Assembly: GCF_000015805.1 (NCBI RefSeq)
Contig: NC_009073.1
Coordinates: 1,170,001-1,202,000, forward strand
Length of the DNA: 32,000 nucleotides
Source of the DNA: Pyrobaculum calidifontis JCM 11548
GTDB taxonomy: Archaea; Thermoproteota; Thermoprotei; Thermoproteales; Thermoproteaceae
Direction of reading: 5' to 3'
The notes beneath the pieces were generated by a model that saw only the letters and a program-made list of their open reading frames with translations, was not told where the DNA came from and ran no database searches. The position numbers and the translations under genes are program-made. The stretch's first letter is position 1. Every line of letters begins with the position of its first letter. This document shows positions 1-32,000 of this stretch, piece by piece.

Positions 1-373
1 GGGCCTCCGTGCCCGCGCTGTCGTCCTCCTCCGCCGTCACGAGGGCGAGGACGAGGGTGCCCCTTGGCTCGGTCTCTAGGAAGGCCTTGACGTAGGAGAC
101 TAGGGGGCCCTTGTCGTCCACCGCCCCCCGCCCCCACAGCACGGAGCCCTCCCGCCTCACCGGGAGCGGGCCGGGCACCGTGTCCATGTGGGCGTGTAGC
201 CACACCACCGGCTCCCCCCGCCCCTTGACAGCCACCACGTTGCCCGCCTCGTCGATCCACACGTCGGCCACGTACTGCCTCAAGAAGCTGTGCAAAAACT
301 TGGCCAACTCCCCCTCCCCATGCGGCGGGCTATATATCTTAAGCAACTCCTCCAAAAGCCACCCCGCGTCCAT
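1..373 (-). CDS. M20 family metallopeptidase (ArgE/LysK/DapE-like deacylase), N-terminal part; gene runs off the left edge
   Basis: Absent from the ORF track because it is open at the window edge. My minus-strand translation from ATG 373..371 reads MDAGWLLEELLKIYSPPHGEGELAKFLHSFLRQYVADVWIDEAGNVVAVKGRGEPVVWLHAHMDTVPGPLPVRREGSVLWGRGAVDDKGPLVSY... It carries the HxD (HAHMDTVP) and GRGAxDxKG metal-site motifs of M20 peptidases. TATA-like TTATATAC (392-399, minus) lies about 22 nt upstream of the ATG. Confidence 0.75.
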   Translation of the reverse strand, partial: MDAGWLLEELLKIYSPPHGEGELAKFLHSFLRQYVADVWIDEAGNVVAVKGRGEPVVWLHAHMDTVPGPLPVRREGSVLWGRGAVDDKGPLVSYVKAFLETEPRGTLVLALVTAEEDDSAGTEA

Positions 374-399
374 GGCGGTGGGATATGGAGAGTATATAA

Positions 400-1269
400 C
401 TATAGCTCCACCTCCCGCCCCGCCCTCCACACAGTGACGGCCGGCTCTCTGCCCTGAGCCACGGCCTCGGCGAGGAAGAGCCTGAGCTCAAAGACGTTGG
501 ACACAGCGCGGCCGTCCACCTTGACGATGACATCGCCGGGCCTTATGCCCAACCTCTCCGCAGGCGAGCCGGGGTAGACCCCAGCCACGAGCAGGCCCCT
601 GGCTATGGGGAGGCCGTAGGCCGCCGCGAGGGCCTTGTTCAACGCCGCCACGTAGACCCCCAGCCTCGGCCTCACGTAGCGCCCAAACCGCTTCAACATC
701 TCCAGCATAATCTTCACGAGGTCTATGGGGACTGCGAAGCCTATGCCCTGCGCCCCCGCAATGACGGCCGAGTTCACCCCCACCGCCCTGCCCCCCATGT
801 CCACAAGAGGCCCCCCCGAGTTGCCCGGGTTAATAGCCGCGTCGGTCTGGATAAGGAACTCGAACACCCTGTCCCCAGCCTTCAGCGCTCTCCCAACCGC
901 GCTCACAATACCGAACGTGGCCGTGGGCTTGTCCAACAGTGCCAGAGGGTACCCCACCGCCACCACCCCCTGCCCCACCTTAAGCTCCAAGGCGCTCCCC
1001 AAGGGCAGAGGAGGGGCTACCAGGGAGGAGTAGAGGAGGGCTAGGTCCTCCTCTGGGTCGACGGCCGCCACCTCGGCCGTGCCCCTCTCCCCTTCGGGGG
1101 TCACCAAGGCCACCTCCCCGGCGGTGGACACCACGTGGTAGGCAGTGGCGTAGAACCCCTCGCCCACGGAGAAGGCGGAGCCGAACCCCTCTCCCCAGAG
1201 CTCCACACCCCTAGTCACCACAGCTACCACGGACTTGGACACCCTCTCCACGAGGCCGCTCAAGTCCAT
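400..1269 (-). CDS. HtrA/DegP-like trypsin-fold serine protease with C-terminal PDZ domain
   Basis: ORF 400..1374, trimmed to ATG 1269 (MDLSGLVERVSK...). The longer N-terminus would cross the shared TATA (1289-1304) and the divergent sppA start. Triad contexts are TAYHVV, EEDLALL and GNSGGPLVD. PDZ-like segment: GVYPGSPAERLGIRPGDVIVKVDGRAV. Confidence 0.85.
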   Translation of the reverse strand: MDLSGLVERVSKSVVAVVTRGVELWGEGFGSAFSVGEGFYATAYHVVSTAGEVALVTPEGERGTAEVAAVDPEEDLALLYSSLVAPPLPLGSALELKVGQGVVAVGYPLALLDKPTATFGIVSAVGRALKAGDRVFEFLIQTDAAINPGNSGGPLVDMGGRAVGVNSAVIAGAQGIGFAVPIDLVKIMLEMLKRFGRYVRPRLGVYVAALNKALAAAYGLPIARGLLVAGVYPGSPAERLGIRPGDVIVKVDGRAVSNVFELRLFLAEAVAQGREPAVTVWRAGREVEL

Positions 1270-1288
1270 GCCCCCTCCGCCCCCCGGG

Positions 1289-1304
1289 CTTAAAAATATA
1301 TACT
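1289..1304. promoter_or_regulatory. Shared AT-rich TATA element for the divergent htrA-like and sppA genes
   Basis: CTTAAAAATATATACT is the only AT-rich stretch in the 52-nt gap. It sits about 20-30 nt from both ATG 1269 (minus) and ATG 1322 (plus), consistent with leaderless archaeal transcripts. Confidence 0.45.
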
Positions 1305-1321
1305 CCCAACACGCGGCCCAT

Positions 1322-2890
1322 ATGCGAGGTTGGATAGCCATAGCGGTGATCCCAGCCATAGCCGTGGCGGCCATACTCGCCTACCTAGCCCTCCACCCGC
1401 CAGCCCCAGCGCCGCCGCCCAAGATCGTGGTGGCCACACTGGACTTCGTCATACAGAGCCCAGACGCCGGCGCCCTGGCGCAGAGGCTAGTGGAGCTCTC
1501 CCAGAGGGGAGACGTGGCGGGGGTCGTCCTCGTGATCAACTCGCCGGGCGGCACTGTCTCAGACACAGAGGCCCTCTACGCCACTCTGCGCGGCCTCGGC
1601 AAGCCCAAGTACGCGGTGGTTTACGGCCTAGCCGCTTCGGGGGCCTACTACGTCGCCGCCGCGGCGGACAAGATATACGCCACGCCCTCCAGCTGGGTGG
1701 GGAGCATAGGGGTAATAGCCGTCATATGGCCCGACGAGTACCTCTACGACGCCCCAGACTACGTATACACCACCGGGCCCCTGAAGTACTACGGGATGGA
1801 CCTCACCTCCTTCTACAACGCGGTGGAGGAGGTGCGGAACAACTTCGTAAAGGCAGTCGCCGAGGGGAGGAGGGGGAGGCTGAGGGTAAACGCCACGGAG
1901 CTGGAGACCGCCGCCCTCTACACCGCCAGCCAGGCCCTGGAAATGGGGCTAGTGGACAAAATAGGCGGTGTCCCCGACGCGGTGAGAGACATGGCACAGG
2001 AGCTCGGCCTAAGAGAGTACCAAGTGGAGTACCTCAAGCCCCTAAACGCCACGCAGGGGCCCGCCTCCCAGAGGGCCTCCCTATCCGCCCTCCTAAACTC
2101 CACCCCGCTCCCCATCTTCTACATGTGGCCCCCCGCCCTGCAGATCGACATTAGGCAACAGCAAGCCTCCCTGCCCGCCGTCTCCGAGGTCCCCGCCGGC
2201 AGGCGCTACGTGGTGCTAGACGCCGCGCACAGCAACGTGGTGCCCAAGGGCTTCCTAGAAGTCCTCCGCGCAGAGTTGGCCAAGAGGGGCTACGCCCTAG
2301 TCGCCGCAGCCACCGAGGACAGACTCGCCGCCCTCCTCTCCAACGCCACAGCCCTAGTGGTGGCAAACCCGGCAACGCCCTTCTCGCCCACCGCCGTCAA
2401 GGCCGTCCTCAACGCCACGAAGAGAGGCGTCAAAGTGGCCTACTTCTACGACGTGAGGGCAAGCGGCATAGTCACAATAGGGGGAACGGCGTACATTGCC
2501 CCATACGGCGCAGTGGCGGCCCCCGACACGTTGCCCATGTACTTCAACATGTCGGGACTCCGCGCCGTCTACAACTACACAACCGGGGCAACGGCCTTCG
2601 ACCAAAACTGGCAAATAGTGGCCGTGGAGGCCAGAGGCAACTGGACGCTGCTCAGTGGGGCGGCGCGGCTAGTCCTCTTCAGCCCCTCCGCCGTCGCCAC
2701 AAGCGCCCCCCACAGACTTGAGGCGTGGGCATACGCCTTCGGCTACGGGTGGGGCAACTACACAATTGCAGCGCAGGTGGGCAACTTCCTCTTCGTCGGC
2801 GCAGTGAGGTCCTTCACCCCCTACTTCATACAGCTGGGAGACAACCACAAGTTCTTCTCCAACGTAGTGGACTGGCTGACGTCGCAGTGA
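1322..2890 (+). CDS. sppA: Signal peptide peptidase SppA (S49 family) with N-terminal membrane anchor and ~260-aa C-terminal extension
   Basis: ORF 1235..2890, trimmed to ATG 1322 (MRGWIAIAVIPAIAVAAILAYLAL, a TM anchor). S49 hallmarks: VVLVINSPGGTVSDTEALY and GLAASGAYYVAAAADKIYATPSSWVGSIGV. The C-terminal half (from about RYVVLDAAHSNVVPKGF) is a separate domain I cannot name. Confidence 0.75.
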   Translation: MRGWIAIAVIPAIAVAAILAYLALHPPAPAPPPKIVVATLDFVIQSPDAGALAQRLVELSQRGDVAGVVLVINSPGGTVSDTEALYATLRGLGKPKYAVVYGLAASGAYYVAAAADKIYATPSSWVGSIGVIAVIWPDEYLYDAPDYVYTTGPLKYYGMDLTSFYNAVEEVRNNFVKAVAEGRRGRLRVNATELETAALYTASQALEMGLVDKIGGVPDAVRDMAQELGLREYQVEYLKPLNATQGPASQRASLSALLNSTPLPIFYMWPPALQIDIRQQQASLPAVSEVPAGRRYVVLDAAHSNVVPKGFLEVLRAELAKRGYALVAAATEDRLAALLSNATALVVANPATPFSPTAVKAVLNATKRGVKVAYFYDVRASGIVTIGGTAYIAPYGAVAAPDTLPMYFNMSGLRAVYNYTTGATAFDQNWQIVAVEARGNWTLLSGAARLVLFSPSAVATSAPHRLEAWAYAFGYGWGNYTIAAQVGNFLFVGAVRSFTPYFIQLGDNHKFFSNVVDWLTSQ

Positions 2891-3789
2891 AGGGCCTCGC
2901 CCTAGCCCTCTTCTCAGTGGCCGCGTGGAGCACCAACTACGTGGCGGGGCGGCGCCTCGCCGCGGCGGGGGCAGACCCCCTCGCCCTATCCCTCGTAAGA
3001 TTTGTAGCTGCCACCCCCATCATATTCGCCCTAGCCCGGGCGCCCCCCTACCGAGGAGCCCTAGCACAGCTCGCCGTGGCCGGGCTGTTGGGAGTAGCCG
3101 CCTTCAACACCTTCCTCTACACCGCCCTCCACTACATGACGGCGGCCGCCGCGGCCCTCTTCGTAGTCCTAGCCGGCCCAGCCACAAGCCTAATCGAGGC
3201 CGCAGCGGGCAAGAGGAGGCCCAACCCCCACGTCTTGGCGGGAGGCGCCGCCGCCGTGGCCGGGGCCTACCTAGTCCTGGCCCCCCAAGCCCAGGTTAGG
3301 GCCGTCGAGGGCCCGCTACTGGCCGCCGCGGCCACGCTCTCGTGGTCTCTCTACACGGTGTACGTGAGGCGGGTATACGCCAGGTACAGCCCCGCAGAGG
3401 CCTCCGCTTGGATAAGCCTGGTGGGCACCGCCGAGCTGGCGCCGCTGGCCCCCCTGGCCCACTACGGCTGGCTAGCCCACTGGGAGACCGCGGCGTGGGT
3501 CCTATACGTGGCGGCGGTCCCCGGGGCCCTTGCCTACACCGCGTGGAACACCGCGGTCAGAGAGATAGGCCCACAACGCGCCGCCGCTGTCCTCCCCCTA
3601 ATGCCAGTGATCACCACAGCCATATCGGCCGCGGCGTTGGGGGAGGCGGTGACCCCCCTACAGGCCGTTGGCATGGCCCTGGCAGTGGCCGGCGTCTACT
3701 ACGCTCAGAACCCCACCCTCCTCCCCCGCATCGCCGGGCGGCCGAAGTCGAACCGCTCCTCGCGCCAGGGGTCGCCGTTAAGCGAGTAG
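2887..3789 (+). CDS. EamA/DMT-superfamily membrane transporter
   Basis: ORF 2725..3789, trimmed to GTG 2887, which overlaps the sppA stop as GTGA. It is hydrophobic throughout with about 10 predicted TM segments in two EamA-like halves (WSTNYVAGRRL..., WSLYTVYVRRV...). The start codon is uncertain. Confidence 0.7.
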   Translation: MKGLALALFSVAAWSTNYVAGRRLAAAGADPLALSLVRFVAATPIIFALARAPPYRGALAQLAVAGLLGVAAFNTFLYTALHYMTAAAAALFVVLAGPATSLIEAAAGKRRPNPHVLAGGAAAVAGAYLVLAPQAQVRAVEGPLLAAAATLSWSLYTVYVRRVYARYSPAEASAWISLVGTAELAPLAPLAHYGWLAHWETAAWVLYVAAVPGALAYTAWNTAVREIGPQRAAAVLPLMPVITTAISAAALGEAVTPLQAVGMALAVAGVYYAQNPTLLPRIAGRPKSNRSSRQGSPLSE

Positions 3790-4349
3790 CCCAAGGCCTC
3801 CCAGTACCCCGGCACCGGCTCCTCCAACACCTCGATAGCCGTGAAGTACTTCACGCTCTTCCACCCATAACGAGTCGGCACCACCAGCCTCGCCGGCGCA
3901 CCGTGCTTCTTGGGAAGAGGCTCCCCATTCAAAGCCCAGGCGATGATCGTGGACTCCTCCCAGAGGGCCTCCACGGGGAGAGAGGCGCTGTACCCATCCA
4001 CCCCCCACGCCAAGGCGTAGCCCCCATACGGCCTAGCCTCCTCAAGCAAGGCCCGGACCTGCACCCCCCTCCACCTCACCCCCTCCACAGACCACCCCGT
4101 GACGCAGTGAAACGGCGCCACCACCTCCACACAGGGGTACCTACGCTGAAGCTCCACCAGCGGCACCTCCACCGGCCTCTCCACAGCCCCCACCACCCTG
4201 ACCACGTGCCTCTCAGGCGGCACGTCAGGCGGGTCAAACACGTCGTAAACCACAAACCGCCTCACCCGGGACTGGTTAGGCGGCCAAGGCCTATCCACCC
4301 TAATCTCCCTACACTCCACGCCACACCCCCGAACTGCATTTATTAGCAC
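3705..4349 (-). CDS. Small molybdopterin-binding oxidoreductase (sulfite oxidase / YedY-MsrP-like catalytic domain)
   Basis: ORF 3705..4463. Motifs: FHCVTGWSVEGVRWRGVQVRALLEEA, NGEPLPKKHGAPARLVVPTRYGWKSVKY and PGYWEALGY. The start is probably GTG 4349, about 20 nt downstream of minus-strand TTAATAAA (4366-4373). The exact start is uncertain. Confidence 0.75.
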   Translation of the reverse strand: MLINAVRGCGVECREIRVDRPWPPNQSRVRRFVVYDVFDPPDVPPERHVVRVVGAVERPVEVPLVELQRRYPCVEVVAPFHCVTGWSVEGVRWRGVQVRALLEEARPYGGYALAWGVDGYSASLPVEALWEESTIIAWALNGEPLPKKHGAPARLVVPTRYGWKSVKYFTAIEVLEEPVPGYWEALGYSLNGDPWREERFDFGRPAMRGRRVGF

Positions 4350-4389
4350 TTTCCCACCAATGTTTATTAATATCCATCGAGAAGGGCAC

Positions 4390-4800
4390 ATGAGAATAGC
4401 AGTGGCATCAACCCCAGAGGGGCAGGTATACGACGGGCACTTCGCCCACGCCCCCATCTTCAAGATCTACGAATACACCCCAGGAGGCGGGCTAAGGCCC
4501 GTAGAAGAGCGGAAAAACCCCCTAGGCGACGTCCCAGACCTAGACGCCCAGCCACACCACCACGCCCACCATCACCACCACCACGGCGTGTCCAAATACG
4601 CCTGGCTCAGAGAGAAGGTCCTCCCAGACGTCGACGCAGTGATAGCCGCGGGGGCCTGCCAGACCAGCCACAACTACTTCACAAGCCAAGGCGTGAGGAT
4701 GCTCTACACAGACCCCGTCCCCATCGACCTCCTCGAGCAGTACATCAGAGAGAACCCAGAGGAGTTTGAACGCGCCCTCGGAGATGCGGCTGAGGGGTAA
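4390..4800 (+). CDS. NifB/NifX-type (dinitrogenase FeMo-cofactor-binding domain family) small protein with an internal poly-His run
   Basis: ORF 4360..4800, trimmed to ATG 4390 (MRIAVASTPEGQVYDGHFAHAPIFKIYEY...). TTTATTAATAT (4363-4373) lies about 20-25 nt upstream. The N-terminal beta-alpha pattern and AVIAAGACQTSHNYFTSQGV resemble the NifX/NifB C-terminal domain family. HHHAHHHHHH is at residues 56-65. Confidence 0.6.
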   Translation: MRIAVASTPEGQVYDGHFAHAPIFKIYEYTPGGGLRPVEERKNPLGDVPDLDAQPHHHAHHHHHHGVSKYAWLREKVLPDVDAVIAAGACQTSHNYFTSQGVRMLYTDPVPIDLLEQYIRENPEEFERALGDAAEG

Positions 4801-5479
4801 AAACGTAGTAGTAGCAGGCGCCGGCCCCGGCCTAGGCACAGCGGTAGTGCGCCTAGCCATCGCAGAGGGCGCCTCGGTATACGCCTTCGCCAGAACCCCC
4901 AAGCCCCACCTAGCCAAGCTCGGGGCACGCATGGGGACACGCGACTTCTCCAAGCCAGAGGAGGCAAAGGCCGCCGCCGAGGAGGCCGCCAAGGCCTTCA
5001 ACGCCGTACACGGCCTAGTAGTGACAGCGGGGGGATACGCCGCGGGGGGAGTGGAAGAGGTGGGAGAAGCCGAGCTAGAGGACATGCTCGCCAGAAACCT
5101 AAAAGCCCACATATACGCCGTCAAGGCCATCCTCCCCCTAATGCCCCCCGGCTCCTCCATAGTCCTCACCTCCTCCATAGGCGGGACATACGCCGCGTGG
5201 CCCAGACACGTGGCCTACGTAGCCGCCAAAGCCGCCCTAGCCAAGGCAACTGAGTCCATAGCCGCGGAGCTCCTCGACAGAGGCATACGAGTAAACGCCG
5301 TGGCCCCCGGCGGAATGGCCAAAGAAGACAACCCAGACGCCCAGCCCCCACCCCTAGGAGCCCCCCAGGCACCCCCCGCCGAAGTGGCCAAGGTAATAAT
5401 CTGGCTCCTCACAGACGAAGCCAGGTGGATAACCGGAGCCATCATACCCGTCGACGGAGGAAGAAGACTAAGAGGATAG
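4784..5479 (+). CDS. Short-chain dehydrogenase/reductase (SDR)
   Basis: ORF 4766..5479, with ATG 4784 overlapping the upstream stop. It has the Rossmann motif GKNVVVAGAGPGLGTAV, the catalytic YVAAKAAL (YxxxK) and NAVAPGG. Confidence 0.8.
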   Translation: MRLRGKNVVVAGAGPGLGTAVVRLAIAEGASVYAFARTPKPHLAKLGARMGTRDFSKPEEAKAAAEEAAKAFNAVHGLVVTAGGYAAGGVEEVGEAELEDMLARNLKAHIYAVKAILPLMPPGSSIVLTSSIGGTYAAWPRHVAYVAAKAALAKATESIAAELLDRGIRVNAVAPGGMAKEDNPDAQPPPLGAPQAPPAEVAKVIIWLLTDEARWITGAIIPVDGGRRLRG

Positions 5480-5732
5480 CAACCGGCCCCCCTACAGAAA
5501 TAAGACCCCCTCAAAAACAACCATCAACACCAGCGCCAGATAGTACACCCACCCCGTCACCCCCAGCACTGACACAGACCTGCCCCCTCGCCGCTATTCA
5601 GTACAAGCGGATAGTCTAACCGAGGAAGTACGCCGAGGCTAGTGCACAGCCATCGCCTGGAGGGGCTACCAACGCTCGTAAACGTTTAAGGTCAGCGGAG
5701 AAAACCTTAAAAATTAAACTGCATAAAGACAC

Positions 5733-5810
5733 GGGGAGGGGGAAGGTCAGTGGGCCAGGCCGACGGGCATCTGTTCCCTCAATACCCTCTCATCATCCCC
5801 TCCCCCGATG
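5733..5810 (-). ncRNA. Candidate C/D box sRNA (2'-O-methylation guide)
   Basis: Minus-strand RNA: CGGGGGAGGGG-AUGAUGA-GAGGGUAUUGAGGGAACAGAUGCCCGUCGGCCUGGCCCA-CUGA-CCUUCCCCCUCCCCG. C box AUGAUGA is at 5796..5790 and D box CUGA at 5750..5747. The C-to-D span is 50 nt, the typical archaeal size. The G-rich 5' flank can pair with the C/U-rich 3' flank in 9 of 10 positions, counting G-U pairs. The internal D'/C' boxes are poor (UUGA / AGAUGC). Confidence 0.35.
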
Positions 5811-6216
5811 AGTCTTCCCAAGAAACACAAGGGCACTTGCACTTGTAGTCAGCCTCTCTCCATGGAAAATCTGGCCAACTAGGCACAGATGATGCCACTA
5901 ACAGCAGGCGGCAGTTTAAAAGCAAGTGTAGACAGTGTGGAAGTGGGAGTCGCTGAAGCACAAACCTCGACCCCAACGGCCACCGGTGTGCAAACGGAGA
6001 CGGACAGTGGCTGCGTCCATTTTCGTACCGCCTTTAAAACCGCGCTTTAACCACGGTACGCCGACGATAGGCGCCCCAGCTCCCGGGAGCGCGGCGTAGA
6101 GAGGGCAAAGGCGGCTTAAAGGCGGACCCCCACGCGAATTGGACGCTGTCAACACAAGCGTAGCCTCCACGCCGGCCGAAAGGGGAAGAGATATAAACAT
6201 GAGAAAAGTAATTCAC

Positions 6217-6621
6217 ATGATCTTGGGTGGCGAGGTTCTGTTAATCGCCGTCCTTGCCGTCATCGTCGTTGCGGCCGTTGTATACGGCTTGGCCAGGCCC
6301 CGGGTGCCTGTGGCCTGCCCGCCGAGCCCCGACGCCCTCCGCCGCGTGCTGGAGACAGTCCTAGACGACGTCTACGTGGACCGGATAGGCGACATCATGG
6401 TGGTAAAGACCAAGGCCCTCTTCTTCACCTACACCATGCGCATAAGATGCTCCCAGCAGACCTACCAGCTATCCTGGCCATGGCCCTGGGCGGTGGCCCT
6501 ACTCCTACTCGTCCCCCAGCTCGCCTGGCTCGCCGTCGTCCTCCTCCTCTGGATGCTCTACAAGGCCCACCAGCTAGAACGCGCCGTGGCCCAGGCAGGC
6601 AGAGAGCTGGCTACACCTTGA
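6217..6621 (+). CDS. Hypothetical small membrane protein (N-terminal TM, ~60-aa soluble segment, C-terminal hydrophobic hairpin)
   Basis: ORF 6139..6621. The likely start is ATG 6217 (MILGGEVLLIAVLAVIVVAAVVYGL), about 22-27 nt downstream of GATATAAAC (6190-6198); ATG 6199 is an alternative. No family motif recognised. Confidence 0.45.
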   Translation: MILGGEVLLIAVLAVIVVAAVVYGLARPRVPVACPPSPDALRRVLETVLDDVYVDRIGDIMVVKTKALFFTYTMRIRCSQQTYQLSWPWPWAVALLLLVPQLAWLAVVLLLWMLYKAHQLERAVAQAGRELATP

Positions 6622-6821
6622 TCAACACGCCGAAGAGTCTCCGCCGCTCCTCAAAAGTTCTCCTAGACACCACATGCACGCCGTAGCCGCAATAGCAGTC
6701 GCGGTTGCAACGGCAGTTGCGCTCCTCAAGAAGCGACGCTAGTTCCCCAATCCCCTCTTTTCCGCCTATTTAGTCAATCCTTCCCGCCGTTTTGTGATAC
6801 TTCGACGGGTTACCGCTTATG

Positions 6822-7487
6822 CTAGCTCTTTAGTAGAGTTGTCGATGTGGTCTCTTTGCATCGATTTTTCTTGGCGGTCTCTATATCGCACTTATTTAAC
6901 ACGCCCAGTATCGCCGAAATTGCGCTGGCTAGTCTCGGCGGTGTTTTACTCAGACTATTTACGATGTTGTCGAAACACAAGTTCTCGGTGCCCTCTTCTA
7001 ATGCGGCAATGACTGCCCCCTTCATTGATGCGCCGAGCGGCGTGTGGGGAGACCACTTCTTGATAGCGTGTACGGGATCGCCGCACCTGGCCTTAAAGCT
7101 GGACGCGCCGGCCTTTGGGGCCTTGTGGGAGTAGTGGTGCAGAGCTATCGCGGCAAGCACCGCCTTACAGATTCCACTGATCCCACTTTCCCCGTTTAGG
7201 CGGCAGTTCTCCACCAAGCCCAGCCGCTTCATAACCTTGTATGCTACAGCGGTTGATTTAACCTCGTGGCGGGGGTAGTAGCCGCTCTCATCGTTGTACT
7301 CGACGTCGGCCTTCCCAACGTCGTGAAGAAGAGCCGCAAAGACTACCAAGTCAAGCGCCTCTTCGGGGCCCACTGAGAAGACTCTGGCCAACTTATGGGC
7401 CACAAGCGCGCCTTCCCTGGCCACGCACTCGGCCACCTCTAAGAGGTGGCGGTCAAGCGGTTCGCAGGGCCCTGCCAGACACGTCAT
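6822..7487 (-). CDS. cas3'': Cas3'' HD-domain nuclease (type I-A split Cas3)
   Basis: ORF 6822..7658, trimmed to ATG 7487, which overlaps the cas3' stop as ATGA. HD motifs: FAALLHDVGKADVEY and AIALHHYSH. It is the last gene of the interference operon. Confidence 0.85.
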   Translation of the reverse strand: MTCLAGPCEPLDRHLLEVAECVAREGALVAHKLARVFSVGPEEALDLVVFAALLHDVGKADVEYNDESGYYPRHEVKSTAVAYKVMKRLGLVENCRLNGESGISGICKAVLAAIALHHYSHKAPKAGASSFKARCGDPVHAIKKWSPHTPLGASMKGAVIAALEEGTENLCFDNIVNSLSKTPPRLASAISAILGVLNKCDIETAKKNRCKETTSTTLLKS

Positions 7488-8950
7488 AGAGGTCCCACGC
7501 CTGGCACATACTTCTTCGCATAGAGAATGGGAAACTCGCCGTGGTTCTCTACCCACTCCATTAGCCACCTCTCGTCTACCTTCTCCACCTCCTGCACCTT
7601 CCCATCTACTACCACGCCCACGGGGAAGTTGACTCTGTCTATCGAGGTTGAGAAACACTTCTCAGGGCTGTATTCAACGGAGGTACAAACCTCAAGCAAG
7701 CCGTATTCTCTAACGTAGGTGTATCCAAAAATTTTAAAGACCTTAGACAAGTTATCTGGGTCAACATAGAGCATGCGGTATAGTTGGCGCAAAAACCACT
7801 CCAGTCTCCTGTCCGACTCCAAGTTTTTCGACAATAGAGGCACGTAGCTACCCTCCTTGTAGGGGAGGCGCCACTCCCTAACGCCCAGGTACCTCTCTGC
7901 GTCTTTGCCAAAGACGTATATCCGCCCCTCGCACTTCCCGCCGCGCCTGCACACTCTGCCAACCCTCTGCGCCACGGACTCAGGCGAGTCGGCAGATGTG
8001 ATAAGTGTGTCAAAGCTGACATCTACGCCCGCCTCTATAGCGCTTGTCCCTACCACAATCCTAGCCCCCTGAGCTTCACATTTGTCCGGAACGGGGCACA
8101 ACGCCTCCTCTGCCTTCCGCCTGTCCTCCCTAGTCAGGAGAGAGTGGATAAGCACGGCGCCGTAGTCCCTCAGCTCTTGGTACCACTTAACTACCTTAGA
8201 TATGTTGTTTACAACTATGAGCACCCTCCTCCCGCTCTTCACCTCCTCCTGCGCCACCGCGAGCACGTCTTCTTCACGTATTACCTTTGTCACATACCTT
8301 GTCTCCTCAAGCTCGGCCTCAAAATCTGGGTCGTAGCCAGCGGTGCCCTTAGGCCCCAGCGTCACAAACTCAAAGCCCTTGAAAACCTCCCACTTCCACT
8401 CCCCCAGCGTGGCAGACATTACAACCACTGGAATCTCGGCGTCGACGAGGGCCTCCACAGTGACCCTCAACGCCGCGGCCGCCTTCTGTCCCCCCTCAGC
8501 CATAATATGCGCCTCGTCAAAAAATACGCAAGCCGGATAGATGTAGGCAAAGGGGACGTGGTAGTGCACCGACCTCCCCCGCAACAGCCGGGGCAACTCG
8601 GCCACCGGCGCCTTGAAGAGGTTGTGAACAAATGAATCAATCGTAGTGAGGACATACTCGCCGGTGAAGTAGGGGTCCTTAACGTACCCGCTCTTGACGA
8701 GGGAGATGTCGCCGTCCTGATACGTGAAAGAGATGTCGCCGTATTTCTTGGAGTACTTCTCAAGCGTCTTGTGCAAAAGCGTCCTCAGGGGAAAGACGTG
8801 GATAGCCTTCCAACACACCCCCCGCTCCCTAAACGCCTTGTAAATCACAGGCGCTGCCTCCGTCTTGCCATAGCCAGTGGGCAACTCCAACACCAACTTG
8901 TCAACACCACGCCTCACTAGTTCAACAGCCCTCAAAATAGCGCGTCTCAT
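7484..8950 (-). CDS. cas3': Cas3' DEAD/DEAH-box helicase (type I-A split Cas3)
   Basis: Walker A/motif I LELPTGYGKTEAA, motif II VFFDEAH, motif III VVMSATL, and motif VI-like VAQRVGRVCRRG. Its start overlaps the upstream stop as ATGA (8947-8950). Confidence 0.9.
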   Translation of the reverse strand: MRRAILRAVELVRRGVDKLVLELPTGYGKTEAAPVIYKAFRERGVCWKAIHVFPLRTLLHKTLEKYSKKYGDISFTYQDGDISLVKSGYVKDPYFTGEYVLTTIDSFVHNLFKAPVAELPRLLRGRSVHYHVPFAYIYPACVFFDEAHIMAEGGQKAAAALRVTVEALVDAEIPVVVMSATLGEWKWEVFKGFEFVTLGPKGTAGYDPDFEAELEETRYVTKVIREEDVLAVAQEEVKSGRRVLIVVNNISKVVKWYQELRDYGAVLIHSLLTREDRRKAEEALCPVPDKCEAQGARIVVGTSAIEAGVDVSFDTLITSADSPESVAQRVGRVCRRGGKCEGRIYVFGKDAERYLGVREWRLPYKEGSYVPLLSKNLESDRRLEWFLRQLYRMLYVDPDNLSKVFKIFGYTYVREYGLLEVCTSVEYSPEKCFSTSIDRVNFPVGVVVDGKVQEVEKVDERWLMEWVENHGEFPILYAKKYVPGVGPL

Positions 8951-9828
8951 ATACGCGCCACCAGCCTAGACACTGCATCACGCTCCGCCGAAGTAAGCCT
9001 CCTACTCTGCGTCATATTACGCACAATAGCGTAAAGCTCCCCAACGTCCCCCGTCTGCAAATACCGCAAAAGCGCAGAAGCCACATACGAGGTATAGCCA
9101 GACCTCGCCCGCACCAAATCCAAGTAAAACTGCGCAAACTCCTTCTCTCTGCACAGAGACGAGGCGGAGAGAGGCAGAGAGGTGTAGTACGGGTCCCTTA
9201 TTAACACAAGGCGGGCTGGAACATTACAGTTGCCCCCCAACGTCTGCACCAGAAGAGCATTCGCCAAGACAAACAGTTCAGTAAACCCCAAATCGCCCCT
9301 CGCCATTTCAAAAAACCTCCTATTAACCTCAGCCATCCTCATCCGCTCGTGGATCTTCTCAGGCGGAACCTCAATCACCATGACATAATTCACATCGCCT
9401 ATCCTCACCCGCATAATCCTATCCGCCGCCTCCGCCAGCTTAGCAATACCACACGACGTCTTAAAAACCTCACTCGTCTTAAGCTTATACGGCCTAGAAG
9501 ACCACTTCAAATACTCCTTCATCTCCACCAGCTCATCAGAAGAGAGCCTTTTACCACACACCTCAAAGTCCTTCGGATCTAGGCTCTGCCAATCACCACA
9601 CTCCCCCTCCCTCCGCGACTTGCCCCCCTTGACCTTCAACCCACTCACATAGCTATTAAAGAGCTCTGCGAGACTCCCCACATCTGCACCAGCCAATTCG
9701 CGGCCGCTGACGAGAATAGAGACGGCATTCGCCTTATAGAAATACACAAAGTTCAGAAACCTCTCTACATTTTCCAAGTTTACACACACCTCGGCCGAGC
9801 TTGCCTCTTGGGACTTACGGCGCGGCAT
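8947..9828 (-). CDS. Candidate type I-A large subunit (Cas8a/Csa4-position protein); family not recognised from motifs
   Basis: ORF 8947..9870, trimmed to ATG 9828 (MPRRKSQEASS...), which overlaps the cas5a stop by 14 nt. It is translationally coupled between cas5a and cas3', where a Cas8a-type subunit is expected. The call rests on position only. Confidence 0.45.
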   Translation of the reverse strand: MPRRKSQEASSAEVCVNLENVERFLNFVYFYKANAVSILVSGRELAGADVGSLAELFNSYVSGLKVKGGKSRREGECGDWQSLDPKDFEVCGKRLSSDELVEMKEYLKWSSRPYKLKTSEVFKTSCGIAKLAEAADRIMRVRIGDVNYVMVIEVPPEKIHERMRMAEVNRRFFEMARGDLGFTELFVLANALLVQTLGGNCNVPARLVLIRDPYYTSLPLSASSLCREKEFAQFYLDLVRARSGYTSYVASALLRYLQTGDVGELYAIVRNMTQSRRLTSAERDAVSRLVARI

Positions 9829-10645
9829 AGCTAGGCAACACAGCCTTGAGTTCAACCCCCTCGCCAACAATTCTCACAGCCCTCCAGCCTTTCCCAACCT
9901 CAACCTCCATGTCGTTAAGCGGCTCAGGCACGCAGTAGCGCTTCAAATCCGCAAGAGGATTTTTGCTCGGGCGCTCAAGCATGTAGACGTTGACACACTT
10001 GCTCCACTGACTCCCAGCCTCCTCAGGCGCGTAAAAGCGCGTCTTGACCACCTCGCTCTCTAACGGCTCTACCCTAACCTCAATCGGCGTAGCCGCCACA
10101 AGAGACTCCTTAGGCCCAATCCTAAACACCCTCTTAGCAACCTCAGCCAACTTATCCTCTACCACGTACAACACGTACCCCGGCTCCGCAAAATACGTCT
10201 CCAGCCTAGTGGCAGGCTGAAGAAGAACTTGAACGGCCATCCTAGCCGCATCATAACGGCCAAATCTCTCCAACTCCTCTACACTCTGTCTAACGTTTGC
10301 ATAGTTCTTTAAATCATCGTAGACATCCGCGACTCTCCCCCCTCCGACCAGCTTCATCGCGGCACCGATAACCTTGGCGCGTTGTTTCCTCTGACTGAAA
10401 ATAGAGAAGTGGCGAGAAATGTTTTCAACCACGGCGTAGGGAGGGACCCAGAAGGTGACATACTTAACCAAGTCGAGCAAATCCGCCCCCAACTCCCACC
10501 TCTCCTCAGGATGGTACAAAGGCGCGGCCAAGGCGCCAATGAGAGTTGAAGGCGGCGGGACAGGGGGGCCTCTGCCATGTTCAGCAAAGACTTGGACAGA
10601 GGTGTAAGGAGAGTAAAAATCCACCTTTAGCAAGACGTAACGCAT
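9815..10645 (-). CDS. cas5: Cas5a (type I-A RAMP subunit)
   Basis: The N-terminus MRYVLLKVDFYSPYTSVQVFAEHGRGPPVPPPSTLIGALAAPLY matches the typical Cas5 opening (beta strand, then PPPST-hGAL). Its start overlaps the cas7 stop as TAATG. Confidence 0.8.
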   Translation of the reverse strand: MRYVLLKVDFYSPYTSVQVFAEHGRGPPVPPPSTLIGALAAPLYHPEERWELGADLLDLVKYVTFWVPPYAVVENISRHFSIFSQRKQRAKVIGAAMKLVGGGRVADVYDDLKNYANVRQSVEELERFGRYDAARMAVQVLLQPATRLETYFAEPGYVLYVVEDKLAEVAKRVFRIGPKESLVAATPIEVRVEPLESEVVKTRFYAPEEAGSQWSKCVNVYMLERPSKNPLADLKRYCVPEPLNDMEVEVGKGWRAVRIVGEGVELKAVLPSYAAP

Positions 10646-11580
10646 TACAAGGCTTTGAGGACGCTCTCCTTCACAAGATCTATAAAGCCCTCAAGGGAGT
10701 CGGCGGCTTTTACATCTTTACGAGACCCACAGCTGGTGATGCCCTCCCGGTCGAAGCAGAAGAGCTCCACCTTGCCCAAGTACGACGCCGCGCGCCTAGC
10801 GTTGTAGTCGACATAGTCGTAGAAACGCGGCGGCGACACTGTGAAGTGTTTGTCAGACACCGCAGCCACCCCGCCCAGAGCCTCAAATATGGGCAAATAC
10901 CGCGCCTTCTTGGCGCCAAACAACAAGCCGCCGTAGAGGAGCTTGAGGGCGTCAAAGGCCGCCTCAACCCTCTTCGCCCTGTCCGACACATATGAGCCGT
11001 CGGAGAGCCTGCCTATTCTGTCCACATCGATTGCAACGCCGTGGACATACACCGCAGTCCCCGCCTCAATCTGGAACGGAACCTGTTGTTCGGGGTTCTG
11101 CAAGTTGTACCTCACATGTAGCTGAGGCATAACGACCCCCCTCACAGTTGTGCCATCTGGCACAAGGTAGCTGAACATGACGGGGGAGGTCCTCCTCACG
11201 GCGACGTTACCCTCGCCAGCCGCCATAAAACCGGTTAAATCCTCGATTACGCACGTCTTCACCCTATCATCGTACGACAGCCTCGCATCGTCGGCCCTCT
11301 TAAAGAACCCGCCAATGTTCTCGTAGTTCTTGGCCTGGTCGCTCACTGGCAGGCCGCGCTCTAGCGCGAGTTTTACCAAAGCGGCCATGTAGCCGTAGGC
11401 GATGGACTGCCCAGACACGGCGGGGGCCATAGTCACCTTATACTCCTTTATTGACCCGTCCTCGCCCCTTCTGACGAGGATTATCGGCGCCAAGCGGTGC
11501 CGCGCATAGTTGCCCACAGACTCAGCCATGTTCAACGCCTCGACCTCAGCCCTAAACCTGAGACCTATTGAGACAAACAT
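10645..11580 (-). CDS. cas7: Cas7 / Csa2 (type I-A backbone subunit, DevR family)
   Basis: MFVSIGLRFRAEVEALNMAESVGNYARHR... carries the Csa2 signature (EALNM..GN..RH). ATG 11580 lies 1 nt after the csa5 stop; the track's alternative GTG start is at 11589. Confidence 0.85.
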   Translation of the reverse strand: MFVSIGLRFRAEVEALNMAESVGNYARHRLAPIILVRRGEDGSIKEYKVTMAPAVSGQSIAYGYMAALVKLALERGLPVSDQAKNYENIGGFFKRADDARLSYDDRVKTCVIEDLTGFMAAGEGNVAVRRTSPVMFSYLVPDGTTVRGVVMPQLHVRYNLQNPEQQVPFQIEAGTAVYVHGVAIDVDRIGRLSDGSYVSDRAKRVEAAFDALKLLYGGLLFGAKKARYLPIFEALGGVAAVSDKHFTVSPPRFYDYVDYNARRAASYLGKVELFCFDREGITSCGSRKDVKAADSLEGFIDLVKESVLKAL

Positions 11581-11581
11581 A

Positions 11582-11875
11582 CTACCCACTCATCGCCTTT
11601 GCCAAGGCCTTTAGCGCAAGCTCTTTCGCAAAGTAGGGCCTCTTTTCAATCACCCTCAACGCGAGCTCTACCGATTTCTCAAGCTCAGGCACATTCCTCC
11701 TCTCCGTGGATAGATACCTGAGGGCCGAGTAGAGGGCCTCCCGCGCCAGCCTCATGTAAAACTCGTCGTTGTCCTCCACCCTGCTCAACAAGTCTAGCGG
11801 GCCGTAGACCTTCTCCCGCGCCAACTGAGCCAAAAGCTCAACCACCGGCTCGACGTTGAACTCCCGCTCACTCAT
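11582..11875 (-). CDS. csa5: Csa5 (type I-A small subunit)
   Basis: ORF 11582..11965, trimmed to ATG 11875 (MSEREFNVEPVVELLAQLAREK...). It is a 97-aa all-helical protein directly upstream of cas7, and a TATA box lies about 22-30 nt upstream. The call rests on position and size; no strong motif. Confidence 0.6.
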   Translation of the reverse strand: MSEREFNVEPVVELLAQLAREKVYGPLDLLSRVEDNDEFYMRLAREALYSALRYLSTERRNVPELEKSVELALRVIEKRPYFAKELALKALAKAMSG

Positions 11876-11893
11876 AGGAGCACAATAGGCCCC

Positions 11894-11917
11894 AAATATA
11901 AATATACCACCCTGCAG
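11894..11917 (-). promoter_or_regulatory. Promoter of the type I-A interference operon (TATA plus adjacent CTGCAG motif)
   Basis: The minus strand reads CTGCAGGGTGG-TATATTTATATTT. The TATA is about 20-30 nt upstream of csa5 ATG 11875. Confidence 0.5.
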
Positions 11918-11921
11918 TTTG

Positions 11922-12527
11922 TTAACCAGAATTTTGCAGAAATAAAGAGGCAAGCGCAACAACAAGAGGATCTACGCTATACTTCTTCTTCCTACCGCCC
12001 ACCCCCTTCACCAACCCAGCCTCCTCCAAAGAAGAAAGATGCCTATACGCAGTTGAAACATCAATCCCCACAGCCCTAGCCACCTCCTCCACCTCAGCCT
12101 CCGAATTTAAGGCAGCCAAGATCTCCAACTTCTTCCTAGAAACACGGCCAAGAGCAACAAGTGAGACAAACCCAGACACGTCGACAGGATGCGGCGAATA
12201 CTCAGGCACCAAGAAGAGCCCCGCCCTCTTCACCACGGCGGCCACGAAGGCTACAATCACAAGAGCCCGCGGCCCCCCAGCCAAGGCCACGGCGTCAAAG
12301 GGAATCTGAGCCATCTGCCTCAGCCCAGTAGGCAAATCCCGCAGATCAACCACCCGCTCCTCCCCCCTCCTCAACGCCTTCAAAATACTACGCACCGTGA
12401 CCTCAGACTTGGCGTCGCCCTCGCCGCCTGTCACCCCCCTCACCAAGTATATCTCATCAGCGTTAATATTAGCCAAGGCCCTAACCACTAGATCTGCGTC
12501 AAACCCCACCGTCACCGCGAGCCGCAT
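11922..12527 (-). CDS. csa3: Csa3 CARF + winged-HTH transcriptional regulator
   Basis: The N-terminal CARF-like Rossmann segment is MRLAVTVGFDADLVVRALANINADEIYLVRG. The C-terminal wHTH is EVEEVARAVGIDVSTAYRHLSSLEEAGLVKG. It sits between the interference and adaptation operons, as in other type I-A loci. Confidence 0.8.
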   Translation of the reverse strand: MRLAVTVGFDADLVVRALANINADEIYLVRGVTGGEGDAKSEVTVRSILKALRRGEERVVDLRDLPTGLRQMAQIPFDAVALAGGPRALVIVAFVAAVVKRAGLFLVPEYSPHPVDVSGFVSLVALGRVSRKKLEILAALNSEAEVEEVARAVGIDVSTAYRHLSSLEEAGLVKGVGGRKKKYSVDPLVVALASLFLQNSG

Positions 12528-12605
12528 TGAAGTGCAGGCACCTGCAATTTAAACCTTTCACCACTGCAGAAGTATAAGGATAATACCACGGGAAACTGAA
12601 AGTTT
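12528..12605. promoter_or_regulatory. Divergent csa3 / csa1 promoter region with palindrome TGCAGG-CA-CCTGCA
   Basis: For csa3 (minus): GGTTTAAATT (12555-12546), then the palindrome at 12533-12546, then ATG 12527. For csa1 (plus): CCACTGCAG (12561-12569), then AGTATAAGGATAATA (12571-12585), about 25 nt before GTG 12606. Confidence 0.5.
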
Positions 12606-13454
12606 GTGTTAACCCTCCTAGAGATAGCCAGACTCCTCAAAAGGGCCAAGGTAGTAGCGGGAGGAGCCGAGGTCTCGCCAGACCTCAGAGGGTGGAGCTA
12701 CGACAAGCCACCCGTCAAGCCCCCCGCATACCTCTCCCTGGCGCTGTCCGACTTCGCCTACGGCTACTGCCCCACGGGGAGGAGCCTATACCTAAAATAC
12801 GTCGCGGGGGAGCGCGGCGCCACCAACAAGGCCCTCCTCGAGGGGCAAGTACTGCACTCCGTCCTCTTCCGCGCCGTCGAGGACTACAAGCGATATGTGT
12901 ACTCAGGCCAGCCCATGTCGCCGCCCCTAGAGGGAGTCCCAGAGGAGCTGAAGCCCAAGGCCGAGGCCCTCTACAAGTACATAGCCGCCAGGCTACTCGG
13001 CGAGCACCACTACGTCTACGCCTCCCGCACCGCGAGGGGGAGAGACTCCGCCGCCTTCTACGTCGCCCCACTCGCCACCCAGGTGGCAGTAGACGGCACA
13101 CCCCTCGGCCTATCCACGGTAGTGGCAGACGCCGTGGCCCTAGGCGCGGTTGTGGAGTTCAAATTCGGCCCAGCCCCCAACGTTGAGGCCGCCCTGGCGG
13201 GATACGCCATGGCCATAGAGGCGGAGTGGGGAGTCCCAATAGACTACGGCATCCACGTCCAAATCTCGGTAAACGCCACCGTGGAGTACAGAGCCACGGC
13301 CCACTTCCTCGGAGACGACGCCCGCTCCAAGTTCCTAGAGCTCAGAGACGAGGCCATAGACGTCGTGGCCTCGGGAAGAGACCCCGGCCCAGCCCCCCAG
13401 TGCAACAAGGCCTGCCCCTTCTACCACATCTGCCATGCAGATCGCAGTAGCTAG
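12606..13454 (+). CDS. csa1: Csa1 (Cas4'-like RecB-family nuclease of type I-A adaptation modules)
   Basis: GTG start. It has an N-terminal Cys context (YGYCPTGRSLYLKY) and a C-terminal Cys cluster (QCNKACPFYHIC), typical of Cas4-like Fe-S nucleases. It is 282 aa and is the first gene of the adaptation operon. Confidence 0.7.
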   Translation: MLTLLEIARLLKRAKVVAGGAEVSPDLRGWSYDKPPVKPPAYLSLALSDFAYGYCPTGRSLYLKYVAGERGATNKALLEGQVLHSVLFRAVEDYKRYVYSGQPMSPPLEGVPEELKPKAEALYKYIAARLLGEHHYVYASRTARGRDSAAFYVAPLATQVAVDGTPLGLSTVVADAVALGAVVEFKFGPAPNVEAALAGYAMAIEAEWGVPIDYGIHVQISVNATVEYRATAHFLGDDARSKFLELRDEAIDVVASGRDPGPAPQCNKACPFYHICHADRSS

Positions 13455-14319
13455 CTACGGGACGAGGATAAGGACGAGGAAGGGCCTCCTCGTGGTAGAG
13501 AGGGGCGGGGAGAGGCGGGAGTACCCCCTGCACCAGGTAGACGAGGTGTTCATCCTCACCGGGGGCGTCTCCATAACCTCCAGAGCCCTGAGGGCCCTCC
13601 TCCGCGCCGGGGCAGTGGTGGCGGTCTTCGACCAGCGGGGCGAGCCCCTGGGCATCTTCATGAGGCCCGTGGGAGACGCCACAGGCGAAAAGAGGAGGTG
13701 CCAATACGCCGCGGCGGCAGGAGGGAGAGGCCTCCAGTGGGCCAGAGAGTGGGTGTGGAAGAAGATGAGGGGCCAGCTCCAAAACGTCAAGGCGTGGAGG
13801 AGGAGGCTGGCCCACTACGGCGACTACGTGGAACAGATAGGCAGAGCCCTGGAGGCGTTAAGAGCCGCCGCGTCGCCAGGCGAGGTGATGGAGGCCGAGG
13901 CCGCAGCCGCAGAGGCATACTGGAGGGCCTACGGAGAGGTGACGGGCTTTCCAGGCCGCGACCAGGAGGGAGGAGACCCGGTAAACGCCGCGTTAAACTA
14001 CGGCTACGGCGTGCTGAAGGCCCTCTGCTTCAAGTCCATACTCCTCGCAGGTCTAGACCCCTACGTTGGGTTCCTCCACGTGGACAAGTCGGGGAGGCCA
14101 TCCCTAGTCCTCGACTTCATGGAACAGTGGCGCCCCCGGGTAGACGCAGTGGTGGCGAAGGTTGCCGGGGAGCTCGCCACGGAGAACGGCCTCCTAGACC
14201 ACAAGTCCAGGCTGAGAGTCGCCGCGGCGGTGCTGGAGGAGCTGGGCGCCGGGGCGAGGCCCGTTTCGGCGGAGATACACAGAGAGGCCAGGGCCCTCGC
14301 CAGGGCCATATGTACATAG
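13435..14319 (+). CDS. cas1: Cas1 integrase
   Basis: MQIAVASYGTRIRTRKGLLVVERGG..., ITSRALRALLRAGAVVAVFDQRGEPLG and NAALNYGYGVL are classic Cas1 segments. It overlaps the csa1 stop by 20 nt. Confidence 0.92.
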   Translation: MQIAVASYGTRIRTRKGLLVVERGGERREYPLHQVDEVFILTGGVSITSRALRALLRAGAVVAVFDQRGEPLGIFMRPVGDATGEKRRCQYAAAAGGRGLQWAREWVWKKMRGQLQNVKAWRRRLAHYGDYVEQIGRALEALRAAASPGEVMEAEAAAAEAYWRAYGEVTGFPGRDQEGGDPVNAALNYGYGVLKALCFKSILLAGLDPYVGFLHVDKSGRPSLVLDFMEQWRPRVDAVVAKVAGELATENGLLDHKSRLRVAAAVLEELGAGARPVSAEIHREARALARAICT

Positions 14320-14585
14320 TGGTGGCATACGACGTGTCGGAAGACCACGTGCGCAACAAGGTAGCCGAGACCCTAGCCGCCTACGGCCTCCAGAGAATAC
14401 AGCGCTCAGTTTTCGCAGGCCGCCTACCCCCAGCCCTGGTGAAGGAGCTTGCGGAGAAGCTACGCCGAGTCACAAGAGGGGCAAACGCCGACGTGATAAT
14501 CATAAGAGTAGACAAGAGGGCCCTAGACACCGCCGTGAGGATAGGCCCCGCTCTGCCAAGGGAGGGCAATGTCCACCTGCATTAA
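14310..14585 (+). CDS. cas2: Cas2
   Basis: This is the C-terminal part of track ORF 13698..14585, starting at ATG 14310: MYIVVAYDVSEDHVRNKVAETLAAYGLQRIQRSVFAGRL... (91 aa, the Cas2 ferredoxin-fold opening). It overlaps the cas1 stop. Confidence 0.88.
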   Translation: MYIVVAYDVSEDHVRNKVAETLAAYGLQRIQRSVFAGRLPPALVKELAEKLRRVTRGANADVIIIRVDKRALDTAVRIGPALPREGNVHLH

Positions 14586-15138
14586 CCCATCCCTAATCCG
14601 ACAGTACCTCTACTGTCCAGCCGCCGCCTACTACATCGCCACAGGCCTAGCCGAGCCCCCCACCGAGCGGATGCGCCGAGGAAAGGAGATCCAGCGAGAA
14701 GCCATAGAGGCCATAGCCAAGGCCCTACAAGCCGAGAAGGTAGAACACAGCCCACGCCTAGAGGGCTGGGGAATATGCGGCGTAGTAGACGCCGTCCTCT
14801 GGATACGCGGCAGGCCAGCCCCCCTCGAAGTGAAGTACACCACCCCACCCCCCAAAACCCCACTACCCCACAAAGCGCAGGCCGCCGCCTACGCCCTCGC
14901 CGCCCAAGCCACCTACCGCAAAGCCGCAACACACGCCTACATATACTACGCCGAGGCCGGAGAGGTAAGGACAGTACAACTCACCCAAGACCTAACCCAC
15001 CTCGTCCTCCAAACCGCCGCCCAAGTAGCCAAAATACTAAAAGGCTGGACCCCACACCCCCAGCCCACCCCCAAATGCCAAGGCTGCTGGTACAAAAAAT
15101 ACTGCGGCCACACCCAGACACAAGTAGACACAATATAA
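14569..15138 (+). CDS. cas4: Cas4 (RecB-like exonuclease with Fe-S cluster)
   Basis: N-terminal LIRQYLYCPAAAYY, a central GVVDAV...PLEVKY nuclease motif, and C-terminal CQGCWYKKYC. It overlaps the cas2 stop by 17 nt. Confidence 0.88.
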   Translation: MSTCINPSLIRQYLYCPAAAYYIATGLAEPPTERMRRGKEIQREAIEAIAKALQAEKVEHSPRLEGWGICGVVDAVLWIRGRPAPLEVKYTTPPPKTPLPHKAQAAAYALAAQATYRKAATHAYIYYAEAGEVRTVQLTQDLTHLVLQTAAQVAKILKGWTPHPQPTPKCQGCWYKKYCGHTQTQVDTI

Positions 15139-15254
15139 CACCCAGGGGACTTAACACCTTCACTAAGCCCCTCACAGCAAGTGCTTCTATCCCTCAACTT
15201 TCTGCCAGAATTTTTACATATTGTACCCAGTCGTGTCCCGTTGTGATTACATAT

Positions 15255-15816
15255 CTTTTCAAATCTCTTTTAGAGGTTCGCGCACTCTGTCGCAGTGAAG
15301 GCGGCCTGCGACACGTCGAATTCATTTCAATCCTCTTCTTGAGATTCCTTCGCCGTGGGTCTCGCGATTGGGTTCATTTTAGGTGGGGGCATAGCTTTCA
15401 ATCCTCTTCTTGAGATTCGGGTAATTAGGATATGGGAGGCCGCGGGTATGAAAAGATATGCTTTCAATCCTCTTCTTGAGATTCATACTAACGTGTCCGC
15501 ATATGAAACCTACGCATTAAGAGCTTTCAATCCTCTTCTTGAGATTCTCTATTTGTAAAGGGGCGAATTTACGCCGTTGTTAAACTATGTAAACTTTCAA
15601 TCCTCTTCTTGAGATTCCTCGCCCCGCCCGGGAGTGGGGGTACGACGGGGGCCGGGGTCGCTTTCAATCCTCTTCTTGAGATTCACCAGTTGACGAAGGT
15701 CTGGTCTCCGTGGTTGGACCAGTTCGAGAACTTTCAATCCTCTTCTTGAGATTCGCCAGCGCTCTCTCCAGAGCTGGCTTCCGCATTATCTGCTTTCAAT
15801 CCTCTTCTTGAGATTC
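15255..15816 (-). CRISPR. CRISPR array 1: 9 repeat copies (7 exact, 2 degenerate at the low-coordinate trailer end), 8 spacers
   Basis: The plus-strand repeat is CTTTCAATCCTCTTCTTGAGATTC (24 nt). Copies start at 15324 (C1 to A), 15395, 15461, 15524, 15594, 15661, 15731 and 15793. A fossil copy CTTTTCAAATCTCTTTTAGAGGTTC is at 15255-15279. Spacers are 38-47 nt. The strand is assigned because the reverse complement GAATCTCAAGAAGAGGATTGAAAG ends in the canonical 8-nt crRNA 5' handle ATTGAAAG. Confidence 0.95.
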
Positions 15817-16130
15817 TGGGCTTCCTGGGTTTTTGTTTCTGGCAGTTTTTAAGTTTTTCTTTGGCGATTTCTGGGAGTCGTACGGGGCCATTGATGTCTT
15901 GATCTATTATTAGTATAGTGGTTTGTTTGCCGCCTCTTTCAATTGTGGCATAGTTGAAGGTGCGTTTTTGATTTTCGGCGCCGGTGTACGCTTTTCTCCT
16001 GCACGACGTTTTTTAAATTGGATCCCCGCGATATATAAATGCCGAACGGCGAAGAGAGCTGAAATATAGACAAAGATAAAGGGCAAGTTGCACGACGTTT
16101 TAAAAACGCCGAAATGTATATAGATACGTC
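15817..16130 (-). promoter_or_regulatory. Leader of CRISPR array 1 (copy 1 of duplicated leader)
   Basis: It abuts the intact end of the array and is near-identical in blocks to 20532-20840. Minus-strand TATA candidates are TTTAAAAAA (16017-16009) and TTTATATAT (16040-16032). Confidence 0.75.
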
Positions 16131-16214
16131 ATGAGTTATATAGATGTTAGAGCACTGGGTTGCCGCGTTTTGCGGGTTGTCGGCGTGGACTGTTCTAGGG
16201 GCTTGTCGTGTGGC

Positions 16215-17042
16215 CTACCGCTGGCCGCCGTCTTTGGCTGTTTCGCCGGGGCAGGGGAGGGGGGTGGCGCGGACTACGCCTAGGCCCATGCCGCGGCCTG
16301 TGCCCACGTTGAAGGCCTCCATTAGGCGGATGGTCTTCCACACGTCGGCGAGGCGCCTCTTGCCGTAGATGCGGTAGAGGGCCCACCCCACGAAGCCCCT
16401 GGCGACGCCGCCGTTTGGAAGCTTCACTGTCCTCACGCAGGAGCCGCGCCTCCTGCACCAGCACCCCACGTCGGTGAGGGCGACGTAGGTGTAGACCCAG
16501 CGGAGGAAGGGCGCGCCGAGCTTCAACAGGCCGAGCTCCCTCCCGTGCCTCACCGCGGACTTGAAGAGGGTCAGGGGGCGGGGAAGGAAGTCGAAGAGGG
16601 CCCGCCTCCTCTTGTAAAGCGGCGGCACGGCGAACCTCGTCGGGGTGAGGAACTCCAGCTTAAAGCACCTCGCCTCGGGGAGGGGGTCCAGCCACACGTC
16701 CCGCATCTCCACCTCAGCCACCTCCACCCTCCGCCCAAAGAGCTCCACCCCACCCCCCAGGAGCCGCTCCACAAACCCCCTCGCCAGCCCCTCACCCGCG
16801 AAGCCCACCCGAAACTCCAAGAGGTCCCCCGGCCCCACCACAGCCAAGTCCACCACCGGCCTCCCCCCGACGAAGAGCGGCGTCACGGAGAAGGGCTTCG
16901 GCCCCGCGCCGTGGAGAGAGGGGTCAGTCAGCCTAAGCACCAGCGACTCCACCACAGTCCCCGTGAACCCCCCCAGCGAGAACCCCTCCCGAGCCGCCAA
17001 CACCACCCGCACCACATACGCCACACGTGACGCACACCCCAC
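16215..17042 (-). CDS. cas6: Cas6 crRNA endoribonuclease
   Basis: The C-terminal glycine-rich loop FNVGTGRGMGLGVV (the G-h-G-x5-G-h-G type) follows a two-RAMP-like body. The track start, GTG 17042, directly abuts minus-strand TTTTTATAT (17051-17043). The true start is therefore more likely GTG 17024 or 17015. Confidence 0.8.
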   Translation of the reverse strand: MGCASRVAYVVRVVLAAREGFSLGGFTGTVVESLVLRLTDPSLHGAGPKPFSVTPLFVGGRPVVDLAVVGPGDLLEFRVGFAGEGLARGFVERLLGGGVELFGRRVEVAEVEMRDVWLDPLPEARCFKLEFLTPTRFAVPPLYKRRRALFDFLPRPLTLFKSAVRHGRELGLLKLGAPFLRWVYTYVALTDVGCWCRRRGSCVRTVKLPNGGVARGFVGWALYRIYGKRRLADVWKTIRLMEAFNVGTGRGMGLGVVRATPLPCPGETAKDGGQR

Positions 17043-17795
17043 ATATAAAAACGTGTCAGACGCAGGTCCCGCGCAGAGCTACGCCGCTGGCTACATCCGC
17101 GCCAACGGAAACTGCGTCAACACGGCCAAACCCTCCATTCAGACGGCGGTACCACGGACGAGGCATACATCGACGCAGTATGGGCTAGGCCGACACCTCG
17201 GCGGTGTAGGCGCTCCCGCCTGTGCTTGTGGAGGTGACCTCAGTAGCTGAAACGCATCGTAGAGCCTCCTCTGCCACTCGGGGCCCAGAGTTCCCTTGGG
17301 CCCACACACTTACGCCAAGAAGTGCTTTATGTCCAAGACAAACGTCTCTGAGAAGCAGACGCGCCCAGCCACGTGAAGCACTTTTCGCCCAATGGCGGCG
17401 CCGATGGAGCGTGCCCAAAGGGACCTCTCGCAGAGAAGACCTCCACATTGGGCCACTGCCCCTCCTGACCCCCATCCCCCTTGAAGATTCTCACAAGCCT
17501 AGTCTTAAGAGGCCTCCGAGCCGCCTTGTGCATAAACGACGCGATTACCAGACAGAAACCCGTCGACTTCCTCTAGCGTTTCGGCACCACTTCTTAAAAG
17601 CATCCGTGGTCCCGCCCTCCTAACTCGCCCATCTGAGCAGCCGTGGTACACACAGCCGATGGGCGCGACCTCCCCACGCATGATAGCTTCCGGCTGTTGC
17701 CCACTGACCTGTCGTATGCTACTGCGTGTTCGACGCCCTCGCCCGCCCAACGGCCGCACAAACTCGCGTAGTCCTTGACGAGGCCCCACCGGCGG

Positions 17796-18047
17796 CTACC
17801 TGGGCCGATTGTGCCAAAGCCACCACGCGGCGACTCCCGCCATGGCCATTGCGTAGAGCGCCGCGGCCGAGACCGCGATGGCCCACGACATGAGGGGATG
17901 CCTCCACACGACGAACGCCGCCACAACGGCGAGGGCAAACAACGCCGTCAAATACGCCGCCGCCTTAAGCGCCGACTGGAGAATCCACGCCACTGTAAAA
18001 CCCGCCGCAAAGGCCAAGAGAAAGATGGCGACAAAGAAAACCAACAT
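17796..18047 (-). CDS. Hypothetical small membrane protein (83 aa, ~3 TM)
   Basis: MLVFFVAIFLLAFAAGFTVAWILQSALKAAAYLTALFALAVVAAFVVWRHPLMSWAIAVSAAALYAMAMAGVAAWWLWHNRPR is uniformly hydrophobic with short polar loops. No homology recognised. Confidence 0.4.
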   Translation of the reverse strand: MLVFFVAIFLLAFAAGFTVAWILQSALKAAAYLTALFALAVVAAFVVWRHPLMSWAIAVSAAALYAMAMAGVAAWWLWHNRPR

Positions 18048-18155
18048 ACATCAAACAAAGTTCATTGAATTTAAGCTATAGCTACCACTGCCAAGACAAC
18101 GAAGCCACATGGTGCAAAACAGCACTATGAACAAAAGCTAAGAAGAACGCTTGGC

Positions 18156-20531
18156 CTTTTAATCCACTCCTAGAGATTCGGTATTAGATACGGTGACTGG
18201 TAAGGGGTTTGCCGTGATTACGTCCTTTCAATCCTCTTCTTGAGATTCTTGCCAAGTACGGCTTCGACGTTGAGGATATAATACCGTCGGTGGCTTTCAA
18301 TCCTCTTCTTGAGATTCCTACCCTTCCTCTCGATGGTGCCCTGGAGAGAGATACTCAGCTTTCAATCCTCTTCTTGAGATTCTCACTATAGGAAGCGGGG
18401 CTATACGGTAGATACATACTATGAGCTTTCAATCCTCTTCTTGAGATTCTGGCCACGTGGTGCATGGTTATGATAACCACGCCGAGGCGTTAGCTTTCAA
18501 TCCTCTTCTTGAGATTCTGTAGGTAGCTGTTTCCCCTTAACCCCCTCCTTAAGCCTTTGGTATCTTTCAATCCTCTTCTTGAGATTCGGTGGGTGGAGGT
18601 GGAGGTGCTATGACTGGCGAGTACGAGAGACTAACTTTCAATCCTCTTCTTGAGATTCTCGTGACAGTCAACGGCCCCTCCAGTGGGTGTGACAACGGCG
18701 CTTTCAATCCTCTTCTTGAGATTCATCTAGAGACTCGGTGGGGGTGTATATGTCCCACAGCTTCTTAACTTTCAATCCTCTTCTTGAGATTCCGCCAGGT
18801 CGGCGGCGGCCTTGTACACCCACCTCCTCACCTTCCGCTTTCAATCCTCTTCTTGAGATTCTGGGAGTCCACGCTTACGGATATCATTTTCACGTCGTTG
18901 TTCTTTCAATCCTCTTCTTGAGATTCTGCTTTATGACAAGAAGACACGTGGATGCGACCACAGTAGGAACTTTCAATCCTCTTCTTGAGATTCCTATAGG
19001 GGCAAAGTGCGCCTACTGTGCACTGATGTGGGGTGCATTGTCTTTCAATCCTCTTCTTGAGATTCGAGCGCACGTAAAGCGCTAGAGGGGGCGCGCACGT
19101 TCTTGCTAACTTTCAATCCTCTTCTTGAGATTCCGTCCCCCGTCGTCGCCAGGACAACGTCGTTGTTGGAGAAGCTTTCAATCCTCTTCTTGAGATTCCC
19201 ACAAACAATGCCCGCGCGCCTAGGCGCGCGCGGGAAAGCGCCTTTCAATCCTCTTCTTGAGATTCTGGTAAATGCACAGCGATTAATTCCATTTTTGCAC
19301 CAGTAGACTTTCAATCCTCTTCTTGAGATTCCCTCCACCTTCTCTGTCCTGGCGCTTAGGGGTCTCGTGGCTTTCAATCCTCTTCTTGAGATTCCTCTCA
19401 AGTCCACGTGGCGGGGCGCCAGCTCCTCAATACGCCCTTTCAATCCTCTTCTTGAGATTCCAAATCTACCGCCGTTATACTCAATCATAGCGGCATAGTA
19501 TCTTTCAATCCTCTTCTTGAGATTCTCCTAAAGCGACCCTCCTTGCAACACTTCGCCACTAGCCACAGCCTTTCAATCCTCTTCTTGAGATTCCCCCCCA
19601 CCTACCGATACGTGGCGCGTGGCCCCGTGGTGCTGCTTTCAATCCTCTTCTTGAGATTCTACCAGCTTGACGTAGGCGGTGCCAGGCACCACCTCGCCCT
19701 CGACTTTCAATCCTCTTCTTGAGATTCCTACACAGCCTCTATGTGCACTTGCCCCAGGCCTGGCTAAGTGCTTTCAATCCTCTTCTTGAGATTCCGCGCC
19801 GTGCATGTGGGCCGCATGGGCGCGCAAAATATGTAGTCTTTCAATCCTCTTCTTGAGATTCCCACGTCGAAACCCACGTGGGGGGCCAGAGCGTTGACTA
19901 GCCTTTCAATCCTCTTCTTGAGATTCGCGGGCGAGGGCCACAGACACGGTCTCGCTTATGGACGCGTCTTTCAATCCTCTTCTTGAGATTCGGCGCTTGT
20001 CTACCAAATCTCGATTGGCAAGAGACAAGTGCAACTTTCAATCCTCTTCTTGAGATTCCGAGGCCCACGGCGGCGAGTGCGACATCTATAGCCAGACCGC
20101 TTTCAATCCTCTTCTTGAGATTCATTACTGTGGACATGGCTCCTCGAATATCCGCCTTAACTGTGACTTTCAATCCTCTTCTTGAGATTCCAGCCACGGG
20201 TTAACCACCACTTGAAACAGTGTCACATATGCGTAAATGCTTTCAATCCTCTTCTTGAGATTCAGGTGCCTGTTTGCAGAAGGCTATGATGAACGCACTA
20301 TAAACGACTTTCAATCCTCTTCTTGAGATTCGACAAAATAGTCAACGGCTTTCAACACGACATATAGCTGTATACCTTTCAATCCTCTTCTTGAGATTCC
20401 GCTTATTGAAAAGCCAAGCGAGTACGCCCATATCGGCAGGCCTTTCAATCCTCTTCTTGAGATTCGGTGAAGGTGGCCACAGTGCTTAAGGCCCTGTGCA
20501 AAAAGCTCTTTCAATCCTCTTCTTGAGATTC
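18156..20531 (-). CRISPR. CRISPR array 2: 36 repeat copies (35 exact plus 1 degenerate trailer copy), 35 spacers
   Basis: Same 24-nt repeat as array 1. Exact copies start at 18225, 18294, 18359 ... 20442, 20508. A degenerate copy CTTTTAATCCACTCCTAGAGATTC (4 mismatches) is at 18156-18179. Repeat periods are 63-73 nt, giving spacers of 39-49 nt. Orientation is assigned as for array 1. Confidence 0.97.
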
Positions 20532-20840
20532 TGGGCTTCCTGGGTTTTTGTTTCTGGCGGTTTTTAAGTTTTTCTTTGGTGTATTTCAGAGAGCGTGTGA
20601 CGTGTTTTTGAGCTTGTTTAATTGGAGCCTTACGGCTTGTACGCTACTTCTTTCAACTGTGGCATAGTTGATGGCGTGTTTTTGCACCTCGGCGCCGGTG
20701 TACGCTTTTCTCCTGCACGACGTTTTTTAAATTGGATCTCCACGATATATAAATGCCGAACGGCGAAGAGAGCTGAAATATAGACAAAGGCCAAGGGAGA
20801 GTTGTACGACGATTTAAAAGCGCCGACATCTATATAGGTT
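20532..20840 (-). promoter_or_regulatory. Leader of CRISPR array 2 (copy 2 of duplicated leader)
   Basis: The first 48 nt (TGGGCTTCCTGGGTTTTTGTTTCTGGCGGTTTTTAAGTTTTTCTTTGG) differ from 15817-15864 at one position. A second conserved block at 20650-20837 matches 15936-16123. Confidence 0.75.
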
Positions 20841-21050
20841 TCATATGTTGCCTAGGACGGGCTAGTGGTTTTCTAAGACAATGGGGCTGTTGTCCCTTTT
20901 GAGGATTCCAAGCGAAGTAGGGTACCCTGGGCGCCGGTGGGTTGCCGCGGTGGCTTGTCGCTTCTTTCATAGCTGGCGCGTGTGGAGCGGCTTGAGGGCC
21001 CACCTTTGCGTTTCTAGTGGGGCCTGGGCTGATTCCGCGTGGGCTCTGTC

Positions 21051-22466
21051 TCAAGTCTCTTCTTCTAGCTTTTTTAAGAGCTCGTTTGCCAGTTTGTTTA
21101 GTTCCTCCTTGTCTATTAGCCCCGTGGGCAGTTCGACTTCTATGTCTCTGTCGCTTAGCTTGAGTCTAGCGTTGTCGTCTCTGCTCAGCCTCCCGTGCAT
21201 TAGCCTGTTTCGGTACTGCCGCACTCTCTCGAAGACGGGGTCTCTCTTCACAAGGTCCGCCTCTGCCTTCGCCCACTCGCTGTCCCCCACCTTTGCCTCG
21301 CCTCGCGTGCCCTTGCGCCATAGGCTGAGTGCCACGGCCCACTCGCGGGCTATGGATAGGGCCCTGTCGGCGTACTCTCTCTCCGCCAGGAGTCTGAGGC
21401 CTTTTTGGACGAATTCGACGTTGGTGCCGCTGCGCAGCTCCGAGACTGCTCTTTTCGTCAGCGTCAGCGCTATGCTTGTGACAGGCGGCCAGGGGGGCTC
21501 CCCCGCGTGTCGGCCCCACTCCTCGTGCGGCTTGTCGTCGAGTGGGAGCTCTTGAGAGACGAGGCGGCTGAACTTCTGCTCGGCCTCCTCCAGCTCTTCG
21601 CCCAGCTCCTCGACCAGCCTCCGCGCGGCTACCAACTGCCCGCTCCTAAGCGCCCACAGCAGTTGGGCGCCCTTCTTGAGCAACGCGTTTACCCCGCTGT
21701 ACACATCTCTGTACTTGCCCAGCCTCTCTCCCACCTCTCTGTAGTACCTTACGGGGAGGAGCCTCTCGTCGAGCCACTTCCACGCCTGTCCCCCCGCCGC
21801 CACCTCTCCCACTGCCCTCGTGGCCTCGTCGAGGCGTAGGAACTCGACTCTGGCACCCTCCTCGACTCTGACCATGACGGGGGCCGCGTAGATCTCCACC
21901 TCGGCGTCGTAGGCTATGGGCAACAGCGCGGCCGCCAGCAAGGTGGCTGAGATCAGCACGTTTGTGCCGTGCGTCACATCGACGTAGAGCCGGCCGGAGT
22001 CCTTGGCGTACTTTGAGAGGATTAGGTACACGGAGCTGAAGACGAGGTTGAAGCCGTAGCTGGGGAACTCCCTCGCACCGCCGCGCTCTACGCGCACCTC
22101 GTTCCCCTCCTCCACCAGCCTGAGAGGCGAGGCGATTCCCGGGTGGGGGACCACGTAGCAGTCAAAGCCTCTCCTAAGGAGCTCGTGGACAGCGGCGTCT
22201 TCAAAAGAATCTGATTCTCTAGCAAAGAGCCTGCGTCCCCCATAGCGCGACTTGGCCTCCAAAAGCTTTCGGTAGCTCTCGCAGTGGCCTTCCTCAAACA
22301 GCGTCTCGGGGACAATGACGGCGAGCTTTGCCGGGCTTTTAGCCCTGGCCAAGGCCGCGGCGCTGATGAAAGACCTGTACTCACTGCCGTCGACGACGTA
22401 CGTCACTTGGCGGTACTGAGAGACGTCGCCGCCGAGCCAGACCAGGGCGCCCCCGCCAGAGCCCAT
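21051..22466 (-). CDS. csx1: Csx1-family CARF-HEPN ribonuclease (predicted cyclic-oligoadenylate-activated effector)
   Basis: It has the CARF motif YVDVTHGTNV and the C-terminal HEPN R-x4-H motif (RQYRNRLMHGRL), and is 471 aa. Minus-strand TATA ATTTTTATAC (22493-22484) lies about 20-27 nt upstream of ATG 22466. Confidence 0.8.
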   Translation of the reverse strand: MGSGGGALVWLGGDVSQYRQVTYVVDGSEYRSFISAAALARAKSPAKLAVIVPETLFEEGHCESYRKLLEAKSRYGGRRLFARESDSFEDAAVHELLRRGFDCYVVPHPGIASPLRLVEEGNEVRVERGGAREFPSYGFNLVFSSVYLILSKYAKDSGRLYVDVTHGTNVLISATLLAAALLPIAYDAEVEIYAAPVMVRVEEGARVEFLRLDEATRAVGEVAAGGQAWKWLDERLLPVRYYREVGERLGKYRDVYSGVNALLKKGAQLLWALRSGQLVAARRLVEELGEELEEAEQKFSRLVSQELPLDDKPHEEWGRHAGEPPWPPVTSIALTLTKRAVSELRSGTNVEFVQKGLRLLAEREYADRALSIAREWAVALSLWRKGTRGEAKVGDSEWAKAEADLVKRDPVFERVRQYRNRLMHGRLSRDDNARLKLSDRDIEVELPTGLIDKEELNKLANELLKKLEEET

Positions 22467-22515
22467 ATACAGTGTAGGGGGCGTATAAAAATGCTTGCGC
22501 CCCCTCGCAGCCTCT

Positions 22516-23304
22516 TCAGCAGGGCGTCTCTAGGGCGTCGATGAGGGCGGCTATGTGGGGCGCGAGGGTCCTCCGCCTGGCCTCCTCGGCCAGCACGCCG
22601 AGCTCCACGAGGTGGTGGGGGTCGACGCCCCACGCCTTGGCCAAGTCCTCGGGCTCCCCCTCGCCTCTCGCCACCTGCCTCGCGGTTGGGTGTAGGTCGA
22701 TGGGGAGGAGGCCTAGGCTGACTACGTCGCGGAAGCTCTCGTGGACGTAGAAGACGTCGAGGGCCCCCGCGAGGTAGGCCGCCACCACGGCGAAGGTGGA
22801 CTCCGGCTTGTAGCCCCCCGTGGCCACGACGTACGGATTCACGCCCCTCGCCTTGGCGCACTTGACGTCTCTCGCCACGGCCCTGGCCAGCTCCCCCAGT
22901 GACCTGGAGAAGTCCCGGCCCAGGCCCGGCACCACCTTCACCTCGGCGGCGCAGTCCTCCGTCGACACGCCCAGCTTGGCCAGCGCCCTGCAGAAGGCCC
23001 CCTCCAGCGCCCGCGCCGCAAGGCGGCCGGCCCCGGTGTCAGAGGCGTAGAGGGCGGCCCTCACCCGCCTAAAGAGGGCGGGCCACCTCTTCGCCACCTT
23101 AGCCACAGTGTTCAACTCCGCGCAACACCTCTCGGGGTCCGCCACGGCGAACTCCACCAGCCTCTCCACGGGGCCCCGCTCCGCCTCCTCCTGCCTCGGG
23201 TCGTCCGGCGCCAGCCTTGACCAAACCTCGGGGACAATCCCCTCCCTAGCCGCGTTAGCCAAGATAGACGTCCCCACGGTAATTGCAAAGAAGCTCGGCT
23301 TCAT
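22516..23304 (-). CDS. CARF-domain-only protein (APE2256/Csm6-N-like family) with C-terminal helical/wHTH-like tail; candidate ring nuclease or cOA sensor
   Basis: ORF 22516..23322, trimmed to ATG 23304, because minus-strand TTTTTTATAG (23332-23323) abuts ATG 23322. Motifs: FFAITVGTSIL (GTS), CAELNT and VVATGGYKPES. No HEPN or other nuclease motif is present. Confidence 0.65.
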   Translation of the reverse strand: MKPSFFAITVGTSILANAAREGIVPEVWSRLAPDDPRQEEAERGPVERLVEFAVADPERCCAELNTVAKVAKRWPALFRRVRAALYASDTGAGRLAARALEGAFCRALAKLGVSTEDCAAEVKVVPGLGRDFSRSLGELARAVARDVKCAKARGVNPYVVATGGYKPESTFAVVAAYLAGALDVFYVHESFRDVVSLGLLPIDLHPTARQVARGEGEPEDLAKAWGVDPHHLVELGVLAEEARRRTLAPHIAALIDALETPC

Positions 23305-23583
23305 GCCACCCGTACTGCCCATCTATAAAAAAGTTAAAAGAGGTAGCCCCCACCCTGAGGTTCGCCTCAGCGACCACAATTCAATCGCCAGACTTACATT
23401 GGCACAGAGTCCATGTATGTTTTCTGTAGGTCATACAACGCCGCTCCCCTTGGCATAGGGGCGCTCAAGATGCTTATTCACACAATTTTCTCACGAGCAA
23501 CAAGCTAAAGTCCTTCTTAATTTAAGTAGTTCTATTCTGCGTACTTGCCATCACGCAGTAGAAGTCTCCTACTGCTATACTTG

Positions 23584-24489
23584 TCATTTTTCGTCTTCTA
23601 CGGTGGCAAGAATAGCTACCTCTGGGAAGTGCGGTATCCACTCCATAGACTCCACCAGGCTGGTCCTGAGGTCTATTTCTCGCGCGTCTCTGCGCACTTC
23701 TCTGCTCATTAGATAGATCTTAGTCCACTTCCTCGTTGCGCCTCTTATGAAGTCTATGTTGTGCGTAGAAGCTACGAAAAACAGCTTGGCCCCCCGCTCC
23801 TCTGCCCTCTTTGTGAGAACGGCGGCGAGGTGGCCGAGGAAGAAGGCTTGTAGCGGCCCGGCGTGGGCCTCCGGCTCTTCGACGAAGAGGTAGACTGGCC
23901 TTTCCCCGGTTGCAGCGTAGGCGTATTTGAGCCCCGCGGCCACCATGGCGGCGGAGAGGCCTGCCGGGAGTTGGCGTAGCCCCGCCCCCGAAGGGCCTGC
24001 GCGGTCTCTCCAGCGGATTTCCCCGCCGTCTACCGCCAGCTCGATGGGCAGTAGGTCGGCCGCGTCGGCCTTTAGCCCCATCTCTCTTATTGCCCTCTCC
24101 ATACGCGCCAGCTCCTCCTCCACTGCGGCTTCTGCCTCTGCCAAGAGCTTTGGATCGGCGAGGCGCCTCATTGAGAGAAGCGCCTTAAGCCCCCTCGGCT
24201 TTAGCGCAAATCCGCCGGAGGTCTCTGTCCCAATTTCTGCGAATTTGGCAACGGATCTGTAGGCGTCTAGGAAGAAGACGTGTCCCCTCTCCTCCGTGCA
24301 CCTCGCCGCTGTCTCTGGGCACTCCAGCTCCGCTGGTCCTCCCAGCGCCCTGGCTATACTGCACAGCGTAAGCGACTTGCCCGAGGCGTTTGGCCCAACG
24401 AAGAGGGTGACGGGGGCCAGCTCCACCTCCGCGTCCAGCGCCACTGTCCACCCGCCAAGCTGGAACTTTGCAGAGACTCTGCACGTCAT
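23584..24489 (-). CDS. Stand-alone ABC/RecF-like (AAA_15/21-type) ATPase, translationally coupled to cmr3
   Basis: Walker A FVGPNASGKSL, signature-like QLPAGLSAAM, Walker B with DEPE-type tail VYLFVEEPEAHAGP, and H-loop FVASTHN. Its ATG 24489 overlaps the cmr3 stop as ATGA. Confidence 0.8.
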   Translation of the reverse strand: MTCRVSAKFQLGGWTVALDAEVELAPVTLFVGPNASGKSLTLCSIARALGGPAELECPETAARCTEERGHVFFLDAYRSVAKFAEIGTETSGGFALKPRGLKALLSMRRLADPKLLAEAEAAVEEELARMERAIREMGLKADAADLLPIELAVDGGEIRWRDRAGPSGAGLRQLPAGLSAAMVAAGLKYAYAATGERPVYLFVEEPEAHAGPLQAFFLGHLAAVLTKRAEERGAKLFFVASTHNIDFIRGATRKWTKIYLMSREVRRDAREIDLRTSLVESMEWIPHFPEVAILATVEDEK

Positions 24490-25328
24490 GGAAGTCTGGC
24501 GAGAGCCCCGTAGCCCAGCTCGCCTAGGAAGAACTGGGACTGGTCGCAGTTCTCCACCTCTACCTCAGTGCCAGGTGGCAGGGCGGGGTACATGGGCCTC
24601 CTCTCTCTGCACACCTCGCTGAAGCCGAGACCCCACTGCACCACTTTCACCTTCGGCTCCTCTCCCGGCTGTTCTAAGCCTCTCACAGCCCTTATGCAAC
24701 TGGGCAACTCTCCCTCTGGCATGAGGAGGGGCGTGAGCAACACGGCGGCGCCGCTCTTGGGCGGCAGGTAGGGGTCGGGCCTCAGCTCTGGGTCCGCCTC
24801 CACCGCGGCCAGCCGGCCCTCTCCGCCTAGCCTCACCAGGCCCGTGGGCACCACGTCGGCGTCTATGAAGTAGACGGCCTCCACCGGGGCGTAGTAGGTT
24901 GCCCTGTAGAGGTAGCCCTGCGCCGCCGTCTTATGCTCAGTCAACATGAGACCTATTCTCGAGAACTTTGCCACCGGCACACCCCCCGCCGCCTCACCGC
25001 GCTCTCTAGGCGCCCACATGTGCGTCTTAATCCAGCCCTCAGCCGCCGCGCCCACCAGCACTTCGGAACCCCTACGCACCACGGCGAGGGGCCCCCACAC
25101 CCTCCTCACCCCAAGCGCCTTAGCCACCTCCCTAAGCGCCGCAAGCGCGCCCTCCGGCCCCTTCCCCGGGCAGTCTATCTTCACGCCAGCGAGATACCCT
25201 AAGGCGCCCAGCAACGTGGAGGGCTGCGGCACTATCCACACGTCGTCTCTCGTCACCGTCCCCGGCGTAGACAGCGGCCTAGTGCCGTAGTGAGTTGGAC
25301 CCAGAGGCCTAATTCTAACCGCCCTCAT
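24486..25328 (-). CDS. cmr3: Cmr3 (type III-B RAMP subunit)
   Basis: ATG 25328 overlaps the cmr2 stop as ATGA (the track's alternative is GTG 25334). The N-terminus MRAVRIRPLGPTHYGTRPLS...PQPSTLLGALGYLAG and the position after cmr2 are typical of Cmr3. Confidence 0.75.
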   Translation of the reverse strand: MRAVRIRPLGPTHYGTRPLSTPGTVTRDDVWIVPQPSTLLGALGYLAGVKIDCPGKGPEGALAALREVAKALGVRRVWGPLAVVRRGSEVLVGAAAEGWIKTHMWAPRERGEAAGGVPVAKFSRIGLMLTEHKTAAQGYLYRATYYAPVEAVYFIDADVVPTGLVRLGGEGRLAAVEADPELRPDPYLPPKSGAAVLLTPLLMPEGELPSCIRAVRGLEQPGEEPKVKVVQWGLGFSEVCRERRPMYPALPPGTEVEVENCDQSQFFLGELGYGALARLP

Positions 25329-27949
25329 ATCCACGCCCTAAGAGCCTTCAGTAGCTCGACGGCGTTCTTCCACTTCTCCCCGCGCCCATCTACGTAGCAC
25401 GCCGCCTCCACCACCTTGTCGGCGAGCTCCTTCTTGTCCGTGTTTCTGCCTACCAAGTACCGCAGGACGTACTCCACCTCCGCCGCCTCTCCCCACGCCT
25501 CGACGTCGTAGGGCAGATTTCTGCCGAGAGTCCTCCTGGCGTAGGCCTCGGCGATTGCCTTAACGCTCCCCACCGCGCTCACCTTGGTAAACCCCACGTG
25601 GCCCGTAGAGGTGGAGATAGCCAAGGCGTCTTTGCCCGGCACCCTATCCTTCGCCTCGTCGAGCAACTCAGCCGCCTTGTCCACCTCCACAGACATCATG
25701 TCTGTCACCGCGTGGGCAACCCTAAGCGAGTAGCTTCTGCCATATGCGGTGAGGGCGGGGAGGAAGTAGCTCTCCGACAACGAGTGGAAGCCCCCCTCCC
25801 CCCAGTAGTTCTCTCTAGTCTCCTTTACAATGTCAAACGAGGGGGGCTTAGCCGAGAAGGCCAGCAAGTCGTCGCCCCCGGCGAAGACCAGCTCTCCCTG
25901 GCTTTTTTCCACAATGGCGGCGTCGCCTATGGCTGTGACCATAAGCGCCGCAGAAACAGCGGCGTAGTAGGCCGGGCTTGGAACAACTAGGTAGCCCCCA
26001 CCGCAGATGTGCTTCGCGGTCTCGCGCATAGCTCCAAGAACTCTCAACGCGTGCTTCATATCTTTTTCAAACTGTTCCCTGTCTCTCACGACTTCCACGT
26101 CTTGGGGCATCTGCGGCTCCTTAGGCAGACACCCCCTGAGAAGCTTGCCCACGTTGTCCCCATCTGCCCTAATAACGACGTACTCAAGCCCCGGCGTCCA
26201 AGGCTCTTCTCCAGCCCCCTTACACTCGGCCAGCCGCCTATCCGCCGCCTCGGAGGAGCCGAAGACGTCCTCAACATCTTCACCGTCTAAGACTCTCTCC
26301 ACAAGCCCCTTGATCTCTCGACACCTTTCACTGTCGAAATAATGCTTAAGGTAGTAGTAGTTGAGCGCTACCACTTCCACAGAGTCAATGCCAGCTCTCT
26401 TGGCAGATCTGAGGTAGAGCGCCCTCTTTATCAGGTCCACGGGGCCCAGCGCCTCCTTCGGCTTAAACACCTTAGTCAAGTTTGCGTCTTTTTTCTCTTC
26501 AATTCCCAGCGACTTGAGCCAGCTATGTGTCTCGTCGTCGTATGTCAAATTGCCGTCTTTAAACACGCCGCCGAATTTCACCACGGCGGGCTGGCTTGGG
26601 TCAAGGCTACTGTGCATCCAAGTTCCCTTATAGGTCTGAGAGAACCTCGGCCGACCCTCCTTGTCGAACCAGCTGGGGTACTTCGGCAGGGCCCTCCTCT
26701 TTCTCTCGTTGACCATCTCCAACAGCCTGGCAAAGAGAAACCTCCTTAAGTCCCCGCCTAGTAGCTTCTTCACCTCATCGTCTATGCCGAACCTCTCCGT
26801 CGTCCACTTCTCGAGATTTCTCAGACCCTCTTCCACATACGCAACTGCGACTCTGATGGGGAGATAACGTACCGACTCCAGGCCCTTGAGCCCCGCCTCC
26901 ACGACCCTCTTTACGCCATCATCTAGCCCCCCTAGGTCAAAGGGGAGGTTTGGCGCCTCCCCTCCCCTAGCGGCCTCCAACACCTCTTTTAAAACCTCGT
27001 CGAAGTAGGAGTAGGCCTCGTCTTCCCCCTTGCACTCCGGCAGGGCGAGGTAGAGAGTGCCGGGGAACAGCGACGACCTTCTAATCAACCCGTGGAGCCA
27101 TTCGTCCACTGGCAATTGCTGGCTTACGCCGAACTTCTTTCCCACGTAGTAGGACATGGCCCCGGCGTATAGCCCCCACACTCCCTTTACCCTTCTGTCG
27201 AGCTGGGCGTAGAAGAGCGGGTTGAAGCGCGGCGTTGGGGAGAGCAGGATGTCGGGCCCGTGTCTCTCCATAAACCGCCACGCGACGCGCCAGGCCACGA
27301 GGGAGACTAGGAGGCTCCCGGCGCGGTAGTCCCCAGCCTTACGCGCAGACTTCAAGATAGACTGGATGCCCGGCAGATCTACCACCATTAGGCACCCCCC
27401 GCCCCTCGTCCAGTTCAACATAGAGGCGGTGGCGTAGAGGTGGTCGAAGATGGAGTGGGTGGGGACTCTTGTGTCCGCCGGTAGCGTGGGCAGGCCGGCC
27501 TTAATCCACGCCAGCTCGTACGCGGCGTAGAATGCGAAGTAGAGCCACCTCTCGTCGCCCTTCGCCGCCTCCAGCACCCTCCTCACCTCCCCCACGAACT
27601 TCCCCAGCCTCTCCCTAAACTCCTGGGGGGTCGGCTTCTTGATTTCTCTCCGCTCTCGGCCAAAGGGGTTTATCATGTACTTGGCCTTCACCCAGTAGTT
27701 GCCCGGGCTCGGGGGGAGGGCCCACCGGTCAAAAGACGCGGCGAGGCGGTCGGCCTCGGCCACGGCCGCGCTCTCTTCGCTCCCTGGAACTCCGCCGAAG
27801 CCCATGCCCTTGAAAATTTCGTCGAAGAGCTTCGCGGCCTCCTCTTCGTGGCTGTTTTTGTCGTAGACCCGGTAGTCCGCGTCCTCGAACCACAGGGCCT
27901 TGTGCGGCGGGTCGTGGAGTAGTGCAAATGATTTTAAAAACCAGTTCAC
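25325..27949 (-). CDS. cmr2: Cmr2 / Cas10 (type III-B large subunit) with N-terminal HD motif and GGDD cyclase motif
   Basis: GTG start. The N-terminus is FALLHDPPHKALW (HD). The first palm domain is VVIRADGDNVGKLL and the second is ELVFAGGDDLLAF (GGDD). 874 aa. Confidence 0.9.
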   Translation of the reverse strand: MNWFLKSFALLHDPPHKALWFEDADYRVYDKNSHEEEAAKLFDEIFKGMGFGGVPGSEESAAVAEADRLAASFDRWALPPSPGNYWVKAKYMINPFGRERREIKKPTPQEFRERLGKFVGEVRRVLEAAKGDERWLYFAFYAAYELAWIKAGLPTLPADTRVPTHSIFDHLYATASMLNWTRGGGCLMVVDLPGIQSILKSARKAGDYRAGSLLVSLVAWRVAWRFMERHGPDILLSPTPRFNPLFYAQLDRRVKGVWGLYAGAMSYYVGKKFGVSQQLPVDEWLHGLIRRSSLFPGTLYLALPECKGEDEAYSYFDEVLKEVLEAARGGEAPNLPFDLGGLDDGVKRVVEAGLKGLESVRYLPIRVAVAYVEEGLRNLEKWTTERFGIDDEVKKLLGGDLRRFLFARLLEMVNERKRRALPKYPSWFDKEGRPRFSQTYKGTWMHSSLDPSQPAVVKFGGVFKDGNLTYDDETHSWLKSLGIEEKKDANLTKVFKPKEALGPVDLIKRALYLRSAKRAGIDSVEVVALNYYYLKHYFDSERCREIKGLVERVLDGEDVEDVFGSSEAADRRLAECKGAGEEPWTPGLEYVVIRADGDNVGKLLRGCLPKEPQMPQDVEVVRDREQFEKDMKHALRVLGAMRETAKHICGGGYLVVPSPAYYAAVSAALMVTAIGDAAIVEKSQGELVFAGGDDLLAFSAKPPSFDIVKETRENYWGEGGFHSLSESYFLPALTAYGRSYSLRVAHAVTDMMSVEVDKAAELLDEAKDRVPGKDALAISTSTGHVGFTKVSAVGSVKAIAEAYARRTLGRNLPYDVEAWGEAAEVEYVLRYLVGRNTDKKELADKVVEAACYVDGRGEKWKNAVELLKALRAWI

Positions 27950-27981
27950 AAAGCTTAAAACTGTTACATTTTTTATAGTTT
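27950..27981. promoter_or_regulatory. 32-bp bidirectional promoter between cmr2 and cmr4
   Basis: TTAAAA (27955-27960) lies 22-27 nt upstream of cmr4 ATG 27982. CTATAAAAAA on the minus strand (27978-27969) lies about 24 nt upstream of cmr2 GTG 27949. Each TATA-like element sits next to the start codon of the opposite gene. Confidence 0.5.
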
Positions 27982-28902
27982 ATGAACGGCAAATTGATGT
28001 GGATACTGTCGCTCACCTCTCTACACCCAGGCGTGGGTAGGAGCGAGGAGGCCCAGGTGGACCTCCCCGTCCAGCGGGACGAGTTCGGCCTGCCCACAAT
28101 ATGGGCGTCGTCCCTCAAGGGCGCCATTAGGAGCCGGATAGAGAAGACGCTCTTCAACAACGGGGTCTGCGTCGGCGACAAAGGCGAGTGCGCCACCTTC
28201 CTCGCCGCCTTTGGCCCACGCCCCGACGCCGCCCACGAACACGCCTCGGGCGTCGTCTTCCTAGACGCAAAACTCGTGGCAATCCCCGCCAGGTCGCTGA
28301 GGGGGGTATGGCTGTGGGCCACCTCCCCCATGTTGCTGAACTTCGTGAAGCTCTACGCAAAGGCCCTAGGCGTCGATGTACAACTGCCGCAGCCCCCCGC
28401 CGTGAAGGAGGGCCAAGTAGCGCTCACAAGCGGCGACTACGCCATAGACGGCAAACTCGCGGTAATAAACGAGATGGAGTTCGAAGTCGCCACAACCCAA
28501 GCCCCACCCCTCAACCTACCGCCCATCAAGGCCGCAACCCAGATAGTGGGGACGCGAGGCGTGGCGTACCTCCACGACAACGACCTCCTACAGGTAGTGA
28601 AGAGGAGCCTCCTCGTCCAATACCGCGTTAGGCTAAACGAGAAAAAGACAGTAGAGACTGGGCCATGGAGCGAGGAGTACATACCACCATTCACAGTCTT
28701 CGCCTCAGGCATATACTGCGCCAGAAAGCCAGACAAGGTAAAGGTAAAACTCCCCAAGAAAGAGGGGCAAGATCAACACCCAGTGGAGGAGGTCGACGTG
28801 AAGGGAGACCTCTGCCAGTACGTGGCTGGGAAGGCCAGCGGCGTCTTCTGGCTCGGCGGAAAGGAGACTGTGGGAAAGGGCCTGGCGGAGGTGATATGGT
28901 AG
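27982..28902 (+). CDS. cmr4: Cmr4 (type III-B backbone RAMP / target-RNA-cleaving subunit)
   Basis: LTSLHPGVGRSEEAQVDLPVQRDEFGLPTIWASSLKGAIRS carries the Cmr4/Csm3 signature, including the conserved Asp context VDLPVQRD. The C-terminal G-rich loop is LGGKETVGKGL. Confidence 0.88.
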   Translation: MNGKLMWILSLTSLHPGVGRSEEAQVDLPVQRDEFGLPTIWASSLKGAIRSRIEKTLFNNGVCVGDKGECATFLAAFGPRPDAAHEHASGVVFLDAKLVAIPARSLRGVWLWATSPMLLNFVKLYAKALGVDVQLPQPPAVKEGQVALTSGDYAIDGKLAVINEMEFEVATTQAPPLNLPPIKAATQIVGTRGVAYLHDNDLLQVVKRSLLVQYRVRLNEKKTVETGPWSEEYIPPFTVFASGIYCARKPDKVKVKLPKKEGQDQHPVEEVDVKGDLCQYVAGKASGVFWLGGKETVGKGLAEVIW

Positions 28903-29336
28903 ACTGGCTAGAAAAGGCAATCAAGTGCGTAGAGCTTGTAGAGAGGCACTGCGACAATGAGGCAAAAAAGGCGTTTCGGACTAGGGCACGGCAGATGCCC
29001 TCTGAGCTCTACTACGTCGGGGCCCCCTACGCCTTGGCCATCCTAGCGGCTAGGTCCAGCGAGAGGCACATTTTCACAGGCAAGAGCCTGGAGGAGTCCA
29101 TAGCGGCAGTATGCAAGGCGTCGGAATTGGGCAATGAGGATAAGGGGTACGCCGTCTACGGCCTCTGCCTTGTGGATGCGTTGCAGGAGCTGGGGATAAG
29201 GGCCGAGAGCCTCACTTCTACCCTCAGAGAGTTGAACAAGCTTAGAGGCGTGGCCGAGGCCCGCCTAGCCGAGTTCGTAGACTGGGTCAAAAAACTCGCC
29301 GAGGCGAAGTTCGAGCTTGTCAAGCATGAGAGCTGA
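28896..29336 (+). CDS. cmr5: Cmr5 (type III-B small subunit)
   Basis: ATG 28896 overlaps the cmr4 stop, in the frame of track ORF 28665..29336. It is a 146-aa helical protein (MVDWLEKAIKCVELVERH...QMPSELYYVGAPYALAILAAR) between cmr4 and cmr1. Confidence 0.7.
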   Translation: MVDWLEKAIKCVELVERHCDNEAKKAFRTRARQMPSELYYVGAPYALAILAARSSERHIFTGKSLEESIAAVCKASELGNEDKGYAVYGLCLVDALQELGIRAESLTSTLRELNKLRGVAEARLAEFVDWVKKLAEAKFELVKHES

Positions 29337-30375
29337 ATTCGAGGTAACGATAGCGACCCCCCTCTCCGCGGGCTGGTACGACCCCGCCCTAGTGGACAGA
29401 AACTTCTACATCCGCCCCACGGAGATCAAAGGAGTGTGGCGGTGGTGGGCTAGGGCCTTCGCCGCCGGCGCCCTGTACGAGGCGGGTTGCACAGGCCCAG
29501 ACTTCCTCAGGCGGGTACACGAAATTGTGGCAGAGAGACTTGGCCTAGGCTCCACCAAAGCCGCCTCGCGGTACGACCTCACAGTGGAGGTGCTGGAGAG
29601 GCCCAGAGTAGTCGACAGCTCGAGGGAAAATCTCCAGCGATTTAGGCTATTGAATCTTGGCAGAAGAAAGGGAAGACCTGCAGTTGAATATGCGATTGGT
29701 GGGAGATTCAAAATAATTCTAGAGGGTGACGCTGATATCCAATTAGTTGCATCCATATTAGCAGTAGCTCTAACCCTCTCGGGCATAGGCAAGGGAGGCC
29801 GTAAAGCACTTGGGTCTCTTGATATTATCAGAGTCTCTGGGGCCGCACCCCGACGCCCGCTAAATGAAATAATAAACGAGATAAGACGACAAATATCAGT
29901 ACAACGATGTGGGCCTCCTAGGGAACTCCCCAAGATTTCTGCTGTGTCGAATGAGGTATTTGAAGTATACAAAGTGAACGTGGACTTCCATCATCTTCAT
30001 AATATGTTCCTAAGATCAGAAAGAGCTAGAATGGCAAAGTTGTACTACGCCGCACCAGACCCGCTTAATCAAAAGGCATGGTTCCTTGGCCTACCAAGAG
30101 AGCAGAAGGGCACAGGCTATCATATCAACGACATAGAGGTGAAGAGAAGGGCTTCGCCTATCTTTGTTGCGTGGCATTCCATCCAGCATGTATTCGGAGG
30201 CGGAGGCTATATTTCCATATTTCTCTCGCAAGATTGGCCTACTCAACTTACTTGGGTAGGAGAGAGCGGTAGAAAACTAATTCAGATAAATGAACAAACG
30301 CTCCGAGATGCCAAGTCGGCCTTCCTTGCTCTCTTAAACCAATTCGGGTGGAAGCCGCAGAGGGTATGGCCCTAG
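29326..30375 (+). CDS. cmr1: Cmr1 (type III-B RAMP subunit)
   Basis: ATG 29326 overlaps the cmr5 stop (the track's alternative is TTG 29317). FEVTIATPLSAGWYD...IRPTEIKGVWRWWARAF is the Cmr1 signature, and the G-rich loop is SGIGKGGRKALGSL. Confidence 0.8.
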   Translation: MRAEFEVTIATPLSAGWYDPALVDRNFYIRPTEIKGVWRWWARAFAAGALYEAGCTGPDFLRRVHEIVAERLGLGSTKAASRYDLTVEVLERPRVVDSSRENLQRFRLLNLGRRKGRPAVEYAIGGRFKIILEGDADIQLVASILAVALTLSGIGKGGRKALGSLDIIRVSGAAPRRPLNEIINEIRRQISVQRCGPPRELPKISAVSNEVFEVYKVNVDFHHLHNMFLRSERARMAKLYYAAPDPLNQKAWFLGLPREQKGTGYHINDIEVKRRASPIFVAWHSIQHVFGGGGYISIFLSQDWPTQLTWVGESGRKLIQINEQTLRDAKSAFLALLNQFGWKPQRVWP

Positions 30376-31070
30376 CCTGCCTCAGACCGGGCTACAACAT
30401 CTACAGTTGCGTAGTGAGGCACATCATCAGCGCTTACGAGGGCCCCGGGTCTCCAAAGTTCACAGAACTAAGTAATCAAATTACAGTTGAGCTAAAGGAT
30501 GTGAAAATTGACACGGCCCCCATCTCCGCCTACCTGATGTACCTAGAGGAGAAGCTCAAGGGAGGCTCCCTCGTGGCGCGGATAGAGGCAGAGGTGACCA
30601 CCCCCCTCGTCGTCCACGTGAGAAACCCCTACATGCCCCTGGAGATAGGCCTGGCGTGGCACCCCTACTTCAACGCCCCCTACATCCCCGCCACCACCAT
30701 AAAGGGAGCCCTCAGGGCGTACTCCCCGCCCCAGATCTGCGGAAGGCCGGCCGCAGAGGTCTTTGGCACAGTAGGCGACCAAGGCGCACTAATAGTGACA
30801 GACGCCCTCCCCATAACCCCAGACGTGTTGGGCGCCGACGTGATAACCCCCCACTACAAAGAGCCAGACCAGGTAGAAGAACACAAGGTGAGACCGATCC
30901 CCATAGTCTTCCCCGTGGTAAAGCCCGGCGCGAGATTCGCCTTCCACATAGCCTCCACAGAGCTAGAACAGCGGTGCCTCTCCGAGATATGGCCAGCCAT
31001 AGACAGAGCCTTCGCAAAAGGCATAGGAGCAAAGACAAAGATAGGCTATAGCAGACTCAAAAAACTATAA
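30366..31070 (+). CDS. cmr6: Cmr6 (type III-B RAMP subunit)
   Basis: ATG 30366 overlaps the cmr1 stop (the track's alternative is GTG 30348). Motifs: IPATTIKGALRAY, VITPHY and the C-terminal GIGAKTKIGYSRLK G-rich loop. It is shorter (234 aa) than the Cmr6 proteins I remember. Confidence 0.75.
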   Translation: MALACLRPGYNIYSCVVRHIISAYEGPGSPKFTELSNQITVELKDVKIDTAPISAYLMYLEEKLKGGSLVARIEAEVTTPLVVHVRNPYMPLEIGLAWHPYFNAPYIPATTIKGALRAYSPPQICGRPAAEVFGTVGDQGALIVTDALPITPDVLGADVITPHYKEPDQVEEHKVRPIPIVFPVVKPGARFAFHIASTELEQRCLSEIWPAIDRAFAKGIGAKTKIGYSRLKKL

Positions 31071-31094
31071 AAGCATTAGCGTGAGAATCAGACT

Positions 31095-31919
31095 ATGAAA
31101 CTCAAAGTGCAAAACCTTAAGCACATTACCGAGGCTGTGCTGGAAGGCGACAGAATCATCTTATATGGTCCTAATGGCGGGGGCAAGTCCACGCTGATAC
31201 ACACTGTGGCCCTAATCCTTGGGGCCGCTCTCGGAGTAAAGGCCCACGACGAAAATATTATAAACCAAGGGGACTTCCACGACGACACATACGTGAGGTT
31301 TGAAGATTTCGACGTGTTTGAGATCAGACAACGTAAGCTGTGGTGGAGGGGGAGAGCCTACCCCCTCACGGAGCCCCTTAAAGTCGCAGACTTCTCTCTA
31401 TGGCATATAACCGAGTCCTATTTCGCCATATACGGTAGAGTTCCGCAGTGCTTGGGCGACCCCATTGAGGGAGTTCCCTCGGGCGTCATAGGATACAGCT
31501 ACTTTGATATAAGAGTGCTTTGTCCAGCGGCAGCTGAAGCCTCGGAAGACCTTTTTAAAATCTACTACAATGTGGCCGAGATAGGACTCGACGGAGCGAC
31601 GACGTGGACTACGCTGTCCCGCCTCTCCTACGGCCAGAGGAGGGCCATCGTTATCCTCGCCGCCCTCGAGCTCGGCGGTTATGTCTTAATTGAAAACTTG
31701 GAGTCCGGTCTCCACCTCGATTTACTAGTGTATGTGCTTAACGCCGCCTCGGTTTCAAAGGGCAAAGTTATTGCAGAGACCCACAGCGGATTAGCCCTTA
31801 AGCTAGCTGTAAAATACGGTATACAGCCATACTACGTTGAAAGAAGCGTAGAGAAGATAACAAACTTTGACATCAAGTTATTTAAGCGTGAAGCAGAAGT
31901 TTTTTCATCCTTAATATGA
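31095..31919 (+). CDS. Second stand-alone ABC/RecF-like (AAA_15/21-type) ATPase, last gene after cmr6
   Basis: Walker A ILYGPNGGGKSTL, signature LSYGQRRAIVIL, Walker B YVLIENLESGLHLD, and H-loop VIAETHSG. TATA-like CTATAAAAG (31065-31073) overlaps the cmr6 stop about 25 nt upstream of ATG 31095. Confidence 0.8.
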   Translation: MKLKVQNLKHITEAVLEGDRIILYGPNGGGKSTLIHTVALILGAALGVKAHDENIINQGDFHDDTYVRFEDFDVFEIRQRKLWWRGRAYPLTEPLKVADFSLWHITESYFAIYGRVPQCLGDPIEGVPSGVIGYSYFDIRVLCPAAAEASEDLFKIYYNVAEIGLDGATTWTTLSRLSYGQRRAIVILAALELGGYVLIENLESGLHLDLLVYVLNAASVSKGKVIAETHSGLALKLAVKYGIQPYYVERSVEKITNFDIKLFKREAEVFSSLI

Positions 31920-32000
31920 GACTTACTACTAATATAAAAACTCTAAGAGGTCTATCCATCTATATACAAAATAAAAATGTAAACTCTCTAAAATGTAGTG

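Follow-up and report, generated by a model that had tools for sequence, protein, structure and literature searches.

Gene content and transcription units of the type III-B locus

[quoted passage not shown] ATPase1 (locus tag Pcal_1282, inferred from position) lies between cmr3 and the gene for a CARF protein, while ATPase2 (inferred locus tag Pcal_1288) is encoded on the other strand. The initial annotation proposed that ATPase1 is coupled to cmr3 through a shared ATGA, just as cmr3 is coupled to cmr2. Both overlaps were found, which supports placing ATPase1 in the operon, with its translation coupled to that of cmr3. The same annotation held that no nuclease is adjacent; directly downstream, however, lie the genes for the Cas_APE2256 CARF protein and for Csx1, the latter with a HEPN-like motif. 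To judge from the sequence, the cas10-cmr3-ATPase unit probably ends at the T-rich tract ahead of the CARF gene, which probably also marks the promoter of that gene. Since terminator-like matches there were not above chance in a bacterial-type promoter and terminator scan, both assignments are putative.

Table 1. Positions of genes and sequence features in the window
Feature	Position	Strand	Details
Csx1	21051..22466	-	CARF + C-terminal RNRLMH HEPN-like motif
CARF protein, Cas_APE2256 family (Csm6-like / ring-nuclease-like)	22516..23322	-	Pfam 2.5e-33, TIGR02619 4e-42
T-rich tract with TTTTTATA box	23325..23345	-	just upstream of CARF gene
Decayed partner-gene remnant	23333..23461	-	in-frame stop, cysteines lost
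ATPase1	23584..24489	-	301 aa; ABO08706/WP_011849964; ABC/SMC-type; last gene of cas10-cmr3-ATPase unit
H-loop STHN	23758..23769	-	ATPase1 residues 241-244
Walker B / D-loop VEEPEAH	23863..23883	-	ATPase1 residues 203-209; context YLFVEEPEAH
Signature-position segment LPAGLS	23953..23970	-	ATPase1 residues 174-179
Walker A GPNASGKS	24373..24396	-	ATPase1 residues 32-39
ATGA overlap, cmr3 stop / ATPase1 start	24486..24489	-	
cmr3	24486..25328	-	ATG at 25328; between cas10/cmr2 and ATPase1
ATGA overlap, cmr2 stop / cmr3 ATG	25325..25328	-	
cas10/cmr2	25325..27949	-	874 aa; GGDD motif present
cmr4	27982..28902	+	
cmr5	28896..29336	+	
cmr1	29326..30375	+	
cmr6	30366..31070	+	
ATPase2	31095..31919	+	274 aa; ABO08712; Pfam AAA_21 7.5e-13
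147-aa Cys-rich gene	31916..32000	+	cut at window end; ATGA overlap with ATPase2 stop, 31916-31919

ATPase2 had been described as a second, divergent copy of ATPase1 that ends the other cmr operon, so that an ATPase would close each arm of the locus. It is an AAA_21-type ABC ATPase with the motifs GPNGGGKS, LSYGQ, IENLE, and ETHS, and its relatives are 273 to 283 aa long. The AF2 model (pLDDT 89) matched SMC, Rad50, and PtuA in Foldseek, and searching PDB sequences with the family profile returned only P-loop-level matches. ATPase1 and ATPase2 have the P-loop alone in common by BLASTP (E=0.004), and a profile-profile comparison (hhalign) reached 30% probability, confined to the C-terminal motifs. 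By these sequence comparisons, the two are different families within one superfamily, and a recent paralogous origin was rejected. ATPase2 does not end its operon, either: its stop overlaps the 147-aa gene, which is followed by a 181-aa gene just outside the window, as seen in locus L012 (100% identical to positions 21095-32000 and extending past the window end). The supposed symmetry of the two arms is not supported, given the family of ATPase2 and the two further coupled genes behind it.

Conserved motifs and predicted fold of ATPase1

The 301-aa ATG-to-stop reading frame and the set of ABC nucleotide-binding motifs reported initially were confirmed. Residues G32, P33, N34, G37, K38, and S39 are invariant in both family alignments (A1 and A2), as is H243 of the H-loop in the family alignments, and E204, E205, P206, E207, and H209 do not vary even among relatives of 27 to 33% identity; ATPase1 keeps every residue that is invariant across those relatives. 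In the hhalign comparison, the ATPase1 motifs pair with LSYGQ, IENLE, and ETHS of ATPase2. The LPAGLS segment lies where an ABC signature is expected, ~20 to 30 residues ahead of Walker B, and sits opposite LSYGQ, so that its designation as signature-like holds with respect to position. Its sequence, however, diverges from an LSGGQ-like motif, with Pro replacing the canonical Ser (the family consensus is LSTGF). Walker B has E-E where D-E is usual, with Glu at the Asp position. Because of the Ser-to-Pro change in the signature and the Glu-for-Asp change in Walker B, competence for ATP hydrolysis is not assured.

The AF2 model of ATPase1 (pLDDT 82.4, pTM 0.85) gave 300 Foldseek matches in the PDB at E<=1e-3, all to ABC nucleotide-binding domains (NBDs), SMC, Rad50, RecN, OLD, or PtuA, with modest TM-scores (0.35 to 0.48). 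As modeled, then, ATPase1 is an ABC/SMC/Rad50/PtuA-type head, in agreement with the SMC/RecF-type head fold raised by the initial annotation. A family-profile sequence search of the PDB returned nothing significant for ATPase1. Pfam matches (AAA_23/AAA_15) were weak and below curated cut-offs, and PADLOC gave weak partial matches to the models for mad8 (the best, 1.2e-6), GajA (5e-5, ~45 residues), AriA, and NsnB. As originally stated, ATPase1 has no transmembrane, nuclease, or other effector domain by Pfam, NCBIfam, or PADLOC.

Four other identities were rejected. An ABC transporter NBD would be expected neither from the lack of an ABC_tran match nor from the surroundings, where the neighbors are cas genes and no permease or membrane protein lies nearby. 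The RecF model TIGR00611 did not match ATPase1 and gave ATPase2 a score of 21.7 bits, far below its cut-off of 172. A canonical Cmr1-6 subunit is inconsistent with the ABC ATPase fold and with the lack of RAMP, Cas10, or Cmr5 matches. Finally, a chance open reading frame on a GC-rich strand is inconsistent with the existence of homologs and the low dN/dS (below).

In the structural searches, both ATPases had Septu PtuA (with PtuB HNH) and retron-associated PtuAB (9n69, 8eea, 9nnb, and 8sux) at or near the top of their matches. Like them, PtuA is soluble and has an ABC head that carries a helical insert; its effector is small and encoded by a separate gene, and PtuA has been recruited by a further defense system, the retrons. 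It differs in sequence (11 to 14% identity), in its size of ~500 aa with a long insert, and in its HNH partner, and the PADLOC PtuA models match the P-loop of ATPase2 only. OLD, GajA, and AriA share a D-loop of the pattern 'EPE..H..P' and an H-loop with THS/THN, together with weak Pfam (AAA_15, AAA_21) and PADLOC matches, all below curated cut-offs for ATPase1, and, for OLD, a structural match (6p74, Foldseek). Unlike OLD, Gabija, and PARIS, ATPase1 has no Toprim, fused or adjacent, and neither HNH nor Toprim domains were found in the ATPase, its neighbors, or the partner proteins. Rad50, SMC, RecN, and RecF likewise share the ABC head, in which an insert separates the Walker A lobe from the signature motif, but the long coiled coil, hinge, zinc hook, and Mre11 or kleisin partner are absent here. 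PtuA, GajA, AriA, and Rad50 work as oligomers that are gated by ATP and govern a nuclease partner. The Foldseek matches to PtuA-HNH complexes (9n69 and 8eea) fit an analogy with these proteins.

Distribution of the ATPase1 family and decay of its small partner

The ATPase1 family is tiny. Among 5.8 billion clusters there were 13 homologs, and a profile search with a broader alignment against a word-indexed protein database returned the same 13 proteins and nothing further; among 1.84 billion, there were 70 representatives at E<=1e-3, for which the sources named were Pyrobaculum and Caldivirga. Searches of IMG/VR viral contigs, INPHARED phages, and PLSDB plasmids yielded no relatives, and a fold search of BFVD gave generic ABC folds only. 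Spacers of the window's two CRISPR arrays gave nothing beyond chance 14- to 17-mers against L001 or any other locus compared.

Type III genes are immediately adjacent to the ATPase (within 100 bp or overlapping) in 14 of the 17 informative family loci. Two type III architectures occur: the ATPase either follows cmr3, as in the window and L002, or is divergent from csm2-RAMP(-cas10), as in L003, L004, L006, L008, L018 to L022, and L025. Loci L001, L005, and L023 have no cas genes within the sequence at hand. The initial annotation had considered that homologs might be found mostly away from CRISPR-cas loci; with type III genes beside 14 of the 17, that objection fails, and the linkage of the ATPase1 family to type III CRISPR-cas is strongly supported.

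Defense genes cluster in islands, and this general tendency would favor an independent AAA_15/AAA_21 ATPase-plus-effector defense module of the Septu/PARIS/Gabija type, which would share an island with the cmr genes and have no functional link to Cmr. The weak partial PADLOC matches and the three loci without cas genes point the same way, as does a published caution that the type III linkage of such genes could be an artifact (Shah et al. 2018; PMC6546367). We nevertheless regard such a module as unlikely in view of the immediate adjacency in two architectures, the stop/start overlap with cmr3, the absence of a Toprim or HNH partner, and the reported co-evolution of such ATPase families with their cognate CRISPR systems (Vestergaard et al. 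2014; PMC3973734).

Of the 14 homologous loci linked to cas genes, 7 (L003, L004, L006, L008, L019, L021, and L025) have a homologous Cys-rich partner gene of ~131 to 161 aa directly behind the ATPase gene. A tblastn search of the whole window located a remnant of this gene, 42% identical (E=2e-5) to residues 68-112 of the L003 partner. The "effector-less" state noted for ATPase1 can thus be attributed to secondary loss of the Cys-rich partner; the term is accurate for the protein itself, which has no effector domain, but not as a design feature, since relatives keep the partner and the window keeps its remnant. The ~131- to 161-aa Cys-rich proteins, the 147-aa and 181-aa proteins, and the ~131-aa product of a third gene had no Pfam, PHROG, or PDB matches, and the sole NCBIfam hints were far below cut-off (YraN, E=0.015, for the 147-aa protein; acylphosphatase, E=0.14, for the third-gene protein). 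Accordingly, the readings of the ATPase1 partner as a PIN-like candidate and of the 147-aa protein as a PD-(D/E)xK-like candidate are unproven.

Loss of the partner raises the question of whether ATPase1 is itself a decaying relic, functionless and carried in the cas10-cmr3 transcript toward pseudogenization. Decay would be consistent with the in-frame stop in the partner remnant, the Pro in the signature, and a helical insert that falls ~28 aa short of that in 329-aa homologs. Furthermore, sister type III-B loci of P. oguniense and Pyrobaculum sp. MAGs carry cas10-cmr3-csx1 without the ATPase, and the same arrangement, again ATPase-free, is given in the published gene table for the second III-B locus of P. 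calidifontis (PMC3396285). In contrast, three diverged copies (window, P0002, and P0003/L002) have kept an uninterrupted reading frame, the family-invariant catalytic residues are all kept, and the 4-nt overlap with cmr3 is preserved in L002. Comparison with the L002 copy over 203 codons of the 90%-identical N-terminal part gave dN/dS = 0.205, a value that speaks for continued function of the partner-less form. A relic is therefore rather improbable.

Accessory ATPases of this kind have been on record since 2014, so the component is not "undescribed," as the initial annotation had suggested. Vestergaard et al. (2014) named Cas_RecF with RFas and Cas ABC ATPase with sRRM near crenarchaeal type III modules (PMC3973734, Table 5); the small partners, RFas of ~170 aa and sRRM of ~150 aa, are "always associated" in the published definitions. 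In the survey of Shah et al. (2018), cluster 17 is entered as "Cas_RecF, SMC ATPase, 330 aa," and its partners are clusters 83/84, of ~160 aa, and cluster 108, of ~180 aa, whose representative is Pcal_0278 of P. calidifontis (PMC6546367, sections 2.3, 2.5, and 3.1). Reference sequences of the published clusters include P186_0874, YN1551_2137, and VMUT_1481. Matched by published description, ATPase1 probably belongs to this catalogued Cas_RecF/Cas ABC ATPase/cluster 17 group: it is an ABC/RecF/SMC-like ATPase within the range of ~280 to 350 aa beside a crenarchaeal type III module, and its relatives have a small partner directly downstream. ATPase2 also resembles the group in being accompanied by small genes, the second of which, at 181 aa, fits the size of cluster 108. 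ATPase1 differs from the published group in lying inside the cas10-cmr3 operon, in its shorter length (301 aa, against 326 to 352 aa in its relatives), and in retaining its partner as a pseudogene remnant only. No functional study of Cas_RecF or Cas ABC ATPase accessory genes was found in the literature searched, and the ATPase1 locus reveals no new class of system.

Possible roles of ATPase1

On balance, we favor the explanation that ATPase1 is a lineage-specific ABC-type (SMC/Rad50/RecF/OLD-PtuA-like) type III accessory ATPase of Thermoproteales and other Crenarchaeota that has been captured, has become partner-less, and is still under selection. The usual form of the family would be a cassette of a ~330-aa ATPase, the Cys-rich protein, and sometimes a third small gene, with transcription running divergently to that of a csm2-RAMP-...-cas10 operon. 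The ATPase of P. calidifontis and close relatives may have been captured into the type III-B cas10-cmr3 operon with an ATGA overlap. It would then have lost ~28 residues of the helical insert while its partner genes decayed, with purifying selection apparently persisting on a protein whose catalytic motifs appear all intact. By analogy with other ABC heads, ATPase1 is expected to bind ATP and dimerize head-to-head; the dimer could clamp a nucleic acid or protein partner, and hydrolysis would reset it. The ancestral ATPase may have gated or positioned the Cys-rich partner. Made together with Cas10-Cmr3, ATPase1 itself might act at the Cmr complex or next to it, or else by way of the small proteins whose genes follow ATPase2. 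From this analogy, we infer that ATPase1 would work as a dimeric clamp or regulator gated by ATP.

The position of ATPase1 directly behind cas10-cmr3, with translational coupling, also suggests a new stoichiometric Cmr subunit docked on Cas10-Cmr3 and providing an ATP-driven effector step. There is precedent in Cmr7 of the Sulfolobales, a lineage-specific Cmr subunit bound to Cas10/Cmr3 (PMC6546367, section 2.3) and, like ATPase1, encoded by an additional gene that is restricted to one lineage and accompanies a type III-B module. Cmr7 is an unrelated protein and not an ATPase, and its binding to Cas10/Cmr3 has been shown, whereas such binding is hypothetical for ATPase1. That ATPase1 has lost its own partner yet continues under purifying selection is also consistent with a subunit. 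However, most relatives are divergent from the effector operon and not within it, and closely related III-B loci work without the ATPase, which makes a stoichiometric subunit quite improbable.

A more speculative proposal, to which we give very little credence, is that ATPase1, once its partner was lost, was domesticated as an additional ATP-hydrolyzing subunit, or as a regulator, of Cas10-Cmr3; conceivable tasks include loading the effector on transcribed targets, releasing it, or recycling it. Type III CRISPR systems are not known to use an ATP-driven motor, and domestication of this kind, if true, would give type III its first effector with a step of its own driven by ATP. The locus is a simplified case in which ATPase1 stands alone, selected and coupled to cas10-cmr3, near an ATPase2 cassette that keeps its small partners. 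It is thus a convenient test bed for contact between the ATPase and the effector complex and for the role of the Cys-rich partners. A possibility linked to the domestication proposal is that mobile elements bear catalytically dead copies of the ATPase, such as those on contig L001, as decoys against it.

The ATPase1 gene and protein

ATPase1 is an ABC-type head whose ATP-binding and predicted hydrolysis residues are intact. Together with ATPase2, Cas10, Cmr4, Csx1 and Cas3′, it is identical to the corresponding protein of Pyrobaculum calidifontis JCM 11548. Its reading frame was borne out by ORF calls, and the start-stop overlaps that had been noted between cmr2 and cmr3 and between cmr3 and ATPase1 were both found; ATPase1 is translationally coupled to cmr3. 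The gene fills the slot left unnamed between csm6 (Pcal_1281) and cmr3 (Pcal_1283) in the table of Bernick et al. (2012; PMC3396285). Since Cas10 retains GGDD and both Csx1 and a CARF protein are adjacent, the locus carries cOA-type effectors of the usual kind. A TTTTTATA box lies 3 nt 5′ of the annotated CARF-gene ATG (window 23304-23345), and the NCBI protein is shorter (262 aa), beginning at the second ATG, 23304. This arrangement fits a leaderless CARF transcript with its own promoter, apart from the cas10-cmr3-ATPase unit.

Features of the P. calidifontis III-B locus and its CRISPR arrays (window coordinates)
Feature	Position	Strand	Remarks
CRISPR array 1	15324-15816		repeat 24 nt, CTTTCAATCCTCTTCTTGAGATTC; 8 repeats
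CRISPR array 2	18156-20531		repeat 24 nt, CTTTCAATCCTCTTCTTGAGATTC; about 36 repeats, first degenerate
Csx1, CARF-HEPN RNase	21051-22466	-	3′ of ATPase1 with CARF gene
Cas_APE2256 CARF protein	22516-23322	-	directly downstream of ATPase1
ATPase1	23584-24489	-	ORF, 301 aa
ATGA overlap cmr3/ATPase1	24486-24489	-	
cmr3	24486-25328	-	
ATGA overlap cmr2/cmr3	25325-25328	-	
cas10/cmr2	25325-27949	-	GGDD motif kept in Cas10
cmr4, cmr5, cmr1, cmr6	27982-31070	+	divergent from cas10-cmr3-ATPase1
ATPase2	31095-31919	+	after cmr6
147-aa Cys-rich gene, start	31916-32000	+	cut by window end; L012 10822-11804 spans it and the next gene

The ATPase1 motifs lie where the initial annotation had placed them. 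Relatives down to 27-33% identity all share the Walker A residues, E204-E205-P206-E207-x-H209 and H243. The signature segment is also correctly positioned, because hhalign sets it against LSYGQ of ATPase2, but the Ser of the family consensus LSTGF is replaced by Pro. An AlphaFold2 model built with the family alignment (pLDDT 82.4, pTM 0.85) matched only ABC-type heads in the PDB by Foldseek, with modest TM-scores (0.35-0.48): retron/Septu PtuA (9n69, 9nnb), transporter NBDs, SMC and condensin heads, Rad50, RecN and OLD (6p74). This places ATPase1 in the ABC-type superfamily and not in any single matched family. Pfam gave only sub-threshold matches (AAA_23/AAA_15), NCBIfam no match, and PADLOC weak partial matches to mad8, NsnB, GajA and AriA.

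Homologues numbered 13 among 5.8 billion protein clusters, and when 1.84 billion representatives were searched exhaustively with HMMER, only 70 relatives reached E<=1e-3, of which 32 reached E<=1e-10. The family is thus small and, with Pyrobaculum and Caldivirga as its named sources, essentially confined to Thermoproteales. Compared with its closest DNA-level relative, on contig L002, ATPase1 is 90% identical over the N-terminal 203 codons with a dN/dS of 0.205, so it is under purifying selection in its partner-less form. This value and the motif conservation argue against ATPase1 being a relic without function.

Genomic neighbourhoods and published relatives

Type III genes directly adjoin the ATPase1-family gene in 14 of 17 informative loci (18 distinct loci, less the 1.4-kb L024, too short to judge). 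The family is therefore linked to type III modules, and its homologues are not found mostly away from CRISPR loci. In the window and L002, cmr3 overlaps the ATPase start; in L003, L004, L006, L008, L018-L022 and L025, the ATPase gene is divergent from a csm2-like gene and a RAMP gene, with the L020, L022 and L025 contigs reaching Cas10 as well; and cmr3-like fragments lie beside it in L016 (which matches L015) and L017. Such recurrent adjacency, together with the cmr3 overlap, speaks against an unrelated defence cassette that merely shares the island. No cas genes were seen in L001, L023 or L005, the ATPase lying at the contig end in the latter two. ATPase1 is missing from the sister III-B loci of P. 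oguniense and Pyrobaculum sp., where the arrangement is cas10-cmr3-csx1; its in-operon position is thus a derived trait in the P. calidifontis lineage.

The L005 gene (8295-9818; uncultured Thermoproteales MAG), a distant relative at 27% identity, is preceded by genes for a retropepsin-like aspartyl protease and a HepT RNase. Among the type III-D accessory genes of Sulfolobales, Vestergaard et al. (2014; PMC3973734) include one for a small aspartic protease.

The observation in the initial annotation was largely right, but its claim of novelty fails, for this accessory ATPase group is already catalogued. Vestergaard et al. (2014; PMC3973734, Table 5) defined two ATPase-partner pairs, Cas_RecF with RFas proteins (~170 aa) and the "Cas ABC ATPase", always accompanied by sRRM proteins (~150 aa), and argued that these ATPases co-evolved with CRISPR systems. 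In Shah et al. (2018; PMC6546367), cluster 17 ("Cas_RecF, SMC ATPase"; 31 members, ~330 aa) invariably adjoins proteins of cluster 83/84 (~160 aa) or, in thermoneutrophilic crenarchaea, of cluster 108 (~180 aa), the latter represented by Pcal_0278 from the P. calidifontis genome itself; the authors speculated that target cleavage is powered by the ATPase. The gene pairs seen here agree with these published descriptions in protein size, gene order and taxon. The literature searched contained no functional study of these ATPases or their partners. ATPase1 is probably a member of this group, and stands out chiefly because it lacks a partner and has been captured into an operon; its locus could be an entry point to an unanswered question and would not surprise archaeal type III specialists.

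The decayed partner gene and a possible mechanism

A homologous Cys-rich partner is encoded 3′ of the ATPase in L003, L004, L006, L008, L019, L021 and L025. The 260-bp gap 3′ of ATPase1 is not empty. The L003 Cys-rich protein matches window 23461-23333 (minus strand; 45 residues aligned at 42% identity, E=2e-5 for a search of the whole window), where there is an in-frame stop and several cysteines are gone. Similarity to the C-terminus of a third small gene, that of L004 (L004 2289-2684), is seen where the gap ends, and the L002 gap contains the same third-gene remnant. ATPase1 had been described as effector-less. No intact partner gene follows it, but given the remnant this state is secondary, the ancestral partner having decayed.

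The Cys-rich partner has a conserved D...DG...(D/E)HE...D pattern and Cys clusters, and a metal-binding, nuclease-like protein is suggested.

Rad50/SMC, PtuA, GajA and AriA are ABC ATPases and provide the analogy for a mechanism. ATP binding would drive a head-to-head ATPase1 dimer that would clamp nucleic acid or hold a partner, with hydrolysis as the reset; in the ancestral cassette, the dimer would gate the Cys-rich partner. The Cmr complex may be what the orphan ATPase1 acts on or works alongside; alternatively, it may cooperate with the small proteins from the ATPase2 cassette. It is also possible that ATPase1 is a true new Cmr subunit.

ATPase2, mosaic genes and the rest of the window

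ATPase2 had been taken for a second, divergent copy that ends the other cmr operon; neither description holds. BLASTP between the two proteins matched the P-loop alone, an all-against-all comparison put them in two families, and profile-profile comparison gave 30% probability, over C-terminal motifs only. ATPase2 is clearly AAA_21-type (Pfam 7.5e-13) with a canonical LSYGQ, and its model (pLDDT 89) resembles SMC, Rad50 and PtuA heads. Its stop overlaps the start of the 147-aa gene by ATGA (31916-31919). Contig L012, 100% identical to window 21095-32000 over 10,906 bases, extends further; on it the 147-aa Cys-rich gene product is followed by one of 181 aa (beginning MLIALLEKGICGGGCGG), with overlapping starts. 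The same trio lies 3′ of cmr6 in P. oguniense and Pyrobaculum MAGs. The 147-aa protein has CCC/CCCC clusters and a D...ExK pattern, and shows weak similarity to the YraN family (E=0.015). Database searches confirmed neither this D...ExK/YraN hint nor the nuclease-like reading of the Cys-rich partner of the ATPase1 family.

Both ATPase families also occur near each other outside the window, in L008 (7358-8209 and 16655-17638), with one gene after cmr6 and the other beside a second csm2-RAMP module, and in L016 (3514-4467 and 5935-6993), where an ATPase2-like (AAA_21-type) gene lies ~1.5 kb from the ATPase1-family gene, beside the cmr3 fragment.

The block EEPEAHAGPLQAFFLGHLAAVLTKRAEERGAKLFFVASTH (window 23758-23883, ATPase1 residues ~203-244) is nearly identical at the nucleotide level in L001, L002 and L003, synonymous sites included; the N-terminal halves of the genes sharing it are only ~46-48% identical. 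C-terminal tails are of two types that do not track N-terminal relatedness: in its tail the window gene is closer to L003 (82% identity) than to L002 (41%), whereas its N-terminus is 90% identical to L002. This mismatch and the near-identical block point to recombination at EEPEAHAGPLQAFFLGHLAAVLTKRAEERGAKLFFVASTH having produced mosaic genes.

L001, an 11.9-kb metagenome contig (GC 52%), has two tandem homologues (2818-3510 and 3955-4791) with Walker A destroyed (GPNANEF and GHPLYSTY), the first also lacking Walker B and the H-loop His. Its other large ORFs matched no PHROG family and gave only a weak Peptidase_A24 Pfam match; by eye, a Cas4-like Cys-cluster protein and a DHH-motif protein are encoded. 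The contig may be a mobile element with decoy ATPase1 copies; the window's CRISPR spacers did not match it.

A 147-aa ORF at 19045-19488 was rejected as spurious, being translated CRISPR array. The upstream part of the window (400-15400) holds a type I module, listed by Bernick et al. (PMC3396285) as cas3″, cas3, cas5, cas7, csx1, cas4′, cas1, cas2 and cas4; Cas3′ at 7484-8950 matches WP_011849950 exactly.

What the first reader, a model, noticed from the sequence alone, without database searches (positions are those of the whole stretch)
31095..31919. Second, divergent ABC/RecF-type ATPase ending the cmr4-5-1-6 operon, with its own embedded TATA
This 274-aa protein has the same architecture as the ATPase at 23584-24489: GPNGGGKST, LSYGQRRAI, IENLESGLH and ETHS. 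I can only align the two at the motifs, so they are an old paralogue pair or independent recruits. Unlike ATPase 1, it is separated from cmr6 by 24 nt. A TATA-like CTATAAAAG overlaps the cmr6 stop about 25 nt upstream of its ATG, so it may be expressed independently. A spot count of one 60-nt line (31261-31320) gives 47% G+C, below the 60% line counted in the 5' part of cmr1 (29401-29460). AT-rich sequence follows to the window end (31920-32000). This may mark the border of the cassette.
Basis: partly seen in the sequence, partly recalled or inferred. Interest (0 to 1): 0.65.

Follow-up and report, generated by a model that had tools for sequence, protein, structure and literature searches.

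The report
Known Cmr-linked ABC ATPase, not operon end
The gene is a real ATP-binding protein of a class already catalogued as an accessory of archaeal type III CRISPR systems. It does not close the operon: a likely small nuclease gene and a known partner gene follow it, and the function of all three is still unknown.

Summary
The 274-aa ORF at 31095-31919 and its motifs, 24-nt spacer, TATA-like box and G+C counts are all as described. The window is Pyrobaculum calidifontis, chromosome 1,170,001-1,202,000. The protein is a short ABC-type ATPase (Pfam AAA_21) under purifying selection (dN/dS about 0.15).

The claim that it ends the operon and marks the cassette border is wrong. The AT-rich tail (31916-32000) is the start of a 147-aa gene that overlaps the ATPase stop codon. 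A 181-aa gene follows, and then a CRISPR array.

The 181-aa protein matches the PADLOC model cas_RFas (E 1.8e-92). This places the ATPase in the published "Cas_RecF plus RFas" accessory class of crenarchaeal type III systems. The 147-aa protein is Cys-rich and is predicted to have a PD-(D/E)xK nuclease fold.

ATPase, small protein and RFas recur after cmr6 in Pyrobaculum and Thermoproteaceae, and inside Cmr loci of Sulfolobales. The first ATPase (23584-24489) belongs to a different subfamily and here has no partner.

In this family a small residue replaces the canonical catalytic glutamate after Walker B. The most likely role is the nucleotide-switch subunit of an ATPase-nuclease accessory module. 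The class is known and its mechanism is untested.

The parts
31095..31919 (+). ATPase 2: a 274-aa ABC-type ATPase (AAA_21 / Cas_RecF class). Walker A is at 31167-31193, the signature LSYGQ at 31623-31637, the Walker B strand plus E200-N201 at 31680-31697, and the H-loop ETHS at 31776-31787.
   Evidence: ORF. Pfam AAA_21 at 7.5e-13. Best solved relative by sequence is AriA, 1.5e-10. AF2 pLDDT 84.5, with an SMC/PtuA/OLD-type head fold. dN/dS about 0.15.
31065..31073 (+). TATA-like box CTATAAAAG overlapping the cmr6 stop codon, at -30 to -22 from the ATPase 2 ATG. It is a possible internal promoter for a leaderless ATPase 2 / 147-aa / 181-aa transcript.
   Evidence: Sequence. TATAAAA is enriched, 6 found against 1.1 expected, and sits before several gene starts. 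The same box at the same spacing precedes cas10. AT-rich boxes occur at the same position in orthologous loci. No transcript evidence.
31916..32000 (+). 5' end (first 28 codons) of the next gene. It encodes a 147-aa Cys-rich protein with a predicted PD-(D/E)xK nuclease-like C-terminal half. Its ATG overlaps the ATPase 2 stop codon (ATGA). The gene is cut by the window end.
   Evidence: Identical metagenome contigs L006-L009 continue the sequence. tblastn places residues 1-28 at 31916-31999. AF2 pLDDT 84, and the Foldseek top hits are restriction-endonuclease-fold nucleases. D69/E82/K84 motif.
27982..31070 (+). cmr4 (27982-28902), cmr5 (28896-29336), cmr1 (29326-30375) and cmr6 (30366-31070): the operon onto which the ATPase module is appended.
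   Evidence: Pfam RAMPs and Cas_Cmr5. Gene calls on the identical contig L006.
23584..24489 (-). ATPase 1: a 301-aa ABC-type ATPase of a different Cas_RecF subfamily. It is translationally coupled to cmr3 (ATGA overlap). It has no RFas partner here.
   Evidence: ORF. Weak AAA_23/AAA_15 hits. Family alignment A2. Relatives carry cas_RFas partners PDLC01064/01065. There is no ORF and no tblastn trace of a partner in 23323-23583.
24486..27949 (-). cmr3 (24486-25334) and cas10/cmr2 (25325-27949), divergent from cmr4.
   Evidence: Pfam Cas_Cmr3, Cmr2_N and Cas10 palm2.

Best explanation
ATPase 2 is the nucleotide-binding subunit of a conserved three-gene accessory module attached to type III-B (Cmr) CRISPR loci of Crenarchaeota. 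The module is an ABC ATPase of the Cas_RecF class, then a small Cys-rich PD-(D/E)xK-like nuclease, then a cas_RFas protein.

**Proposed mechanism**
- The ATPase forms ATP-sandwich head-to-head dimers or higher oligomers. It has an intact Walker A, an LSYGQ signature and an H-loop.
- Because the canonical catalytic glutamate is missing, ATP probably acts as a binding switch rather than as fuel.
- By analogy with ABC-ATPase/nuclease defence pairs (PARIS AriA-AriB, Septu PtuA-PtuB, Gabija, OLD, Rad50-Mre11), the ATPase would hold, position or license the small nuclease. This would give the Cmr system an extra nucleic-acid-degrading arm.

**Shown here:** fold and family, motif state, gene order and overlaps, conservation, purifying selection, and the RFas identity of the third gene.

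**Inferred only:** complex formation, nuclease activity, and any functional coupling to Cmr.
For: **Family and fold**
- Pfam AAA_21 scores 49.6 bits. The best PADLOC hit is AriA, 9.4e-13. The best solved relative by sequence is AriA, 1.5e-10.
- The AF2 model matches SMC head, PtuA, OLD, RecN, Rad50 and GajA.

**Operon structure**
- The ATPase stop codon overlaps the start of the 147-aa gene. The 147-aa and 181-aa genes overlap by 7 nt. A CRISPR leader follows.

**Synteny**
- An ATPase 2 orthologue lies directly after cmr6 in P. oguniense, four Pyrobaculum, Thermoproteus and Thermoproteaceae MAG loci, and in metagenome contigs.
- Both small genes follow the ATPase in the L001, L002-L004, L016, L018 and L006 lineages.
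- More distant family members (E about 1e-26 to 1e-29) in Saccharolobus caldissimus and in a metagenome contig again lie inside Cmr loci, each followed by two small genes.

**Partners**
- The 181-aa protein matches cas_RFas PDLC01095 at E 1.8e-92.
- The model of the 147-aa family gives PD-(D/E)xK nucleases as almost all top Foldseek hits.
- Positional homologues in distant loci carry canonical motifs, PD-x15-ELK and D-x13-ECK.

**Walker B**
- E200-N201 aligns to the D-E of AriA's Walker B.
- Across 64 family representatives, none of the residue types tallied at this position (top six, covering 59 of 64) is Glu: they are G, N, A, S, D or T.

**Selection:** dN/dS is 0.15.

**Literature:** Cas_RecF and RFas were reported as co-evolving accessories of crenarchaeal type III systems (PMC3973734, PMC6546367). 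The PARIS mechanism is described in PMC11464382.
Against: - No experiment exists for any member; only three papers use the name.
- The nuclease assignment is weak. Foldseek E-values are 0.006-0.3, there is no Pfam or PADLOC hit, and the Lys of ExK is not conserved in all orthologues.
- One orthologous locus (L013) has the ATPase without the two small genes, and P. oguniense has a solo paralogue. The ATPase may therefore work without them.
- A more distant relative (L022/L023) is not in a CRISPR locus.
- All syntenic loci were retrieved through the ATPase or its partners, so how often Cmr cassettes lack the module was not measured.
- Loss of the catalytic Glu is inferred from alignment. E203, or another residue, could substitute.
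Confidence: 0.55

Rival explanations
1. The ATPase is an extra subunit or assembly/recycling factor of the Cmr effector complex itself, comparable in status to Cmr7. It would use ATP binding to load, remodel or release Cmr from target RNA. On this view the small proteins are secondary.
For: - It follows cmr6 with only about 12-24 nt of spacer in the Thermoproteaceae loci examined.
- In L019 a 68%-identical homologue follows cas10 with a 4-nt overlap.
- L013 keeps the ATPase but not the small genes.
- Shah et al. suggested that ATPases might supply energy for type III cleavage.
Against: - In Saccharolobus and in L021 the ATPase and its two small genes form their own divergent operon, separate from the cmr genes.
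- The ATPase is translationally coupled to the small genes, not to cmr6.
- The catalytic Glu is absent, which argues against an energy-supplying motor.
- Relatives occur outside CRISPR loci.
- Characterised Cmr complexes need no ATPase (general knowledge).
Confidence: 0.15
2. It is an autonomous PARIS/AbiL/Septu-like abortive-infection module (ATPase plus nuclease) that sits in the defence island and has no functional link to Cmr.
For: - The best PADLOC hits are AriA, AbiLi and NsnB.
- It has a possible own promoter.
- A family member in L022/L023 lies in a non-CRISPR island with a McrB-like AAA_5 protein, MCM and NurA/HerA.
- The 147-aa gene has foreign-looking composition, 33% G+C.
Against: - The position directly after cmr6 holds across several genera. 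Sulfolobales relatives lie inside Cmr loci.
- The RFas partner is a family described as CRISPR-specific and co-evolving with type III modules.
- There are no hits in the phage or plasmid collections.
Confidence: 0.2
3. It is a housekeeping protein: a RecF-type DNA repair ATPase or the ATP-binding subunit of an ABC transporter.
For: - Pfam ABC_tran scores 27.1 bits against a cutoff of 25, and there are weak SMC_N and RecF hits.
Against: - RecF TIGR00611 scores 21.7 bits against a cutoff of 172. All transporter equivalogs fall far below their cutoffs, and most cover only the P-loop region.
- There is no membrane partner gene.
- The close family has only 11 representative clusters and a narrow taxonomic range.
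- All six family members whose loci were checked, apart from the distant P0189 (L022/L023), lie in type III loci.
Confidence: 0.03

Closest known systems
Cas_RecF (cluster 17) with cas_RFas partners, accessory genes of crenarchaeal type III CRISPR systems (Vestergaard et al. 2014, PMC3973734; Shah et al. 2019, PMC6546367)
   Same: - It is an SMC/RecF-like ABC ATPase encoded within or next to type III modules of Thermoproteales and Sulfolobales.
- It is accompanied by small proteins with no database matches.
- The 181-aa protein two genes downstream matches the PADLOC cas_RFas model PDLC01095 at E 1.8e-92. It fits the description of cluster 108: about 180 aa, subtype III-B, thermoneutrophilic Crenarchaeota, with an example (Pcal_0278) from this same genome.
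- Partners of ATPase 1 relatives match the two other cas_RFas models.
   Different: - ATPase 2 is 274 aa, against the roughly 330 aa quoted for cluster 17.
- It is separated from its RFas by a Cys-rich nuclease-like gene that the papers do not describe and that has no PADLOC model.
- ATPase 1 in this window has no RFas at all.
- Neither the missing catalytic Glu nor a nuclease partner was noted in those papers.
- Sequence membership in cluster 17 itself could not be checked, because neither a model nor a reference sequence was available.
PARIS AriA-AriB (ABC ATPase plus TOPRIM nuclease; PDB 8ux9, 8v45; PMC11464382)
   Same: - AriA is the best solved relative by sequence (E 1.5e-10) and the best PADLOC hit.
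- It is in the same AAA_21 family and has a small nuclease partner encoded just downstream.
- ATPase 2 naturally resembles the E-to-Q trapping mutant used for AriA structures (8v46).
   Different: - AriA is 464 aa and has a coiled-coil insertion. ATPase 2 is 274 aa, and its region between Walker A and the signature motif is beta-rich.
- The partner here is PD-(D/E)xK-like, not TOPRIM/DUF4435.
- There is a third gene (RFas).
- The context is a CRISPR locus rather than a phage satellite or defence island.
- It is archaeal.
Septu / retron PtuA-PtuB, Gabija GajA and OLD nucleases (ABC ATPase plus HNH or TOPRIM nuclease)
   Same: - They are among the top structural matches: PtuA TM about 0.55, and OLD and GajA E about 1e-6.
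- They share the logic of an ABC ATPase controlling a nuclease.
   Different: - The nuclease types differ.
- Those ATPases are much larger and have dimerisation or coiled-coil inserts.
- They have the canonical D-E Walker B.
- They are not linked to CRISPR.
Cas ABC ATPase plus sRRM pair of Sulfolobales type III/I loci (Vestergaard et al. 2014)
   Same: - It is an ABC ATPase always accompanied by a protein of about 150 aa near crenarchaeal type III systems.
- The Saccharolobus relative of ATPase 2 (L020) may belong here.
   Different: - No reference sequence was available, so the assignment is untested.
- No RRM domain was detected in any partner.

Membership tests
Cas_RecF / cas_RFas accessory module of crenarchaeal type III systems | ABC/SMC/RecF-type ATPase domain | tested here: met
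   AAA_21 scores 49.6 bits, with weak SMC_N and RecF hits. The AF2 model matches SMC head, RecN and Rad50.
Cas_RecF / cas_RFas accessory module of crenarchaeal type III systems | Encoded within or adjacent to a crenarchaeal type III interference module | tested here: met
   It lies 24 nt after cmr6 in the window. The position is the same in 6 other distinct loci. Distant members lie inside Cmr loci.
Cas_RecF / cas_RFas accessory module of crenarchaeal type III systems | Accompanied by a cas_RFas small protein | tested here: met
   For ATPase 2, the 181-aa protein two genes downstream (outside the window, on the identical contig L006) hits cas_RFas PDLC01095 at E 1.8e-92. For ATPase 1 in this window the feature is not met: there is no partner ORF or trace, although its relatives have PDLC01064/01065 partners.
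Cas_RecF / cas_RFas accessory module of crenarchaeal type III systems | Sequence membership in the published cluster 17 (examples VMUT_1481, P186_0874) | not testable with these tools
   PADLOC and Pfam hold no Cas_RecF model. The papers' supplements are not held, and the reference sequences could not be fetched.
Pfam AAA_21 (PF13304) | Score above the gathering cutoff | tested here: met
   49.6 bits against a cutoff of 27.
Canonical catalytically active ABC ATPase | Walker B hhhhD followed by the catalytic Glu | tested here: not met
   The motif is YVLI-E200-N201, which aligns to VLID-E of AriA. It is invariant in 11 close homologues. Across 64 family representatives, none of the residue types tallied at this position (top six, covering 59 of 64) is Glu. 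Walker A, the LSYGQ signature and the H-loop are intact.
PARIS (AriA-AriB) | AriB-type TOPRIM/DUF4435 nuclease partner | tested here: not met
   The downstream proteins have no TOPRIM or DUF4435 hit in Pfam or PADLOC. The model of the first one resembles PD-(D/E)xK nucleases.
RecF (TIGR00611) | Score above the NCBIfam equivalog cutoff | tested here: not met
   21.7 bits against a cutoff of 172, covering residues 2-71 only.
ABC transporter nucleotide-binding subunit | Equivalog-level match and an adjacent membrane permease gene | tested here: not met
   PF00005 is just above its cutoff (27.1 against 25). All NCBIfam transporter equivalogs are far below their cutoffs. The neighbours are cmr6 and two small soluble proteins.
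PD-(D/E)xK nuclease (for the 147-aa partner) | Restriction-endonuclease core fold with a D...(D/E)xK motif | tested here: inconclusive
   AF2 pLDDT is 84. The Foldseek top hits are R.BspD6I, Cdn1, FokI, Hjc, Hef and RecU, but with E 0.013-0.3. The viral library gives Mrr, restriction endonucleases and resolvases at E at or above 0.006. D69 and E82 are conserved while K84 varies. Canonical PD..ELK and D..ECK motifs occur in distant positional homologues. There is no Pfam hit.

The most novel reading that the evidence does not exclude
The ATPase 2 family, which lacks the catalytic glutamate in the representatives examined, is not an ATPase at all. Instead it is a nucleotide sensor: it closes around ATP, or around a Cas10-made adenylate signal, and thereby releases or activates the small Cys-rich PD-(D/E)xK nuclease. 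This would be a CARF- and SAVED-independent effector arm of type III-B CRISPR immunity in Crenarchaeota.
Probability: 0.1. Interest if true: 0.75.

Novelty: already known. Interest (0 to 1): 0.35.

Why it matters
Cas_RecF and RFas are among the accessory gene sets most strongly associated with type III systems (association scores 67-89 in Shah et al.), and they have no known function.

Three observations here turn a bare catalogue entry into a concrete, testable model:
- The module has three genes.
- A predicted small nuclease sits between the ATPase and RFas.
- The ATPase family lacks the canonical catalytic glutamate.

The model is an ATP-switched nuclease attached to Cmr, parallel to PARIS and Septu in bacteria.

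For the scan itself, the result is mainly a correction. The gene is an ordinary member of a described accessory class. The supposed cassette border is an artefact of where the window ends.

Tried and rejected
- **Close paralogy of the two ATPases.** Rejected: BLASTP finds only the P-loop, and hhalign gives probability 17%.
- **RecF or transporter identity.** Rejected on curated cutoffs.
- **A decayed RFas gene after ATPase 1.** There is no ORF and no tblastn trace in 23323-23583.
- **Homology between the 147-aa and 181-aa families.** hhalign probability is 0.1%.
- **Sequence-profile searches of the PDB with both small-protein families.** Nothing significant.
- **Pfam and PADLOC on the 147-aa family and on the small partners in Sulfolobales loci.** No hits.
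- **Phage and plasmid collections searched with ATPase 2.** No match.
- **Metagenome scan with the RFas alignment.** It returned only two loci, both like L016.
- **Two name look-ups of distant family members.** Almost all are unnamed metagenome proteins.
- **Supplementary tables of the two survey papers.** They are not held, so locus tags (inferred as Pcal_1282 and Pcal_1288) and cluster membership could not be verified.
- **The sigma-70 promoter scanner.** Not used, because it does not apply to archaea.
- **An unbiased survey starting from cmr6 for cassettes lacking the ATPase.** All syntenic loci were found through the ATPase or its partners.
Full report
**Where the window comes from**

The 24-nt repeat GAATCTCAAGAAGAGGATTGAAAG forms two arrays, at window 15324-15816 and 18225-20531. 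Bernick et al. 2012 list Pyrobaculum calidifontis Crispr4 ending at 1185816 and Crispr5 ending at 1190531. Both ends fit an offset of exactly 1,170,000.

The gene order also matches that paper's second Cmr module: csx1, csm6, cmr3, cas10, cmr4, cmr1, cmr6, then Crispr6 (Pcal_1280-1287). ATPase 2 occurs on a 2,009,313-bp contig. The window is therefore P. calidifontis JCM 11548, 1,170,001-1,202,000. The two ATPases would be Pcal_1282 and Pcal_1288. Those tags are my inference and were not verified. Bernick et al. do not list either gene.

**Checking the observation**

The ORF 31095-31919 (+) encodes 274 aa and carries all four quoted motifs. The cmr6 stop codon is at 31068-31070, which gives a 24-nt spacer. 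CTATAAAAG lies at 31065-31073. The G+C spot counts are right: 46.7% and 60.0%, with 49.6% for the whole gene.

The gene is real:
- Pfam AAA_21 scores 49.6 bits against a cutoff of 27.
- Ten to eleven homologues keep Walker A, LSYGQ, the Walker B region and ETHS invariant or nearly so.
- dN/dS against two orthologues is 0.15, the same as cmr6 at 0.14.
- The AlphaFold model has pLDDT 84.5 and pTM 0.86.

The two ATPases can only be aligned at motifs. BLASTP finds the P-loop alone, and profile-profile comparison gives probability 17%.

Metagenome contigs identical to the window (L006-L009) continue past its end. The ATG of a 147-aa gene overlaps the ATPase stop codon (ATGA, window 31916). The AT-rich "border" is the first 28 codons of that gene.

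A 181-aa gene follows with a 7-nt overlap. About 450 nt further on lie the conserved Pyrobaculum CRISPR promoter (AAAAACTTAAAAA) and the array Crispr6 (promoter as described). The cassette therefore runs about 1 kb beyond the window and ends at a CRISPR array.

The low G+C is a property of the 147-aa gene (31-35%). The 181-aa gene returns to about 60%. G+C also dips to 45-47% inside cmr1. Composition therefore does not mark a boundary.

**What the gene is**

By sequence, the nearest solved protein is the PARIS ATPase AriA (E 1.5e-10), and the best PADLOC model is also AriA. By structure, the model matches ABC heads of the SMC, RecN, Rad50, PtuA, OLD and GajA kind, with TM about 0.5. It has no coiled coil. 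The region between Walker A and the signature motif is beta-rich.

RecF and transporter equivalogs fail their cutoffs by a wide margin.

In the alignment to AriA, E200 falls on the Walker B aspartate and N201 on the catalytic glutamate. The third AriA entry in that output is the E-to-Q trapping mutant.

An exhaustive profile search found 1047 representatives at E up to 1e-3, 87 at up to 1e-10 and 11 at up to 1e-30. I aligned 64 full-length members. The motif is h-h-h-[IV]-E-[G/N/A/S]-F-E-x-G-L-H-x-D. None of the residue types tallied at the catalytic position (the top six, covering 59 of 64 sequences) is Glu. ATPase 1, by contrast, has E-E-P-E and so keeps that glutamate.

**Synteny**

An ATPase 2 orthologue follows cmr6 directly in these loci:
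- P. oguniense (L001)
- Pyrobaculum MAGs (L002-L005, L013)
- a Thermoproteus MAG (L014)
- a Thermoproteaceae MAG (L016)
- metagenome contigs (L017, L018)

In L019 a 68%-identical copy follows cas10 instead.

ATPase 1 follows cmr3 only in the window's own genome. Its relatives are about 329 aa and sit beside Csm2/RAMP modules, each with small Cys-rich partners.

The ATPase, a Cys-rich protein of about 140 aa and a protein of about 185 aa occur together in five lineages. The two small genes are missing in L013, where a convergent 947-aa helicase-like gene follows the ATPase. P. oguniense also has a solo paralogue, Pogu_1164.

Three more distant family members were sampled:
- One in Saccharolobus caldissimus and one in a metagenome contig lie inside Cmr loci. 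Each forms a separate operon of an ATPase plus two small genes.
- The third lies in a non-CRISPR island with a McrB-like ATPase, MCM and NurA/HerA.

One caveat applies to all of this. Every locus was found through the ATPase or its partners. I therefore did not measure how many Cmr cassettes lack the module.

**The partners**

The 181-aa protein matches the PADLOC model cas_RFas PDLC01095 at E 1.8e-92. The P. oguniense and L016 orthologues match it as well. Partners of ATPase 1 relatives match the two other cas_RFas models, which are annotated "cluster 17 associated".

Both ATPases therefore belong to the class that Vestergaard et al. 2014 and Shah et al. 2019 named Cas_RecF (cluster 17) with RFas partners (clusters 83, 84 and 108). 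Those authors described the class as a co-evolving accessory of crenarchaeal type III systems with unknown function. The example given for cluster 108 is Pcal_0278, from the other Cmr module of this same genome.

I found no later work on these proteins.

The 147-aa family has no Pfam or PADLOC model. Its features are:
- Conserved cysteines: C27, C32, C43-45, C58, C72 and a C-terminal Cys.
- A D69...E82-x-K84 motif.
- An AlphaFold model with pLDDT 84.
- Foldseek top hits that are almost all PD-(D/E)xK nucleases: R.BspD6I, Cdn1, FokI, Hjc, Hef and RecU. The E-values are weak, 0.013-0.3. The viral library agrees, returning restriction endonucleases, Mrr and resolvases.
- Positional homologues in the distant Cmr loci with canonical PD-x15-ELK and D-x13-ECK motifs.

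I regard the nuclease assignment as likely but not established.

**Promoter**

TATAAAA occurs six times in the window against 1.1 expected. Four of the six lie just upstream of gene starts: csx1, the CARF gene, cas10 and ATPase 2. The cas10 gene has CTATAAAAA at -31 to -23, and ATPase 2 has CTATAAAAG at -30 to -22.

Eight of nine ATPase 2-type gene starts examined have an octamer with at least 7 A/T in the scanned interval -36 to -18; L016 has 6 of 8. Background frequencies for boxes of equal A/T content are 2-16%. A separate, leaderless ATPase-nuclease-RFas transcript is therefore plausible. It also fits the separate operon seen in Sulfolobales. There is no transcript evidence, and read-through from cmr4 is not excluded.

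**Mechanism and rivals**

The best-supported reading is a three-gene accessory module. In it, a nucleotide-switch ABC protein dimerises on ATP and holds or licenses a small nuclease, as in PARIS (PMC11464382), Septu and Gabija. RFas would be a third, unknown component.

The rivals are:
- A Cmr-bound subunit or remodelling factor. Tight linkage to cmr6 and to cas10, and the solo copies, support this.
- An autonomous abortive-infection pair that merely sits in the island. The non-CRISPR relative and the foreign-looking nuclease gene support this.

Housekeeping roles are effectively excluded.

**Verdict**

The family-level interpretation is correct. The operon-end and border interpretation is wrong. 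The class is already catalogued.

Beyond the published catalogue, three points stand out:
- The nuclease-like middle gene.
- The family-wide loss of the catalytic glutamate.
- The fact that the two ATPases in one Cmr locus represent the two different Cas_RecF/RFas sub-types, one of them orphaned.

Noticed in passing
L006 10822-11265 (= window 31916 onward); also L017 4273-4716 and L018 984-1418: The 147-aa Cys-rich gene has 33-37% G+C, between an ATPase gene at about 50% and an RFas gene at about 60-64%. Between L006 and L018 it is 39% identical at the protein level, while the flanking ATPase and RFas are 70% and 89% identical. This mosaic suggests cassette-like replacement or very fast evolution of the middle gene.
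   Followed up: partly
window 27950-27981: The cas10-cmr4 divergent intergenic region is only 32 nt and holds two opposed TATA-like boxes, each about 26 nt from the start codon it would serve. This fits back-to-back leaderless promoters.
   Followed up: partly
window 23323-23583 and 23584-24489: ATPase 1 has no RFas partner. A 260-nt stretch with no credible ORF follows it. It carries a deletion of about 28 aa in the helical insert and has LPAG in place of the family's LSTG signature. These differences are shared with an 83%-identical metagenome homologue, so it is probably not a fresh pseudogene.
   Followed up: partly
window 23584-24489 versus L011 2371-3360: A 40-aa block (EEPEAHAGPLQAFFLGHLAAVLTKRAEERGAKLFFVASTH) is identical in ATPase 1 relatives that are otherwise about 50% identical. 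At the nucleotide level the block is 92.5% identical, against 67% just upstream. This looks like a recombination or gene-conversion tract.
   Followed up: partly
window 15324-15816 and 18225-20531: There are two CRISPR arrays (8 and 35 repeats of a 24-nt unit, minus orientation). Their end coordinates match P. calidifontis Crispr4 and Crispr5 of Bernick et al. with an offset of 1,170,000, which identifies the source of the window.
   Followed up: yes
window 22516-23322 (-): The CARF (Cas_APE2256) ORF probably starts at its second Met (M7). Gene callers give 262 aa. The TATAAAA box at 23324-23330 then lies at about -27 from that start, instead of abutting the first ATG.
   Followed up: no
window 28896-29336: A cmr5 gene (Pfam Cas_Cmr5, E 4e-4, just under the cutoff) lies between cmr4 and cmr1. 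It is absent from the published gene list for this module, which goes from Pcal_1285 (cmr4) to Pcal_1286 (cmr1).
   Followed up: no
L019 1-2304: A 68%-identical ATPase 2 homologue follows a cas10 gene directly with a 4-nt overlap, instead of following cmr6. This is a different wiring of the same parts.
   Followed up: no
L001 10001-10825 (P. oguniense Pogu_1164): A second, solo ATPase 2-type paralogue (36% identity) lies about 0.4 kb downstream of the ATPase/small-protein/RFas trio and just before a CRISPR array. It has its own TATA-like box, CATATAAAT, at about -29 to -21.
   Followed up: no
L013 8841-11684 (-): In the one locus where the ATPase lacks both small partners, a convergent 947-aa SF2 helicase-like gene (motifs STGSGKT and DELD) lies immediately downstream.
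   Followed up: no
L022 2076-8075: A distant family member (E about 1e-19) sits outside any CRISPR locus. It follows a McrB-like AAA_5 gene and is followed by two very small genes (117 and 95 aa). MCM and NurA/HerA genes are nearby, which suggests an integrated element or defence island.
   Followed up: no
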